Source of the DNA: a virus
Lineage: Duplodnaviria > Caudoviricetes
Direction: 5' to 3' (one strand)
IMG/VR virus record: IMGVR_UViG_3300035688_000006
Span: 1 to 54,471 of that record
DNA length: 54,471 bases
In this document: in pieces, positions 1 to 54,471 of the stretch
Numbering within the stretch: position 1 is the stretch's first letter
Layout: the number at the start of each line of letters is the position of its first letter
The notes under the pieces: model-generated
Database searches by the model: none
Seen by the model: the letters and a program-made list of their open reading frames with translations, nothing else
Told to the model about the DNA's origin: nothing
Program-made: the position numbers and the translations under genes

Positions 1-204
1 CTTAGCAATATGAAAATGGGTGCCAAGAAGGCCGGTCAGGGGAGCAGACTGACTTAGCAAACCTTACAGATCATCTCTGGCAATATCAGTAGCCGACCTA
101 TGCACAGACGATGGCTTAAAACCCGGCCCTCCTCGATATTTTTTAGACCATCTTTGAATGTTATGCCTAGCCGGGCCGCATCCTCTCTAAACGCTTTCGT
201 CATT

Positions 205-531
205 TTAATCCCATCCTTCATTGTCTGATTCAGCGCGCGAATGTCCTTCTTCGTCCATGTTGTTGCCAGCCAATAGATTGGGCAGAAAAGCCTTGGCCAA
301 CTTGAATCCGCCCGTGGCGCCGATTGCGACCTGAACCCAGATCATGAACAGGGCGAACGTGAACGGCGTGGACGTCTCGATGGCTTTGTAACTCACCACA
401 AAGATTGAGACCAAGACGGCCAAGATCGTCCCGGCGATGGGCGCGAGATCATGGCCCAAGAGTTTCTCGAGCCCTTTCTTAATGATCTGCGTCGCCGCCG
501 CTGTCAGTGCGATTAAAGCTATGATGTCCAT
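205..531 (-). CDS. Putative holin (three hydrophobic segments, acidic tail)
   Basis: 108 aa with TM-like stretches; RBS AAGGAG upstream. Confidence 0.55.
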   Translation of the reverse strand: MDIIALIALTAAATQIIKKGLEKLLGHDLAPIAGTILAVLVSIFVVSYKAIETSTPFTFALFMIWVQVAIGATGGFKLAKAFLPNLLAGNNMDEEGHSRAESDNEGWD

Positions 532-555
532 AATGTCTCTCCTTTTCTAATAAAT

Positions 556-897
556 TTAATATACTCGCAAGTGTGATGACTTACTATGCAATCGACGATG
601 GCAAAACATACAAATCCAAATCACTTTGAGAGGTTTCTTATAATCCTCATGATGGGCTTGAATATTTTCCATCTTTCCGCATTTGCAATAAATCGGCCGA
701 ATTACTTTTCCTGATTCTATAAGATGTGCGATAACGTGTTGAGCATATATTTTCTCTGGATTTTTCTGACGCCATTTTTGTACCCTAGCTAGACATTTTT
801 CTTTTGTTTTTTCATAACTTACCGCATGATATCGTCTTTGAGCACCAGGATGCAATGAATTCCATGTCCGCTTATATTCAAACTTATCAAAAGGCAT
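556..897 (-). CDS. HNH-like endonuclease
   Basis: C-x-C...AHHEDYKKPLKVIWICMFCHRRLH motif; AT-rich. Confidence 0.75.
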   Translation of the reverse strand: MPFDKFEYKRTWNSLHPGAQRRYHAVSYEKTKEKCLARVQKWRQKNPEKIYAQHVIAHLIESGKVIRPIYCKCGKMENIQAHHEDYKKPLKVIWICMFCHRRLHSKSSHLRVY

Positions 898-1007
898 TTT
901 TTACCTTTTTTTTGATGGGATATTTTTATAACTCAGCCGGACAATGCCTTTCCCGAGGGCGTAGCCGGCCGCTCCGAACAACAAGCAAAGCGCCCACTGC
1001 CACCACT

Positions 1008-1244
1008 TCATTTCTGGCTATCCGTTCCCGGCGCGACTTCCGCGGATTCAATGACCGGCTCCTTCTTCTCTTCCAGGGGGATGGAAGGCTTGCCTCCGGT
1101 CAATTCCAACTTGGCCCTGGTGGCCTCTTCTGCGTTCAGCCATTCGAGCAATCTCCGAGTGGCCTCCTCTATCGCATCGACGGCTTCTTTGCGATACTGC
1201 GTGACCGCCACTTTTACCCTTTTGATGACCTCCGAATCTGTCAT
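1008..1244 (-). CDS. Hypothetical protein
   Basis: ORF with RBS AAGGAG, tightly packed with neighbours. Confidence 0.6.
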   Translation of the reverse strand: MTDSEVIKRVKVAVTQYRKEAVDAIEEATRRLLEWLNAEEATRAKLELTGGKPSIPLEEKKEPVIESAEVAPGTDSQK

Positions 1245-1376
1245 GTTTTTGGCTCCTTTGTTGTAAGTTTTTCCTTAGGGGGAAAAACTACCTTTTCGGA
1301 TCTGTTCTTCCCCATCTCAAACCCCGCGACTAGCGCCAGAATGATATTTAAACAAACGCTGGCGAAAAGCAGGACA

Positions 1377-1655
1377 CTAATCATCGCTTCCCTCCTTTCG
1401 GTTTATCCCGAGCGCCTTGAACGCCTCTTCCCGGGCCGAGTGCCTTTCCTGCGCCCTCTCCTCAAAATCCCTTTCGATAAAATCCCTTTCGATTCTCTCT
1501 TCGGCTCTCGACGCCCAGGGCGAGAACGACGTCGCCAGTAACGCCGCCGCGAAAAATCCCAAAAAGAAAAGCGCCCCGCCGATGATCACCACGGCCCACA
1601 GCGGGAACCCGGGCGATACTCCGATCCCCAAAAACTCCACGATTGCTTTCGTCAT
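1377..1655 (-). CDS. Membrane protein
   Basis: Start MTKAIVEF overlaps the RuvC stop (ATGA); one long TM segment. Confidence 0.55.
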   Translation of the reverse strand: MTKAIVEFLGIGVSPGFPLWAVVIIGGALFFLGFFAAALLATSFSPWASRAEERIERDFIERDFEERAQERHSAREEAFKALGINRKEGSDD

Positions 1656-2116
1656 TTGCCCTCCTCTCCATATTTTTCCTTGGCATAGGCCAGGATAAGC
1701 CAAGCCTCTGCCTCGTCCTCTGAATTGAAAGACCGGCCGGCCCTCCGGACCGCCGCGGCTATCATTTCCGGTTTTTTCGACTTCCCCGTCTTGGTAGCCC
1801 ATTTCTTTAGCTCCATCGAATGGACCATGCCGTACTGGATCCCCCGCGCCGCGCAATATTCCTGGACTCGAGTAGCCATCCCAACCAGGACGTCATTCGC
1901 CGCGCCTCCTCTACAATGGGGCTGTTCGTAAATAACCAAGTCCGGCTTTTCCCTGTCCAAGCAATCCCGCAGCCAGGATCCCCACCGCAGGAACCTCATG
2001 CCGCGGCTTTCTCCCCTGCTTTCCGAGACCTGGAAGAAACCTGATTCTACCGGACCGCCGCCCGGATCCATGGCAAATCCCGTTTTTAACCCAAGGTCCA
2101 ACGCTATGATTTTCAT
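1652..2116 (-). CDS. ruvC: Holliday junction resolvase, RuvC-like
   Basis: IIALDLGLKTGFA, VIYEQP, ELKKWATKTGKSKK, EDEAEA acidic motifs. Confidence 0.85.
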   Translation of the reverse strand: MKIIALDLGLKTGFAMDPGGGPVESGFFQVSESRGESRGMRFLRWGSWLRDCLDREKPDLVIYEQPHCRGGAANDVLVGMATRVQEYCAARGIQYGMVHSMELKKWATKTGKSKKPEMIAAAVRRAGRSFNSEDEAEAWLILAYAKEKYGEEGK

Positions 2117-2323
2117 CTAATGCGTCCTTTTCCCCTCTTCGATTTCCTCTTCATCTCCGATTGGGATGGCCAGGAGACCCAAATCTTTTACCGGCCCCAG
2201 CTTGTCCCAGTCCCTCTTGGCCTTCCTTATCGCCTTTGCCTGGGCCTCGCCCGAGTCTGTGCTCTCGATGAATATGTCGACAAACTCTGAGAATTTGAAC
2301 ACCCGGATTTTATGGATTATCAT
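2117..2323 (-). CDS. Hypothetical protein
   Basis: MIIHKIRVF start overlaps the initiator stop; abuts ruvC. Confidence 0.55.
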   Translation of the reverse strand: MIIHKIRVFKFSEFVDIFIESTDSGEAQAKAIRKAKRDWDKLGPVKDLGLLAIPIGDEEEIEEGKRTH

Positions 2324-3129
2324 TTTCTTGCCTTCCCCACCATTTTCTCTTTCTTTCTTTCTATCTCGATCTTCCGGCCCATCTTGAACCAATTCCTGAA
2401 CTGCAAACAAAGATTCGACTTCTCTGTCGGTGGCTGCTTGATCCAATGAGTCAATTTTCCCTCGATCTCCTCACAGGCGTCCAAGTCCTTGAATTCCCAG
2501 GTCAGCATGACCAAATAATCGAAAAATGTTTTATCCTCTAGGAGATTTTCTCGGCCATACTTCTTGAATAACTTTGGGATTTCCTCAAGAGCTTGTTCTA
2601 CCCATTTGGGAGGCGGCACGTCTTTCTTCTCTTCGGGAGTGACTTCACCTTCCTCAGAACCAAATGGAAGCCTAAATAACTTCCCTTCTCTTAAATTCCC
2701 TTTACTTAACTTATCTTTACTTAAGCTTCCATTTGTATCCACTTGGGTTCCAACTGGTTCCATTTGGGTTCCAATCTCATGTTTTAAATATTCTTTTGGT
2801 TCTGGATATTCGGCCTTTTTGAGCCGATCCGTTTTGAACGTTTGATGCTTTTCAAAATCGACTATCTCCAAATATTTTTCATCCTTCACCACATATAATT
2901 TGATAAGTTCGATTTTCCATAATTCATCAATCCTACGGAATATTTCCGCCAATTTTATCTTCCTTAAGGTATAAACCTGCCCTTTCAATATCTCCGGTTC
3001 GGCGTGATACCGGCCATAATCATCGGCTTTAATGTTAACGCGATAGTATAAATTCTCGGCACCCTCAGAGATGGCATTAATTTTCTTGCTCAGGATAACT
3101 ACCTTGTCGATCATGCGTCCTCTGGCCAT
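2320..3129 (-). CDS. Phage replication initiator / replisome organizer
   Basis: N-terminal MARGRMI...ADDYGR motif, low-complexity repetitive linker, C-terminal helical domain; upstream of ruvC. Confidence 0.75.
   Translation of the reverse strand: MARGRMIDKVVILSKKINAISEGAENLYYRVNIKADDYGRYHAEPEILKGQVYTLRKIKLAEIFRRIDELWKIELIKLYVVKDEKYLEIVDFEKHQTFKTDRLKKAEYPEPKEYLKHEIGTQMEPVGTQVDTNGSLSKDKLSKGNLREGKLFRLPFGSEEGEVTPEEKKDVPPPKWVEQALEEIPKLFKKYGRENLLEDKTFFDYLVMLTWEFKDLDACEEIEGKLTHWIKQPPTEKSNLCLQFRNWFKMGRKIEIERKKEKMVGKARK
2700..2775. repeat. Short iteron-like repeats inside the initiator gene (candidate origin)
   Basis: TTGGGTTCCA at 2743 and 2764 with CTGGTTCCA between; CTTTACTTAA at 2700 and 2715. 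Confidence 0.45.
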
Positions 3130-3675
3130 TTAAAAATCCTTATAAGTTGTGATAAAAGCATTTTTTATTTTTTTTATAGGAAATGAATAAAAATTTGACG
3201 ATCCGTGTTTTATATTTTGTTGTAATTTCCCGAATTTTTCCAGCCCCCCCGCTTTTTCGACGATGATTTTATATTTTACGATATCGATCAACGCCCATTT
3301 AAAAAAATTCTCCTCCTTCTCATCCGCCCAACCATAAAAATAAATTTGTGCACCTAAAGAAAACCATTCTCCCGGATTCTCATATATAGTTCCGACTGCA
3401 TTAAAATATTCCTGCGTAAAATCTGCACCGAATGTCTTATAATAATAATAGGTTCTATATTTTTCCTGGATACTTATCCATTGACGACTCTTTAAATTTA
3501 TGAGACTGTCGATTCCAAACTCTTTGTCTAAGATATGGACCCTAACGCCCCGTTCTCTCAAATCTTTTAATTCGCAATCCGGGAATATCTTAGAATAAAT
3601 CTTTAAAGCAGCGGGTTTCATTTTTATCCTGAATTTTTCAGTGTCAGGTAGCCAAATTTTACGGTTATTTCCCAT
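3130..3675 (-). CDS. Methyltransferase-associated protein, possible PD-(D/E)XK nuclease
   Basis: GID...IQEK motif; AT-rich; overlaps the MTase end. Confidence 0.45.
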   Translation of the reverse strand: MGNNRKIWLPDTEKFRIKMKPAALKIYSKIFPDCELKDLRERGVRVHILDKEFGIDSLINLKSRQWISIQEKYRTYYYYKTFGADFTQEYFNAVGTIYENPGEWFSLGAQIYFYGWADEKEENFFKWALIDIVKYKIIVEKAGGLEKFGKLQQNIKHGSSNFYSFPIKKIKNAFITTYKDF

Positions 3676-4807
3676 AACAGGCTATTCTTTTTTGAGCTAA
3701 TTTTATATATTCAGGATCGATTTCAATTCCATGAAATCGCCTTTTTAATTGAATGACTGCGATTCCCGTAGTTCCCGATCCCATAAAAGGATCGGCAATT
3801 AATTCACCGGCTCTCGTTACTGCATTAACAAGCCACTTCATGACGGAGAGCGGCTTTTGGGTTGGATGCTGTTTTTGATCTACACCGTTAAAATTAGATT
3901 GGGGAACGGCGGCGACGTGGCAATCGAAATCATTCAATCCTTTTCCCCATTCCCCGCCTCCCAGATTAATCTCGCGATTGGAATCCATTTTCCTATAAAA
4001 AAAGATCGGTTCCCAGGTTTGTTTAAAACCGATTCTGCTTTGAGGGCTTTTATTGTTGGCGTAATGCCAAATGAGCAATTGCTGAAATTTATAGCCTTTT
4101 AAAGAATCATCGAACCAACGACGACCCTCCCAGAGATACCGTTGACTCCAGAAAATCAATATCGTCTCAGCTTTGCAAACTGACCATTCGGCCGCCCATT
4201 TTCTTGTAAAACTTTCAAGATCTTTAGGCTCCCATGATTCGTCTTTTATTCCATAGGGTGGATCGGTTATCAAACTAGCGCATTCGATGACGGATTGATT
4301 CGTAGTAATTTTATAATCTATTCCGGGACCGGCTTTAGCTAAAGCCGCTACTTCTTTCTCTTCATTTTTTAATTTCCGTATCTCTTTTAAAGCAGTTCTC
4401 AATATCGGCAAATTCTCCGTTTTTAAAGCTTCCTCTATGATCGATTTTATAATCTCCTGATATTCCGCCGCCCTCTGCGCATAGTGCGACGTTCTCTTGG
4501 ATATCCCGGGGGGGAGAATTGACGTGGTTCTATGCTGGGAACCACGTTCGGAATCAAATTTACTTTTGCTTTTATCAATCCCCCTCAGCAATTCCCCGAG
4601 CCTCACCCAAGCCCAAAGCAGACGCTCCGCCATTCGCTGCGCATCTTTTACGGCAGCGTCTCTGACGGCTCCCATTATATGAACTTTATCTATTGCCCGG
4701 AGTTGAGCTTTTTGCGCCTTTAATTTTTCGTCTCCTATTAAAATAAAATCTCTAATTTTGTCAATTGTAGCTGGCAAATCTTGCGGTCTCTTAATTATGC
4801 TTTTCAT
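3665..4807 (-). CDS. DNA N6-adenine/N4-cytosine methyltransferase (beta class) with N-terminal extension
   Basis: TDPPY catalytic motif precedes HPTQKP and DPFMGSGTT SAM-binding motif. Confidence 0.92.
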   Translation of the reverse strand: MKSIIKRPQDLPATIDKIRDFILIGDEKLKAQKAQLRAIDKVHIMGAVRDAAVKDAQRMAERLLWAWVRLGELLRGIDKSKSKFDSERGSQHRTTSILPPGISKRTSHYAQRAAEYQEIIKSIIEEALKTENLPILRTALKEIRKLKNEEKEVAALAKAGPGIDYKITTNQSVIECASLITDPPYGIKDESWEPKDLESFTRKWAAEWSVCKAETILIFWSQRYLWEGRRWFDDSLKGYKFQQLLIWHYANNKSPQSRIGFKQTWEPIFFYRKMDSNREINLGGGEWGKGLNDFDCHVAAVPQSNFNGVDQKQHPTQKPLSVMKWLVNAVTRAGELIADPFMGSGTTGIAVIQLKRRFHGIEIDPEYIKLAQKRIACYGK

Positions 4808-4818
4808 CTTATCCCTTT

Positions 4819-4963
4819 AAAAAAAATAAAACCCCCCGCAACCTATGAGAGAATGTGCTTCGCCTTGGATAAGGAAAGACATTCAGTCTTGGGGGGTTTA
4901 TATTCTTTCATGTACACATTCTCTCATGTCCCAATTCTATTAAACTAAAATAGCCCTTGTCAA
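4819..4963 (-). promoter_or_regulatory. Sigma70-type promoter plus structured 5' leader
   Basis: TTGACA(4963-4958)-N18-TAGAAT(4939-4934); crossing stems 4845-4857/4915-4927 and 4826-4837/4891-4901; U-tract before RBS. Confidence 0.65.
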
Positions 4964-5063
4964 GCGAAAAGATAAGGCCGGGAGGGAAGGGCGTTTTGAA
5001 AGGAAGTTGGCTAAGACCATAAAGGAGGGATCCCTTCCTCGCAGTGGACTCTCGGCCATTTAT

Positions 5064-5414
5064 TCAAGCCTTATTTTTTTCGACGTAGGCCCGGTAGGAA
5101 CTTGACAATTCTTCGGCCTCCGCTGGCGTAATAATGCCTTTCAGCATTATCTCCGTGATACCGCCGGCCTTGTCGATATCGGAAAATGTGAGGAGTCTTT
5201 CCGCAATCAACTTCGCCGCAAGTTCATCCGATATCTCGATCGCGTCCAATGGTTCCTCTGGCTTCTCCCCCGGCTGTTCGTTGAGCCCGTCCGCGATGCT
5301 CAAAACCGCGCACTGATTTAAACGCTTGTGCCAGAACCCACAATCCTCGCCAAAACATTGTCCCATCCAACCCGGGGGGATATCTGGCCTTCCAATAAAA
5401 ACTGGACATCTCAT
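5064..5414 (-). CDS. Hypothetical Cys-rich protein
   Basis: ORF with GGAGG RBS. Confidence 0.6.
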   Translation of the reverse strand: MRCPVFIGRPDIPPGWMGQCFGEDCGFWHKRLNQCAVLSIADGLNEQPGEKPEEPLDAIEISDELAAKLIAERLLTFSDIDKAGGITEIMLKGIITPAEAEELSSSYRAYVEKNKA

Positions 5415-5430
5415 CTTTTACCTCCCATGT

Positions 5431-5697
5431 TCATTCCGGAAACTCTATTACCCCGGCCGTCAGGGCCAGAATATTGTACGCGCTGAACCCATATCTTGAT
5501 TGCAGTTCATTCGTTATCGGTCTGATATCGGCCTTTCCGATGGCCTCCGAGAATTTACCGCAGAGATTACGCAACGAATCAGCGCAGGCGATTCCGCGAT
5601 CTTCGGGCATGGCCGGACAGGAAGCGCAGCCCAACCCGTCGGGGACGTTTTTCTCCCGGCAATAATTATCTTGTTCGAGAAATTGAGCATGTGTCAT
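5431..5697 (-). CDS. Hypothetical Cys-rich protein
   Basis: ORF with GGAGG RBS, CxxC. Confidence 0.55.
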   Translation of the reverse strand: MTHAQFLEQDNYCREKNVPDGLGCASCPAMPEDRGIACADSLRNLCGKFSEAIGKADIRPITNELQSRYGFSAYNILALTAGVIEFPE

Positions 5698-5980
5698 CTT
5701 TCACCTCCCATATACTTTTTCATAAACCAACCGATCGAAACCATGAAAATCATGTAGAATATCCCGAGTCCGATCAGCCCCAGGACGTAGTATTCCATCA
5801 TTTTTTGAGCCAAACATCACCCTTATTATGAAAATATTTTATTGCCTCGGCGTGATTCTCTGCCGTGAGTCCTTCGGGATGAATGACTATCCATTCTGCG
5901 AGAATCAATTTCCTCCTCGCTAAAAACTCATGCAACCTTTCACGTCGTTCTTCCGATGTTAGTCTCATGCTTTTCCTCCT

Positions 5981-6172
5981 CTATTTTTTACCCCTTGGCT
6001 TATGCTCTATAATCCACTCTGGCTTAGGGCACTTACACCTTGAATAATGTTCGCCACATTTTTTGCATTTCCGATAAGCGAAAGAACCCATGCCCGCAAT
6101 GGAATTGAGCCGCTCTTTAATATCAGGGCAAACACATTCAGAAAGGTCTCGATTACATTTACAGCACCACAT
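5981..6172 (-). CDS. Small zinc-finger protein
   Basis: Two CxxC...CxCP units. Confidence 0.6.
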   Translation of the reverse strand: MWCCKCNRDLSECVCPDIKERLNSIAGMGSFAYRKCKKCGEHYSRCKCPKPEWIIEHKPRGKK

Positions 6173-6173
6173 T

Positions 6174-6872
6174 TTATTTCTCCTTCATCAGCCTCTCAAG
6201 ATTCGTTTTCTTTTTTATGGGAACGCCGGCCACGGTTAGCATATAAATAAATCTCTCAACCTTTTCCCACAACGGCTCCTCTAATCCGCATCCCTTTGAA
6301 TCGGCACCTATGTTCACAAACTCTGGCTTTAGATTCATGAGCATAAGCGCCAGACCATCGGGGTCGAAATCAAGAATCGGCTCGACGGTGATAAAGATTT
6401 TAGCCGACGTTCTTTCCCTGAGTGAAAGCATGTCCAGAAAGCGCTTCATCGGCGGAGGGGCCATCGAGAGTCCGGGAACCACCCTGTTCGTCTCGATCGT
6501 CGTCCCGATCATAAAATGTGGAGGAAAAGAATCAATCAGAGACCTGGCTCTCCCTGGATTCTTTGTCTGAAAAATGTACTCATTATCCGGATACGCCTTA
6601 CAATGATTGAGTATCGAAAATATCATCCCTCCCGGCACCGCCTCCGCAAACATATCGTTCATGTGCTCGATGAAGATGATTTTCCCGGCACCGTAGTTGA
6701 CCCCGAACTCCGACTGAATCAACCGAAGGGGCCCACTATACCTAGCGCCTGGGCCGAACGCGCTCCGTTGCACGTAACAGTACTTGCACTTATGCGGGCA
6801 CTCGCCGCCCAGGTGAGAATGGGTATGCGTCACCCAGTCGTACATGTTGCCTTTGGATTTTTTCAAGCTCAC
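6174..6872 (-). CDS. Radical SAM protein (DUF5131/Gp37-Gp68-like)
   Basis: CPHKCKYC motif, FQTKNP, TVEPIL, NIGADS; probable GTG start with AAGGAG RBS. Confidence 0.8.
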   Translation of the reverse strand: MSLKKSKGNMYDWVTHTHSHLGGECPHKCKYCYVQRSAFGPGARYSGPLRLIQSEFGVNYGAGKIIFIEHMNDMFAEAVPGGMIFSILNHCKAYPDNEYIFQTKNPGRARSLIDSFPPHFMIGTTIETNRVVPGLSMAPPPMKRFLDMLSLRERTSAKIFITVEPILDFDPDGLALMLMNLKPEFVNIGADSKGCGLEEPLWEKVERFIYMLTVAGVPIKKKTNLERLMKEK

Positions 6873-7120
6873 GGCATCTCCTTGATTACTATTTTTTCTT
6901 CTTTTACTCTGCCTTCGATTTTTCCCTTTACGTTTTTCGCCCAAAAGTTAATCGTCACGAGCGGATAGGCGGATCCTGTCATCATTCGGCTTTCGACCCT
7001 AGCTCCGCATATTCCCTCAATCTTCTTACCGTCTATCTTCAAAAAGAACTCCGGCTCGATGCCGACCTTGGATGGGAAATTGATTTCCACCTCATGGAGT
7101 TTGTCTCCAAATGCGCTCAT
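6869..7120 (-). CDS. Hypothetical protein
   Basis: ORF with AAGGAG RBS. Confidence 0.55.
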   Translation of the reverse strand: MSAFGDKLHEVEINFPSKVGIEPEFFLKIDGKKIEGICGARVESRMMTGSAYPLVTINFWAKNVKGKIEGRVKEEKIVIKEMP

Positions 7121-7133
7121 TGATTTATGCTCC

Positions 7134-7433
7134 TTATTTCATCCCCAAGAGCTCTTTGATGGGCCTTTCCAATATTATCTTACCAAGCTGAGCTATATAA
7201 TTCTGATTGTGCGGCTTCGACAGGAACTCCAATAATTCTCTATCGTCCATTTTGTAGTCCGGCGCTGGCTCTTCGTCCAAACAGATTGACATCGCGAGAT
7301 AAACGACCGAGACCGGACGCAACCTTAGCCCCTCGGCGCTTGCTTCCATATCCAACATAAAAAAGCACCTGATCTTTTTCTTGAACTCCTCGTTCCCCAT
7401 GAACTCCGCAACCCTGTCATAATTTATCCTCAT
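7134..7433 (-). CDS. Hypothetical protein
   Basis: ORF with AGGAGG RBS. Confidence 0.6.
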   Translation of the reverse strand: MRINYDRVAEFMGNEEFKKKIRCFFMLDMEASAEGLRLRPVSVVYLAMSICLDEEPAPDYKMDDRELLEFLSKPHNQNYIAQLGKIILERPIKELLGMK

Positions 7434-7443
7434 CCTTCCTCCT

Positions 7444-7683
7444 TTAAACCCGATACTTAAGAACGATACCGGGAAAGAAATATCTCGCCAACGCCTCGTC
7501 CAGCTTGCAGCCGTGAAGGGCTGTCCACCTCATCGCCCTCTTCCTATCGTCACAGTTGTTGCCACCGATGTAGGCAGCCCAGTCCACCTCCGGAGTTATC
7601 ACCGCGGCCACGGCCACCTCGAAACCGTTGGCGTTCCAATAAGGACCGTAAAGCAGAACGCGGCCGTCAATCAGCTCGATCAT
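7444..7683 (-). CDS. Hypothetical phage protein
   Basis: DWAAYIG...HGCKL...A..FFP pattern; RBS GGAGG. Confidence 0.6.
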   Translation of the reverse strand: MIELIDGRVLLYGPYWNANGFEVAVAAVITPEVDWAAYIGGNNCDDRKRAMRWTALHGCKLDEALARYFFPGIVLKYRV

Positions 7684-8180
7684 TATTTTACCTCCCTACA
7701 TTTGCAGTCGGCAACATTATTATTTTTTAATGTGCCCCATACTCTAATGCCGTGACAAAATGGACAAAATATAACAAAACACTTATTACATTTATGATTA
7801 TCCACTTCTCTGATTCTACAAATTGGACAGCTGCCTTCGCATCCACAATTACTCATCTCCCCTACCTCCATGCCGAGTTCGGCGAGCATGAGGATAAGAA
7901 TTCCACCGGTTATCACAGGGTCGTCCTTACCGACCGCAAGAATTCTGCGTGTCCATTCTGTTAATGTTTCCTTCGTCACCGTCCGCTTGGATTCGATGAG
8001 GACGTTTTTTTCTCGTTCAATAATAGATTTGATCTGGCCGAACAAATAAGCTATCTCATCCCGCGATAGAATTTTTCCATCTAATAAATATTGGAATTCC
8101 TCTTGCCACCAAAAAAATTCTACCTTTTCCTCTTTCGTCGGTTTCAGTTTGCCAAACTTGAGTTCACTTAGAAAGTTCAT
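7683..8180 (-). CDS. Hypothetical protein (paralog family) with C-terminal Cys-rich domain
   Basis: Shares LxxxGxEV motif with neighbours; internal RBS and Met before the Cys-rich part. Confidence 0.55.
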   Translation of the reverse strand: MNFLSELKFGKLKPTKEEKVEFFWWQEEFQYLLDGKILSRDEIAYLFGQIKSIIEREKNVLIESKRTVTKETLTEWTRRILAVGKDDPVITGGILILMLAELGMEVGEMSNCGCEGSCPICRIREVDNHKCNKCFVIFCPFCHGIRVWGTLKNNNVADCKCREVK

Positions 8181-8788
8181 TCCTTCACCTCCGCACCGAT
8201 TAATTCAAGACCAAGAATCAATTCCTCAGCAACTGCCTTTGGTAAAAGTATTCCTTGCGGGCATTTAAAAAAGAACATGACTGAACCATTAAATGAAGAC
8301 CGTTCAATTTTAACACTCGGCTTCCGGGCCTTGATTATGGCGCGGATTTTGTCCGTAAGTTTCTTGGCGTTATAACATCCCCCTCTGAATCGGATCTCGC
8401 CCCTCGTCCCGATAAATGCCTCAACAATATCTGTCATTTCCTTCCTTTCCTCATCCGTCGGCTCCTTCGGCTCGTAATCAGCGCGTCCCTCTGCGTATCC
8501 GGTATCTCGGATAATCTTCGCCGCTGAAAATTCGACACCTAACTTCTCGGCTAGGCGCATTAGGCTTTCATTGCCGGTGATATTGATAAACGCTGGATTT
8601 GTTACGACAATTTTCTTCATTTGTTCAGAGGTCGCAAATTCAAAAGATATGTCCCCGTCTTTTTTCTCTTTGAGCATAAGCCGAAGTTGGGCGAGGGCGT
8701 TCCCGGCGATCGCACCAATCGGGGCGCACGTGTCGGCCAAGTGCTTCTCTAACCAATCTAACCATGCCAGCAACGCTTCATTTTTCAT
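8177..8788 (-). CDS. Hypothetical protein (paralog family)
   Basis: LLAWLD...KIRAIIKA...GAEVKE. Confidence 0.6.
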   Translation of the reverse strand: MKNEALLAWLDWLEKHLADTCAPIGAIAGNALAQLRLMLKEKKDGDISFEFATSEQMKKIVVTNPAFINITGNESLMRLAEKLGVEFSAAKIIRDTGYAEGRADYEPKEPTDEERKEMTDIVEAFIGTRGEIRFRGGCYNAKKLTDKIRAIIKARKPSVKIERSSFNGSVMFFFKCPQGILLPKAVAEELILGLELIGAEVKE

Positions 8789-9168
8789 TCCTTCACCTCC
8801 ACGCCATGAATTTTAAGAAATTCAACGATAGAGCCACCCTCGTATGAAAAATCTCGTATTTCATCCATAGTCACGCTCACCTTCGGGGCCTTGATGGTGG
8901 CGCGGATTTTGGAGAAAAAGAAAAGGTCTCTCTATGCATGATACCGTGCATCCTGTGATGTGTTATTCTCAAATATGAAACGGATTGTCGGCTCCTTGCT
9001 ATCTAACCACGCCAATATTTCCTTTAGGTCTTCCTGTACCGGCCCCAGCAAAATATCATAGAGCTGGACCAGGGCCTCCCTATCTTCTTGCTTGACATCT
9101 ATGAGAGGGGACAGAAGTGTCATCCACCTGGAAATAATGCTGTACAACTTCACGTTGGAAAAATTCAT
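8785..9168 (-). pseudogene. Paralog-family gene interrupted by in-frame TAG at 8932-8934
   Basis: Frame continues past TAG as RDLFFFSKIRATIKAPKVSV...HGVEVKE, matching 8177..8788, and ends overlapping the next ATG. Confidence 0.6.
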
Positions 9169-9602
9169 TTCTTCACCTCCTTCAATTTCTGGATTTCTTT
9201 TTTCAAGGCCTGGATCTCCTTACGTAAAGTTTTATTTTTAATAATAATCCTATAGATATCTTCAGAATGTTTGGTTTCTACACCTCGTGAATGAAGTGTA
9301 CGAGAAAGCAATTGAAGATTCTCGATTCTATTATCGTCTTTAATTCCATTTCGATGATGGATTATTTCTAGGCCAGGTTGTAATTTTCGTCCTAAATATT
9401 TTTCAAATATCATTCTATGTTCTTGTGTCCATTTATCGCCTGTCCAAATAAGAACATATCCTCCATTATCTGTTCTTCTTTCTCCTTTTTGAGGACCTAA
9501 TTTTGATGAACAATCTAGACAATAATATCTATAGCATCCCCGTTTTGTCTTTCTATCATGGGTCTTTCCGCAAACTACGCAGATTCCATCCTGGGTTCCC
9601 AT
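9165..9602 (-). CDS. HNH endonuclease
   Basis: [14 protein letters not shown]...[19 protein letters not shown]. Confidence 0.9.
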
Positions 9603-9890
9603 TTAACCCAACCTTTCGATACGTTTTTTTAATTCACTGAGTTCTTTGAGCGCTTTTAATTTTTCGGCCTTATCGGATTTTATTAAACCCAAATATCTTC
9701 CAACGAGAATAGCATTGTAATCGGAAGGTTCCTGATTCTTTCTTTCCCAATTATATAATGTTCGATAAGATAGTCTGCAATCTTTCGCGACCCGATATCT
9801 TGTTATCTTTTTTGAGAAAAGCAAATTCTTCAAATTAGGCCCTCTAAGCTGCCCTTTCAATATTCTGAGGTCTGCGGTATCTATATTCAT
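9603..9890 (-). CDS. XRE/Cro-like HTH regulator
   Basis: TRYRVAKDCRLSYRTLYNWERKNQEP. Confidence 0.75.
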   Translation of the reverse strand: MNIDTADLRILKGQLRGPNLKNLLFSKKITRYRVAKDCRLSYRTLYNWERKNQEPSDYNAILVGRYLGLIKSDKAEKLKALKELSELKKRIERLG

Positions 9891-9912
9891 CGTTCATTGC
9901 TCCTATACCCTA

Positions 9913-9963
9913 GATTCATATATGAATCATACATATAATATACTACTGAGGTGATATTATCAA
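9913..9963 (-). promoter_or_regulatory. Promoter and palindromic operator of the XRE gene
   Basis: TTGATA-N17-TATTAT; perfect 16-bp palindrome GATTCATATATGAATC at 9913-9928. Confidence 0.65.
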
Positions 9964-10181
9964 GCCCTTTTGCTGGAAACCTCTGCGTTTCGCTCGTCTC
10001 GCCGGCGTTTCATATCCTCGGACATGCCACTGTCGGCTAGACAGTTTAAATAGAACTCGCACATGAAGCAGCGCATTTGCTCCACCGGATTGTTGAAACA
10101 GTCCGGGATGACTGCGGCCGAGACGCTTCGCTTGGGCTCTTCAAACTTTATCGGGATTTGGTCCATTGATGTACTTCTCTT

Positions 10182-10415
10182 TCACTGGTCCAAGGCTTTG
10201 CGGACGGCCTCGATGCCGACGTCACGATCATTCATTAGGTCAAGAAAACACAAAACTATGTCCCTGATCTTTTCAAGCCGCTCGAGCTTCATGATGATTT
10301 CCTCAAGCGCGGCTATTTCCTCCGCCCACAAATTATCCTCCCTATACGTTAAGGACCTGGACGCATAGCCATTACAATCCTCGAGCCTTTTCTTCGCCCA
10401 ATCTATCGCCCTCAT
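10182..10415 (-). CDS. Hypothetical protein
   Basis: ORF overlapping upstream stop (ATGA). Confidence 0.55.
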   Translation of the reverse strand: MRAIDWAKKRLEDCNGYASRSLTYREDNLWAEEIAALEEIIMKLERLEKIRDIVLCFLDLMNDRDVGIEAVRKALDQ

Positions 10416-11443
10416 TTGAGCACCTTCCCCTTGAGCGCCTCATTCGCCACTATGAAATAATCTATGGCCGAGGACAATGCCATCTCCTTCATCGCGTCGA
10501 TCTGCTTTAACCGCGCTCCCATCTTGGGCCCGATTTTCCCGCCGGCCTTCTCGAACTTGGCCACGAGGTCCAGTAGGTCCAGGCGTCGCCTATCCAGACT
10601 GTCTGCCTGGGGCTTCTTCTCCTCCTCCGGCTCTTCGCCTTCGGGGACTTCGCCAGCCGGGGACTCGGCGCCCTCCTCGGCTGCTGGCTCGTCCGGGAAA
10701 AATAGCGGATCCCTGGTCTCGTCTGCTGGCGGCAACTCTGCGACCTTGTGGTCGGGAAGTCTGGCCGGGCCTCTCACGTCGTCCAGCGTCTTGTAGAACC
10801 GCGGGTCCAGGTCCAGCATCATGATAAAATGTTTGCCTTTATGCGTCTTCCCTTCGGAGATATGTTGGGTAGATTCTTCGCGGCGAGTCAGGATAAGTTT
10901 GACGGAAGAAACATCGACATTATGAACGATACAGTGCTCGAGAAGATCACGGCAGAACGAATTGATATTAACCAGCGAATTAAAACTACCGGTAGTGATC
11001 TGATAGACATTTAGGGAAGCGATCGAATTTATTCTGAATCGGAAGATCCCAATTTTTTTGCATTGGCCCGAGTCAAAATAGGCGCATGGACATTCCCGCT
11101 CTTCGAGCTTGCTCGTATCGTCATTTATGCGGACGGCGGTCTCTCCGTCGCCCTTGCAATAAAGACCGGAAGATCTATACATCTTAAGGAACTGGGGAAA
11201 AATGCGGTCAAGATAGAGATGGAAATCCTCCTTCTCGAATCGGGCGGATGGGAGGGAGATATGCAGGATATGGGTCTCCTCTCCGTAGATCTTCTTCAAC
11301 TCCGGCGCGTCACGTAGGATGAAATTATCACATTCCGAAGGATACTCCACGGCCTTTCCATTCACCATTTTTGTTTTTTTAATTCCTAAATGGATTTTTC
11401 CCGATCGAATCGGGCGATAAATTGACGTCACTCCTTTAATCAT
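10412..11443 (-). CDS. Recombination protein (Gp3/recombination-directionality-factor-like)
   Basis: RSGKIHLGIK, LYCKGDGETA, CPC...C, YQITTGSFNS; adjacent to exonuclease. Confidence 0.65.
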   Translation of the reverse strand: MIKGVTSIYRPIRSGKIHLGIKKTKMVNGKAVEYPSECDNFILRDAPELKKIYGEETHILHISLPSARFEKEDFHLYLDRIFPQFLKMYRSSGLYCKGDGETAVRINDDTSKLEERECPCAYFDSGQCKKIGIFRFRINSIASLNVYQITTGSFNSLVNINSFCRDLLEHCIVHNVDVSSVKLILTRREESTQHISEGKTHKGKHFIMMLDLDPRFYKTLDDVRGPARLPDHKVAELPPADETRDPLFFPDEPAAEEGAESPAGEVPEGEEPEEEKKPQADSLDRRRLDLLDLVAKFEKAGGKIGPKMGARLKQIDAMKEMALSSAIDYFIVANEALKGKVLK

Positions 11444-11446
11444 GTG

Positions 11447-12619
11447 TTATTTGTCTCCTTTCTTTTTCTTGATAATCCGAAGGCCCACGCCGCTCTCGTA
11501 CCGCTTCGATAGCTCGAACGTCGTAGCGTCCAGGATCCCGGCCTTCACCGCATCCCTCATCATTGTGATCTGCGGCTTCGCGATCGACGGCCACCTGTCC
11601 GCCGACACATTCGCCAAGAGGAAGGCGATGTCGATATCCACCTTCTGTGTTGCGATGGCTTGGACGAACTCCTCGATCTTATCCTGGCCCGTGGATTTGA
11701 AATATTGAAGAAGGACGCCGGCCGCTTGCTCGAGGTCTTTTTCCGCCTGCGAAATCTGTGCCTTCAAGCTGACATACGATGCGGCTGCCGACTGCACGAT
11801 CTCGTACGCCGGCGGCTTGATCGTTTCGTCCTTCTCAATCTTGGCTTCCGGGGGAAGGGGGATATCCCGCCAGCAATGCTCCAGGAACCGGCAGTACTGA
11901 CAGTCGACGCTGTCCCGGATATAAGGACGGTCGGGCAATTCGCTGGCGGTGATCTTCGCATGGAGCGACAGAAACTCGGACTTGATCGCCTCGACCCTGT
12001 CTTTCGAATAGTCCACCTTCCAAATCAAAATCGGCGGCGTTCCGAACCCTCCCCGGTCGATGTAAATGAGGAGACCGTAGTCGTGGAGCTTTATGTTCTT
12101 GAAGTAAGGATCGTTCCGGCAATCTTCCATGTAGCTCAAAAGCTGGTCGGTCTCATAATCCGGAGGCGGCTCCTTGAACCCGAACGGATTCTTGCTCTTG
12201 ATATCGCCGATTGCGATACACGTGCCCCCGATTTGCAGCAGAACGTCCAGGCGCCCCCGCTTCATGAACCCGACCTTCGACCAAGTCCCAAACTCGATGT
12301 GTTTCGATGTCGAGAAGCCGAGCGCCCTGAACACGCGCTGCAACTCGTCGTGGAAGAGGTCCCCCATTTTGAACATCATGATTGTCGACGCGGCCATGTC
12401 CCGCTTCACCTCGGGATTTTTGAATTGGTAGAAGATGGACCTGGGACATCGGCCGACGTCGCTTACGTAAAACCATTCCCTGGGATTTTTATCGCCTGTA
12501 TGGCCCCTCTTCCATTCCTCGACGTAGAAATTCAGGACGCCCTTCGTGATCTCATTATCATCCGGAAGCAATTCGACCTTGACATCGCCTCGGTCTTTTG
12601 CTAAACTTTCATTCGACAT
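11447..12619 (-). CDS. PD-(D/E)XK exonuclease, Cas4/RecB-like with Fe-S cysteines
   Basis: SDVGRCPR, GDLFH, GRLD...GDIKS, QLLSYM, CQYCRFLEHCW. Confidence 0.85.
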   Translation of the reverse strand: MSNESLAKDRGDVKVELLPDDNEITKGVLNFYVEEWKRGHTGDKNPREWFYVSDVGRCPRSIFYQFKNPEVKRDMAASTIMMFKMGDLFHDELQRVFRALGFSTSKHIEFGTWSKVGFMKRGRLDVLLQIGGTCIAIGDIKSKNPFGFKEPPPDYETDQLLSYMEDCRNDPYFKNIKLHDYGLLIYIDRGGFGTPPILIWKVDYSKDRVEAIKSEFLSLHAKITASELPDRPYIRDSVDCQYCRFLEHCWRDIPLPPEAKIEKDETIKPPAYEIVQSAAASYVSLKAQISQAEKDLEQAAGVLLQYFKSTGQDKIEEFVQAIATQKVDIDIAFLLANVSADRWPSIAKPQITMMRDAVKAGILDATTFELSKRYESGVGLRIIKKKKGDK

Positions 12620-12679
12620 CTTCAACTCCTTTCTTGTGGGGAAGGGCAAGAGCCTTCCGGCCTTTCCCCATCTTCATTC

Positions 12680-12973
12680 TCACTGAAACCTAGAAATGTC
12701 TCCAGCCTTTTTCGCCGCATCGTAATCATCCAGGAACCGCTTAACTACGGAGATTGTGGATGGATGTGGTTTTGTCTTGCCGAGTCCCCACCGGGATATC
12801 GTCATGATGCTGATGCCGATCTTATAGGCCAGAGCCTCCTCGCTGAGCCCCAACTCCTTTTTCATGGCCTTGAATCGGGGAAGTAGCGAATCCAGCACCT
12901 CTTCCATAATGACGCTCCGGACCCCGCGCGTATACGCCGGAACCTTGATAACCCTTTTATTCTTTTTCTTCAT
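12680..12973 (-). CDS. XRE-family HTH regulator
   Basis: LGLSEEALAYKIGISIMTISRWGLGKTKP. Confidence 0.85.
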   Translation of the reverse strand: MKKKNKRVIKVPAYTRGVRSVIMEEVLDSLLPRFKAMKKELGLSEEALAYKIGISIMTISRWGLGKTKPHPSTISVVKRFLDDYDAAKKAGDISRFQ

Positions 12974-12991
12974 CTGATACCTCCATTGGGG

Positions 12992-13020
12992 ATATTACCA
13001 TAAGCCTAATCATGTGTCAA
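12992..13020 (-). promoter_or_regulatory. Sigma70-type promoter
   Basis: TTGACA-N17-TAATAT with TG extension, upstream of the XRE gene. Confidence 0.65.
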
Positions 13021-13751
13021 CCGGAGTTTTCGGATTTGTCCGTCCCCTCGGACTCCTCTTCCTCGCCCAGCGGAGCGCCCTGCTCCTCAGCGGCCGCGGC
13101 CTCTTTCTCCGGCGCCGGCTTCTCCTTCTTCCGATCTTCGCCTTTGATTCCCATGAGGATAATAGTGATCGCCTGCCCTGCCTTCTTCGATTTCATCATG
13201 ATCGGCTTGTTCGCGGAGAACCACCGCAGCCAAACCTCTATTTCCCCGCCCTGGATGAGAAGGTTGCACATGTCGCGCAGGTACTTGGCGTTAAGGCCGA
13301 TGCTTGCCTTGGGCTTCCGATTGAGGCCGTACTGTTTTATGATCTTGTCCACATCGGGGAACTTCCCGTCCATGTTGCGAACCGTCGTGGCCCTTGTGCT
13401 CTCCAAGTCCGTTGTGATGAACTGCGTCTCGTCTTTGTTTGACCCGCGGCCGAGCCAGATCCAAGTCGCCGCCGGCGCTCCGCACGAAATTTTCGTCGCC
13501 GGCAGTTTTTCAATCTGCCTGGCGCTCTCCGACGAAATCATGGCGCTGAACTTCCGGCCCTTGATCGGCTTTGTCGAGGAAACAACCGGCAACTCGTCTC
13601 TCTTCGCTTCCGGGACACAGGCTACCCGGACCGCATAATGGCCGTTCGTGACCTCTGTACACTTTTCCGTGACGTGAACTCCGTAGTACGGACCCGACCC
13701 GCCTTTTGGGGCCAGCCTTGAAATAAAGAAATTGAGTTTATTGAATATCAT
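13017..13751 (-). CDS. Sliding-clamp (DNA Pol III beta)-like protein with acidic tail
   Basis: VTNGHY, DGKFPDVDKII, IGLNAKYLRD, KPIMM motifs typical of beta-clamp domains. Confidence 0.6.
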   Translation of the reverse strand: MIFNKLNFFISRLAPKGGSGPYYGVHVTEKCTEVTNGHYAVRVACVPEAKRDELPVVSSTKPIKGRKFSAMISSESARQIEKLPATKISCGAPAATWIWLGRGSNKDETQFITTDLESTRATTVRNMDGKFPDVDKIIKQYGLNRKPKASIGLNAKYLRDMCNLLIQGGEIEVWLRWFSANKPIMMKSKKAGQAITIILMGIKGEDRKKEKPAPEKEAAAAEEQGAPLGEEEESEGTDKSENSG

Positions 13752-13765
13752 CCTTTGTCCTCCTT

Positions 13766-14089
13766 TTACTTTTTCCTGTGAGCCTCGAAATAGACACCGG
13801 AAGCCATCACCTTCTCGCCCTTGGAGTTTGTGCCCAAAACCAAACTTGGCACGTGCCCTGCTTTAATTGTCGCCATCCATTCCTCATACGTGGCCGTTTC
13901 GGCTGCGAACGCCGACGCTTTATGCTCTACCAACCACGTAGCTAATTCCTCTGGCGTCTTGAACACCGGAGACATTGGCGTATCTCCGGTTGTCTCCCAC
14001 ATCTGCCAACCCTTGCCCTTCGGCGGGTCCATGCTCGGCTCGCCGTCCCACTCGTAATCCAACGGAACCCTATAACATGATCTTCCCAT
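13766..14089 (-). CDS. Conserved phage hypothetical protein
   Basis: GWQMWETT...PMSPVFKTPEELATWL. Confidence 0.6.
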   Translation of the reverse strand: MGRSCYRVPLDYEWDGEPSMDPPKGKGWQMWETTGDTPMSPVFKTPEELATWLVEHKASAFAAETATYEEWMATIKAGHVPSLVLGTNSKGEKVMASGVYFEAHRKK

Positions 14090-14097
14090 TTTTCCTC

Positions 14098-14298
14098 CTA
14101 TTCCAATTCCGCGCCGCCGAAATCGCTGATCTCCGGCGCTCCATTCTCCGAAATGTTGAGCCGGAACAGGCCATCCTTATCGCCCCGAGCTCTCTTTATT
14201 TCCCTTGCCCGGTCGACGCGGTAGTCATCGTCGACGAATGGCCCCTCCACCTCCGAAGACACGTCGCCGTAAATGACGAGTAGAAAATAGAACTTCAT
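14098..14298 (-). CDS. Hypothetical protein
   Basis: ORF with GGAGG RBS. Confidence 0.55.
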   Translation of the reverse strand: MKFYFLLVIYGDVSSEVEGPFVDDDYRVDRAREIKRARGDKDGLFRLNISENGAPEISDFGGAELE

Positions 14299-14714
14299 CC
14301 TTTTTCCTCCTTTTGTTTTGCGAGTCGGTCGATAATCCGACGCAACGCCTCCAACGGCGTGTTGGGGCCTGGGCTATTTTCCGCAATCTCGCTGACCTCC
14401 TCATCCACGGGCTGCCCGATGCGCCGGCCGTAAATGACGACCTTCCAGGTCGTAAGGACCTCTGCCGTGGCTAGGAACTCCCACTTGAAAGCCTGGTGAA
14501 GGCGCCACGCCATTCCCCCCTTCTCCGGCTCGAGACAGTCCGTCAGGATTGAGAAGGCTGCGTCCGCCGGCCCACTGCCGCCGTATCCCCATTGAAAGCC
14601 GTCCGGCGAATGGTAAACAATATGCTTGAGCGGATAAGGATGGTCTTTGCCCTCCTCGTGGACAAAGATGTCGCACGGCCCAGCTTGAACATGTTTGCCT
14701 TTATAGATTTTCAT
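14295..14714 (-). CDS. DUF6166-like protein
   Basis: HSPDGFQWGYGGSGPADAA motif. Confidence 0.65.
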   Translation of the reverse strand: MKIYKGKHVQAGPCDIFVHEEGKDHPYPLKHIVYHSPDGFQWGYGGSGPADAAFSILTDCLEPEKGGMAWRLHQAFKWEFLATAEVLTTWKVVIYGRRIGQPVDEEVSEIAENSPGPNTPLEALRRIIDRLAKQKEEKG

Positions 14715-14934
14715 CTTCCAACGCTCCAGCCCCAGCCCTCGCCCGTTTTGAACGGGATGATCGTATAGTCCTGGGACTTGATCTCTTTAATATCCCTCGG
14801 ATCAATTCCCTTCGATTGCAGGAACTCGAAGATCATCTCCATCCAGGACTTTTGCAGCTCCGGCACTTGCTGTCCGCTCTCATCAAAGACAGCCATGCCG
14901 CCGTTGTTGAAGATAAGAACCGTTTTGATTTTCA

Positions 14935-15390
14935 TCATCCCTCCTTTTCCTCGTGCATCCCCAGGCACGCCTCGTCCACGACCGCCTCAAACTGCTCCAC
15001 CATCGTCGAGCCTTTGCTGACGAACTCGACCTTGCACTCGGGCTTGTAGGCGCAGATCTTCACCCAGAGATATTTATGAAGATCTCCGGTCCCATAGTCG
15101 TAATCGACGCTTCCGTAAATCCCATAGAGCTTTTTCCCCGATGAACTTGGTATCAGGACGACCTTTTTTCCCGTAGCCTTGGAAACGAGTTTCCGGACGA
15201 GCATCATCTCTTCGATGGGGGCCGGGTTATGTTTCGTGATCTCGAGTGTGATGAAGTCGTCATACTCCGACTTCCATCCTTCCGGCAAAAGGCCGTCGAT
15301 CTTCCGGGCGATTTTCGCCGCGACCTTCGCCCTCTCGACTTTCTCGCCGTACTCCATCTCCAATCTCGAAAGCGTTTCTTTCAGATTCAT
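14935..15390 (-). CDS. Hypothetical protein
   Basis: ORF with GGAGG RBS. Confidence 0.6.
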   Translation of the reverse strand: MNLKETLSRLEMEYGEKVERAKVAAKIARKIDGLLPEGWKSEYDDFITLEITKHNPAPIEEMMLVRKLVSKATGKKVVLIPSSSGKKLYGIYGSVDYDYGTGDLHKYLWVKICAYKPECKVEFVSKGSTMVEQFEAVVDEACLGMHEEKEG

Positions 15391-15409
15391 GTTATTCTTT
15401 CCTCCCTTT

Positions 15410-16051
15410 CTAGATTTTGTAAAATCCCTGGTGCTCCAGGTTTGTCAGCCAGGTCAATAGGAACGACGAGAGCTTCCGGCGCAGATCGACGTTGACACCA
15501 TGGCCGGTCCCGTCGTCGGCGGTTTGATAGACGCCCAGGCCATCCTGCTGGTAGGTCATTCCAAAGGCCATCCTCGCCCCGATCTCGATCTTCACTTCCA
15601 TATCGGGATCCGCCATCACGTCGCCCTCTTGAATGTAATTATGAGCCATGGCGATCTTCGCCGGCCCGAGCCGGTCGATGCTCAAATCCATGAACCCCCC
15701 GCTCTTGAGCTTGAGATATCCCGGCTCCTCCTTCGTCAGAAAGACCTCGAGCCCTCCATGCTCGGCGAAGAGCGCCTCGAGCCGTTCATAGCATTTTTGG
15801 AAAACCTCGAAGCTCGGATAATACCCGGCCTTCCTCTGTGTGAAAACTTTAGACATTTTCGACGCCTCCTTTTTGTTCGACCTTAATCTCCACACTCTAT
15901 TCGGGCAATTCCCGGCGTCATGGCACTTGCCAACATACCTCCGGGATCCATCGCTCGACCTCTGCCAATGCTTTTCTCCATCGCAGAGGATGATGACCTT
16001 GGCCTTACGGAAAGCCCGCCCGCAATAGATTTCCCTGACTGTGTCTGTCAT
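15410..16051 (-). CDS. DUF1249/DUF6908-like protein
   Basis: LKSGGFMDLSID...MAHNYIQEGDVMADPDME...WLTNLEHQG. Confidence 0.65.
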   Translation of the reverse strand: MTDTVREIYCGRAFRKAKVIILCDGEKHWQRSSDGSRRYVGKCHDAGNCPNRVWRLRSNKKEASKMSKVFTQRKAGYYPSFEVFQKCYERLEALFAEHGGLEVFLTKEEPGYLKLKSGGFMDLSIDRLGPAKIAMAHNYIQEGDVMADPDMEVKIEIGARMAFGMTYQQDGLGVYQTADDGTGHGVNVDLRRKLSSFLLTWLTNLEHQGFYKI

Positions 16052-16377
16052 GTTTGAAAGCCTCCTTTATATGGGTTAAAAATGCACCTTGGAGCGCATA
16101 GGAGCGAAGATACCTGGGGGGATAGGGGAGAAGGGTTAGCCATTATCCTTCCGCCTTTTTGAGGGCCGCTTCCATGGCGTCCAGGGCCGGTTTAGCCTTG
16201 GTCCGGAAGTGATTATCCTCGGGTAGGTTGTTGTACATTCCCCAGGCCGCCAGCAGCAGATCGTCCGCCGCTTTGAGAACTTCGGCCATGATTGATGTGT
16301 TAATCTCTCTCATATCTTTAATCTCCTTTATCCGGCGTTGCCACCGGATCGGCGTTTACGGCCCCGTAGGGCCGGGC

Positions 16378-16584
16378 TTACCTATCTTGGTAATGCACGT
16401 GATTGTCTGGCGTCCTACATTTGCCACCATGTGCGCCGGGGCAATTGGCCCGCCCTACCCTCAATCTTGCATCGTAGTATGTTACCTCTCCAGATAAGAC
16501 ATATGCCTGATAACCTTCGTCCCATTTAGAGACGATCCATCCGCGTCCCTGGCGATACATTGTTGCCGGATGTTCGTTTGTCAT
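16378..16584 (-). CDS. Hypothetical protein
   Basis: ORF with GGAGG RBS. Confidence 0.5.
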   Translation of the reverse strand: MTNEHPATMYRQGRGWIVSKWDEGYQAYVLSGEVTYYDARLRVGRANCPGAHGGKCRTPDNHVHYQDR

Positions 16585-16599
16585 CGCTTCTTTTACCTC

Positions 16600-16818
16600 C
16601 TAAAACATAACAAGCATCCGCCGTAAATCATACCAGCGGATCGGAGCGCCGGTAAGGCGTAAATTAGTGCGAAAATCGAGCATGTTCTTGAGCTTATCTT
16701 TTACTTCTCGCAGCAATTCAGCGGAGCCTCCCCATTCAAATTGTTCTAATGCAGCGAGGAAGTCTTTCGGCTTGGCCCCTTTTCCTTCGCCCGTCCATGC
16801 CGTCCCAAGTTTATTCAT
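16600..16818 (-). CDS. Hypothetical protein
   Basis: ORF with GGAGG RBS. Confidence 0.5.
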   Translation of the reverse strand: MNKLGTAWTGEGKGAKPKDFLAALEQFEWGGSAELLREVKDKLKNMLDFRTNLRLTGAPIRWYDLRRMLVMF

Positions 16819-16837
16819 GTTTCTTTTACCTCCACTT

Positions 16838-17137
16838 TCACTTTATCGGCGTGTCGGCTATGCCGTTCGCCTTGAGTTGTTTGTTCCAGGCTGCTTTATA
16901 CCAGCCGTCCAGATACCGGCCCCCAATTCTCCTCCAATAATTGCATAAGTCTTCGCCGTCAATCGGGGCGGGTTTATCCTTTGCCCATTCAGCCAAGAAA
17001 GCGTCTTCATCCTTTGCGCATTCATAGCAGAGATTAGCATTCCCTCCGCAGATGCCTAGCTCATGCCGATGTTGCTCAGGATACCAAGAGCGCTTGTCTC
17101 GGTCAATTCTTCGGTCTATCATTTGTTGCTCTGTCAT
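16838..17137 (-). CDS. Hypothetical protein
   Basis: ORF with GAGG RBS downstream of promoter TTTACA-N17-TAGGAT (17188-17160). Confidence 0.55.
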   Translation of the reverse strand: MTEQQMIDRRIDRDKRSWYPEQHRHELGICGGNANLCYECAKDEDAFLAEWAKDKPAPIDGEDLCNYWRRIGGRYLDGWYKAAWNKQLKANGIADTPIK

Positions 17138-17191
17138 GTTTTTTTTGCCTCCTATTTATATCCTATCATAAGTTTAAATGAATGTAAAACA

Positions 17192-17779
17192 TTATTTTAC
17201 CGTCAGTCCCCGACCTGCTGGCTGGGAAGGGAGAAACGCCTCCATGAGTTTGCTGCTAACTTCCTGGGAGATTTCACTCATGAGGCCGTCATCGGCTAGG
17301 CTGGAATATCGGCCATCTCCCAGGATAACGTGGTCGAGAAGTTTAACTTCGACCAGCAACAAGGCCATGGCCAACTGTTTCGTCAGCTGCCGGTCCTGCG
17401 ACGAATGCTCCGGATCCCCCGATGGATGATTGTGCACCAGCACGACGGACGAGGCGTCCACTAAAATTGCCGTTCTCGCTATCTCCCTTACGTCGACTGT
17501 CGATGACTCTATCCCCCCGACCGCGCTTATCTCCCTGAACACGAGCCGATTTCTTGTGTTCATGTACAGGACGCTAAGCACCTCCCTTCTTCGGTCAGCG
17601 AAACCAAGCTCTTTGCAGTACTCATAGACCACTCTAGCCGAATTGACGACCGACCCTTGTCGGCCGTGCGGTATCTTGTCTATGAGGATGCCCGCCGTCT
17701 TGAGACGCTCGAACGTACTGCCGTTGCCGGGCGACTTCTTCCCATTCCCGTAGGATTTGGCTTCAACTTGTTCGATCAT
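17192..17779 (-). CDS. radC: RadC-like JAB-domain protein
   Basis: REVL...VREI...VHNHPSGDPEHSSQD...LLDHVIL. Confidence 0.9.
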   Translation of the reverse strand: MIEQVEAKSYGNGKKSPGNGSTFERLKTAGILIDKIPHGRQGSVVNSARVVYEYCKELGFADRRREVLSVLYMNTRNRLVFREISAVGGIESSTVDVREIARTAILVDASSVVLVHNHPSGDPEHSSQDRQLTKQLAMALLLVEVKLLDHVILGDGRYSSLADDGLMSEISQEVSSKLMEAFLPSQPAGRGLTVK

Positions 17780-17963
17780 TTGCCTACCACACCTTGGATG
17801 CACTGTGCCATCTGCCGAGCTAGGTCCCGGAGGTCGACCGAACCTCTATACGCGGGACAGGTTGGATTGATGACCTCGAGAGCGTTGATAATAAGTTGAA
17901 GCTCTTCGCCATCGGCCAAGATCTGAACGACCCCCAGCCTCCCTTGAGCCTTTTTAACTATCA

Positions 17964-18182
17964 TCATTTGGACCTCCTTAAATTGACGGCCGCTCTCATG
18001 AAATTCAGGCCCCGATAAGGAGAGTGCTCGTCCACTACAAGAATCTCAAAAAAGCCAATCGTCCTGCGACGCGGATCCGACCGGTATTTGTGGAGAACTC
18101 TGCACTTCCACCAAACCACCTCACCCCCCGGCGCGAATCTGGCCAGGATGATACTGCCTATCTTGACTTTGCTCATGTTCAC
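17964..18182 (-). CDS. Hypothetical protein
   Basis: ORF overlapping neighbours by GTGA/ATGA. Confidence 0.5.
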   Translation of the reverse strand: MNMSKVKIGSIILARFAPGGEVVWWKCRVLHKYRSDPRRRTIGFFEILVVDEHSPYRGLNFMRAAVNLRRSK

Positions 18183-18475
18183 GCCTTCATCCTCAGCCGG
18201 TACAGCTTGCCGAACCGCCGATTCAACTCGCCCAGGATATCTTCGGCATCGGACTTGTTCGCCTTCCGAAGATCGTCATTCAGCATCTTGATCGTCGCCC
18301 GGCATTTCACGCTCCGCCGATTCCGCTTCGACTCGATCATAACGCTGGCCTCCTCGAGCTCACCCGACTCCATCTTCGAATTGAGCCCACTCAGTTTCGA
18401 CATCTTAGAACCTCCTCTTAAAATGGATTTTGGGGATATCTCTTTTGATCCCCCTTGAATGTTATTGATTATCAT
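18179..18475 (-). CDS. Hypothetical protein (first gene after the early promoter; start possibly 18403)
   Basis: ORF directly below promoter; GAGG RBS precedes MSKL. Confidence 0.5.
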   Translation of the reverse strand: MIINNIQGGSKEISPKSILRGGSKMSKLSGLNSKMESGELEEASVMIESKRNRRSVKCRATIKMLNDDLRKANKSDAEDILGELNRRFGKLYRLRMKA

Positions 18476-18481
18476 AGTTAG

Positions 18482-18510
18482 ATAATAACATATGTTTAGT
18501 CATATGTCAA
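18482..18510 (-). promoter_or_regulatory. Probable early promoter with overlapping inverted-repeat operator
   Basis: TTGACA-N17-TATTAT; ACATATG-N6-CATATGT at 18488-18507. Confidence 0.7.
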
Positions 18511-18544
18511 GTACAATTAGGCCATATTCTTCGGATAAAATCCG

Positions 18545-18656
18545 TATGTTATTGATATTAAAAGAGTAAAAATTTTAAAATATTTACGTAAGTTATGGGA
18601 TTTAATGAAGATAGCAGTATGCTATCTCCCTCGCGCTATATGTTATTGATATTAAA
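18545..18656. repeat. 18-bp direct repeat pair in AT-rich intergenic region
   Basis: TATGTTATTGATATTAAA at 18545-18562 and 18639-18656; partial copy near 18459. Confidence 0.8.
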
Positions 18657-18674
18657 TGATTTAAACAGGCCTAT

Positions 18675-19115
18675 TCACCATCGGGCGCCATCGACCCAAT
18701 CATGTTCTATTCCAGGAATCGGGGGAACAAATATTTGCGCCTCGTCGACATGGATGAAGGTTTGGCCAGCCTCCCGATACTGCTTCCATCCGACCCGGAG
18801 CTCGGGATATATGGCTGTAATCCACTCGACCGTAATGTCCACCTCCCCCGCGTTTTTCAACGTGAGGTCAATAGCGCAAATGCTATGCGGCGAGAGCAAA
18901 ATGGCTGGATGATAATGATGCTCGTACTTTAGGCACCGGCAGCCGCCGCCCAAAGCTACTATAATTGGATGACCGACAAACGTCCGAATATCTTCGACCT
19001 TCCGGAAAAACCCTTCATACCTCGGATCCACCCCGAGCGCCGGCCAGATCTTCCCGCAGCAAGGGCATTGCAATTCTTCCCGATAAAAATGAGACCAGGG
19101 AAACAGGGGGATCAA
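18675..19115 (-). CDS. Endolysin, peptidase M15 family
   Basis: HFYREELQCPCCG, CRC, SPH...AIDL, FIHVD. Confidence 0.8.
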   Translation of the reverse strand: MIPLFPWSHFYREELQCPCCGKIWPALGVDPRYEGFFRKVEDIRTFVGHPIIVALGGGCRCLKYEHHYHPAILLSPHSICAIDLTLKNAGEVDITVEWITAIYPELRVGWKQYREAGQTFIHVDEAQIFVPPIPGIEHDWVDGARW

Positions 19116-20491
19116 TCAATCCCCTCCCTCATGGCGACCCTCTCCTCATGGCCTCGGTCTTTTGCTGCCGCAAGGTTTGGGAAATAGCCGTCTTGAAACG
19201 CGACCGAACTCCAATACTCAAACCGCGGATACCCGAAGTCACTCATGATCTGGACAATCCGTTTCGCTTGAGCCGCAGTCGGCCGGAGGGCGACCCCAGG
19301 TTGCAGCCAATACCATCCCAGCCCTGCGGCCTTTCCTTCTCTATCCGAACCATCACAGGATGGGAAAGCACCCCAAGACATCATTCTCCTGGCCTCGCTG
19401 CCTGAATCTAAAATACATTCCGGCGACCCGATATTGTGAGCGTCGGCCAAGCCCCGGCCCATGAGATCCACTCCGTGATGGACCTCGCCCGTATCCGGAT
19501 CCATCCACGTCTCGGGTAAAAGCGTTTTGGCGCACATGGAGCTGTCGTAATACCCGATCATGATATTCTCTACCGGCATCCCGGCCTGTTTCAACAGCGT
19601 GATCAGCGCATGGTCGTATTCATAGAGGTTGTCCGGACCTGTCAACTGCGACCCTTCATTCCTGGTTTGGATGATGACCCTGGGATGATATTTTCTTGTC
19701 CTTCGGAAGAGCTCCATGGCGTACTCGTACACCTTGGTCCGCGCCGGGCCTGGAAGGAAAACATCCTGCGGCCGATCTCCGAGTAGCGGCTTGAGAGGAT
19801 TTGTCTCGAACGAACTCCCCGCATAAAACGAACAGGCATCCAGGACGGAAATGACATAGGTCCCGTCCCGAAGGCACCACTGCCCCAGGCGCCGATCGAG
19901 CTGAGCCCAATAGGCCTCGTTCCAGTTCCAATCCGGAAGCCAGGGAAGCAACCGCCTTCCGTTCGTCGGATCTCCGGGCCCCACCGTCCCCCATGCGAAA
20001 TCGCGCGTCACCGCGATACCGTCTGCGGCCATGACCGCTCGGACCTCGTCCAACTGCCGTTCGTCTATGATCTGTGGGTCATAAACCAGCCCGTCTCCGC
20101 AAAGGGGAGACCACGCCAGGAACTCCGGATTAAACTCTGGCCACGGACGCGCCACCTTTACCAGCGGAGGTTCGTCGCCCGATGGGTCGGGGATATCTGA
20201 GAGCCAATCCCAAAAATCTTTCAGTCCCCCGCCTTCGAGGGGACAGGTGACCTCAACCGTCCCGATGTGGGAGATCGAAACCGCGATTGCGCCTATCACT
20301 TTGCGCGGAGGAATTTTTTCAGGGGGAGTCGTTATCGGATAAGGAGATCGACTGCCTCTGATTACGGTCTTCAGTAGAAGACCGCCTTTCTTGACGCCCA
20401 CCTCTATTCTGACGCCCCTTCGGTCAGTTACAACGCCTACGCTGTCGAATTCATCTTCACAAAAATAGTTTTGTCCTTCTCTCCATTCCAT
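19112..20491 (-). CDS. Possible glycoside-hydrolase-like TIM-barrel protein
   Basis: WNEAYWAQLDRRL, IIQTRNEG (clan GH-A-like NE); between tail genes and endolysin. Confidence 0.35.
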   Translation of the reverse strand: MEWREGQNYFCEDEFDSVGVVTDRRGVRIEVGVKKGGLLLKTVIRGSRSPYPITTPPEKIPPRKVIGAIAVSISHIGTVEVTCPLEGGGLKDFWDWLSDIPDPSGDEPPLVKVARPWPEFNPEFLAWSPLCGDGLVYDPQIIDERQLDEVRAVMAADGIAVTRDFAWGTVGPGDPTNGRRLLPWLPDWNWNEAYWAQLDRRLGQWCLRDGTYVISVLDACSFYAGSSFETNPLKPLLGDRPQDVFLPGPARTKVYEYAMELFRRTRKYHPRVIIQTRNEGSQLTGPDNLYEYDHALITLLKQAGMPVENIMIGYYDSSMCAKTLLPETWMDPDTGEVHHGVDLMGRGLADAHNIGSPECILDSGSEARRMMSWGAFPSCDGSDREGKAAGLGWYWLQPGVALRPTAAQAKRIVQIMSDFGYPRFEYWSSVAFQDGYFPNLAAAKDRGHEERVAMREGID

Positions 20492-20501
20492 TTGTCACTC
20501 C

Positions 20502-21074
20502 TTAAAAGAGATATCCGAACACGTCGATGGAGATCGTCATGGCCCCGCCCTGTTTCGTGTTCACCGCAATCTTGAACGTCCCGGCCGCTACGCCGCGTAC
20601 TGCGCCCACCTTCGCCGGAATGATCTCATAAATAGTGGATCCGGTCAACGTGACGTGGGTCGCGTTCGTTATACAATCGCTTCCGACCGCATCAAAGCCA
20701 AACGATATCGACGCCGTCGTGAGATTGCCCGAACTGTTCCTGATCACGACCTTCGTGATGATGCAGGATTTTCCAGCCGGCACCGTGTAGAGCGTCGTCA
20801 TGACGGGCGTCGCTCCGCCCGGATTCATGTTCGCGCTGGCCAGGGTCGCCAACTTTGAATCCGCATAAAGCATGCAGTCCGTCTCTTGAAGGATATGTTT
20901 CGATAGAGCGGCCTGCCGATGATACAGGGCCTCGTCGTCCGAATCCGAGAATAACATTCCCGGCTGGATGGCAGGTGGCTCCGTAGCCCCTCGGAAATGA
21001 TTCTTCATCCGGTTCATTTGTTGAAAAGGAACATTCGTTCCGTTAATCAGGTCGTCGCCATCTATAAGGGCCAT
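20502..21074 (-). CDS. Tail-associated structural protein
   Basis: FRGATEPP..QPGMLFSDS and TLYTVPAGK motifs typical of fibre/spike proteins. Confidence 0.55.
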   Translation of the reverse strand: MALIDGDDLINGTNVPFQQMNRMKNHFRGATEPPAIQPGMLFSDSDDEALYHRQAALSKHILQETDCMLYADSKLATLASANMNPGGATPVMTTLYTVPAGKSCIITKVVIRNSSGNLTTASISFGFDAVGSDCITNATHVTLTGSTIYEIIPAKVGAVRGVAAGTFKIAVNTKQGGAMTISIDVFGYLF

Positions 21075-21075
21075 A

Positions 21076-23901
21076 TTATCCTCCTAAACTTTCATCGCTT
21101 ACTTTTTTACCGGGCTCGCCATCTGCAAATCTTCCGGTCGTTTCGTCACACGCATAGGCGTACATCCTGTCCTCGAGGTCCGCCGTGGCCCAGTTCGTCG
21201 CCAATGTCGCCTCATCCCCGACGACAAAATACTGGCAGAGAAGCCAACCCAAGTCCGCGGCTTCAATGTCCAGTTTATTCCCCTGATAATCGACGCCCAG
21301 GGAAGTTACGAAGCAATATCGTCCATATTCGCCCAGCCCTAGAATGTCTATCCCGAACGGATCCTGCAGTCGGAGGTCGGTCAAGAGGTCTGCTCGGTCA
21401 ATCCAGTCCAATGGAAGGGAGAAAGAGAATTTGAGATACCCATAACGATATTTTAGGAGCTCCTCGTTCGCCCGGAACGCTCCCCAAGCTGCCGAAAGCG
21501 TCCAAGGGAAACAATATGGTTCGGGCGCCTCCATCTCCTTCTCCAGATCCTCGATGCTCATCTCGTCCCCGAACTCGTCCTCTTGGGCATATATTTCGGC
21601 TGCCGGATAGTAATTCCACTGCGCCCGTATCCGGTTGACGGTATCCGCATAATTGAACTTTCTGACGGGATGGCTGAGGGTGTCAATCTGGGCGAATATC
21701 GTCTCCGCTGTCGGGATGTTGCTAATATCCTTTCTGACAATTTTGAACCGGCCTATCCGGTCAAACGCGCTGTAAGCGCCGAGCGTCATGAGGAGCTCGC
21801 CCAGGATAATCTCCATGTCCTGCTCGTTTTGGATGATAAGATATCCGTTCTGCTGTTCGCCCAGTGCAATGAATATGTCGGCCAGGGTTTCAATCGAGCT
21901 GATATCAAGGAAATTTGCCGGAAGGCCGGCCAGGAATTGAAGGAAATAACCGATCACATACGCTGGATTTTGAATGTAACCGTTGGCTGGGTCGTTCCAG
22001 GGGTCATACACATACCCCTTGCAGTTAAACGTGATTTTCTTGTCTCCCTGGTCGGACGTGAACGTGATATAGGTCCTGCCCCCGTCTGCGTAGCTGACCG
22101 CGTAGGTCGCCGGATCCGCGAGAACACCGTCACCATAGACTTCCGTGATCGCCTTTAAACTCCCGTGCGCTCCGAGATATTGGAAAAGAACCGTGTCGAT
22201 ATACCGAGCCTCTACGGCGCCGCAGTTATCAGCCCCAGTATATGACGCCGTTCCAAGAACCTCGGGCATGGCCAGGCCCTTGGCATTATCATGGATATTC
22301 GGATACTCTTCTTTCGTGCATCGGTAAAGGGGAATTTTCCGCTGAAAATATTTTTTCGTTAGGTCGCCAAGACTTACGTGGAAGGCTGGTCCTGCGAGCT
22401 CGAAATCATTGACCACGAAAACCGCAGCCGATTCCTTCATGGCTTCGGGATAATTCCGCCAGGCCGTATAGACTTCGACGATTTGGTTTTTTAATAACCT
22501 GTACGACCCAAGTAATTTCGAGAATTCCTTGTCTGGATTGGCCAGCGTGACACTCATATCCGCACCGACATAGAGGCCCGTCCGCTCGGCGACTGACCGC
22601 GTGAACCCGCTCATGTCTTGGATCCGGCCATCGTAAAATATTTTAGGGCTGATGATATCACCGGGGGAATAATATCGGTCTATCACGTCGCCCAAGAAAT
22701 TTTTGAAGTGCCATTTGTGGAGCGAAATAACCGCGCCTTTTTTCCCGCCGTCTCCATCTGCGCCTCCTCCGCCTCCTCCGTCCCCTCCAACAGGAAGGAC
22801 ATAAAAAGAGAGCCGTGATCCTCTATAAAGACGCCCATCTGCCTCGCAATTCCAGTCTCCGGCGTATCCCCCGGCCGGGAATACTCCGAAGATGGTAAAA
22901 ATCTGAGCATGGCGCTTATCAAGAAAAATCTCATAACTCCCTTCAAGCATTGCCGGCATGGCCGCGATCGTAATCTGCGTATTATCGTTGACCACAAAAT
23001 CCGGAGCCGGGTGGACATAGATGCTGTGAAGGACATAATCGCCCTGGCCCTGGAGGCCGTGGAATGTGATATGAGTTACGGCGTCCTGCCATCCGCCAAC
23101 CGGCATATCATTGTTGCTATTTTGGGCGACATTCCTTATTTCCGTGTCGTCATTGTCGAATCCGAGGCCATTAAAGACGACCGATATTCCCCCTGCCGTC
23201 GTCATCGGCCCCGATTGCAATTTTTCATTGACGATCGGATTTAAAAATTTCGCCCTGACTCTCAGTACTTGGAAATCGAGAAACATGCCTTGACCTACTC
23301 CAGGGTTCCCCCCGGTCCCCGGATTCAATGCCGCCAAGAGGAGACCGTTCCTATAAAAATGCTGACGCTCGTTCCAACACTCTGGACCCGCGAGCGTTGC
23401 ATCGTACGTCGCTCCCGCGCAGAGCTTGAAAGGAACGGGATAGGCGAACATGTCAAATTGCGGCTGATTACAATACATCGTCCCATTTACCAAGGGCGTC
23501 GCCCCCGGACTCCACATGGTCACGCCGTCATAATACCGCCCGTTCGCAAGCCTCGAATCCCAAAAAAGAGGCGGAGCCGGATTCTTCTGGAAAAACGCGC
23601 CGACGTGACAATGAGTTTGAACCCAGGTATTAAGACTCGTAACGGCATTGATATCTACAACGACTTCATAGAGACAGTTTAAGCTATCGATATCTTCAAC
23701 CTGGGAAAATTCGCTCCAGGGTTTTGGTCGCGCCAGGCATCGAAAATTATAGTAATCGCCGCCTACCGATTTGCTCCACCCCGATCTCAGATACTCGAGA
23801 CGCGCCGCGACCCAGTGCTCGTTCTCGATCGTGTTGTCGGCAGACACAGCCCACCCGGTGAACACGTCGAAAATATTCCAGTCGCGGTACGGGATGGCCA
23901 T
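21076..23901 (-). CDS. Large tail tip / baseplate hub protein with N-terminal beta-rich domains
   Basis: 941 aa, Gly linker GGDGGGGGGADGDGG, hub-like IQNPAYVI motif; tail module position. Confidence 0.65.
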   Translation of the reverse strand: MAIPYRDWNIFDVFTGWAVSADNTIENEHWVAARLEYLRSGWSKSVGGDYYNFRCLARPKPWSEFSQVEDIDSLNCLYEVVVDINAVTSLNTWVQTHCHVGAFFQKNPAPPLFWDSRLANGRYYDGVTMWSPGATPLVNGTMYCNQPQFDMFAYPVPFKLCAGATYDATLAGPECWNERQHFYRNGLLLAALNPGTGGNPGVGQGMFLDFQVLRVRAKFLNPIVNEKLQSGPMTTAGGISVVFNGLGFDNDDTEIRNVAQNSNNDMPVGGWQDAVTHITFHGLQGQGDYVLHSIYVHPAPDFVVNDNTQITIAAMPAMLEGSYEIFLDKRHAQIFTIFGVFPAGGYAGDWNCEADGRLYRGSRLSFYVLPVGGDGGGGGGADGDGGKKGAVISLHKWHFKNFLGDVIDRYYSPGDIISPKIFYDGRIQDMSGFTRSVAERTGLYVGADMSVTLANPDKEFSKLLGSYRLLKNQIVEVYTAWRNYPEAMKESAAVFVVNDFELAGPAFHVSLGDLTKKYFQRKIPLYRCTKEEYPNIHDNAKGLAMPEVLGTASYTGADNCGAVEARYIDTVLFQYLGAHGSLKAITEVYGDGVLADPATYAVSYADGGRTYITFTSDQGDKKITFNCKGYVYDPWNDPANGYIQNPAYVIGYFLQFLAGLPANFLDISSIETLADIFIALGEQQNGYLIIQNEQDMEIILGELLMTLGAYSAFDRIGRFKIVRKDISNIPTAETIFAQIDTLSHPVRKFNYADTVNRIRAQWNYYPAAEIYAQEDEFGDEMSIEDLEKEMEAPEPYCFPWTLSAAWGAFRANEELLKYRYGYLKFSFSLPLDWIDRADLLTDLRLQDPFGIDILGLGEYGRYCFVTSLGVDYQGNKLDIEAADLGWLLCQYFVVGDEATLATNWATADLEDRMYAYACDETTGRFADGEPGKKVSDESLGG

Positions 23902-23910
23902 GGGATCGTT

Positions 23911-24387
23911 TTAATTCTCGATTTTCTTGGCTTTCTCCGGGGCGGGATCGGGTTCGGGGTCGGGATCGAGAAGGTCGCAGGCCAGGGCCGGGATGCGATT
24001 CCCGATATAGATTTTTCCGATCCTCTCTTTGAGCGTCGTGATGTCTTCGGCCTTCATGTCGATCGGCTCCAAAGCGCCCCAAATCCGATCGGCCATCTTG
24101 TTCAATTTTTGCTTTTCTTTATAACCTAATGACTCACCCTGGATTCCTGAATCAAGGGCTAAACAGCAGACATCACGGAGCGTCATCGGCTCGCCCTGCA
24201 CCCTCATGACCTCGGAGAATGTCGTCTTCTCCCGGTCGAGAATTGGGACGGTGTCGAAGATCGAATTGATCTGCTCCTCCGGCTTTTTCAGCCTCATGGC
24301 GATAGTCGTCATCGCCCCTTCGATGTTCAAGTCTCTGATAGGCTCTCCCTTTCTGGTTTTCAAAACTTGCGAAAAGTTAATCTTCAT
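23911..24387 (-). CDS. Tail fibre-associated protein
   Basis: MKINFSQVLKT..GEPI...TLRDVC...AEDITTLKERI; follows fibre genes. Confidence 0.55.
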   Translation of the reverse strand: MKINFSQVLKTRKGEPIRDLNIEGAMTTIAMRLKKPEEQINSIFDTVPILDREKTTFSEVMRVQGEPMTLRDVCCLALDSGIQGESLGYKEKQKLNKMADRIWGALEPIDMKAEDITTLKERIGKIYIGNRIPALACDLLDPDPEPDPAPEKAKKIEN

Positions 24388-24447
24388 AAATCCTCCTTTA
24401 ATGACTCATTTCCAATTTCTCGACTCTCGAAATCAAATCTTTCATAT

Positions 24448-25611
24448 TTAAAGAATTCTTAAATTTACAGATCGGAATATCTTTCCATTAGGGTATGTTC
24501 CCGCCAGCGCAATTCCGTTGCCCAAATAGGCAATAGAAAAGATATGGGTTTCCGCCGCCTGTTGTCCAAGGTCTGTCCAAGTAGCCCCATAATCCGTAGA
24601 GCGGAATATCTTTCCATGCAGGGCCGTTCCCGCCAGCGCAATTCCGTTGCCCAAATAGGCAAGAGAAAGGATATAGGTTTCCGCCGCCTGTTGTCCAAGA
24701 TTCGTCCAAGTAGCCCCATAATCCGTAGATCGGAATATCTTTCCATTAGGGTATGTTCCCGCCAGCGCAATTCCGTTGCCCAAATAGGCAAGAGAATAGA
24801 TATGGGTTTCCGCCGCCTGTTGTCCAAGGTCTGTCCAAGTAGCCCCATAATCCGTAGATCGGAATATCTTTCCATGCCCGCCTGTTCCCGCCAGCGCAAT
24901 TCCGTTGCCCAAATAGGCAAGAGAAAGGATATAGGTTTCCGCCGCCTGTTGTCCAAGATCCGTCCAAGGATAACGCCCAAGATCTTCGGTCAATCCCATC
25001 AATGCACCAAAAACACCTGGATAATAATTTTCGGCCATAGCCGAAATATTAATTCCCTTGGATTCGATAATTTTGGTGATATGTAAGTGATCAAATATTG
25101 GCCCATCCGTATCTTTTAAGTTATTTATGTTGGCTTTTTGTGCCGCATGAATATGATCTCTTCTTGAGGCATATAAGGAGATTCCATCTGCGGCCGTACC
25201 TATTTCAACCGGATCGCCCTCCGCGTCATTGAATGAATATACGGAACTTTTTAGATTTCCAAGTTGATCGAATACTCCATCAAGAGTCCATGTATCTCCA
25301 ACCGCAAGAGTCCCTTTCCAGATTTGTCTTGTCCCTCCCGACGAAACATATCTAATCGTAACGACTACGGCCGCCGTGTCCCTATTCTGTATTGTTATCG
25401 CTTTAATAATCCTTTGAGTGCTCGCCCCAGGGGAGGCAACCAAAGTAACTGGCGTAGTCCCGTTCAAAACCCCATCATTCGAGCCCTCAAGAAAAGAAGA
25501 AGTTGTAGCATCGGCATAATGAGCCGTAAAATCAGGATTTGTGGTAGCAGCCGCACCCGCCATGATGGCCGTTATGCTTTTAGTCGTTGCGTCAAGAATT
25601 AATATTTTCAT
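24448..25611 (-). CDS. Tail fibre / receptor-binding protein with C-terminal BNR (Asp-box) propeller repeats
   Basis: SRRDHIH fibre motif; four 43-aa repeats with RSTDYGATW. Confidence 0.75.
   Translation of the reverse strand: MKILILDATTKSITAIMAGAAATTNPDFTAHYADATTSSFLEGSNDGVLNGTTPVTLVASPGASTQRIIKAITIQNRDTAAVVVTIRYVSSGGTRQIWKGTLAVGDTWTLDGVFDQLGNLKSSVYSFNDAEGDPVEIGTAADGISLYASRRDHIHAAQKANINNLKDTDGPIFDHLHITKIIESKGINISAMAENYYPGVFGALMGLTEDLGRYPWTDLGQQAAETYILSLAYLGNGIALAGTGGHGKIFRSTDYGATWTDLGQQAAETHIYSLAYLGNGIALAGTYPNGKIFRSTDYGATWTNLGQQAAETYILSLAYLGNGIALAGTALHGKIFRSTDYGATWTDLGQQAAETHIFSIAYLGNGIALAGTYPNGKIFRSVNLRIL
24469..24968. repeat. About four tandem 129-bp near-identical repeats
   Basis: CGGAATATCTTTCC at 24473, 24602, 24731, 24860. 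Confidence 0.95.
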
Positions 25612-26561
25612 AATAGCCAACTCCTTTGTTTAGACTCAATTATTGATGCGGTCAATCCGGCAATGGCGGCCTGATTCAACGTCGCCCAGGCCGGTATAGC
25701 GCCCGTAACTCCGGCCAGATATTCTCCCGTTGCCCCTACCGCCGCGAGTTCGCCGATAGTATTCGCCGCCATAGCCACCGGCAACCGGAAGGCCGTCGCC
25801 GAGTTAGGCAGAATCAGCGTTGACCAAAGGGGAGCCGCGCCGACCCCGCCGCTCCGGAGATAGGAACCTACGGCAACGTCGGCGAGGGCCGCTAGGTTAG
25901 TCGTGGCCGAAGCATAGAGAATATCTCCTATGGCCAGGGCAGCTATATGAACTCCATCCACTAGATCAACGTTGAGATTCGTGCATTTAGTTGTGGACGT
26001 GACATTGAGAGGCATCGTCCCTATCGCTAAAGATGAGACGATCTGGCCTATGACCGTGATCACCCCGGCGGTAGAGATTTGAAGAATAGCTGCCGACCAG
26101 GATGCTCCATCGTGATGATGGATTTTTAGAGCATAAGTCTCAGCCAAATCCCTAATTGACAGACACCAGGTTTTATCGCCGCCTTCGTTTCGTAAATAAA
26201 AACAGGCATATCCACCCGTAGAATTCGTGCCTACCAAAGCTAGTGCTGCATTCGTAGCATTTGCGATTGTAAATTGCGCTGCTACCGGATCGGTCATCGG
26301 CGACGTGCCGCCGAGAACTATGGCCGTCGCACTTGCCCGATATAGAGGACTGTCTGCCACGGCACCTGCGGCAGTAGCGTAAGGCATATAACCCGCCGCA
26401 AGCGCAACATTCGAGGCGAGTTGGCCCGCCGCGTTCGTGACAACGAGCCTCGAGGCCGTCAGAGCTACGCCACCGCTGACAACTGCCCGGACATCGTTCA
26501 ATCGTAGTTTTAGCTCAGCAATCTGGCCCCGAATTTTGCTGAGATCGTCTTGAACACTCAT
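25608..26561 (-). CDS. Tail fibre protein
   Basis: N-terminal coiled coil; VTSTTKCTNLNVDLVDG and GDILYASAT fibre motifs. Confidence 0.7.
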   Translation of the reverse strand: MSVQDDLSKIRGQIAELKLRLNDVRAVVSGGVALTASRLVVTNAAGQLASNVALAAGYMPYATAAGAVADSPLYRASATAIVLGGTSPMTDPVAAQFTIANATNAALALVGTNSTGGYACFYLRNEGGDKTWCLSIRDLAETYALKIHHHDGASWSAAILQISTAGVITVIGQIVSSLAIGTMPLNVTSTTKCTNLNVDLVDGVHIAALAIGDILYASATTNLAALADVAVGSYLRSGGVGAAPLWSTLILPNSATAFRLPVAMAANTIGELAAVGATGEYLAGVTGAIPAWATLNQAAIAGLTASIIESKQRSWLL

Positions 26562-27364
26562 AGCAGAGTGATTCCCCTGGTCAAGACCTTGAAGTCAATC
26601 GTCCACTCCCTCAGCTCTTTCGCGTCTGGATTATAGATAATCCTTCGAGCTGACGGCGACCCCATCACCTTGACCATGTAGACATGCGGCAGATGATGAT
26701 CTGGAATGAGGACAAACCGTCCGGCCGGTCCTCCGATCGCCGTCAGGAAAGTCTCGAAGGCGTCCAGGACGGCCGGGTCGTTGAGATTCGAGAATTTAAT
26801 TTTGAGAATTTTCGACTCCGAGTAATAGGCATCCCAATCCTGGCCGTACTGCGTCACCTGCTCCGAGGCGTAAAACTGGGATCCATCATCCCGGCCCGGC
26901 TGGATATGGGCGGTCGGGAAGTTGCCGAGCGCACCCAGCCAAAGCTCTCCGATCCTGGGAAAGACCGTGTTTGCCCCATCCTCCACGTTGAGATGCCACC
27001 AGCGGTGCGTGTGGTCAAACCGGCCGTAAAGGTCATAAAGACGGTATGTGAGGGGGATGCTGTGCAGCCAGGGACCCGTCAAATTATTCACAGGATGAGC
27101 GTCAGGGTCCGGCACGTGGAGAATAAGCGAGAGACCGGCCGAAACAACGGGGTCTTTGAAATTATGATTGAATATCCCGCAGAACTGCACCTGCGCCGGA
27201 CCACCCAGGTCGACGGTAATCCACTGACTCGTCTTGGCTGTAAAATAGAACGGCTTCGAAGGCCGCCCGTCATACAGATTTTCCATAACGTACAGGGTGT
27301 TCTCGCTTGATACGTCGTGAAGGGTCACGGCATTTATCAGATTCGTCGTCGAATAGTATAGCAT
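26558..27364 (-). CDS. Distal tail-like protein with discoidin-like N-terminus
   Basis: Directly after TMP; NLYDGR...QWITVDLG motif. Confidence 0.55.
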   Translation of the reverse strand: MLYYSTTNLINAVTLHDVSSENTLYVMENLYDGRPSKPFYFTAKTSQWITVDLGGPAQVQFCGIFNHNFKDPVVSAGLSLILHVPDPDAHPVNNLTGPWLHSIPLTYRLYDLYGRFDHTHRWWHLNVEDGANTVFPRIGELWLGALGNFPTAHIQPGRDDGSQFYASEQVTQYGQDWDAYYSESKILKIKFSNLNDPAVLDAFETFLTAIGGPAGRFVLIPDHHLPHVYMVKVMGSPSARRIIYNPDAKELREWTIDFKVLTRGITLL

Positions 27365-27365
27365 C

Positions 27366-30300
27366 TTAAACTCCGAACGCTTCCATCATTTGACGTTTAT
27401 TAATATTCGCCTTCAACATGGCGATAAGCTCCGGACCGATCTTTTCCCGGACGATTTTTCTCACGGAATTTCCATCTATGGCGTCGATATAAAAGGACGG
27501 ATTGAAGTTCAGCGTAACGCTCTTCCCGCCTTCACTCCTGACGGCGTTTATAATATTCGCAGCCGGCGCCGTGATCTCCGGCTCGCTCGGCGTTCCGTGG
27601 GTCATGATCAACTCGGTTTGCGTGGAAACATGGCCGGCCTGGGCTCCGCCGATTCCTTCAATGGCCGTAATAATACCTGATACCCCATCATTTATTTGAC
27701 TCAATTTCTCCCATATAGTCGTATTCAAAATGTTTGCAAGATTGTCTATCTTGACGCAGACGTCGGTCATGATCCCGCCTAGTTGCGACTGGATCCCCCA
27801 GATAATATCGTTCATCTGGTTATCTCTAATGTCGATCTGCAGAACATTCAAAAGCCCCTCGGTTGATATCTGGATTTTTTTGATATTAGCTTCCGCGGAA
27901 CTGGCCATCCCGCCGCCTCCGAAGAGGGCCTTAACGGCCGAGAACCCCGCAAATATGGCTATCGCTATAGCCCCGACAATTATAAGAGCCGGAGCAGCCG
28001 CAGCGAGAGTGGTGGCCGCAGTAGCGATCGCCGTGGCCAGAACGGTGATGGCCGAGGCGATCCCGGTCGCGATGGCGGTTATTCCCGTCCCAACGGCTGT
28101 CGCAATCGCCGTGATAGCTGTCCCAATTCCCGTCCCTATATTCGCGATTAGACCGCCGATCCCACTCAAAGAGGTACTTACTCCCCCCAAAGCGGTTTCC
28201 GATGTCTTGCCAGCGTCTATAATATTCTTCCCCATGTCGGTTGCACTTTTCCCGACGTCCGAAAAGAGATCCGTGAGAAGTTTCTTGAACTCTTTCACAA
28301 GGGCTGAGCCGATCATCTGGCTTATAACTTGGAAAAAAGTCTCCCTCGCAGTTTTCCATGCCCTGTTCCAAAGCGTTACGATCGACATCGGCTTGCCTTC
28401 TACTATGCTGTCTACAAACTGTCCCATCAGGTCTCCCCATTTCGAGCCGACCTGATTGAAAAAACCGTCCCACTCCGTGCTCATCGTCTCAGTCGCAGTG
28501 GTCGTTTCGGTTGTCACCCCTCTAATATCCCCCTGAACTTTCTGCATCCCCTTTGCGTAGTCTTGGGCACTAATATCGCCCTTGTCAAAAGCTGTTTTCA
28601 GGTCTGCCTGTTCTCGTATGAGCTCCCTAGTCCTATCTATCGTTTGGCGAATTGTAAGGATGCCTAATTTCTCTAAAGTCTGCTGATATTTATAGGCAAA
28701 CGTATTAACATCGGCAAAAGCTGGGGCGGCCAATTTTATAACGCCGTTCAGATCCCGGGCCGGAGGAAGGAGTCCGGTTACCTGTTGCTTTGTCCCCTTG
28801 AGATCCTCATTGACCTGTCGGACGCCGATGTCATACTCCTTCTGCGTGATCTTGTGGTCTCTCAAGAGATCGTCCAGTCTCTTGAGATGGCCCTTTGCCT
28901 CGGACCAAGCCTTGGCCTGATTGTCTATCGTCACAATTCCTGTCGATGCAATCCAAGTCGCCCAATCCTCCTCCGCCTTGGCCGCGGCCTCGGTCTCTGC
29001 CTCCATCTCCCCCATCGTTTTTTTGTGGACTTCACCGACTGTTTTTACTGCGGTGAGATTCTTATCCCATCCCACGACCATAGCGTCCAACGTCGCGGAT
29101 CCAGTCGTGCCGTGTTCTTTATACTGAGCGATGAGAATGGCCTGGGCGTCGCTGATGTTCGTGATGCTTTTTCCCACCAAGTCGGAGGCTACGGCAAGGG
29201 CCTCAGCTCTGACCTTTGCAGCCTCGAAATGTCCCGGCAGCAATTCGATGGGACTGCCTTCGCCTCTTTTCTTATAGAGTTTGTCGAAGAGCCTGCCGAT
29301 CGCCTCGTCCACACCGGGGATTTCCCGAAGAAGTGTACCTATGCCCCAACCAATAAAAGCAGCCACACCAACAGCTGGGATCTTCTTGAGAATACCAGAG
29401 ATGCCCGCCTCGCCCAGGCTTGCGCCTAGTCCCGTGAATTGGCTGATGAGTTTTGAGCCGATATCTAGGCCCTTCATCGCTTGAAAACCGGCCACAATCT
29501 TCGGCAGTATCAAAAGCATCGGCCCCATGACCGACATGATAACTCCGAGGGCGCCTGCCGTCTTAACGATGGCATCTGTCAATCCCGGATGCGCCGCCAT
29601 CCATGCTGTTATTTTTCCGACCACGGCAGTAATTTTGTCAACCATGGATGTAAGAGCTGGCATCATCGACCCAACGAGATGTTCAGTCGACGCCTTGAGG
29701 GCTAACTTAAGCGTCGTGACCCTGTCTCCGAAATTATCCGCGCCCTCGGCCGCCTCTTTGGTCATGACAAGCCCGAGTTTTTTCGCCTCCTCCATCTGCT
29801 CCCGGATTGCCTTAGAGCCTGTATTTAACATCGGGATTAAATCCAGACCTGATTTTCCAAATATTTTCATAGCCATCTCAGACTTTTCGGCGCCATCAGG
29901 CATTTCCTTAAATCTATCTGCCACATCCAGCATGACGTCGTTCATGTCTCGCAGAACGCCATGCGAATCTCTCGTCTCAATCCCCAAATATTTGAACATT
30001 TGGGCCGCTTTGCTTCCCTTGTCATCGGCCTCCATCATGTTCATAGAGAGGCGCTTCATGCCCGTAGCAATACCTTCAAGCGATGTTTCGTTTGTCTCTG
30101 CAGCCAGGCGAAGCGCCGAAAGGGTCTCTACAGACACACCTGTTTGCTTTGAGAGTTTTGACAGAGATTCGCCGGTATCTACGACCTTGAATATCATCGC
30201 CCCCAACGAGGCGACGACGGCCCCGCCCACAGCCGTCATCGCCGTACCGATGCCCTTTATGGTAGCGCTGTGTTTTTGGATGGCGCCGGCCAGGCCCGCC

Positions 30301-30401
30301 GCTTCACCCTGTGCTTCCTTGGCCGAGGCAGAGAACCCCGACTTGTCCAGCATGAGTTTGCTGACAATAGCACCGGCCAGAAAACCGCCGCCAGTACCCA
30401 T
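27366..30401 (-). CDS. Tape measure protein
   Basis: 1011 aa Ala/Gly-rich helical protein; LSKQTGVSVETLS, KIFGKSG motifs; follows tail chaperone. Confidence 0.92.
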   Translation of the reverse strand: MGTGGGFLAGAIVSKLMLDKSGFSASAKEAQGEAAGLAGAIQKHSATIKGIGTAMTAVGGAVVASLGAMIFKVVDTGESLSKLSKQTGVSVETLSALRLAAETNETSLEGIATGMKRLSMNMMEADDKGSKAAQMFKYLGIETRDSHGVLRDMNDVMLDVADRFKEMPDGAEKSEMAMKIFGKSGLDLIPMLNTGSKAIREQMEEAKKLGLVMTKEAAEGADNFGDRVTTLKLALKASTEHLVGSMMPALTSMVDKITAVVGKITAWMAAHPGLTDAIVKTAGALGVIMSVMGPMLLILPKIVAGFQAMKGLDIGSKLISQFTGLGASLGEAGISGILKKIPAVGVAAFIGWGIGTLLREIPGVDEAIGRLFDKLYKKRGEGSPIELLPGHFEAAKVRAEALAVASDLVGKSITNISDAQAILIAQYKEHGTTGSATLDAMVVGWDKNLTAVKTVGEVHKKTMGEMEAETEAAAKAEEDWATWIASTGIVTIDNQAKAWSEAKGHLKRLDDLLRDHKITQKEYDIGVRQVNEDLKGTKQQVTGLLPPARDLNGVIKLAAPAFADVNTFAYKYQQTLEKLGILTIRQTIDRTRELIREQADLKTAFDKGDISAQDYAKGMQKVQGDIRGVTTETTTATETMSTEWDGFFNQVGSKWGDLMGQFVDSIVEGKPMSIVTLWNRAWKTARETFFQVISQMIGSALVKEFKKLLTDLFSDVGKSATDMGKNIIDAGKTSETALGGVSTSLSGIGGLIANIGTGIGTAITAIATAVGTGITAIATGIASAITVLATAIATAATTLAAAAPALIIVGAIAIAIFAGFSAVKALFGGGGMASSAEANIKKIQISTEGLLNVLQIDIRDNQMNDIIWGIQSQLGGIMTDVCVKIDNLANILNTTIWEKLSQINDGVSGIITAIEGIGGAQAGHVSTQTELIMTHGTPSEPEITAPAANIINAVRSEGGKSVTLNFNPSFYIDAIDGNSVRKIVREKIGPELIAMLKANINKRQMMEAFGV

Positions 30402-30957
30402 TACGCTTCCTCCTCCTCAATCGTCCTTATCTGCCACTTGATCGAATCGAAGAGGTCCGAGACGTCATCCGCCGAGCCATTCACGGCAATCCGCACGTTT
30501 CCAACAAAGTCCCGCTGTTCTGCAAGCAATTTCACTCTGGCCTTCTTTAGCCAAAAGTAGAAATCCCGGATGTCGAGCGCGAGCAGCCTGTCGAATGAAA
30601 AGAGACCAGGGAACGCCTCCGCTATTAAAGCGCAGGAGTTTCCCCAGTCTCTGATCTGTTTTTTGCCGCTTCCGGTTCACCCTTCCCGCGGATCCGGTCG
30701 CTTATATGTTCAACCAGATCTCTAAGGTCCATGATGTCCATGGCGTCGACGAGTTCCTTTGGGACGTTCGTCATCATCACAACTTGGTCATACAGTGCCC
30801 CAAAGTTTCCGGCCCTGATTTCGGCCTCGAGACCTTGCGCCGATTCCCACGTGGCCCTGTTCAGGCGGACGACGCTGTATGTCTCGCCGTCGACTTTGAA
30901 GGTGATGGGCCGTTGAAGCGTACCCTTCGTCGCGATATCCATTATCTTCCCGCTCAA
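30401..30957 (-). CDS. Tail assembly chaperone gpGT-like via -1 frameshift at 30664-30658
   Basis: -1 frame open (KQIRDWG...FPGLFSFDRLLALD...EEEEA) to a TAA overlapping the TMP ATG. Confidence 0.75.
30625..30957 (-). CDS. Tail assembly chaperone (gpG-like)
   Basis: Between tail tube and TMP; EAAKN encoded by slippery A AAA AAC. Confidence 0.75.
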   Translation of the reverse strand: MSGKIMDIATKGTLQRPITFKVDGETYSVVRLNRATWESAQGLEAEIRAGNFGALYDQVVMMTNVPKELVDAMDIMDLRDLVEHISDRIRGKGEPEAAKNRSETGETPAL

Positions 30958-31475
30958 GGATTGACCCCGATCGTCCCGAACTCACCCTCGTTCCCGCTGT
31001 CAAGGCTGGGGAATACCAGGAACTTGACGCCGAACGTCCTCTGGCCGCTCCGGTCGTAGCCGATCGCGAACTCCCTGTACGGATGGGCGTGGTAGATGTG
31101 GAGCCACTCGGACTTCACGGTACTCACCTTCCCGTCCTTGAACAGTTTGATGACGATGGCCTTCGCGTTGACGTACATGTCCGTCCCGCACTTGTTTTTC
31201 AGCAGCAAGGCGGATCCGCTCAGGCTCGACCCGGGCATCACCGTTTCGAGCTGGTTAAGCGTGCTACGTGTCATCGGAACGACGAGCTCCATGACCGACC
31301 CGGAGAAAACCGCGTCGACGTACGCATCCCCGTAGGCCTCTTCGTAGACCTTCGAGATCGAGTCCTTCATCGAAAGCTCGACCTTCCCCAGGAAGGGGGC
31401 TAGATTGACTTCCGTCCCTCCGTAGTCCCATGTAACTTGGCAAGGACCAATGTCCCCTATCGGGAGCTTTGGCAT
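30954..31475 (-). CDS. Major tail tube protein
   Basis: IGPCQVTW, WLHIYHAHP, GQRTFGVKF; position after terminator and before chaperone. Confidence 0.75.
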   Translation of the reverse strand: MPKLPIGDIGPCQVTWDYGGTEVNLAPFLGKVELSMKDSISKVYEEAYGDAYVDAVFSGSVMELVVPMTRSTLNQLETVMPGSSLSGSALLLKNKCGTDMYVNAKAIVIKLFKDGKVSTVKSEWLHIYHAHPYREFAIGYDRSGQRTFGVKFLVFPSLDSGNEGEFGTIGVNP

Positions 31476-31527
31476 TTTATGCCTCCTATTAAAATAAATT
31501 AAGGAATGGCTATGCCACTCCTGTCCA

Positions 31528-31557
31528 TTGACATTTGAAGGTTAGGTAATGTAAAAT
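31528..31557 (+). promoter_or_regulatory. Promoter of the antisense-oriented HNH gene
   Basis: TTGACA-N18-TAAAAT, 6 nt before ATG 31564. Confidence 0.6.
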
Positions 31558-31563
31558 AAATTC

Positions 31564-32115
31564 ATGAGAAAAACTTATAAAAGGACAAAAGCAATAAAGG
31601 AAAAATTGCGTTAGGCCGCCCTCCGTGCCTATGAGAAAATGAGGATCGAGGGTCGCCCATACCCTATGACAGGAAGACATCATTCCCGGGCAGCAAGAAA
31701 GAAAATGTCTGAGGCGATACAGCATTATTTGGCTGCTCGTCGCAAAGCGGGACTTCCCCATTTTCTGGCCGGGAGAAAACGGCCTGAAGATCAAATCGAG
31801 AAACAACGCCAGACGATGAAAGGCCGTTATAAAGGCTCCGCAAACCCGGCCTGGAAAGGCGGACGGAAAATCAATCTCGGCTATTTTTATGTTCTTTGTC
31901 CTGGTCATCCAGAGGCTAATTCCCTCGGCTACGTCCGAGAGCACCGCCTTGTGATGGAGAAGAAACTTGGGCGTCTTCTCCGGCCCGGAGAAATTGTCCA
32001 CCATATCAACGGGATTAAGACGGACAACCGGCCCGAAAATCTCAGCCTTTTTCCGAGTAATAAGGCGCACAGCGATTTTCACCAGATTTGTCCCCATTGC
32101 GGTAAGCGCCTTTAG
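31564..32115 (+). CDS. NUMOD3-HNH homing endonuclease; in-frame TAG at 31612-31614, alternative start 31639
   Basis: GRHHSRAARKKMSEA, NPAWKGG, EHRLVMEKKLGR, HHINGIKTDNRPENL. Confidence 0.85.
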
Positions 32116-32123
32116 CTCGCTTT

Positions 32124-32543
32124 TCATAGCCTTGTTATCCTGAAAATAAAATTCATGCTGAATGAAAATACGCCTTTCTCCTCCGGATTCTCCAAGGGAT
32201 AGGGAGGGCTGACGCCATCAATCGTGTTCGCCAGATATTCCTCTCCCGACATGAGGACCGGCAATCGCCAGCCAGCTTGGCCATGCAGAAAATTGAATAT
32301 CTCATACGCCATGGCCCGGGCCGTGAAGTAGCTCTCAGCCTTGACGAGGACTTGGATCTCCTTCTGCTGGTAGTCCGGCCAGTCCCCATCCGTAGCACTC
32401 GGCGTTCTCTCGAGTACCACCGCCAACCGGATCGGCGGCTCCGTCCCGCTGGGCCGCCTGGTAGGCAGATGGCCACTGAATAGATTGACACCCAGCACGA
32501 AAGATGTATGGTCCTCGATGAACTGCGTGATCTCCTCGAGCAT
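32124..32543 (-). CDS. Tail terminator
   Basis: LGVNLFSG, IQVLVKA, AYEIFNFLHG, FSMNF. Confidence 0.7.
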   Translation of the reverse strand: MLEEITQFIEDHTSFVLGVNLFSGHLPTRRPSGTEPPIRLAVVLERTPSATDGDWPDYQQKEIQVLVKAESYFTARAMAYEIFNFLHGQAGWRLPVLMSGEEYLANTIDGVSPPYPLENPEEKGVFSFSMNFIFRITRL

Positions 32544-32956
32544 CAGGATCCTCCCGCCGCCTTCGCTATCTCGTCCGCGACGTATTTCATGTACTTCTCC
32601 TTATTCCTGGCCAGCTTCGTGCTTAGGAACTTTGGTCCCGACCCTGCTAATGTCCAATTCACTTGTTTTTCGCCGTATTGTTCGCTGGGTACCCACTCAT
32701 GAACTCGGGCAGCATAATCGGCATTGAATCCGGCCTCGACGCTTATATCGTCCGACGTGATATCAGGCGTTTCGATATGCTGAGTGCGTCTGAGATTTCC
32801 GGTTTTTTTCGGGACCGTAGGTTCTTCGCGCAGCGCATCCCTTATCACGAGCGCCCCCGCCCTGAAAAGAGCGTCGGCCGCGACCCTGGGAATGGTATTC
32901 TTCACGATCTCTGCGAACTTCATATCGAAATCCTTTGTATCTACCTCGAAACTCAT
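32543..32956 (-). CDS. HK97 gp10-like tail completion protein
   Basis: VPKKTGNLRR, NADYAARVHE, GPKFL. Confidence 0.8.
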   Translation of the reverse strand: MSFEVDTKDFDMKFAEIVKNTIPRVAADALFRAGALVIRDALREEPTVPKKTGNLRRTQHIETPDITSDDISVEAGFNADYAARVHEWVPSEQYGEKQVNWTLAGSGPKFLSTKLARNKEKYMKYVADEIAKAAGGS

Positions 32957-33258
32957 CTGACCAGCGCCTCCTTGTGATGGATATGAATCTGATTCTGCGG
33001 AGTGCTCAACTCCGCAATGGGATGGTCTTTGCCGTCGAACCGGAGGTAACTCTGATTCGTAGCCACTGAATTAGCTTTCAAAAAGACCTTTGCATAGCAA
33101 AGGATTTCCTGACCGCCCGTCGTCCGCACGAGCCTGTTCATGTACTCGATCCGGCACTTCTCCGGCGTGAGGACAATCACTCCCGTAGGTTCGCCCCATT
33201 TATCGTACTCCGCATCCACAACAACGCAATGATTTATGAGGAGGGAATTATAGCTCAT
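32953..33258 (-). CDS. Head closure (stopper) protein
   Basis: DKWGEP, CRIE...LVR; position. Confidence 0.65.
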   Translation of the reverse strand: MSYNSLLINHCVVVDAEYDKWGEPTGVIVLTPEKCRIEYMNRLVRTTGGQEILCYAKVFLKANSVATNQSYLRFDGKDHPIAELSTPQNQIHIHHKEALVR

Positions 33259-33790
33259 GCGTCACCACGATATAGAAGAACGGATTCTCCCGGATAATCT
33301 CATGCTTCCAGGCCTTGAATAATTTCTCCAGGCCCGCCGCATCATAGACTCGCAGGTGCCCGGGATCCGACACCTTTATCGTAGGGGTCGTGAACACGGC
33401 CTTCATCCTGGCCATCTCCACTACCGCCTTCGCAAACTCGGCGTCTGATTCGACGTGTTCCAGGACTTCGGAGCAAACGACCGAATCGAACCGCCCGGCG
33501 AGATTTGGCAACTCTTTGACTGTGTTAAGATAAATCCATCTCATGGACGGAAAAAGCCCCGCGGCCTTTACGATCGCCGGCTTTGAGAATTCCAAGCCCG
33601 ACCAATCTCCTCCTCGGAAGCCGGCCATGATTTGTGTGGAATGACCGAAGGCACACCCTACATCGCAGAACGACAGGCCGGCGACCAATTCCGCGCACCT
33701 CTTGAGCCTCGCCTGATGCTTGGGCCATTTTAAGTGAGTCCACACTTCTCTAGGCGCCCAATGCTTTTCCAGGTAATCGGTCGCGTTCAT
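33248..33790 (-). CDS. Class I SAM-dependent methyltransferase
   Basis: CDVGCAFG, FDSVVCSEVLEHV, TTP. Confidence 0.9.
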   Translation of the reverse strand: MNATDYLEKHWAPREVWTHLKWPKHQARLKRCAELVAGLSFCDVGCAFGHSTQIMAGFRGGDWSGLEFSKPAIVKAAGLFPSMRWIYLNTVKELPNLAGRFDSVVCSEVLEHVESDAEFAKAVVEMARMKAVFTTPTIKVSDPGHLRVYDAAGLEKLFKAWKHEIIRENPFFYIVVTHEL

Positions 33791-34701
33791 CTTACCCTCT
33801 CGCTTATCCAGAGCTGACGTATTTCCCCGACTACCGGGAAATTCTTCGTCACCTTGAAGCTCTTCTTCGCCAAGGCCTCGGTGAGCCAGCCGTGAGTAGG
33901 CAGAGTTTGCGTTCCCGCCCTTGTCAGCCTTGCGCCTGGCCCAGGATCCAGCCTCAACTCGAGAATCAATAGCCGGCGCGCGACCGTTGCCATCGAATTA
34001 AGCGCCACCTCAAAATGATTCGCCGGAAAATAATGGGGAAGCCCAAGACAATGAACGATGTCAAAACTCTCCATGAACAGCGGCCCGGCAGCCAGCCAAT
34101 CGGCCTGCCGAAATGAAACCCTATTCTCGAGCTTGAGCTGAGCCGCAGCCTTCTTCGCCAAGGCCGCCATGTCTGATCTCAGCTCGATTCCGAGCGCGTT
34201 TTTCGCCCCGGCCAGCACGGATCCCAAGCAGACGAACCCACAATGGCTTCCGATGTCCAGTACGCTTGCCCCGCAATAATCGACCGCCTCTTCGAGGTGA
34301 CGCCACTTTTTATCCCTGCAGGCCGTGAGCCAGGCCAGGTCCTTTTTATCGCCTTTGACGTTGGCCTTGACCAGCGTCTCGAGTACCGTAAATAGGCTGG
34401 GATTGAAATGATGGCACCGAGCGTGGGCCTCGACCTGGACCGTACTCATGCCCCTTATCTTCGCAATATGCAGACGATGGGTCCCGTCCTCGAGCCTCCG
34501 GTGGACGCAACAATAATAAAGCGGCTTGAACTTCCCGCCATCAAAACCCTTGATGAGCTCTGCGATTCGGGCCTTCCAGGATGGCTTGTCCTTTCTCTGA
34601 TTGATATAGCTCCACAGGAACGCCAAGGCCGGGCTATCTACCTCGACCTCGATGATCTGCCCTGGATTGAGGAAGGCTATATCTTTATTTTCAATGCTCA
34701 T
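33787..34701 (-). CDS. ParB-like domain fused to class I SAM methyltransferase
   Basis: LEDGTHRL; VLDIGSHCG; FDIVHCLGLPHY. Confidence 0.8.
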   Translation of the reverse strand: MSIENKDIAFLNPGQIIEVEVDSPALAFLWSYINQRKDKPSWKARIAELIKGFDGGKFKPLYYCCVHRRLEDGTHRLHIAKIRGMSTVQVEAHARCHHFNPSLFTVLETLVKANVKGDKKDLAWLTACRDKKWRHLEEAVDYCGASVLDIGSHCGFVCLGSVLAGAKNALGIELRSDMAALAKKAAAQLKLENRVSFRQADWLAAGPLFMESFDIVHCLGLPHYFPANHFEVALNSMATVARRLLILELRLDPGPGARLTRAGTQTLPTHGWLTEALAKKSFKVTKNFPVVGEIRQLWISERVR

Positions 34702-35357
34702 TGTCCCACTCTCGCCGCCCGACTTTGTTTCCAGACCTTCGCATAGAACGCCTCTCTCTCGTCCCGGGCACCTGGATTGTAATAGAGGCACCCAGGGCCG
34801 CTTGCGTCGGCCAAACTCACATAGTTTTTAGTCGGTACTATAATCTTTTTAACTTCCGGCCAAATACCGCATTGACAGAACAGGTCCTCGATGGCCGTAC
34901 CGCACCCCTTCAAGTCGTACGCCAACAAGCTCCTGTCGCACATCGTACAAACGCCGACGAAGTCTACCTGAACCGGCCTGTCAATTTGCCTTGCCGAATA
35001 GCACACGGTGTTTTTATAATATGCCGCTCCGTTGAACGTCCTGCCGTGGACTCCATAAAATGCCGTTCCGTATATTTTCCACGTTGCCAGGAAATCATCG
35101 ACCAGCCCGGCCTTCGGCATCACGTCGTCATCGGCCTTGAACACGAGCTCTCCGTTCGTCATCAGAGCCATAGCGTGACGTGCCTTGCTTCCGGGATCCG
35201 GGGAGAACCGGACATGCCTGACCCCATCCGGTGCCTTGAACGACGTTCCAGAACAATCGGCCAGCCACACTTCGTTTGCCTGGGCCAGCCAGCTCTTGAG
35301 GATCGGCCCGAGTGTCTCAAGCCTCCGGTAGCTCACTACAACCACACTAACGTCCAT
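34698..35357 (-). CDS. GT-A fold glycosyltransferase
   Basis: VSVVVVSYRR, KADDD (DxD), IEDL. Confidence 0.8.
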   Translation of the reverse strand: MDVSVVVVSYRRLETLGPILKSWLAQANEVWLADCSGTSFKAPDGVRHVRFSPDPGSKARHAMALMTNGELVFKADDDVMPKAGLVDDFLATWKIYGTAFYGVHGRTFNGAAYYKNTVCYSARQIDRPVQVDFVGVCTMCDRSLLAYDLKGCGTAIEDLFCQCGIWPEVKKIIVPTKNYVSLADASGPGCLYYNPGARDEREAFYAKVWKQSRAARVGQ

Positions 35358-35937
35358 CCGCTGCTCCCTGGATTAGATGATTTTCAGGACGTCCCCTACC
35401 TGCGACTGACTGCATCTTTGCCACCACGAGATCCAGCCACATGTGGTCTTTCGTCTTGCTATAACAACGGGCGATGAAACTGAAATCGCCTCCGAATCTC
35501 TGCCGCCCAAATTCGTGGATATATTTCCTCCAGATGTCCGTCCTGATAGCAAAGCAAAACGAAGCTATTTCCGTATAGAGAGGAGTCCTGCCCCAGCGTT
35601 CCGGACGCGGCAACGTCCCGAACCCAGCCGTTATTCCCTTAAAAAAGACGATCTCCGGAGTCCGACCCTCTATCTTCTTTTTGAATATCTCCACAAACCG
35701 CGGCTCGATTAGCTGGTCGTCGTCGTCCAGGACCATGACGTACTGCGCGTCGATGGATTTGATTTTCATAAAAGACTGATTCGCCAATAGCCCTCCATAT
35801 CCCGTCGGCGTCTTGTCGTCCCTGTGAATGATGTGGATGTAGTCCTCGTCCGTCTGGCTCTTGACCGACTCGATGCAGACCGCCAGCATCTTCGGCCGCT
35901 GCGGATGAACGCGGGTCACGAAGGCAATCGTTTTCAT
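35347..35937 (-). CDS. GT2-like glycosyltransferase
   Basis: CIESVKSQT, YVMVLDDDD, GGDFSFI. Confidence 0.85.
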   Translation of the reverse strand: MKTIAFVTRVHPQRPKMLAVCIESVKSQTDEDYIHIIHRDDKTPTGYGGLLANQSFMKIKSIDAQYVMVLDDDDQLIEPRFVEIFKKKIEGRTPEIVFFKGITAGFGTLPRPERWGRTPLYTEIASFCFAIRTDIWRKYIHEFGRQRFGGDFSFIARCYSKTKDHMWLDLVVAKMQSVAGRGRPENHLIQGAADGR

Positions 35938-37445
35938 CGGTACTCCCACTGCTGTTCGATTTCCGGAAGGCCGCGCGCCGTCCGTATCGACCGCGTTCCT
36001 CGGGGAATGTGATGGATGTATTCTCTCAGCTCTCCCTTCCACGTGAACCCCTGGCCTGCCGAATGACCGAGGCCCACGAACTCTTTTAAAACCTTATTGG
36101 ACAGCCCCTTCTTGTAGATATCGAGCATCGTCAGAAAACACGGGGCCCCATGATGCACGTAGCGGTGATACTTTTTATAATTGCCGATGTCTATCAGTTG
36201 GAAATAAGGATGAAGATAAGGCATCCAGCCTTCGCTAACATGATGGGAGTGAGCTCCATAATTGTAGCCATCGAACCCTGTCTTTTCGATATACCCGACG
36301 CCGAACGTGTCCGGCTCCATCATGGCCAGCATGGCCTCCACCGGGGATTTCAGCATTTCGATATCCGAATCGAATACCAAGGCGTACCTCGTCCTGACTT
36401 TATCAAGCCCCATGCACAAGCCCCGGCCGTGCCCTATGTTATATCCCAGCGAAATGACGGTCGTCTTGTAAGAGGCGAGGCTCTTTACATAGGCGGCGCA
36501 TGGGTCGCCAGCGTCCGACCCGTCGATGATGATGATCGGCATGTCCGGATGGAACTTGCGAATCGAGTTATAGGCCCTCTCGATCAGCGCTTGCGAATTC
36601 CAGCACACTGAAACCCCTGTTATGGGAAGGACGTTGGGAAAATAGGATTTATAATTGTCCTCCGTCAGCTTCCCGTTCAGTATGTCCATGTAGACCCGGA
36701 AGTCTTTAGGCACCCACCGCTTGAGGATAGCCCTGTCTGAGCTGTCCACGGTTTTATAAAGCGTAGTCTTGTGACCCGCTCCGATCCCCGCGCGTCCGGG
36801 CAGCCCCTTCATCCCTAGATACAATGGCTTCTCCGTGTCGACGAAGAGATATCCAAGGCTCCCGGCTTTTTGCCATAACCGGGTGTCCAGGAATGGATTG
36901 CTACTCGCCTCGAGCAGCTCTTTAACTGTCGGGATGAACGAACTCTTGAACCCCGTTTCCGCAAGCGAAGCATGGGCCGTGTTCCCGATCTGCATGTAGC
37001 CGCCGGATACGATGTGATAATACTTGGCCCTCATGATTCCGACGACCCTATGCGCCTCCAACTGCCGGGACATTTCTTTGATGTAATCCGGGGCGTAATA
37101 CTCATCGTCCTCGATGATCACAACATTATCGCCCTGGATTAAGGGGAGCACAGCCCTCAGATTCAGGGCGAGCGTATGCTTCGGATCCTCCGGCTGCGGT
37201 TCTCTCCGTACATATTGCATGCCCCATGAAGGGATCATCGGCACCTTCCCGTCGTCCACTACGAGCCATTGGTCGGGAGGCCTTGTTTGGTTTCTCATCC
37301 ACTGCTGACAGAGAGCAAAGGCTAACGGCCTGTCCCCGGTCGGCGTGATAGCCGTGACCTTGGACCTGACCTTGGGCTTGGGCTTTTGGGGAGGCTTGGA
37401 TAAACCGTACTTTTTTACATTGTCCCGAAACCGACTGAGGGCCAT
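35934..37445 (-). CDS. Double GT-A domain glycosyltransferase
   Basis: Domain 1 ITPTGDRP, VVDDG, IEDDEYY; domain 2 IIDGS, IGHGRG, VFDSD. Confidence 0.85.
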   Translation of the reverse strand: MALSRFRDNVKKYGLSKPPQKPKPKVRSKVTAITPTGDRPLAFALCQQWMRNQTRPPDQWLVVDDGKVPMIPSWGMQYVRREPQPEDPKHTLALNLRAVLPLIQGDNVVIIEDDEYYAPDYIKEMSRQLEAHRVVGIMRAKYYHIVSGGYMQIGNTAHASLAETGFKSSFIPTVKELLEASSNPFLDTRLWQKAGSLGYLFVDTEKPLYLGMKGLPGRAGIGAGHKTTLYKTVDSSDRAILKRWVPKDFRVYMDILNGKLTEDNYKSYFPNVLPITGVSVCWNSQALIERAYNSIRKFHPDMPIIIIDGSDAGDPCAAYVKSLASYKTTVISLGYNIGHGRGLCMGLDKVRTRYALVFDSDIEMLKSPVEAMLAMMEPDTFGVGYIEKTGFDGYNYGAHSHHVSEGWMPYLHPYFQLIDIGNYKKYHRYVHHGAPCFLTMLDIYKKGLSNKVLKEFVGLGHSAGQGFTWKGELREYIHHIPRGTRSIRTARGLPEIEQQWEYR

Positions 37446-38209
37446 TAAACAACTCCTCCACCCAGGACCTCGTCTACGGTCTGAAATTCAAAACAGCGTA
37501 GTCCCGATCCTGGATTGAGATTGACGACTCTTGTCCCGGCCGCCTTGATCTTCGGCGCCCATTTCTCGAACGGACCCTTGTATTTGTCGAGCGTCTCCTG
37601 AGCCAGAGGCCTCGTATGCCCCTCGTGCCAGTGCGTCCCCGCGGGGCCGATCGTCATGTCGTAGCCGAGCAGGTAAATGGGATTTGCCCCTAACAGGAAC
37701 GCCAGATTCAACGCTCCAAAGCCGCTGTTGTCGCCGTGCCCGCAGCCCTCTTCCATTTTGAACGAAAAATTCTTCATCCCGAAGTCGTGATTCTTGAGCA
37801 CCCTGATTACAAAAATATCCTCCGGCAATTTGGCCGAATAGGTGAGGAGCCAGCACTTATACGCCGGCGTCTTTTCAAACTTCTCCTTTAACCCTGGGTA
37901 TATCTCGTCGTACCTTCCGTTCAATATCCAATGCAAAAACCGGGTGTCCATCGCGAACGCTACCGTCGGGTCGAAATAGTAAAACGCGAGATTGATACCG
38001 ATCGTTCGAAGCCCATCGAGCCTCTTCCAATCGAAGCCCTTCAAGCTCGGGCCTCCACCGACGATGAACGCCGGTCCGTCCGACCAGCATCCCGCCGGCA
38101 ACACTTCGGAGATTTGACGGTTTGAGATCGTCGGCGATTTGAATAGAATGGGAGCCCGGCCCAGAACCCAGGGGATCTGTTCTTTCATTTCCGCCAAGCT
38201 CTCCATCAT
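37445..38209 (-). CDS. DUF115/MptE/Maf-like glycosyltransferase-family protein
   Basis: IVGGGPSL, IGIN, NSGFGALNLA...IYLLGYDM, VVNL. Confidence 0.7.
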   Translation of the reverse strand: MMESLAEMKEQIPWVLGRAPILFKSPTISNRQISEVLPAGCWSDGPAFIVGGGPSLKGFDWKRLDGLRTIGINLAFYYFDPTVAFAMDTRFLHWILNGRYDEIYPGLKEKFEKTPAYKCWLLTYSAKLPEDIFVIRVLKNHDFGMKNFSFKMEEGCGHGDNSGFGALNLAFLLGANPIYLLGYDMTIGPAGTHWHEGHTRPLAQETLDKYKGPFEKWAPKIKAAGTRVVNLNPGSGLRCFEFQTVDEVLGGGVV

Positions 38210-38862
38210 GGCGCCATAATGACGATCTTCTTCCGTCTGAACAGGGCGATGATATCATCCGCCTCTTTGATCCCCGTCTTGTATTTCGGCTGCCCGGGCA
38301 CGGACCCGAGCGAATAGGAATAACTGCCGATACTCTCCGAGGCGAACGCATAGGATGTGTAGAGGGTAGGGTCGATCGACGCTTCTGCCAGGATCTTCGC
38401 GACCTTCTTAATCCAGGCCGGCACCGCCGCGGGACCGCACTTCCCTACGACCCTGATATTGTTATAGCCCCTGGGGAAAATCCCCGTCGCTGAAACCGTG
38501 CTAAGCAGGTAATCCAGCTCGGGATTTCCGACTCCGGCGCCGCTTGCCGAGAGGTCTATGAAAACGCTGTTCTCATCCCACGTCCACCAGGTCGCGTCCA
38601 TCTCGATACCGCCCACGTACACGTGCGATACCTCTCTGATGTTCGACGTTAAGGGGAGGAACAGCCGATTTTTTCCGTTGCCGTTCAGCTTGATGTCGAA
38701 AGCCTTGTCGTAATAATGGACGCCCAGTGCCCTTTCCAGGATGGCCTCGGCCGTTTCGATGACCGCCTGCTTCTCCGCGTCCGATGTCCCCGTCTGCCAA
38801 TTCGATATATCGGCCGAATTTACATAATGGCCTTGGTAGTTAGGCAATTCTTCCCTCCACAT
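38206..38862 (-). CDS. Head-tail adaptor/connector
   Basis: FPRGYNNIRV, VPAWIK, SESIGSYSYS. Confidence 0.75.
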   Translation of the reverse strand: MWREELPNYQGHYVNSADISNWQTGTSDAEKQAVIETAEAILERALGVHYYDKAFDIKLNGNGKNRLFLPLTSNIREVSHVYVGGIEMDATWWTWDENSVFIDLSASGAGVGNPELDYLLSTVSATGIFPRGYNNIRVVGKCGPAAVPAWIKKVAKILAEASIDPTLYTSYAFASESIGSYSYSLGSVPGQPKYKTGIKEADDIIALFRRKKIVIMAP

Positions 38863-39388
38863 GGAAACGCTTGAGTTTTTCTATGAGGACGGCGAGATCC
38901 CTTAATTCAAGATTCCAAACAATCAATGTTTCATAACCCTGCAACTTGAAAAATTCTGTTCTCTTCTCCGCTTCTTCCTCATCATGATATCTGTCCCCGA
39001 ATAACTCTATTATTTTCTTCGAGCCCTCAGTGCTGACGAAATCTGGATTTTTCCCATCGACCATAAAGGAGAAGTCTCCGGTGAACAGATACTTTCCTGG
39101 GAAAAGAATTTGCAATAGAGCATTGAGACCATTCTCTGATTTGTTCGGCCCTTTTTTTCTGCCCAAATGTTGTTTGGCCGCGTATTCGGCCGTTTTCCAT
39201 AGAGCCTTTATCCGGTCACTATGGTCTGGGTTTTTCTTGCCGAACCGGGCTTTACTCATCGCATCGCATTGTGCCGGAGTTCTTTTAATCCCTTTGTGAG
39301 TAAGGTTCTGATGACCCAGCTTGAACTCTGTTCTAGGGCTTGTATGCCGCCCCTTTAGTGACTTACTTCGCGTTTCACTATACGGCAT
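38840..39388 (-). CDS. NUMOD-type DNA-binding plus Vsr/DUF559-like endonuclease
   Basis: SPRTEFKLGH; NPDF...IIELFGDRYH...GYETLIVW. Confidence 0.75.
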   Translation of the reverse strand: MPYSETRSKSLKGRHTSPRTEFKLGHQNLTHKGIKRTPAQCDAMSKARFGKKNPDHSDRIKALWKTAEYAAKQHLGRKKGPNKSENGLNALLQILFPGKYLFTGDFSFMVDGKNPDFVSTEGSKKIIELFGDRYHDEEEAEKRTEFFKLQGYETLIVWNLELRDLAVLIEKLKRFHVEGRIA

Positions 39389-39461
39389 TTCTTAGGCCTC
39401 CGTTTATAAGAAGACGGCGAGAACCGCAGCTCAGCTTTAGTCCTCGCCGCCTCAATTCCAC

Positions 39462-39492
39462 AAAATCGGGCCTCTAAGACCCGGGTCCCGAC
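39462..39492 (-). terminator. Probable intrinsic terminator after capsid genes
   Basis: CGGGTCT-TAG-AGGCCCG hairpin followed by ATTTTGT. Confidence 0.45.
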
Positions 39493-39510
39493 TTACTTAG
39501 CCGGTCCGCC

Positions 39511-40266
39511 TTACTCGACGTAGCGTTCAGCAACGCACTTGAAATAGTCGACGTAAAGGAATTTGCTGTCGGCCTCTCCGTTCCGGACACCGAAACAAAT
39601 CCGGAGTTCCTCGTCCTGGGGGAACCCCGTCGTGACGACGCCCGTCGCAAGGCAAACCCGGTAATCGTCGAATACGAACCAGCGCAGGTTGCCGGCTCCG
39701 TCCCAGTGGAAGCCGATCCTGTACCAGGTAAAGGCCTCCAAGTTGACATCCGTGTCCGTGTCCGTAACCACCGCGTTGTCCTCGCAGGCGAAGATGAGGG
39801 AAGCGTTTCCGTCGTCCTTCCTAAAATAGACGCCATGATTTCCGCCCGCGGCATAGTAGCCAAGCGCATCGAGCAGCCCGGCGTAGAACTCGGACTCGTC
39901 CGTGTCGCTCAGCAGGAACCGCATCTCGAAATACATGGGGAAGGCGTCGTACAGGCGCCAGGTTTCATGATTCTGATACCTTTCGGCATAGGCGTCATCG
40001 GTCTGCGCTTGCGGTGAAAACAGCATAACCCCGTTCACCATGTCCGTCACTTCGACCGACCCGCCGGCTGCGGTATTCGTCCAGTCGTCGACTTCCTCAT
40101 TATAGAAGTCGTCCTGGAGCCTGACGCAGCTCGAGATGTCGATGTAGCTTTTGAGCCAGTGCCACTTCTGGAAATTGATGTCGATGTTCAGCGGGAACAC
40201 GTCCATCAAATAGTTCTCGCACACGTCTCCGCCCAAATCACTGTGTGGGAAATGTTCATTGTCCAT
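39511..40266 (-). CDS. Putative capsid decoration protein, lectin/ConA-like
   Basis: Acidic beta-rich protein (LQDDF, WYRIGF, LYVDY) after MCP. Confidence 0.45.
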   Translation of the reverse strand: MDNEHFPHSDLGGDVCENYLMDVFPLNIDINFQKWHWLKSYIDISSCVRLQDDFYNEEVDDWTNTAAGGSVEVTDMVNGVMLFSPQAQTDDAYAERYQNHETWRLYDAFPMYFEMRFLLSDTDESEFYAGLLDALGYYAAGGNHGVYFRKDDGNASLIFACEDNAVVTDTDTDVNLEAFTWYRIGFHWDGAGNLRWFVFDDYRVCLATGVVTTGFPQDEELRICFGVRNGEADSKFLYVDYFKCVAERYVE

Positions 40267-40564
40267 AATGTTTCTCCTCTAGGGCCTTGATTAGATCCGC
40301 CCTCCTCATCCTCGAGAAGCCGCGAATCTTATATCTTACCGCGATACTTTTGAGTTGGGTGATTTTGAACGAGGACCAGTCGACTCCCGGCTTCGGTACT
40401 TTGGATGGTCCTTTGCAGACGACCTTCAACATGGGAAAAGCCTTGAGTTCCTCGATCGCCTTCTCGTTCTCTATCTCCCTCGTCTCCGTCGCGCCGATAT
40501 AGACGTTGCCGATGCACGTCGGGAACGACCTCGTTTGACCGAAATTCGTAACCAACGCTATCAT
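40256..40564 (-). CDS. Rho-N/HeH domain protein
   Basis: ITQLKSIAVRYKIRGFSRMRRADLIKALE. Confidence 0.7.
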   Translation of the reverse strand: MIALVTNFGQTRSFPTCIGNVYIGATETREIENEKAIEELKAFPMLKVVCKGPSKVPKPGVDWSSFKITQLKSIAVRYKIRGFSRMRRADLIKALEEKHYGQ

Positions 40565-40586
40565 CGGCCCGTCTCCAAGCCCGTCT

Positions 40587-41705
40587 TTAGCACTCGTGCT
40601 CCAAGCACCGGATCAGAACAACCGCGTCCACGTTCTCCAGGGCGAAGTCGATCTTGAGCGAATAAAAGACGTACGTGCACTGGTCGGCCGGCTCACGCTT
40701 GGACTCGATCTTGATGTCCCGCTGGATGGCGATGATCAGATTGTTCTTCGGCGTGAACAGGCAATCCGTGTAGACGCCCGCTCCGATGACCCCGTCCTGC
40801 CCCGCACCCGGATCTCCCAGGTTTGTCGGCATGAGAGGAACGTCGATGATCCCCACCCGGCCGTACTGCGGCTGCATCGTCCCCTGCAGGACTGCGTCTC
40901 CGATGATCGTGCTTCTCTGGCTCAACGCGGCCAGGTAGTCCTGCGTCACAAGGTCCGAGTTTAGGAACGACATGTTGGCCAGCCCGCCGTTAGCCTTGTA
41001 CTTGGACGGCATCGCTTTGATCGCTTTGTGGTATTTGAACTCCCAGCCATAAGGAGGGGCGGGATTTTGTTCGGCGATCAGTCCTGGGTATTTGAACTCG
41101 TTGCCCGTTTCTCCGCCCTCGCAGGCGTCCAGGAGATGCGCGGATCCCGAGACCTTGTTGAAATACTGCTGGCCCGCAGCGCTGTGGCTGATGATGTAGC
41201 GCCATCCGTCCCAAAGGCTTCTGATGTCGTCGGCGGCAAAGCCGTTAAGGCCGTGCCTGTCGCTCATGTACCCAGCCTCTTCGATCTCGATGGCGATCTT
41301 CTTCGTGATGATCCCCATGAGCTGGTTCTGGTACTGGTCAGGCGTGATTGCGGGCGGCAGATCCTCGAGGTCGTTGTCGAAGATGGCGACGCAGCCGCGC
41401 GCCTCTTTCGTCGAGAGTTGAATCTTGTTGTCGATCCACTGTTTTTTGTACTTGCTCTCGTCGAACTGCCCGGCCGGGTACAGGAACTTCCCGGACCCGA
41501 ACCCGATAGCCCTCAGATTCTTCTGCGGCACGTTCATCCGCTCGATCCGGGCGTAGCCCTTCATGGCCGATTCGTCGACCATGTAGTCAATGAATCGGTC
41601 GGCCTCTTCCTCGGTCAGGGTGATCTGCGGAAGGGAGATGAGATTGTAACCCTTCTCAATCCTGTCCATCCGCAGCTTTTGCAAAAGTGATTTTGTCGTG
41701 TTCAC
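40587..41705 (-). CDS. Major capsid protein (HK97 fold, XkdG-like)
   Basis: LTEEEADRFID, FTPKNNLII..QRDIKIE, DFALEN.DA; GTG start with AAGGAGG. Confidence 0.9.
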   Translation of the reverse strand: MNTTKSLLQKLRMDRIEKGYNLISLPQITLTEEEADRFIDYMVDESAMKGYARIERMNVPQKNLRAIGFGSGKFLYPAGQFDESKYKKQWIDNKIQLSTKEARGCVAIFDNDLEDLPPAITPDQYQNQLMGIITKKIAIEIEEAGYMSDRHGLNGFAADDIRSLWDGWRYIISHSAAGQQYFNKVSGSAHLLDACEGGETGNEFKYPGLIAEQNPAPPYGWEFKYHKAIKAMPSKYKANGGLANMSFLNSDLVTQDYLAALSQRSTIIGDAVLQGTMQPQYGRVGIIDVPLMPTNLGDPGAGQDGVIGAGVYTDCLFTPKNNLIIAIQRDIKIESKREPADQCTYVFYSLKIDFALENVDAVVLIRCLEHEC

Positions 41706-41706
41706 G

Positions 41707-42516
41707 TTAGTCCTCCTTAACAACCTTCCCGACTATGCTCGGCCACAGGAGACGGCCGCCGGCCTTTTTGACTTCCTTCTCGTACTTGGGATCGGCGAAC
41801 TTCGCGATCGGTTCGTCTCCCTCATCCCCTTCATCTCCCTCATCGGCATCGAGGCTCTTCTTGACCGCCTTCTTCGCCGGTACGGCCTTCGCGATCGCGG
41901 CCTTGATAAGCTCCTCAACGTCGGACTTTTTGAGGGCGGGTTCCTTCGCCTTCGCTTCGAGTTCCTCGAGCCGTTTCATCTTCTGGATGAAGACTTCGGC
42001 CGTAAGGCCCTCGGCGTACTTCTTGACTTCGTCTGCGGCCGCTGGGTCTTTCAGCAGCTCGTCCAGGATTGCCGTGGCTTTCTTTAGAGCCCCGGCCTCA
42101 GTGATGAGCTTTGCGACGATGTCTCGCAATCCCGTCAACTGCTCCTTCGTGAGTTTGCTGAGCCTGGCACCGGTCTTCTCGAGATTCATCTCTCCCTCGT
42201 CATCCGACTCGACGAGCGGATAATCGGTGGTGGAGAATTTGACCAGAGCCTTGACCGCGTCCTCGAACTCATCCGGCCAGGCGTCCCTGTTGCGCTTCAA
42301 AACCTCGAGCGCGCTGACGATTTCGACAGCCGTGTCTTCCGGCAGCTCGCCTACCTTTTTGATTTGCTCTTTGGACAGGTCGCCTCCCAGGAACTTCTTT
42401 ATGGTGTCCAAGAATTTCATGCTTGTTCTCCTTTTTTTGAGGTAAAACCTCTTTTTATTTGCGGCAGCATCGACCAAGCTCACCTCGAGCACTTCCAAAT
42501 CTTTTAATCGCGGCAT
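41707..42516 (-). CDS. Scaffold protein with N-terminal protease strand; second in-frame start at 42420
   Basis: MPRLKDLEVLEVSLVDAAANKKRF then charged helical region; RBS before both ATGs. Confidence 0.7.
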   Translation of the reverse strand: MPRLKDLEVLEVSLVDAAANKKRFYLKKRRTSMKFLDTIKKFLGGDLSKEQIKKVGELPEDTAVEIVSALEVLKRNRDAWPDEFEDAVKALVKFSTTDYPLVESDDEGEMNLEKTGARLSKLTKEQLTGLRDIVAKLITEAGALKKATAILDELLKDPAAADEVKKYAEGLTAEVFIQKMKRLEELEAKAKEPALKKSDVEELIKAAIAKAVPAKKAVKKSLDADEGDEGDEGDEPIAKFADPKYEKEVKKAGGRLLWPSIVGKVVKED

Positions 42517-42684
42517 ACCACAAACCTCCACGAAAAAATTGACCTTTGGATTGGCCCCCTTGCGCGATTGCCGCTCGGCAGGTTCTCTTGGCACCTAGTG
42601 GAGCATGGAACCTATGGCGCCGAATCCGCTGACTGGATCGGCCCTGGCTCCATCTTACATCAGTCCAGGTACTATTCTCTTAAT

Positions 42685-42713
42685 CCTATACGCCACTTTT
42701 TTTTGCTTGTCAA
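42685..42713 (-). promoter_or_regulatory. Promoter for scaffold/capsid genes with ~160-nt leader
   Basis: TTGACA-N17-TATAGG. Confidence 0.5.
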
Positions 42714-42831
42714 GTCCCAATGCCTAAAATTTTCGCTTGATATGCATTTGAGGCCACTTTTAAAAGGAAGATGATGAATATTGAGCGGCCAGATATATGC
42801 CCCTATTTAGGCCTAAGATCAACGCTGGCGT

Positions 42832-43455
42832 TTAGATCGAATTGCCGTGTATCTTGGCTATCTTCTTACAATAGATTATAAATTCTTGATCTGTCCTGGA
42901 TCCCTTCGTCCAATTGCATGAATGGCAGATAATCCTAATGTTTTCAATATCGATTGTTTTCCCGTTATGAATACGGTCAAGTGATGGAGTATTGTTATAT
43001 GTTCCCTTCCCTTTATACTCCCAATGCAGACCGTCTCCGCAATAGAAACAATGATCGGTTTTCCCTGCAAGTTCTATTAATTGGGCAGTCGTTAAGGTTC
43101 CTTTAATTCCCCGATATTTATGATGATAAAGAGTATCTCTAGCCCACATTTTTATATTAAACTTTATATCTTGTTTTCTTTCTTCAGTGATTTTTTTGCA
43201 ACGTTCTCTCCCATATTCGGGATGTAATCGTCGCCATTCTTTGTTAAGGTATTTAATCTTTTCTTTATTTTCTAGACAATATTTTTTCCTATATTCCTTC
43301 ATTTCTTCGGAATGTGCACGATGCCATGCATTTGCACGATCCGGATGAGCCTTATTAAAAGCGGATTGTCTTGCTAATATACGTTCTTTGTTTTTTAAAT
43401 AATATTTATGTTGATAGGCTTTCCCATCCATAGAAATATTATATAGCAAATCCAT
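42832..43455 (-). CDS. HNH endonuclease
   Basis: CFYCG...PSLDRI...NIRIICHSCNWTKG; AT-rich. Confidence 0.85.
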   Translation of the reverse strand: MDLLYNISMDGKAYQHKYYLKNKERILARQSAFNKAHPDRANAWHRAHSEEMKEYRKKYCLENKEKIKYLNKEWRRLHPEYGRERCKKITEERKQDIKFNIKMWARDTLYHHKYRGIKGTLTTAQLIELAGKTDHCFYCGDGLHWEYKGKGTYNNTPSLDRIHNGKTIDIENIRIICHSCNWTKGSRTDQEFIIYCKKIAKIHGNSI

Positions 43456-43496
43456 GGAACATAAAAGCGTTTTGCCGGGATAGATTTAGGAGGAGA

Positions 43497-43889
43497 TTAG
43501 CCTTGATTATTCTTGGAACTGATTATGGGTCTTTCGGTATTTTCAATCTCCGTCCACTCGATTTCACCGCCCTTACAATGAAGGCCCTCTGCAACAGCAT
43601 GATAGAGATGACCATCGCCGACAAGTGCCTCGCCTGCCTCTTGGAGTTGTTCGACATATTCTTCCACAATGACTAAAAATTGTTTATCCGTCACCTGGCC
43701 ATGTGCCCATTCCGCGAATTTCTGTTCGAACCAAATGAGCCCACCTGGGATTGCCGGTTGACCAAGTACCTTCCTAATAAGGACATTTTCGATCTGCCGT
43801 AGAGCATTCCGCAACCACCACGGTATTCGGTATCTCCGGATCCCTTTCTTCTTTGCTAGTTGTTCATTCGTCTTCATATTTATCTCCAA
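43497..43889 (-). CDS. Hypothetical protein
   Basis: ORF with GGAG RBS before MKTNEQ. Confidence 0.5.
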   Translation of the reverse strand: MEINMKTNEQLAKKKGIRRYRIPWWLRNALRQIENVLIRKVLGQPAIPGGLIWFEQKFAEWAHGQVTDKQFLVIVEEYVEQLQEAGEALVGDGHLYHAVAEGLHCKGGEIEWTEIENTERPIISSKNNQG

Positions 43890-43912
43890 ACAAAATAAAA
43901 AAAGTATCTTTG

Positions 43913-45106
43913 TTATGCTCTCCTAGCGAAGCCTCCCATACTCAGTCCGGTAATCGCGCCAGCTTCAATTTCCGCCCAAACTCCCGCGTCCGTGATCTTT
44001 ATCATCATCCACCAAGCGCCGGCTTTGATCATACCGTCGCCCTTCTTTGTGTCATGCTCCGGCTGGAAACATTCGAGGATGGGAAACATATGGGCCGTGC
44101 CCTTGTGCATGATCTTGATACGGCTCGGCTGTTCGGCATACTTCATCATGAACCCGTACATCGTCTTCTGGATCTCGGCCGCGTCCGTCCAATCACCCTG
44201 GGTATCGACTGCGTTCGGCTCATAGACGATCCCGCCCACGATCTGCTGCGCTGCGTCCTTCTTCAGGATCTTGAAGATAGCCTCAGACTCGCCATCATCG
44301 ATCGCCTTCTTTTCTTCCTTGGCTGGCTCGAATGATATAAATTTGATTTTATTGTCCTTCAGCCATTTTCTCGCCTCGGCCTCGGTCCAGTCCTTGATAG
44401 GAAAGCGCAGCGCCTGCGGGATGGCAGCCTTCGGCGGGCCGTTTTTCGGATGACCCCAGATGATATCAATAGAGGCGGGAACGACAATCGCCCCTCCATA
44501 TATTTTTCCGCCCTTGGTTCTGCCGAACCTGTCGAATTTTCCGGGGTCGCTCAATCTCGCCGCGTGCTCGTTGGGATAGGGCTTTTCTATAACTTCCAAA
44601 TCGGCCTTGTCCAGGGCAAGCCCCCAGGTCCCGGCGTCGTATCTTGCCGGGGACTTTTTCCAGCCCTTGCAGATTCCGCCCACCGGCTCATCGTTGCCGC
44701 ACTTTAGGCACCGCGGGCTTCCCCAAGAAGTTGTCCACTTCGCCGGCTGGAATTTGTGTGACTTTTGCGCGTCGGCCTTCATGGAATTTTCAAATATTAG
44801 AGCCGTTTCATCGTCGTATGATTTTTGGTCCTCGGGACTGAGGCTTGTTTTGAAACCCGGCATTGGACCCGCCTTGTTGATGAACCTTTCGATACTGGAT
44901 TCAACACCGATAGGCATGAACCTCTTTTCCATCTCGGTCCGGAGCATCATGTATTTGGCCATAAACTCCGGCCACTCCGCAATTTCCGAGAACTTTTTGT
45001 TGCCGTGATATTGATTGAATAGTTGGATGAACTTGAACCGACACTCTTTCAATTCTTCTGGAGTCGCCTTCGTCAAAAGCTCTTCATTAATTTTTTCGAT
45101 TCTCAT
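43913..45106 (-). CDS. XkdF-like prohead protease with N-terminal extra domains
   Basis: QIVGGIVYEPNAVDTQGD, IMH, GAWW, GAITGLSMGG; also PYPNEHAARL. Confidence 0.8.
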   Translation of the reverse strand: MRIEKINEELLTKATPEELKECRFKFIQLFNQYHGNKKFSEIAEWPEFMAKYMMLRTEMEKRFMPIGVESSIERFINKAGPMPGFKTSLSPEDQKSYDDETALIFENSMKADAQKSHKFQPAKWTTSWGSPRCLKCGNDEPVGGICKGWKKSPARYDAGTWGLALDKADLEVIEKPYPNEHAARLSDPGKFDRFGRTKGGKIYGGAIVVPASIDIIWGHPKNGPPKAAIPQALRFPIKDWTEAEARKWLKDNKIKFISFEPAKEEKKAIDDGESEAIFKILKKDAAQQIVGGIVYEPNAVDTQGDWTDAAEIQKTMYGFMMKYAEQPSRIKIMHKGTAHMFPILECFQPEHDTKKGDGMIKAGAWWMMIKITDAGVWAEIEAGAITGLSMGGFARRA

Positions 45107-45444
45107 GTGACCCTCCCATTCCTGGCCTCGATGGCCTCGTATATCCGATTATGATCCTCTCTGTTTTCTTTTCTCAATCCGGCGATTTCTTCGGCGGCGT
45201 GCTCTACCTCAGCCTCGACCCTTGCTATCTTCTCGCCATGAATTACCACCTTGTCCGACAGGACATTCACCCGATCGGTTTGTATCCCGATCTCCTCCGT
45301 GTGTTTATCCACCCTCTCCTTCGTCCCGTTGTCGCTGGAGTTTCCCCCCTTGTTTTTTCTCATGTAATAAAGGACCGTCAATAAGGCCCCTATGTTTCCC
45401 AGCCCGACGAAGATGTTCCCCATCGTCATTAGTTCAGTTGCCAT
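45103..45444 (-). CDS. Membrane-anchored coiled-coil protein
   Basis: One TM then heptad-rich region. Confidence 0.55.
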   Translation of the reverse strand: MATELMTMGNIFVGLGNIGALLTVLYYMRKNKGGNSSDNGTKERVDKHTEEIGIQTDRVNVLSDKVVIHGEKIARVEAEVEHAAEEIAGLRKENREDHNRIYEAIEARNGRVT

Positions 45445-45446
45445 GG

Positions 45447-45761
45447 TTATCCCCCTTCAAATGAAAATCCGCACCCTTGGAAAATGACTTCTTCGGGTGT
45501 AGTCGGATAGATTTTGCAAATCTTTTCCTTTTTATCATGAATGAGGCAGACCGCCTTTTTTGTTTCGATGTCGTAAACCAGCGCCTCGCACGGAAAACCG
45601 TCGCCCTTCTCTTCGGGTATGACGCGGACCTTTTCGAGTTTCAAGGTCGTCCAATCATACTCGTCCGGGAGTAGTTTCTTAGCGCTATAGCAAAAACGCC
45701 AGGCCTCTAGGCAGCATTGACCACAGCGCTTACAATGGCCGATCCTCTTTGGGGTGCTCAT
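45447..45761 (-). CDS. YkgJ-family CxxCxxCC cysteine-cluster protein
   Basis: CKRCGQCC...CEAL...CLIHDKKEKICKIYP. Confidence 0.75.
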   Translation of the reverse strand: MSTPKRIGHCKRCGQCCLEAWRFCYSAKKLLPDEYDWTTLKLEKVRVIPEEKGDGFPCEALVYDIETKKAVCLIHDKKEKICKIYPTTPEEVIFQGCGFSFEGG

Positions 45762-46144
45762 TCCGTCTTCGTCCCATACGCCCACCGGATAATAGGAAAT
45801 CTTAACCAAATTTCCTTATAAATATGAGGCCATCTCATCCAAATCAATAAGCAGAAATATCGTTCTTCCTCGTCTTCCATTTGCATCCAGAAGATGTTGA
45901 AGATAAATTGCCACAAAAGGACAATCCCAAAAATGTCTCCCGTTCGCGTTCTGCTTATTCCTATTACTTTCGGTTTTGTTATCATCTTCCCGGCCTCCTC
46001 GTATGGCCTTCCCTATAATGACACACCTTGTCCGGACACTTCCAGATCGTCAGCCATCCGTTCTTCTTCCAGGAACAACAGGCCCAGGTTACTTTCATCA
46101 TCTTCCCGCACCTCGGACACGACTTCGGCTTATTGTCCGTGATC

Positions 46145-47050
46145 TCATTCACTTGACTCCTCGCCTATCGCCATCGCCCAGCAACATTCGCACCGGGGAT
46201 GCGCCGGAATCTCCCCCTCTGCCTCATCCACGTCGTAGACCCTCCCATCATTCGGAAGGCAGATCTCCTCGCAGGCCGTAGGATCCGCGACCCATTCAAG
46301 TTTCTCGATGCCGTGCTCCTTGTACGACAACCTCGTTCCTTCACTCAATGCCTCGGCCGTCTCAGTCCGGGCGATCGTCATGGCCCGGTCGGTCTGCATA
46401 TGCTGGGCGAGCCGCTCGACCTTGCTCATGATCTCGCCCTCGTCCATCCCGCTTTCCAAAAGGTCGCTGTAATATTTGCCGAGGCTCTCGCCCTGTTTTC
46501 CGCTAACCCCGACGATCGTCCTTAGTTCCCTACCCAGCGTCCCAAGATCCCGCCCTGATACAATGCCCGAGGAGATGTATCCCCTGATTCCGTACCTCGT
46601 CTCCTCGGTGATCCCCTTCACGAGTTCCCCCGCGTGCTTTCCTGCCCACTTAGCCGAGCGCTCGGTCATTTCCCCTATGCTTCCTCCGCCAGCCTTGAAG
46701 CGTACGCTCTTGTACCCAAGACTGTGGGCTTCCATGAGTGCAGGGAAGAAAATATCCTCACCCATCTTCTCCAAGGCCTTCCAATCGGCCAGCTTGTCCG
46801 CTATCTCTGCCGGACTGCCCTTCGGGAGTCCCCTGGCCAGCCTCGCCAGGACGGCCTTCCTGACCTTGTCCTTCCATAAGACTGCTGCCCTGGCCATGTT
46901 CTTTTGAGCCTTGACCCTCAAGACTTTGTAGGCCCGGGGGATCCCCGCCCTTCTCGCCTTGTGAATCTGGGCGAGCTCCCGCCTCACCGCAGCCAACTCG
47001 TGAATATGCCGCGGCTCGAAGGATATGGAAAGGGACAGTTCTTCGCTCAA
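46145..47050 (-). CDS. Head morphogenesis protein (SPP1 gp7/MuF-like)
   Basis: RAMTIARTET, PAHPRCEC. Confidence 0.85.
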   Translation of the reverse strand: MSEELSLSISFEPRHIHELAAVRRELAQIHKARRAGIPRAYKVLRVKAQKNMARAAVLWKDKVRKAVLARLARGLPKGSPAEIADKLADWKALEKMGEDIFFPALMEAHSLGYKSVRFKAGGGSIGEMTERSAKWAGKHAGELVKGITEETRYGIRGYISSGIVSGRDLGTLGRELRTIVGVSGKQGESLGKYYSDLLESGMDEGEIMSKVERLAQHMQTDRAMTIARTETAEALSEGTRLSYKEHGIEKLEWVADPTACEEICLPNDGRVYDVDEAEGEIPAHPRCECCWAMAIGEESSE

Positions 47051-47349
47051 TTATGACGGCCTCCGCCTGGGATCCTCGTTACCGGCTGAATCATCCGGCG
47101 CCCTTGAGCATCCCTGGGATCCTCTCTCTGTTTCTTGATCTCGGCCATGGATGCCTCGAGTTCCTCGGTCGTTATCTCTTTGATGAAAACGACGTTGTCT
47201 GCCCGGACCATCTTCTTGCCTCCGCTGGCTGAGATGATTTCAACGATCCTGCTCGGCTTGCCGAACTTCTTCTTGAGTTCCTCCGCGTCGTATTCGTCCC
47301 TCGTCAGGATCGTCATCGCCGGCACTCCCAAATAAATAATCAGTGGCAT
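47047..47349 (-). CDS. Hypothetical protein
   Basis: ORF between portal and MuF with RBS. Confidence 0.55.
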   Translation of the reverse strand: MPLIIYLGVPAMTILTRDEYDAEELKKKFGKPSRIVEIISASGGKKMVRADNVVFIKEITTEELEASMAEIKKQREDPRDAQGRRMIQPVTRIPGGGRHN

Positions 47350-47352
47350 AGG

Positions 47353-48981
47353 TCACTCTCCTTCTTCGATTTTATCTCTTGCCTCGGCCGCGGCCATCCG
47401 CGCTGCCTCCGCACTTGCTCGTCCCTTCTTCGCCTCGTCCAGAATCTTGTCTACCCTGGCTGCCAGTTCCTCGACCTGGGCGTCCCGGCCCTGGGTCATC
47501 CCTCCCACGCCGGCGTCGGACAAAGGCACATAGGCCGTGGAGATGTAGTACCTTTCCGCGTCTTCATCTTCGGGCGCCTCGACGTCCACCTCGTCCGCAA
47601 TCTGCTTCCTGTTCATGACTCCGACTCCGAAGAGTTGAACGCACCTGTTCGCGATTGCGTTGATATCCCGCAGGTCGACGTCGCCCCACCAAAATTCGAA
47701 CTTATCATTTTCGAGTCCCTTCTCGATAACCAAGGACGTGATGATCCTGGCCGTCACGAGCTTGAGCGGATTGACGCTGCTTTCGATGTAGACCCTCGTC
47801 GCTTCGGACGCTATATTCCCGCCCAGGCTGCCTTGCCTTGCAATGCCGATCCGATAGGGAGGCATCTTGAACGGGACCAGGACCTCGTCGATCAGCGATG
47901 CGTGATAGAGTTTGAAGTGGCCCTCTTTGATCTCGGTAACCAGGGGCTCCCACGTCACCTTGCCGCCTTCGGGAGGATTGACGACGATCGTCTTGTGGGC
48001 GTTCGCGCTGCCCTTGATATCGACGTCGATGAAGTCCGAAATGAGTTTGACGTTCTCCTCGTACCAGTCTCCCTCGACGATGACCATGGCCGCCGGCACC
48101 CCGTAGTTCTCGAAGAAGGCGAGGTTGTAATCCCTCGCCCCGATCATGGCCCTGACGCTTCCGACCGCCGGCAGGATGGGCGGCTGGCCATAGAACGAAC
48201 TCTGGGGATAATAGTTGACGAAGAAGATCAACTCGTTCGCTCTCTTATCTTCGGGCACGTTCTTCTCATCGCCCGTGTCCTGGTGGACGTCACCCTCGTA
48301 TCCGAACTTCTTGAACCACTTCTTGTCTATGCCCCGAATCTGGCAATATTTGTTGCGGTCTTTATGCACTCGTATCATGTGGGCGTGAACGTGGAATAGA
48401 GCGTCGATCTTGCCGTCCTGCCCGCGGGATACCTCGATGCCCATTTGGCCAACGGACTCGAAGTCTATGATCGCCCTCTTCCAGATCTCTTCGAACGTTT
48501 CGACGTCGTCATTCGGATTCCTGAAAAAATGAGACAGCCGCTTGAGCTCTGCGTCGTTTGGCCCAGGTGCTTTCGATGCCGCGGGAGCAGCCTCTACTTC
48601 GCCCTCCCCTGGAGTTGCCTCTGCTTCCTCCTCGGGCGCCGCTTCTACGTCCTCCTCCTCTTTCTCGGTGATGTCGTACCCCTGCCCCGTGACGTCCGTC
48701 GCGATCTGGCGGACACAAGCGTCGAAGTAGGAGCAGTTGTCCATGAGGAGCAGAATCGAAAGCATGTCGAACGGCGGGGGAGCCAGGTTGTTTTCGGTAA
48801 GATATAACTGCTCGATCGCGAGCTGCTTGCTCTTCTTGTTCGCGGCCTTCGTCTCTTTCTTGATCTCCGCCTTTCTTAACTGCTCCCAGGGGAATAGACC
48901 CCGGCTTGTGTAGACGTACCGGAATACTTTGCCCTTCCGCTTAACGGGAGGAGATGAAGACTCTTTGTTTTCGCTGCCCAT
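47353..48981 (-). CDS. Portal protein (PBSX/HK97-like)
   Basis: YNLAFFENYGVP, FKMPPYRIG, LGGN; follows TerL. Confidence 0.92.
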   Translation of the reverse strand: MGSENKESSSPPVKRKGKVFRYVYTSRGLFPWEQLRKAEIKKETKAANKKSKQLAIEQLYLTENNLAPPPFDMLSILLLMDNCSYFDACVRQIATDVTGQGYDITEKEEEDVEAAPEEEAEATPGEGEVEAAPAASKAPGPNDAELKRLSHFFRNPNDDVETFEEIWKRAIIDFESVGQMGIEVSRGQDGKIDALFHVHAHMIRVHKDRNKYCQIRGIDKKWFKKFGYEGDVHQDTGDEKNVPEDKRANELIFFVNYYPQSSFYGQPPILPAVGSVRAMIGARDYNLAFFENYGVPAAMVIVEGDWYEENVKLISDFIDVDIKGSANAHKTIVVNPPEGGKVTWEPLVTEIKEGHFKLYHASLIDEVLVPFKMPPYRIGIARQGSLGGNIASEATRVYIESSVNPLKLVTARIITSLVIEKGLENDKFEFWWGDVDLRDINAIANRCVQLFGVGVMNRKQIADEVDVEAPEDEDAERYYISTAYVPLSDAGVGGMTQGRDAQVEELAARVDKILDEAKKGRASAEAARMAAAEARDKIEEGE

Positions 48982-50578
48982 GATTCCCTCCAGCCTTAAC
49001 TTCGGACTCATTCACTACTGACCCTTCCGCCGGCCTTGGTTGGTCCGCCGGCACTTCTTTCTCCGGAACCTTCATGCCGCCGTGGATAACTTTTCCTCCG
49101 CGTCTCACCGGACCGAGTTTCCACATTACCCAGTAACGAGTTTCATCGAGGCTATGGTCTTTTTCCTTGACCGGCTTCCCTTTCCGCTCGAGATAATTAT
49201 TCACTTCCATGAGCCAATATTGACAACGTCGATTAACCCGGAATTTGGGCGGCCCCAGGACTGGGCGGAGGGCATTGCGGACGGCCCCGATGCCGATCTC
49301 AATATCATTATTCGCAGCATATAATTTTATTCCGGCCGCCGCCCATTCCTTTATCAGATCTGGACGGCTTGGATCGGCTACCCCCTCAGAAACATTCGGC
49401 CACCATGGCCGACTCCGGGCCTCCTCGATCAATCTTGTGTTCGTTGTGTTCGCGATATATATCTCATCGACCCTGATCCATCCGAGCGGCGTGAATTTCT
49501 GCCAGACGCCAAGCGAGAAAGGATTCGTCCCGCCCCAGTCGATCGAGATCACGGCCGGTAGATCGGGGCTGAAATCAGGCAGATCGAGCGGCGAATGGAT
49601 GGCTTCATCGAACTGTTCGCCATAAACGAGATCGGATCGCCCTACTTTATTGCAAAACCAATCGGTCTGAAGACTCATGAGCGACAGGTCCCTGAGTTTG
49701 CTTACGAAGTCGTGGATGGCATAATGGCCCTCGGCATTCTTCATCTGCAGGCCCGGACAGAAAGGTGTCAATTTGCATGTAGAACATGAGTAGTCCCGGC
49801 AACTTTCCGATGTCTCGAAAATACACCAATGATATATGGGGATCCCATGCTCCTTCGCGTTGGCCAGGGCCAAGTCCATCGCCCCGCCCACGCGGTGATT
49901 CGTGGATAGCCTTCCCAGGGAGCTTATGTGGCCATGTTTGCTCTGAGGCTGGGAAAGCGCCGCTATATAAACATCCTCCGGCATTTCGTCAACCTCATCC
50001 ATGATCAACTGGACCGGATGAGGACCGCGGGCCGAGCGAGTCGAGGCGGTGAGGACCGACACGCGGCTCTTATTTTTCCATTCCGTCAGCCTCCGCATGG
50101 GCTCGCCTGTGAGCCAGTCGTCCCGGAGCCCCGTCGAATCCCAGAAATCGCCCATTGCCTTATAGACCTTTTCGCTCTGCTCGAACGAACCGCCGAGGAT
50201 CGTCGTGTCATAGTCCGGGAGGAATCCACTTTTCACCCAGGTCACGAGCGCCGCTAGATAGCTCTTCCCGCCGGACCGGTTGGCCCAGACCACATAATCA
50301 TGGACCCGGCCGAGAAGGATATCCGTCACGAAATCCAGCGGGGCGCGGTGGTTGGGATTGCCGCAGTTAACGCGGCTGCTGATGCGCGGGCCGCGCAGCC
50401 ATTCTATAAGCGCCAAGACATCCGCCGCGGATTTTAGGCCATTACGCCTCAGGCCCTCGATCATCACCTTCTGAATCTTCCGGCTGTATGGGAAGCTCCA
50501 GAAGGCGTCGATGTCCGTCCCCGTTTCCATTGCGGAGGATGGCGACGAATTCCTTGACGCCTGTGATTCCATATTCAT
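48941..50578 (-). CDS. terL: Terminase large subunit
   Basis: ANRSGGKS Walker A, LIMDE Walker B, IDWG and DHSLDETRY nuclease motifs. Confidence 0.92.
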   Translation of the reverse strand: MNMESQASRNSSPSSAMETGTDIDAFWSFPYSRKIQKVMIEGLRRNGLKSAADVLALIEWLRGPRISSRVNCGNPNHRAPLDFVTDILLGRVHDYVVWANRSGGKSYLAALVTWVKSGFLPDYDTTILGGSFEQSEKVYKAMGDFWDSTGLRDDWLTGEPMRRLTEWKNKSRVSVLTASTRSARGPHPVQLIMDEVDEMPEDVYIAALSQPQSKHGHISSLGRLSTNHRVGGAMDLALANAKEHGIPIYHWCIFETSESCRDYSCSTCKLTPFCPGLQMKNAEGHYAIHDFVSKLRDLSLMSLQTDWFCNKVGRSDLVYGEQFDEAIHSPLDLPDFSPDLPAVISIDWGGTNPFSLGVWQKFTPLGWIRVDEIYIANTTNTRLIEEARSRPWWPNVSEGVADPSRPDLIKEWAAAGIKLYAANNDIEIGIGAVRNALRPVLGPPKFRVNRRCQYWLMEVNNYLERKGKPVKEKDHSLDETRYWVMWKLGPVRRGGKVIHGGMKVPEKEVPADQPRPAEGSVVNESEVKAGGNHGQRKQRVFISSR

Positions 50579-50933
50579 CCAAGAACTCCTTCAATTCCTG
50601 CATCGGGCCGATCTCCTCGATTATCGGTTGGCTGATTTTTCCCTCCGTCCTTTCGGCTATAAAGTTGACGGCCCAGGCCTCCCCGGCGATTGCGGCCCGC
50701 CATACGGATTTGATCAGCCACAACACCCTTTTCAGGTGCAGTGTCTTCTCCCCTATTTTGCCGGTTTCCATCTCCTCGCCTTCGGTAATCAGAAGGTCGC
50801 GGAGCGTCCTATTAAAAGTGAGAACTTTGTGACTGATCTGTCCGTTACGATTGATGCGAGGATCGCCCTTTTTGAAAGAGCCTGCTGTCGGAGGACGTTG
50901 AGCTGTATTACTGTCTATTTTCTCATTCATCAC
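50442..50933 (-). CDS. terS: Terminase small subunit
   Basis: FKKGDPRINRNG, AIAG..WA...ERTEGK; directly upstream of TerL. Confidence 0.75.
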   Translation of the reverse strand: MMNEKIDSNTAQRPPTAGSFKKGDPRINRNGQISHKVLTFNRTLRDLLITEGEEMETGKIGEKTLHLKRVLWLIKSVWRAAIAGEAWAVNFIAERTEGKISQPIIEEIGPMQELKEFLDEYGITGVKEFVAILRNGNGDGHRRLLELPIQPEDSEGDDRGPEA

Positions 50934-51014
50934 ATTTCTTTATCATTTTGGGGACTTCATTTTTATCGACATAATCCACGTATCGCTTTATTGGATTTCA
51001 TTTTATATGTTCAC

Positions 51015-51043
51015 TTGACAGGAAATTCGCGGCGATTTATATT
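51015..51043 (+). promoter_or_regulatory. Sigma70 promoter for the DUF523 gene
   Basis: TTGACA-N17-TATATT; AAGGAG RBS at 51061. Confidence 0.75.
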
Positions 51044-51071
51044 TTAAGTGCAAATAAAGAAAGGAGTTAAG

Positions 51072-51533
51072 ATGATTATCTATTGCAGTTCGTGTCTTCT
51101 CGGGAAGCAATGCCTCTGGCATGGTAATATTCTTAAATTCTCGGCAGGGGGAATCGCGATGATTGCTGCGGCTGGCCATATCTTCATCGATTCCTGCCCC
51201 GAGATACTTGGCGGTTTGTCTTGTCCTCGCCCCCCTTCTTATCGCAGGCCTAATCGCCCGGGCCTGCTCATCGCGGCCGGCAAGGACGTCACGCCGGCGT
51301 TCGAACTCGGGGCAAGGCGGGCGCTGGCATTTCTGCGCGAAGCGCGGCCGCGTCCAGAGCTCGCCCTCCTGTTGGCCAAAAGTCCCTCCTGCGATCCCGG
51401 CTTCGGGATATTTGGCCGCGAAGCGGCAAAATTTATCCACGCGATCGCCTGCAATCGCAAGGATGGCCTCTGGCTCGAGCAGGCCTTGAAATTCTTGCAT
51501 ATCCTTCCACCTCAACGATATTTATTCCAATAG
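51072..51533 (+). CDS. DUF523 / TudS-like thiouracil desulfurase (Fe-S)
   Basis: SSCLLG, CPEILGGLSCPRPP, DVT..F..GA, KSPSC, GIF. Confidence 0.85.
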   Translation: MIIYCSSCLLGKQCLWHGNILKFSAGGIAMIAAAGHIFIDSCPEILGGLSCPRPPSYRRPNRPGLLIAAGKDVTPAFELGARRALAFLREARPRPELALLLAKSPSCDPGFGIFGREAAKFIHAIACNRKDGLWLEQALKFLHILPPQRYLFQ

Positions 51534-52708
51534 TTATAAAAATAATCAATATTATTATCACCTGAATGGCGAGGAAATTTCAAGGTCATTGCCAAGATGC
51601 GCATTTCTTCCCAAAGCATTGGATAACATGTTTGGAGCGCTTCCCACTGAGGACTGGATTTACTTTTTCCTTGAAATGGACACATCCAACAAGCTGTTCT
51701 CTTAAATCCCCGAACATAACCAGGCCAAAGCAATCCCTCTGCTTTTTTTAATAATTCCTCATACTCATCCTTTGATGTTTTGAAATAGGGGGAATAACTT
51801 AATCCCTTCGAGGATAAATGTACCGATGATCTTCGGGTACGACTTATAATTTGATCGGGTCGCCCTCCCCTTATTTTCAAAACCTTGACCGGGTCCGTAT
51901 TATCTATCGTCTTCTCTATAACATCGTTTATGAACATATGTTGGCAATCTCGATATATGGGGTCTGGCCATTTCCCTTTCTGAATATAATGCGCTATGAT
52001 ATTTTCTGTCGCATGTAGTATACGGAGATTGAATCCTTGTGCCTTCGCCAGACGCAAAATATACGCTATTAAATCTGGAAATTCGGCCCCCGTTTCAACA
52101 AATAAAGCCTCAAATGATTTCCCAATAATTTCACAAGCTTTTTTAGTCCAATATAAGGCGAGAAGAGAATCTTTGCCGCCACTGAATTCAACAAAAATAT
52201 ATTCAAAATTCGCCAACCAGATAAGCTTATCTTCGGGTATTTGCGGAAGATCCGGAAGTTTAATTAAATTATCCAATTGATTTCCACCTGGTCCATATTG
52301 TTCAATTATATTTTTTAAATTTACCGCCTTTCCTAGATCGATCTTATAATCCTCAAGATTAATTTCTTCAAAATGCGGATATACCAGTTCGGCCAATTTA
52401 TCCTCGAGATATTCCCCCGCCCGATCATTGTCCGAGAGCGCGTATTTTATCTTTTCCGCTTTCGTCTCAGCCCTGACGACTGATATTTCAACATCTTTAT
52501 GGCCAAGTTCCAGAAGTGCCCTTATCCTCATATTCCCGCCGAGCGTTATGAATCCGCCGTTCTCCTCAACGCAGATGAGCGGCTTATAAATTCCGAGGTC
52601 CTGGATCTGCCGCTTCAGACGCCCAAAGTCGGCGGTCTTGATATTTCTGGGATTTTCCGCCCATGGCTTGACGAACTCAATTGAGACTTTCCGGATGTCC
52701 ATTCCCAT
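51512..52708 (-). CDS. ParB-like N-domain fused to PAPS-reductase-family (PP-loop) domain
   Basis: PWAENPR, GGNMR; FSGGKDS, ETGAEFP, RTACWMCPF. Confidence 0.85.
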   Translation of the reverse strand: MGMDIRKVSIEFVKPWAENPRNIKTADFGRLKRQIQDLGIYKPLICVEENGGFITLGGNMRIRALLELGHKDVEISVVRAETKAEKIKYALSDNDRAGEYLEDKLAELVYPHFEEINLEDYKIDLGKAVNLKNIIEQYGPGGNQLDNLIKLPDLPQIPEDKLIWLANFEYIFVEFSGGKDSLLALYWTKKACEIIGKSFEALFVETGAEFPDLIAYILRLAKAQGFNLRILHATENIIAHYIQKGKWPDPIYRDCQHMFINDVIEKTIDNTDPVKVLKIRGGRPDQIISRTRRSSVHLSSKGLSYSPYFKTSKDEYEELLKKAEGLLWPGYVRGFKRTACWMCPFQGKSKSSPQWEALQTCYPMLWEEMRILAMTLKFPRHSGDNNIDYFYNYWNKYR

Positions 52709-53050
52709 CTTGGGCCTCTTCCCGGCTTCAATAATGGGACAGAATGAGGATGGCTGTCAAGAAAAAAGTTATTTTATTGAATCAGATTATATTTATTGGC
52801 CACCAATTTTGGCCTAGCCCATTAGCATTGAAACCGCCGCTATTCCTCGCTCATCCTCTTCTCATAGCAGTCCGGCCCGCAGAATATTCTGTGATTCGGA
52901 TGGATGTATCTGATACCTGGATGGATAATCCCGCAAATCGGGCACTGCACGGCTATCCCCGATTCCAACGCCTCTCTGACGGACATTCTGTTGATTTTTT
53001 TCATTAAATCGTTATACCGTTTGTCATGTGTCATTTTCCTTGAATTTTCG

Positions 53051-53248
53051 CTAGCTTTTATTCGCACATCCGGGGCATAGATGCGACCAATCTCCGACAT
53101 CATCCTTGGATATCTTCCAGCCGATCATTTTTGCGTCGGCTATAAAATCCTTGAAATAAGTTCGGTCAAAAAATTCGGATATTCCGCAGTCGTCACATTC
53201 CATATCAAAGCCGGAAATTCCGCCTTCCCTGGCCCAATCAGTTATCAT
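53051..53248 (-). CDS. Small zinc-ribbon protein
   Basis: CDDC...GW...LCPGC. Confidence 0.6.
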   Translation of the reverse strand: MITDWAREGGISGFDMECDDCGISEFFDRTYFKDFIADAKMIGWKISKDDVGDWSHLCPGCANKS

Positions 53249-53307
53249 TTTCCTCTATGGTCTAAGCTTATGCATGTGTTCATGCTCCGTAGCTATCGGT
53301 TCGCTAT

Positions 53308-53610
53308 TTATTTCTCGGGTATCTTCCTGTACTTTTTGAGCTCGAGTTCCAACTCGGCGACTTTGCTCCACGCCCAAATCGCCTTGAGGATGAAAGCCTT
53401 GGTCACAATCGTATACTCGCCGGCCGGATCCGCGTCGGCAGCCCAGGCCAGGACGCCCGCTGTGATCGACCCTATGACCTTCTCCTCCCCGACCGGCACG
53501 TAAATATTGGGGGGAGGGATCTTACCGCAAGCCGTGAAGTAGCTTAGCGATAATACGATTGAGAGCGTCAAAATCATTGCTCTCCATGGCTTTGAGCGCA
53601 TCTTGTTCAT
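53308..53610 (-). CDS. Lipoprotein, probable outer-membrane spanin
   Basis: Signal peptide with lipobox FTAC followed by PPP; overlaps the upstream gene in another frame. Confidence 0.55.
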   Translation of the reverse strand: MNKMRSKPWRAMILTLSIVLSLSYFTACGKIPPPNIYVPVGEEKVIGSITAGVLAWAADADPAGEYTIVTKAFILKAIWAWSKVAELELELKKYRKIPEK

Positions 53611-53734
53611 CTTTGTTCCTTTCCTTTTGAATTTCGTCGATTTTCTCATTGATCTTCTCCAACTCTGTCTTTAACAGATGAGGCAATAATTGGAGAACCA
53701 GCTCTAGAATTCCTCCGATCACTTCTCCCGGCAT
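53522..53734 (-). CDS. Possible inner-membrane spanin
   Basis: Hydrophobic N-terminus plus coiled coil; Rz/Rz1-like overlap. Confidence 0.45.
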   Translation of the reverse strand: MPGEVIGGILELVLQLLPHLLKTELEKINEKIDEIQKERNKDEQDALKAMESNDFDALNRIIAKLLHGLR

Positions 53735-53922
53735 GTTAGTCCTTGAATAATCCGGATTTCTCCGCTTCTGTCAAAACCGATAAGACGTGTTCGTATACGC
53801 GATTATAAGCGGCAGTCTCCAACTTCGGAAGTTCCGGCGGTCTAATGCTCGACCAAAAAATAAGCATGATTTTTTCGGTCAACATACCCGCTTTTGTTTT
53901 TGGTGTTTCCATGTTATTCCTC

Positions 53923-54327
53923 CTAAAATCTAAATTTAACAAAATCTCCGCGCCTCCTCGGGGAATCGTCGGGAAAACTGATGAAGGTGAGTTTGTAGAG
54001 ACCGTTCTCTGATTCTAATCCGACCGGGTACGCTCGGTAAACTGTTAGCCACGTTTTTTTTGCCGATACAATTCCTCCGGCCGCCCGTTTCAAAATGAGT
54101 TTCTTGGATTCGGCATACACCGATGCCGGCTTCATCCTGGCCTTTATGAGCTTACGGAGCACGACTCTCAAGCCCGAGTTGCCCTCAAAAGTGCATTGGA
54201 ATTTGAGAACCGATGTGTAAAGCCCCGCGTTCTTTTGAACTGCCATACAGTCTTTTGCCAAGCCGAGCTCCTTCTTGTCCCACACTACCTTGCATGGACC
54301 CAGGTCTGATACGTAATTCGGGCTCAC
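53923..54327 (-). CDS. Shortened paralog of the major tail tube protein
   Basis: Collinear motif matches to 30954..31475 (see findings). Confidence 0.7.
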   Translation of the reverse strand: MSPNYVSDLGPCKVVWDKKELGLAKDCMAVQKNAGLYTSVLKFQCTFEGNSGLRVVLRKLIKARMKPASVYAESKKLILKRAAGGIVSAKKTWLTVYRAYPVGLESENGLYKLTFISFPDDSPRRRGDFVKFRF

Positions 54328-54471
54328 CTCACCGCCCCTTCATCCCCGCTCCCCGGTTTCCCGATGGCCACGTCCATGACCCATTCTTGCACCTTTGCTG
54401 CAAGTTTGTGTGACATGATGAATTCCTAGTTTTTATTTAATAAAACCCGCCTTACAAATTCTGCCATGACG

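Follow-up and report, generated by a model that had tools for sequence, protein, structure and literature searches.

What would a virus gain from encoding, just upstream of its terminase genes, a ParB domain fused to a PAPS-reductase-family enzyme together with a small protein of the thiouracil desulfurase family? The window analysed here, the whole stretch of 54,471 bp, is an IMG/VR virus record with a CheckV completeness of 100; its sequence was found in five DNA sediment-metagenome datasets and in no RNA dataset among those listed. An earlier note on this DNA took the two genes as a possible module for writing and erasing a sulfur mark. The reading that we prefer, and to which we give about an even chance of being right, is that the pair is a self-contained two-component cassette, carried by many tailed viruses of bacteria and archaea next to their packaging genes, by which phage DNA would acquire sulfur, the DUF523 protein acting as donor or relay and not as eraser.

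The DUF523/TudS-fold gene lies on the plus strand at 51072..51533 and encodes 153 aa; the frame is open from 51048, and the ATG at 51072 is the likeliest start. The ParB-PAPS fusion gene (51512..52708, minus strand, 398 aa) converges on it, and the 3′ ends of the two genes overlap by 22 bp, stops included (51512..51533). Within this overlap the C-terminus of the DUF523 protein (...PPQRYLFQ) is coded opposite that of the ParB-PAPS protein, and an overlapping tail reading ...PPQRNLFQ recurs in the relatives L002, L068, L071 and L083. A candidate sigma-70-like promoter for the DUF523 gene (51015..51043, plus strand; TTGACA-17-TATATT, 11/12) is followed by a Shine-Dalgarno-like AAAGGAG, read directly from the plus strand at 51060..51066, 5 nt ahead of the ATG. 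The fusion gene has its own candidate at 52731..52760 (minus strand; TTGACA-18-CATTAT, 10/12). Both promoters come from a consensus scan only, which returned eight sites in the region versus 4.8 ± 2.3 in shuffles.

The earlier note had described this convergent, overlapping arrangement and the near-consensus promoter and ribosome-binding site of the DUF523 gene, and the ORFs and scans bear it out on each of these points. The motifs that it listed are likewise all in the translations, SGGKDS and CWMCPF in the ParB-PAPS protein and SCLLG, CPE and KSPSC in the DUF523 protein. It had further named terS as the neighbour of the pair. The 163-aa ORF at 50442..50933 (minus strand) does stand in the terS position, beside a terminase large subunit gene (TerL; 48941..50578, minus strand) that is recognized by PHROG TerL families with a best E of 2.2e-10, but Pfam and PHROG scans of the 163-aa ORF gave no family match, and its label is one of position only. 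Both ORFs are context, outside the cassette. The DUF523 gene may, as the note also had it, be one of only two credible plus-strand genes. Three other plus-strand ORFs were scanned (804-1538, 10063-10365 and 18024-18455), and none had a PHROG match.

The fusion protein consists of an N-terminal ParB/Srx domain (about aa 1-135; 52304..52708, minus strand) and a PAPS-reductase-family PP-loop domain (about aa 165-398; 51515..52216, minus strand). Pfam PAPS_reduct (PF01507) matches at 41.9 bits against a cut-off of 22.5. Pfam ParB_N reaches 21.4 bits, below its cut-off of 26.3, and the ParB assignment comes from PDB profile matches to ParB/Noc at 1e-10, Foldseek matches to Noc/ParB, and matches of this part to PHROG ParB and ParB-methyltransferase families (ParB families at 1e-15). 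Proteins in which ParB is joined to N6/N4- or C5-DNA methylases share 60-69% identity with this module. A small-molecule role is unlikely because the PAPS domain is fused to ParB, a module shared with DNA methylases.

The PAPS domain carries SGGKDS as its PP-loop (52166-52183, minus strand) and the invariant Cys pair C340 and C343 in CWMC (51680-51691, minus strand). With C255 these form a C...CxxC pattern that is invariant in an alignment of 33 ParB-PAPS sequences; beyond C343 that alignment holds no invariant or near-invariant Cys, and C361 of the window is not conserved. The catalytic Cys of CysH lies after the CxxC position, in a C-terminal ECGLH-type motif. Three Cys common to DndC and APS reductase are described as binding a [4Fe-4S] cluster, these being C146, C280 and C283 in DndC (PMC12193691), and C255, C340 and C343, equated with them by pattern, spacing and fold and not by residue-level alignment, would probably hold a [4Fe-4S] cluster in the fusion protein.

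Foldseek relates the PAPS domain to CysH (6vpu, 1sur, 2o8v) and to APS reductase (2goy), with E from 3e-7 to 6e-6; phmmer of the domain against the PDB gave chance matches only. The best PADLOC match of the fusion is SspD (38.9 bits, E 1.9e-10, aligned over 5-195/277), a weak match to a model that has no curated cut-off. PADLOC also lists MTase_II and, weakly, BrxP (17.2 bits), its DndC model gave no match at E<=0.01, and all NCBIfam matches fall far below cut-off. Similarity to NcsA/TtuA is limited to the PP-loop region (6scy, E 6e-4, residues 145-229; Foldseek E 4e-5, TM 0.34), and we treat these enzymes as a mechanistic analogue of the PAPS domain, not as its family. PAPS_reduct is combined with Fer4 in 4 of the 5 archaeal chromosomal relatives scanned, and BrxP is described as carrying a ferredoxin-like Cys-rich region (PMC12839542).

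The DUF523 protein scores 56.5 bits with Pfam PF04463 (2-thiour_desulf; cut-off 34.7), over profile positions 1-105 of 141, and also matches phrog_27395; an NCBIfam scan gave no match. Its AF2 model (pLDDT 91.9) retrieves 6z96/6z93 in Foldseek (E 4e-8, TM 0.70, rmsd 3.0-3.4 Å, 28% identity), the next best hit having an E of 0.04. In a profile alignment to 6Z92, C8, C42 and C107 align to C10, C43 and C104 of TudS, the [4Fe-4S] ligands according to PMC10611767, which likewise assigns the roles of the other active-site residues; a 3-Cys [4Fe-4S] site is predicted on this basis. E44, S104, P105 and W16 align to E45, S101, P102 and Y18 of TudS, the last being the base-stacking position, and equivalents of the catalytic Glu45, Ser101 and Ser103 are all present (E44, S104, S106), although 6 of 25 paired DUF523 representatives have Ala or Met in place of the Ser103 equivalent. 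The R-Y-D/N-G loop of TudS is not kept: the window protein reads C-L-W-H-G, with Leu for Arg and His for Asp, and the phosphate-binding R17 of TudS is Leu across the window's DUF523 subfamily. The retained Glu, Ser and base pocket would be equally expected of a desulfidase, whether eraser or salvage enzyme. The name 'CD3072 family TudS-related putative desulfidase' (ESM Atlas, PF27735 clusters) was rejected, with scores of 0.87-0.89 under the threshold of 0.9.

Single-sequence scans of viral contigs found no relative of either protein, and alignment-based scans were required. An abutting DUF523 gene is present at 30 of the 35 viral loci that have a near-full-length ParB-PAPS homologue; after clustering, the ParB-PAPS protein is so paired in 27/32 clusters at 70% identity and in 22/27 at 50%. 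Gaps within the pair, measured between stop-to-stop ORFs, run from -154 to +159 nt, and the paired clusters divide into 19 convergent, 7 co-directional and 1 divergent. ParB-PAPS identity to the window copy is mostly 24-37% among the paired loci. Genomic ParB-PAPS copies are accompanied by DUF523 in 5 of 6 cases (Hyphomicrobiales, Verrucomicrobiales, a delta-proteobacterium remnant and Methanosarcinales MAGs). The pair is also present in an isolated archaeal virus, Methanoculleus virus L4768/Blf4, in which gp05 combines PAPS_reduct with ParB_N, gp06 scores 82 bits with PF04463 and gp07 encodes TerL. The window DUF523 protein gave no tblastn match at E<=1e-3 in 50,697 phage records; this blank reflects a limit of sensitivity, not absence, because Blf4 gp06 is a DUF523 protein by Pfam.

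Pairwise distances among the ParB-PAPS proteins correlate with those among their DUF523 partners (r 0.51), and none of 5000 permutations gave a correlation as high. In 30 representative loci the surrounding ±4 kb hold no further conserved gene: ParB-PAPS is found in 30/30 and DUF523 in 25/30, and other recurrent short families around the pair read as antisense shadow ORFs. No DUF523 neighbour was found for 74 archaeal chromosomal PAPS-only homologues or for 27 partial viral matches. Five of the 32 ParB-PAPS clusters have no DUF523 gene and no evident replacement for it, and some members of the window's DUF523 subfamily lie on contigs of phages or prophages that lack ParB-PAPS (L073-L075, L077, L078), so neither gene strictly needs the other. 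A search of longer proteins for a ParB-PAPS-DUF523 fusion returned only five fusions of DUF523 with PNP_UDP_1, which is weak evidence. Locus L009 was rejected as a triple in-frame fusion; a stop codon precedes its DUF523, which has a start Met of its own.

The co-occurrence in other phages that the earlier note had asked about is thus present in viral loci, in genomic copies and in an isolated virus, and the counts strongly support its idea that the two genes work together. Its framing of the pair in terms of DNA modification is also sustained, by the identity of the ParB module to that of methylase fusions and by the setting, terminase or portal genes adjoining the pair in 18 of 24 representative loci. 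The terminase neighbours span several PHROG families (phrog_2, 15, 38 and 979). A search of openly accessible literature found no published description of the ParB-PAPS and DUF523 pair; comparative-genomics papers on conflict systems containing ParB and PAPS reductase are said to exist.

Phage-linked DUF523 proteins group in a single clade (support 96/95) that excludes both cellular TudS/RudS and DUF523-PNP fusions. Among the pair-linked proteins C8, C42, E44, S104 and P105 are invariant, C107 is kept in 29/30 and position 16 is aromatic. His17 is invariant in the phage-linked clade, whereas position 17 is Asp or Asn in all nine strongly matching cellular DUF523s (E<=1e-12), eight of these nine with Arg, and is also non-His in a tenth, weak cellular match (E 2e-4). 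In the DUF523 library His17 is found in 28 of the top 33 representatives but in only 36/149 overall. The match of the phage-linked proteins to Pfam PF04463 reaches no further than profile position 105-109 of 141. Close to the ligand C8, 29/30 partner DUF523s have a fourth Cys, C14, which was rejected as a clade signature. It is present in 123 of the top 149 representatives, including ordinary Asp-type DUF523s and PNP fusions, and is therefore no marker of a switch to a 4-Cys cluster. By alignment only His17 is specific to the phage-linked clade, and C14 is not. The change from Asp/Asn to His, beside the stacking residue, argues at the level of sequence for a function shifted away from that of TudS. 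A search of three host genomes found no other PF04463 gene, so the phage-linked clade does not appear to be copied from a host salvage gene.

In the mechanism that we favour, the ParB-type domain would bring the fusion onto DNA, the same module delivering DNA methylases in related phage proteins, and the DndC/SspD-like PP-loop domain would adenylate a DNA oxygen, either of a backbone phosphate or of a base carbonyl. The DUF523 protein, with a putative [4Fe-4S] cluster on its three Cys and one open iron, would handle sulfur for the cassette, whereas TudS discards it. The open iron would accept sulfur supplied by sulfide or by a thiopyrimidine nucleotide, giving a [4Fe-5S] state, and the DUF523 protein, in contact with the fusion protein, would pass this sulfur to the PP-loop site, where ATP would push the TudS reaction towards thiolation. 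What the analysis shows is the gene pair, how it is conserved, the folds and the residues that are kept; we infer that the proteins bind Fe-S clusters and touch each other, that sulfur is the atom transferred, that it would flow this way and that the mark is protective. The product would be sulfur-modified phage DNA, carrying a phosphorothioate or a thiolated base, which may shield it from host nucleases. The earlier note had offered as an alternative that the pair supplies sulfur from thio-nucleotides, and that fits our best reading. The Fe-S modules found in cis in relatives of the PAPS domain (Fer4 proteins, BrxP) would, by analogy, support a writer with an Fe-S helper.

A narrower form of this mechanism would have the cassette write a thiolated nucleobase into phage dsDNA, such as a 4-thio- or 2-thio-thymidine or -cytidine. 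The pocket of the DUF523 protein would take in a flipped-out pyrimidine, and its [4Fe-5S] cluster would give sulfur to the carbonyl adenylated by the PP-loop domain, tethered through ParB. We hold this form to be doubtful; if true, it would be a 'split' TtuA-type thiolase, with a desulfidase fold run in the synthetic direction. To our knowledge, thiobases have so far not been reported as natural constituents of DNA.

The writing and erasing proposed earlier would have ParB-PAPS thiolate DNA or nucleotides and DUF523, as a true desulfidase, confine or reverse the mark by acting on free thionucleotides from turnover, on mis-modified host nucleic acid or on host s4U tRNA. This we consider unlikely. 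It is compatible with the conservation of the TudS fold, the three cluster Cys, Glu44, Ser104, Pro105 and the stacking aromatic, and TudS and RudS, including a phage RudS, are reported as desulfidases from experiment (PMC10611767, PMC11417400). The solo occurrence of the window's subfamily in prophage-like contigs is what a stand-alone salvage enzyme could show, and the separate promoter-like sites of the convergent genes would permit the two to differ in timing, as they may; for a partner enzyme, co-transcription would be the better fit. However, so tight a pair in 27/32 clusters would make a futile cycle unless writing and erasing were separated in time or substrate, and the seven co-directional clusters, with small gaps, suggest co-expression. 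The clade-specific His and the three host genomes without another PF04463 gene also count against a salvage desulfidase. Nothing that we computed supports erasure, and we rank it below a writer with an Fe-S sulfur helper because of the separate His clade, the cis Fe-S modules in relatives and the futile cycle. A coupled pair with non-sulfur or redox chemistry is quite improbable in our estimate: here the PP-loop domain would adenylate a base or nucleotide for another nucleophile (amination or amidation, known from other PP-loop enzymes) with the DUF523 cluster as Lewis acid or hydrolase on the intermediate, or DUF523 would be an electron-transfer module comparable to the ferredoxin domains of related proteins. 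PP-loop enzymes perform many substitutions besides thiolation, the Fer4 domains of the archaeal relatives are electron-transfer domains, and C14 stands near a cluster ligand in the partner proteins; but C14 also occurs in ordinary Asp-type DUF523s, the characterised PAPS-reductase-family members that we encountered (CysH, CysD, APS reductase, DndC, SspD, BrxP) all handle sulfur, and the sole known DUF523 chemistry is sulfur abstraction. The singleton P0224, an H-type DUF523 fused to a WbuX-like PP-loop domain (N-acetyl sugar amidotransferase, 74 bits against a cut-off of 203), would also speak for such chemistry, but it is one sequence from one 3311-bp contig.

Very improbable, in our view, is that the two genes have nothing to do with each other, the PAPS reductase being an auxiliary metabolic gene of sulfate assimilation and DUF523 an independent nucleotide-salvage moron, adjacent through shared phage ancestry. 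Phage annotations do class such genes with host metabolism (PMC11318856, PMC12323421), the DUF523 gene is moron-like in its own promoter-like site and its differing GC content in the window (0.569 vs 0.409), and either gene can occur without the other. Against shared ancestry, the adjacency holds across ParB-PAPS proteins as diverged as those described above, in three orientations, beside terminases of several PHROG families and in both bacterial and archaeal viruses, and it is missing from the PAPS-only homologues and the partial viral matches. Against sulfate assimilation stand the ParB fusion, common to DNA methylases, and the lack of a conserved Cys beyond C343, where CysH has its catalytic residue.

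Among the closest known counterparts of the pair are the Dnd and Ssp systems, with which it shares a DNA-modification context. Like DndC, SspD and BrxP the fusion belongs to the PAPS_reduct family with an SGGKDS PP-loop, a motif named for DndC in PMC6435447, and its C...CxxC triad resembles, in pattern, the reported [4Fe-4S] ligands of DndC. DndB is described as ParB-like (PMC11662687, PMC12839542); the cassette likewise has a ParB-superfamily part, but fused in cis. In contrast, DndA/SspA cysteine desulfurase, DndD/SspC ATPase and DndE/SspB are missing from the cassette within ±4 kb in the 30 representative loci, as is the sspABC context of SspD. For dndD-, dndE-, dndA- or iscS-type neighbours in the window, comparison of its ORFs with PHROGs (56 + 9) gave no sulfur-metabolism family except phrog_424. 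A TudS-fold partner is not named among Dnd, Ssp or BREX type 4 components in the portions of the literature covered, and those systems reside in host defence islands whereas the cassette is virus-borne. If the pair does insert sulfur into DNA, its two genes, instead of the four or five of Dnd and Ssp, would make it much the smallest system known for sulfur modification; it would encode no cysteine desulfurase and would occur in viruses of bacteria as well as of methanogenic archaea.

TudS/RudS share with the window DUF523 protein the fold, the three cluster Cys, Glu45, Ser101, Pro102 and the stacking aromatic; the phage-linked proteins differ in forming a separate clade, with His for Asp/Asn and a shorter Pfam match, and in pairing with a PP-loop enzyme, whereas cellular DUF523s fuse to DUF1722, PNP, DHFR and other domains. 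The PP-loop tRNA thiolases TtuA/NcsA are described as using a 3-Cys [4Fe-4S] cluster and, like TudS, a [4Fe-5S] intermediate (PMC8584467); further sources treat the [4Fe-4S]-dependent mechanism (PMC10067955, PMC9825150). With TtuA, NcsA and TtuI the proposed cassette would have in common the adenylation of a carbonyl by a PP-loop and an open iron that carries sulfur on a 3-Cys cluster. TtuA/NcsA differ from the fusion in belonging to another PP-loop subfamily and in acting on tRNA, as against DNA presumably reached through ParB, and in the cassette the cluster that carries the sulfur would belong to a second protein with another fold. If true, the proposal would also be a test of the TudS [4Fe-5S] state as a sulfur donor, a role unproven according to a review on the thiolation of tRNA (PMC8584467).

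Annotations routinely place phage 'PAPS reductases' among the auxiliary genes of host sulfate metabolism (PMC11318856, PMC12323421), a label that is probably wrong for the ParB-fused clade, whose DNA-targeting module is also found in DNA methylases and whose members are accompanied by a TudS-fold, predicted Fe-S protein of their own. A pair conserved in unrelated bacterial and archaeal viruses points to an undescribed viral DNA marking, probably by sulfur, which, if true, would be a new anti-restriction chemistry and could serve as a compact means of thiolating DNA at chosen sites or regions. A direct test is within reach, since an isolated virus-host pair with the cassette exists in Methanoculleus virus L4768/Blf4. 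The phage fusions of ParB with DNA methyltransferases have the same N-terminal module and the same terminase-side position; they are SAM-dependent methylases, whereas ParB-PAPS is a predicted PP-loop/Fe-S enzyme that keeps a second gene. The two kinds of fusion are sometimes neighbours, ParB-methyltransferase genes adjoining the cassette in L007, L027, L028 and L037.

The window, an IMG/VR virus record of 54,471 bp, is rated complete by CheckV. Almost every gene is on the minus strand, and the layout is siphovirus-like by PHROG matches (portal, TerL, tape measure, replication initiator, DNA methylase and others). The ParB-PAPS gene (51512..52708, minus strand) encodes 398 aa with a PF01507 match of 41.9 bits and a sub-threshold ParB_N match in Pfam. 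The DUF523 gene (51072..51533, plus strand) encodes 153 aa matching PF04463, '2-thiouracil desulfurase', at 56.5 bits; its most likely start is the ATG at 51072, which has AAAGGAG ahead of it. Promoter-like sites were found for both, at 51015..51043 (plus strand, 11/12 matches) for DUF523 and at 52760..52731 (minus strand, 10/12 matches) for ParB-PAPS. The earlier note had called the pair convergent and placed it next to terS. The convergence is confirmed, with 3′ ends overlapping by 22 bp, and all the motifs quoted for the two proteins are present. An ORF followed by TerL does sit at the terS position, but it matches no family and is terS by position only.

GC content is 0.569 in DUF523 against 0.409 in ParB-PAPS (whole window 0.511), the step falling right where the convergent genes overlap; among relatives, GC is similar in both genes. 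The sharp difference indicates a mosaic joint at the overlap in the window, and composition suggests that recombination exchanged the ParB-PAPS gene, or the AT-richer right end (about 52000-54471), with the pairing kept. The cassette is not the sole DNA-modification function of this phage, since a conventional DNA methyltransferase is also encoded (ORF 3668-4807, minus strand; phrog_67, E 3e-45) and the C-terminus of ORF 43916-45106 (minus strand) matches head-maturation-protease and DNA-methyltransferase PHROGs. Within the structural module, 37448-38209 (minus strand) matches phrog_4603, 'alpha-2,3-sialyltransferase' (E 1.8e-27), and it is unusual for such a glycosyltransferase-like gene to stand amid head-tail adaptor genes.

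Scans of viral contigs with either window protein as a single sequence found no relatives, so homologue alignments were built from 9 DUF523 and 33 ParB-PAPS sequences. The DUF523 alignment returned three IMG/VR contigs. Two also carry the ParB-PAPS homologues nearest to that of the window (57% and 53% identity), in the same convergent, overlapping arrangement; on the third the DUF523 gene is 38 bp from the contig end. The co-occurrence search that the earlier note proposed was positive. When the DUF523 HMM was run over all loci that the ParB-PAPS alignment had retrieved, DUF523 directly abutted a near-full-length ParB-PAPS gene in 30 of 35 viral loci, whose ParB-PAPS proteins are mostly just 24-37% identical to that of the window, and was a neighbor in none of the 27 fetched loci with only a partial ParB or PAPS match. 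Viral, metagenome, genome and isolate loci were then pooled, and clustering of ParB-PAPS at 70% identity gave 32 clusters, of which 27 have a DUF523 neighbor (22/27 at 50%), fractions that apply to the loci fetched (at most 80 per scan, seeded by two short peptide patterns, many being short contigs) and are no census. Nineteen of the 27 paired clusters are convergent, seven co-directional and one divergent.

Among one-genome-per-species contigs, five of six ParB-PAPS genes have the DUF523 neighbor, and the sixth ends 376 nt short of the contig edge; the paired genes come from Hyphomicrobiales, Verrucomicrobiales, a delta-proteobacterial remnant and a Methanosarcinales MAG. None of 74 archaeal chromosomal PAPS-only homologues has such a neighbor. 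Among 50,697 deposited phage genomes, matches over most of the protein's length came from the two records of Methanoculleus virus L4768/Blf4 alone. In this isolated archaeal virus, gp05, annotated 'DNA modification methylase', contains PAPS_reduct and ParB_N, gp06 has an 82-bit match to PF04463, and TerL is gp07. In the passages searched, the paper on this virus says nothing of PAPS, ParB or sulfur. In 18 of 24 representative loci TerL or portal is no more than 3 kb away, the terminases belonging to several different PHROGs, and ParB-methylase fusions adjoin the cassette in four loci. No third recurrent gene was found within 4 kb.

A delta-proteobacterial MAG (L092:4962-5847) retains only fragments of the two cassette genes (PAPS profile positions 202-390, DUF523 positions 44-79) and is a decaying prophage copy in which both genes are degrading together. 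On a viral contig (L009:7986-9596) a single in-frame stop parts ParB from PAPS (…MSQFD*EWGEQ…), and DUF523 comes after another stop in the same frame; this may mean that the gene is split, that the stop is recoded or that the sequence is in error.

The AF2 model of ParB-PAPS (pLDDT 89.3) is ParB/Noc-like at the N-terminus and CysH/APS-reductase-like at the C-terminus. It shares 60-69% identity in its ParB part with the ParB half of N6/N4 or C5 DNA methylase fusions; this part is therefore a module that directs DNA-modifying enzymes to DNA and can be exchanged among them. SGGKDS is present in the PAPS part, as are three invariant cysteines (C255, C340, C343), a triad whose spacing, with CxxC closing the Pfam domain, we take to fit the APS-reductase pattern. 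No cysteine is conserved past C343 in the ParB-PAPS alignment, so the C-terminal catalytic Cys of CysH is missing. Two papers describe three cysteines common to DndC and APS reductase as [4Fe-4S] ligands (PMC12193691), and DndC as an Fe-S-dependent ATP pyrophosphatase, with the same PP-loop as the window PAPS part (PMC6435447).

In PADLOC the best match of ParB-PAPS was SspD (38.9 bits), with none to DndC. The best NCBIfam matches of the window protein were archaeal 'hypothetical protein' models (PRK13795/PRK08557), far below cut-offs. Four of five such archaeal relatives scanned combine PAPS_reduct with a C-terminal ferredoxin domain, and a ferredoxin-like Cys-rich region is described for BrxP. 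An extra Fe-S module has thus been repeatedly kept by DNA-type relatives of PAPS reductase, and in the phage clade a separate TudS-fold protein fills its place. Among cellular sequences, those most closely related to the PAPS domain, on archaeal genome contigs (L094-L167; e.g. L148:4011-6254, L103:4203-6260), are chromosomal ORFs of about 600-750 aa from stop to stop, mostly of archaea (Methanosarcinales, Thermoprotei, Thermoplasmata and others); they contain PAPS_reduct, followed in most of the ORFs scanned by a 4Fe-4S ferredoxin domain at the C-terminus.

The AF2 model of DUF523 (pLDDT 91.9) has structural matches to TudS only (TM 0.70). Profile alignment places window C8, C42 and C107 at the TudS ligand positions C10, C43 and C104, E44, S104 and S106 at Glu45, Ser101 and Ser103, and W16 and P105 at Tyr18 and Pro102. 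According to PMC10611767, C10, C43 and C104 are three cluster ligands of TudS, and uracil is sandwiched by Tyr18 and Pro102. Invariant in 30 phage-linked DUF523 proteins are S6, C8, H17, C42, E44, P52, R53, S104 and P105. The phosphate-binding Arg17 of TudS is retained in most of the clade and is Leu in the subfamily of the window; the Ser103 position is Ala or Met in 6/25 phage-linked proteins.

His17 is the signature of the phage-linked clade. In 121 genomes of one bacterial class, position 17 is Asp or Asn in all nine strong cellular DUF523 matches, a weak tenth (E 2e-4) has no His there either, and none adjoins ParB-PAPS. A DUF523 profile search of 1.84 billion representatives gave 7234 matches at E≤1e-3 and 33 at E≤1e-30; His occupies position 17 in 28 of the top 33 and only 36 of the top 149, where Asp or Asn takes 102. 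Cys14 was considered as clade-specific and rejected, being found in 123 of those 149. In the tree, the phage-linked proteins group as a single clade (support 96/95), separate from TudS/RudS and from DUF523-nucleoside-phosphorylase fusions. Pairwise distances of DUF523 and its ParB-PAPS partner correlate (r 0.51; 0/5000 permutations as high), which shows co-inheritance alone, as expected within the same genomes. Cellular DUF523 proteins (P0130-P0134, P0215-P0260) are fused to many nucleotide-related partners, among them purine/uridine nucleoside phosphorylase, PHP phosphoesterase, PRA isomerase, EamA transporter, DUF5662 and DUF2007, and a DHFR fusion occurs in an Atlas cluster; these fusions fit a salvage role for the Asp-type proteins.

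From the observed pair, its conservation, folds and residues, we infer Fe-S clusters, a contact between the proteins, the atom transferred and the direction of transfer. We think the chances are about even that the cassette is a two-component sulfur writer. ParB would load the enzyme onto phage DNA, close to packaging in time and place; the PP-loop domain would adenylate a DNA oxygen; DUF523 would take up sulfur at its cluster's open iron and pass it on; ATP would thereby push the TudS reaction towards thiolation. PP-loop tRNA thiolases that depend on [4Fe-4S] follow the same logic and have a [4Fe-5S] intermediate in common with TudS. A cysteine desulfurase gene is absent from every cassette; this and the cassette's occurrence in methanogen viruses would fit a sulfur supply based on sulfide or on a cluster. 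The boldest reading, in which the product is a natural thiolated base in DNA, seems to us rather unlikely. In its working the cassette would most resemble Dnd/Ssp phosphorothioation or TtuA-type thiolation, yet it belongs to neither: the DndC model is unmatched and the Dnd/Ssp gene context absent, and similarity to TtuA is confined to the PP-loop region. By model and fold the small window protein belongs to DUF523, but it differs from TudS at the R-Y-D/N-G loop. Full-text searches of part of the literature found no paper linking a ParB-PAPS reductase to DUF523; phage PAPS reductases are described there as host-metabolism genes.

The earlier note had read the pair as a possible write/erase module. 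Such a role, or clean-up, in which DUF523 would act as a desulfurase, we consider rather unlikely. Coupling of the genes through non-sulfur or redox chemistry is rather unlikely too. The lead for it is P0224, a 639-aa singleton from one 3311-bp metagenome contig in which a His-type DUF523 is fused to a PP-loop (SGGKDS) domain with CxxC pairs, nearest to the WbuX N-acetyl sugar amidotransferase (74 bits, cut-off 203); it may be a Rosetta-stone hint that His-type DUF523 works with PP-loop enzymes generally.

Set beside the recurrence of the pair, a complete lack of functional coupling between ParB-PAPS and DUF523 strikes us as very improbable, though each gene does occur alone. Five ParB-PAPS clusters (L008, L012, L017, L021, L038) have neither DUF523 nor an evident substitute, and seven metagenome loci carry the DUF523 subfamily of the window without ParB-PAPS, in a phage or prophage setting with scaffold, integrase or HTH genes close by. 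These solo DUF523 genes are nested among paired ones in the tree and so look like secondary losses of the partner. Two loci (L067:4074-4646, L084:3-305) retain the DUF523 C-terminal tail (…ILQILPPQRNLFQ) whose coding sequence elsewhere lies opposite the 3′ end of ParB-PAPS; what follows here is not ParB-PAPS but ORFs without a family match and an AAA_25 protein, and the partner looks recently lost or replaced. In one DUF523-less ParB-PAPS locus (L012:1934-2683), a Vut_1 family transporter gene (119 bits) comes directly downstream; Vut_1 is the YhhQ-like family of queuosine-precursor transporters, a possible link to another base-modification pathway.

What the first reader, a model, noticed from the sequence alone, without database searches (positions are those of the whole stretch)
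53923..54327. Orphan, hairpin-deleted tail tube paralog: candidate tail-assembly poison or decoy
Seen: this 134-aa ORF aligns by eye along its length with the tail tube protein (30954..31475): SDLGPCKVVWD vs GDIGPCQVTWD; VYAESKKLILKRAAGGIVSAKKTWLTVYRAYP vs MYVNAKAIVIKLFKDGKVSTVKSEWLHIYHAHP; LTFISFPDDSPRRRGDF vs VKFLVFPSLDSGNEGEF. It lacks the ~20-aa segment around SISKVYEEAYGDAYVDAVFSG, has a shortened second hairpin, is much more Lys/Arg-rich, and lies ~22 kb from the tail module next to spanin-like genes. Known: in siphovirus tail tube proteins the long beta-hairpin in this region mediates subunit and ring contacts. Inference: a tube subunit able to dock but not extend could block tail assembly of competing phages, act as a decoy for host sensors of tail proteins, or be a repurposed nucleic-acid-binding protein.
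Basis: partly seen in the sequence, partly recalled or inferred. Interest (0 to 1): 0.78.

Follow-up and report, generated by a model that had tools for sequence, protein, structure and literature searches.

The report
Orphan diverged tail-tube gene copy
A sediment phage carries, far from its tail genes, a second, shortened and heavily diverged copy of its tail tube gene that none of the related phages examined has. The copy is probably still translated, probably no longer builds tails, and its role is unknown.

Summary
ORF 53923..54327(-), 134 aa, is a true homolog of this phage's tail tube protein (30954..31475). BLASTP gives E 1e-6. Smith-Waterman gives 77 against 28±5 in shuffles, reached by 0 of 2000. 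A tube-family HMM gives E 6e-10.

Only residues 6-20 and 64-131 align robustly. The centre is 32 residues shorter and one loop is 6 shorter. Where the central deletion lies is not resolved.

The gene is a singleton. It has no other homolog in 1.84 billion representatives or in any collection searched. Fifteen of 15 related phage records have one tube gene; this phage has two.

It sits at a mosaic spot at the head of the lysis/packaging gene run. It has a roughly 60-fold longer tree branch than its relatives and keeps only 12 of 32 near-invariant family residues.

Its Lys/Arg richness is what random stop-free sequence of this base composition gives, so it is not evidence for DNA binding.

The frame is nevertheless open (6e-4 by chance), codon-biased in frame and translationally coupled.

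Best reading: a lineage-specific tube duplicate that has left the tube role. The poison and decoy roles remain untested. Moderate interest.

The parts
53923..54327 (-). ORF134: a 134-aa, basic, shortened and highly diverged paralog of the tail tube protein. GTG start at 54327, TAG stop at 53925-53923.
   Evidence: ORF. Homology. Its frame is the only one of six with a positive codon score. GC3 0.59 > GC1 0.49 > GC2 0.41. An identical 134-aa protein is called on contigs assembled from public sequencing runs.
54324..54416 (-). 30-aa upstream ORF. Its TGA overlaps the GTG start of ORF134 (GTGA). A mosaic junction lies inside it.
   Evidence: Sequence, ORF. In runs X1 and X2 a 30-base node at 54373-54402 joins the phage contig and a 5107-base contig of about 2.3-fold depth that is unlike to the left of 54373.
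53736..53912 (-). 58-aa downstream ORF. Its AGGAGG ribosome-binding site (53924-53919) overlaps the ORF134 stop codon.
   Evidence: Sequence. No family match. No similarity to the tail chaperone, terminator or tape measure proteins.
53308..53734 (-). Overlapping pair: a 70-aa coiled-coil ORF (53522..53734) and a 113-aa predicted lipoprotein (53308..53649). Spanin-like context only.
   Evidence: Translations (signal-like N-terminus and a lipobox-like FTAC; the lipobox motif is recalled, not tested). No family hits.
30954..31475 (-). The phage's regular tail tube (major tail) protein, 173 aa; the family from which ORF134 derives.
   Evidence: Followed by the chaperone (PF10109-like) and the tape measure protein. 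AF2 pLDDT 87.5. Foldseek gives 19 PDB matches at E<=0.001, led by tail tube proteins. 60 homologs. 26% identical to the 'major tail protein' of Bacillus phage vB_BauS_KLEB27-1.

Best explanation
ORF134 is a lineage-specific duplicate, or a close-relative import, of the phage's own tail tube gene. It has left the tube role and evolved very fast. It kept the N-terminal arm motif and the C-terminal part of the fold. It lost 32 central residues, a conserved loop, and most polar near-invariant residues.

It is still translated, promoter-proximal in the run of genes that leads through lysis-type genes into ParB, terminase, head and tail. That would put it in the cell together with the real tube protein.

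Inferred, not shown: it keeps a tube-like core but cannot polymerise. It would then act as a soluble accessory protein that binds something which normally recognises tube protein, either a host sensor of tube protein (as a decoy or inhibitor) or growing tubes (as a cap).

The identity part (a diverged, non-canonical tube paralog that is kept open) is well supported. The binding role is a guess, at roughly 1 in 4.
For: Homology.

Derivation from within the family, on the window tube's side:
- Smith-Waterman scores against 55 family members rise with their closeness to the window's tube (Spearman 0.56).
- The tree places ORF134 in the 28-row half that holds the window's tube (SH-aLRT 99), with an end branch of 8.49 against a median of 0.14.

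No longer a standard tube protein:
- 12 of 32 near-invariant residues are kept.
- The centre is 43 aa against 75 aa.
- A canonical terminator candidate, tube, chaperone and tape measure set already exists at 27.4-32.9 kb.

Kept open and coding-like:
- Only 125 of 200000 composition-matched shuffles lack an in-frame stop.
- The codon score is positive only in this frame.
- GC3>GC1>GC2.
- The GTGA overlap with the upstream ORF, and the next gene's ribosome-binding site lying over the stop codon.

Core against surface: 16 of 24 non-polar near-invariant positions are kept or conservatively replaced, against 2 of 8 polar ones (Fisher 0.096).

Contiguity: two run assemblies cover 51000-54402 with 0 differences. 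These runs may be the source samples.

Context: in the 55-kb relative G001, an amidase, a small membrane protein (holin-like by eye) and a spanin-like cassette sit upstream of ParB and terminase, in the same position.

Host sensors of tail tube protein exist: Avs16 contacts the tube beta-hairpin (passages of PMC13581612), and DSR2 is countered by DSAD1 (abstracts).
Against: There is no relative of any kind, so there is no conservation, no dN/dS, and no evidence that the deletions are selected.

Family-conserved residues are not kept more often than residues invariant only in the close subclade: 12/32 against 10/34, Fisher 0.60. That is what relaxed selection would give.

Amino-acid composition and net charge match random stop-free sequence.

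AF2 could not fold it from the single sequence (pLDDT 43.9), so retention of the fold is not shown.

No RNA or protein evidence was available. The polar residues that probably make tube contacts are mostly gone, which argues against docking on tubes. The promoter and terminator scans were uninformative.
Confidence: 0.5

Rival explanations
1. It is a relic with no protein-level function. A stray tube-gene copy drifts freely in sequence, and its frame stays open only because translation through it feeds the downstream small genes by coupling, or because the segment is young and will be lost.
For: - Singleton: absent from 15 of 15 related records.
- A mosaic junction lies 46 bases upstream of its start.
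- No preferential retention of family-conserved residues.
- Composition and net charge as in random ORFs.
- Very long branch.
- Only in-frame length changes, and tight coupling signals at both ends.
- The single-sequence fold failed.
Against: Reaching about 25% identity by drift should have produced many stops, yet only 6e-4 of random sequences of this composition are open. Codon bias and the GC1/2/3 pattern are still those of a coding frame. Phage genomes usually delete useless DNA; that rests on established knowledge, not on a test here.
Confidence: 0.3
2. It is a minor virion or tail-assembly component encoded away from the tail module, for example a capping, initiating or variant tube subunit used in few copies.
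For: The N-terminal arm motif (D8, G10, P11, C12, W16) and C-terminal core residues (Y101, W124, P132, F155, G164) are kept. It is probably co-expressed with late genes, inferred from gene order. Tube-fold proteins that stop tube growth (tail terminators) are an established principle (recalled).
Against: A terminator candidate (PF12691, 23.7 bits against a cut-off of 23.8) and a gp10-like protein already sit in the tail module. None of 15 relatives with the same tail module needs a second copy. The polar invariant residues and the DRxxQR loop are lost.
Confidence: 0.1
3. It is a recently imported, still ordinary tube gene of an unsampled distant phage lineage with a short tube protein.
For: Tube proteins of 130-140 aa exist among the Foldseek targets (for example target lengths 130-141). 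The locus is mosaic.
Against: It is more similar to the window's own subclade than to the rest of the family. It keeps only 12 of 32 near-invariant residues. No such lineage appears in 1.84 billion representatives. No tail-module neighbours came along with it.
Confidence: 0.07
4. The similarity is chance, or the ORF is spurious.
For: No family library recognises the ORF. A gene caller chose a shorter start, giving 120 aa.
Against: 0 of 2000 shuffles reach the score. HMM E 6e-10. The matching N-terminal motif lies upstream of the shorter start. It is the only coding-like frame.
Confidence: 0.02

Closest known systems
Siphovirus tail tube / major tail proteins: this phage's own 173-aa family (phrog_2175-like). 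Solved examples among the Foldseek hits are 9jgh, 8ygm (phage SPR), 8xkn and Bxb1 9d93.
   Same: Demonstrable sequence homology at both ends of the protein. Shared N-terminal D-[IL]-G-P-C-x-V-x-W-D motif and C-terminal aromatic, Pro and Gly positions.
   Different: It is 39 aa shorter, with the centre cut from 75 to 43 aa. It has lost 20 of 32 near-invariant residues. pI is 9.9 against 4.2-6.3. It lies 22 kb outside the tail module. It is present in this phage only. It is not recognised by phrog_2175 or any library at E<=1.
Tail terminator proteins (lambda gpU type; Pfam Phage_tail_terminator families)
   Same: Size is similar, at about 130-140 aa. The gpU comparison is recalled, not tested.
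   Different: ORF134 has no sequence match to any terminator family. The phage has its own candidate at 32124..32543. ORF134 descends from the tube family itself.
DSAD1, the phage inhibitor of the tube-sensing DSR2 defence
   Same: A small phage protein that interferes with a host sensor of tail tube protein (abstracts of PMC10981675 and PMC11087589). This would be the closest functional analogue if ORF134 is a decoy.
   Different: ORF134 has no sequence similarity to any PDB chain at E<=10. I did not check that the library includes the DSAD1 complexes. Nothing here shows that ORF134 meets a sensor, and the host and its defences are unknown.
Tube-fold paralogs inside tail modules (distal tail protein N-domain, T5-type extra tube-like proteins, fused double tube domains as in P74-26)
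   Same: Duplication and re-use of the tube fold is common in long-tailed phages (search listing; details recalled).
   Different: Those paralogs are conserved, sit in the tail module and are virion parts. ORF134 is a singleton outside the module.

Membership tests
Tail tube protein family of this phage group (alignment A1, 56 sequences) | Significant similarity to the family profile | tested here: met
   hmmsearch E 6e-10 against a single target. hhalign E 7.6e-5. The own-genome search finds it at E 5e-4. It is too weak to surface in library-scale searches.
Tail tube protein family of this phage group (alignment A1, 56 sequences) | Full-length match, including the central region with the long beta2-beta3 hairpin and the helix | tested here: not met
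   Only residues 6-20 and 64-131 align. The centre is 43 aa against 75 aa.
Tail tube protein family of this phage group (alignment A1, 56 sequences) | Near-invariant residues (>=90% of members) kept | tested here: not met
   12 of 32 are kept. Lost residues include G7, Y18, D38, E45, E46, P67, R70, G97, Q145 and R146.
Tail tube protein family of this phage group (alignment A1, 56 sequences) | Position between the terminator/completion genes and the chaperone plus tape measure genes | tested here: not met
   It lies at 53.9-54.3 kb. The tail module is at 27.4-32.9 kb. Its neighbours are unlike the tail-module neighbours.
Tail tube protein family of this phage group (alignment A1, 56 sequences) | Acidic protein | tested here: not met
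   pI 9.94 against a family range of 4.17-6.29, median 4.66.
Tail tube protein family of this phage group (alignment A1, 56 sequences) | Tube fold | tested here: inconclusive
   The single-sequence AF2 model has pLDDT 43.9. Foldseek on it gives no match at E<=0.001.
Tail tube protein family of this phage group (alignment A1, 56 sequences) | Polymerises into the virion tube | not testable with these tools
   Needs virion proteomics or in-vitro assembly.
Tail terminator proteins | Match to a terminator family, and position directly upstream of the tube gene | tested here: not met
   No Pfam, PHROG or NCBIfam hit for ORF134. The terminator-like gene is 32124..32543.
Anti-defence decoy or inhibitor of tube-sensing immunity (DSAD1-like in function) | Binds and silences a tube-sensing defence protein | not testable with these tools
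   The host is unknown: no prophage relatives were found in 185,579 species' genomes. No sensor is at hand.

The most novel reading that the evidence does not exclude
ORF134 is a structural-protein mimic. It would be a tube-derived, non-polymerising protein made from the promoter-proximal end of the late gene run. It would either occupy host sensors that recognise tail tube protein (DSR2- or Avs16-type) without triggering them, or cap the tubes of co-infecting close relatives. On this reading it evolves at arms-race speed, and that is why it is a singleton at a mosaic locus. I found no described case of an anti-defence or exclusion gene born by duplication of the very protein that the host senses. 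That statement rests on the full-text searches only.
Probability: 0.1. Interest if true: 0.8.

Novelty: new variant of a known kind. Interest (0 to 1): 0.4.

Why it matters
Tail tube proteins are now known targets of bacterial immune sensors. Tube-fold duplication is also how terminators and tail-tip proteins arose. A fresh, fast-evolving tube duplicate outside the tail module would show the first step of such re-use.

If it binds a sensor or rival tails, it would be a new route to counter-defence or to competition between phages.

As it stands it is a single gene in a single uncultured sediment phage with no relatives, so its general weight is limited. A relic kept open only by translational coupling remains a serious alternative.

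Tried and rejected
- Family libraries: Pfam, PHROGs and NCBIfam give nothing for ORF134 at E<=1.
- Protein searches: the search for homologous proteins returns only the ORF itself. The 1.84-billion representative search returns the ORF itself plus P0062, an 864-aa Lys-rich repeat protein that I judge a compositional artefact.
- Locus scans: none in viral contigs, metagenome contigs or genome contigs. tblastn against 50,697 phage records finds none at E<=1. PDB phmmer finds none at E<=10. ESM Atlas gives no usable hit.
- Cluster look-up: the second member is identical, so there is no variation to analyse.
- Structure: the AF2 single-sequence model has pLDDT 43.9. Foldseek on it gives nothing at E<=0.001; the rank-1 row, a phage tail chain at E 0.99, is not significant.
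- Complex prediction of tube plus ORF134: no answer, score 0.00, controls not run. This is no evidence either way.
- Sequencing runs: no RNA holder is listed.
- Uncovered stretches in X4 and X5: these runs hold pieces of the same or related phages at 51.0-53.9 kb, with no cover over most of ORF134. No contig joins across it, so nothing is concluded from that.
- Exact 60-base search for the shared right-hand flank: no match in viral or metagenome contigs.
- Segmental copy of terminator-tube-chaperone: rejected. The neighbours of ORF134 show no similarity to the tail-module neighbours. Of 16 comparisons only one is low, the 30-aa ORF against the gp10-like protein, at 4/1000 shuffles over an 8-residue patch; this is not significant after 16 tests.
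- Promoter and terminator scan: 9 promoter-like sites against 5.2±2.6 expected, and no terminator on the minus strand; uninformative.
- Host identification through prophage relatives of the tube gene: none found.
- Earlier findings of this scan were not open.
- Lys/Arg richness as a sign of DNA binding: rejected as evidence.
- Supplementary files of the papers were not seen.

Full report
WHAT THE WINDOW IS

The window is a whole IMG/VR virus record of 54,471 bases. It is classed as linear, and CheckV estimates 100% completeness. Nearly all of its genes are on the minus strand; one HNH gene at 31639..32115 is on the plus strand.

Read in the direction of transcription, the window runs as follows:
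- small ORFs at 54.4-52.8 kb
- a ParB/PAPS-reductase fusion
- large terminase, then portal
- head genes
- a block of methyltransferase- and glycosyltransferase-like genes
- a gp10-like gene and a terminator-like gene (PF12691, 23.7 bits against a cut-off of 23.8)
- the 173-aa protein at 30954..31475
- a chaperone (PF10109-like)
- a 1011-aa tape measure protein
- distal tail genes
- an endolysin-like gene
- DNA metabolism genes

IS THE 173-AA PROTEIN THE TAIL TUBE?

Yes.
- Its position between the terminator-like gene and the chaperone is the classical one.
- With 56 relatives aligned, AF2 gives pLDDT 87.5 and pTM 0.79.
- Foldseek finds 19 PDB chains at E<=0.001, led by tail tube proteins: 9jgh, SPR 8ygm, JBD30, 8xkn and Bxb1.
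- The only cultured relative is annotated 'major tail protein': Bacillus phage vB_BauS_KLEB27-1, 26% identity, E 1e-4.

IS ORF134 HOMOLOGOUS TO IT?

Yes.
- BLASTP gives E 1e-6.
- Smith-Waterman gives 77 against 28±4.8 in 2000 shuffles of either partner, and none reaches it.
- A family HMM gives E 6e-10 with two stretches, ORF residues 6-20 and 64-102.
- hhalign aligns 65-129 at E 7.6e-5.
- Searching the phage's own DNA with the family alignment returns the tube gene and, second, ORF134.

The GTG at 54327 is the first start codon in the open frame. The matching N-terminal motif lies upstream of the shorter start that one gene caller chose. A second caller gives the 134-aa form.

WHAT IS MISSING AND WHAT IS KEPT

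Only the two ends align robustly. Between them, 43 residues stand where the tube protein has 75. In the tube model that stretch holds strands 33-43 and 54-68 (the long hairpin), helix 73-79 and a small hairpin.

BLASTP and MAFFT place the gaps differently. So 'the hairpin tip is deleted' is possible but not shown.

A 6-residue shortening of loop 135-146 appears in every alignment. That loop carries the family-invariant R142 and Q145.

Of 32 columns that are at least 90% conserved in the family and invariant in the window's subclade, ORF134 keeps 12. The kept ones are mostly aromatic, Pro, Gly or aliphatic. Of 34 columns invariant only in the close subclade, it keeps 10. The difference is not significant (Fisher 0.60).

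Non-polar near-invariant positions are kept or conservatively replaced in 16 of 24 cases, against 2 of 8 for polar ones (Fisher 0.096).

THE CHARGE ARGUMENT

ORF134 has pI 9.94 and net charge +14. The family is acidic, with pI 4.2-6.3.

Random stop-free ORFs drawn from this genome's coding-strand base composition have K+R 21.1, D+E 11.1 and net +10.0±5.6. Of these, 26% reach +14. The basic character is therefore what loss of the old constraint would give by itself. It is not evidence for nucleic-acid binding.

HOW ISOLATED IS IT?

No other homolog exists in any collection searched:
- 5.8 billion clusters by word search
- 1.84 billion representatives read in full (the second hit is a Lys-rich repeat protein)
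- IMG/VR, JGI metagenome and GTDB genome contigs
- 50,697 phage records
- PDB and the ESM Atlas

The tube family itself is well sampled, with 60 proteins and 59 IMG/VR loci. From those 59 loci I picked the 15 records with the longest contigs. Nine are at least 90% complete, one is 84%, and five are 9-76%. All 15 have exactly one match to the family alignment at E<=10, under a search that finds two in the window.

ORF134 used as the query finds only the ordinary tube gene in one of the first five of these records.

The closest long relative is G001 (55.3 kb, tube 73% identical). It is collinear from the tail through the terminase, but has nothing like window 52.7-54.5 kb.

WHERE DID IT COME FROM?

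Its Smith-Waterman scores against 55 family members rise with their identity to the window's tube (Spearman 0.56). The best score is 102, with G001's tube.

In a quick maximum-likelihood tree it falls in the 28-row half that contains the window's tube (SH-aLRT 99). Its end branch is 8.49 changes per column against a median of 0.14. The program warns that the placement of such a long row is unsure.

I read this as descent from within the family, on the window's side, followed by extreme acceleration. It does not look like an ancient separate tube lineage.

IS IT STILL A GENE?

For:
- Only 125 of 200,000 composition-matched shuffles lack an in-frame stop.
- Its frame is the only one of six with a positive codon score.
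- GC3 0.59 > GC1 0.49 > GC2 0.41, as in the phage's other genes.
- Its GTG overlaps the TGA of the upstream 30-aa ORF, and the AGGAGG of the next gene overlaps its stop codon.
- Two run assemblies cover 51000-54402 without a difference, although these runs may be the source samples.

Against:
- No relatives, and so no test of selection.
- Composition and retention pattern look like relaxed constraint.
- No expression data.

THE LOCUS IS MOSAIC

In runs X1 and X2 the phage contig (depths 13.8 and 20.7) ends at 54402. A 30-base node at 54373-54402 is shared with a 5107-base contig of depths 32.9 and 29.8, which is unlike the window to the left of 54373. Both flow into a 1491-base contig whose depth is about their sum (45.9 and 46.6). 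That contig runs about 1392 bases beyond the window's end.

So a more abundant co-occurring relative shares the DNA upstream of the 30-aa ORF's codon 15, but has other sequence where ORF134 lies. By my hand translation of the 30 loose letters, the small ORF in that relative reads on instead of ending after 30 codons.

In X5 a contig shares only 54338-54374 and is unlike on both sides.

The window's end is therefore not a physical genome end.

In G001 an amidase, a small membrane protein and a long spanin-like protein sit just upstream of ParB and terminase. In the window, a coiled-coil ORF overlapping a lipoprotein ORF follows ORF134, and a three-helix membrane protein (205..531) lies at the other end of the record. 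ORF134 thus sits in the lysis-type, variable stretch that precedes the packaging genes. This layout resembles lambda's late operon, which is a recalled comparison.

READING

Shown:
- ORF134 is a diverged, shortened tube paralog.
- It is unique to this phage and lies outside the tail module.
- It is no longer under the tube family's constraints.
- Its frame is kept open.

Inferred:
- It is translated with late genes.
- It keeps a tube-like core but does not polymerise.

Guessed: it binds a partner of tube protein.

Host sensors of tube protein are documented. Avs16 contacts the tube's conserved beta-hairpin (passages of PMC13581612). DSR2 is triggered by tube protein and blocked by DSAD1 (abstracts of PMC10981675, PMC11087589 and PMC11290490 in the listing). 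I found no report of a tube-derived decoy in three full-text searches.

The main rival is a relic whose frame is kept open only for translational coupling, or which is simply young. A minor virion role and a recent import are less likely. Chance similarity is excluded.

VERDICT

One of its arguments, the Lys/Arg richness, is removed. Interest is moderate, at 0.4. The gene is a new variant of a known kind.

Noticed in passing
window 31639-32115 (+): An HNH endonuclease gene (phrog_20891, E 1.3e-25) lies on the opposite strand, between the terminator-like gene and the tube gene. G001 lacks it, and there the two genes are adjacent. A homing-type nuclease right beside the tube gene could have promoted the ectopic copy. 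This is speculation.
   Followed up: partly
window 54373-54471 and beyond: Run assemblies continue about 1392 bases past the window's last base, in a contig shared with a more abundant relative. The record's end is therefore an assembly break, not a genome end. Whether it closes onto window position 1 could not be checked.
   Followed up: partly
window 33248-38209 (-): A block of modification-type genes sits inside the head-tail module: two methyltransferase-domain proteins (33248..33790 and 33787..34791), a sialyltransferase-like protein (37445..38209, phrog_4603, E 1.8e-27) and a 503-aa protein with a faint GtrB-like match. The sialyltransferase-like gene is shared with G001 at 57% identity. 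This may point to virion glycosylation or methylation.
   Followed up: no
window 24469-24968 (-), inside gene 24448..25620: Three overlapping direct copies with 129-base spacing (89-97% identical), that is 43-aa tandem repeats in a tail-region protein.
   Followed up: no
window 51512-52708 (-): A fusion of a ParB N-terminal domain and a PAPS-reductase domain lies just upstream of the terminase region. It has low GC (0.41) compared with its neighbours. G001 has only a 185-aa ParB-like gene there.
   Followed up: no
window 205-531 (-) and 53308-53734 (-): A three-helix membrane protein, holin-like by eye, lies at one end of the record. An overlapping coiled-coil and lipoprotein pair, spanin-like by eye, lies at the other end. 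The only endolysin-like match is far away at 18675..19115 (phrog_894, E 8.9e-9). No family match supports the holin or spanin calls.
   Followed up: partly
window 54324-54416 (-) against 32543-32956 (-): The 30-aa ORF shares an 8-residue patch (6 identical) with the gp10-like tail protein. The Smith-Waterman score is 35 against 20.9±3.6, reached by 4 of 1000 shuffles. This is not significant after 16 comparisons.
   Followed up: yes
window 556-897, 9165-9602, 42832-43455 (-): Three further low-GC genes (0.35-0.36) of endonuclease or HNH type are scattered through the genome, one of them (42832..43455) inside the head module. The phage looks heavily colonised by homing-type nucleases.
   Followed up: no
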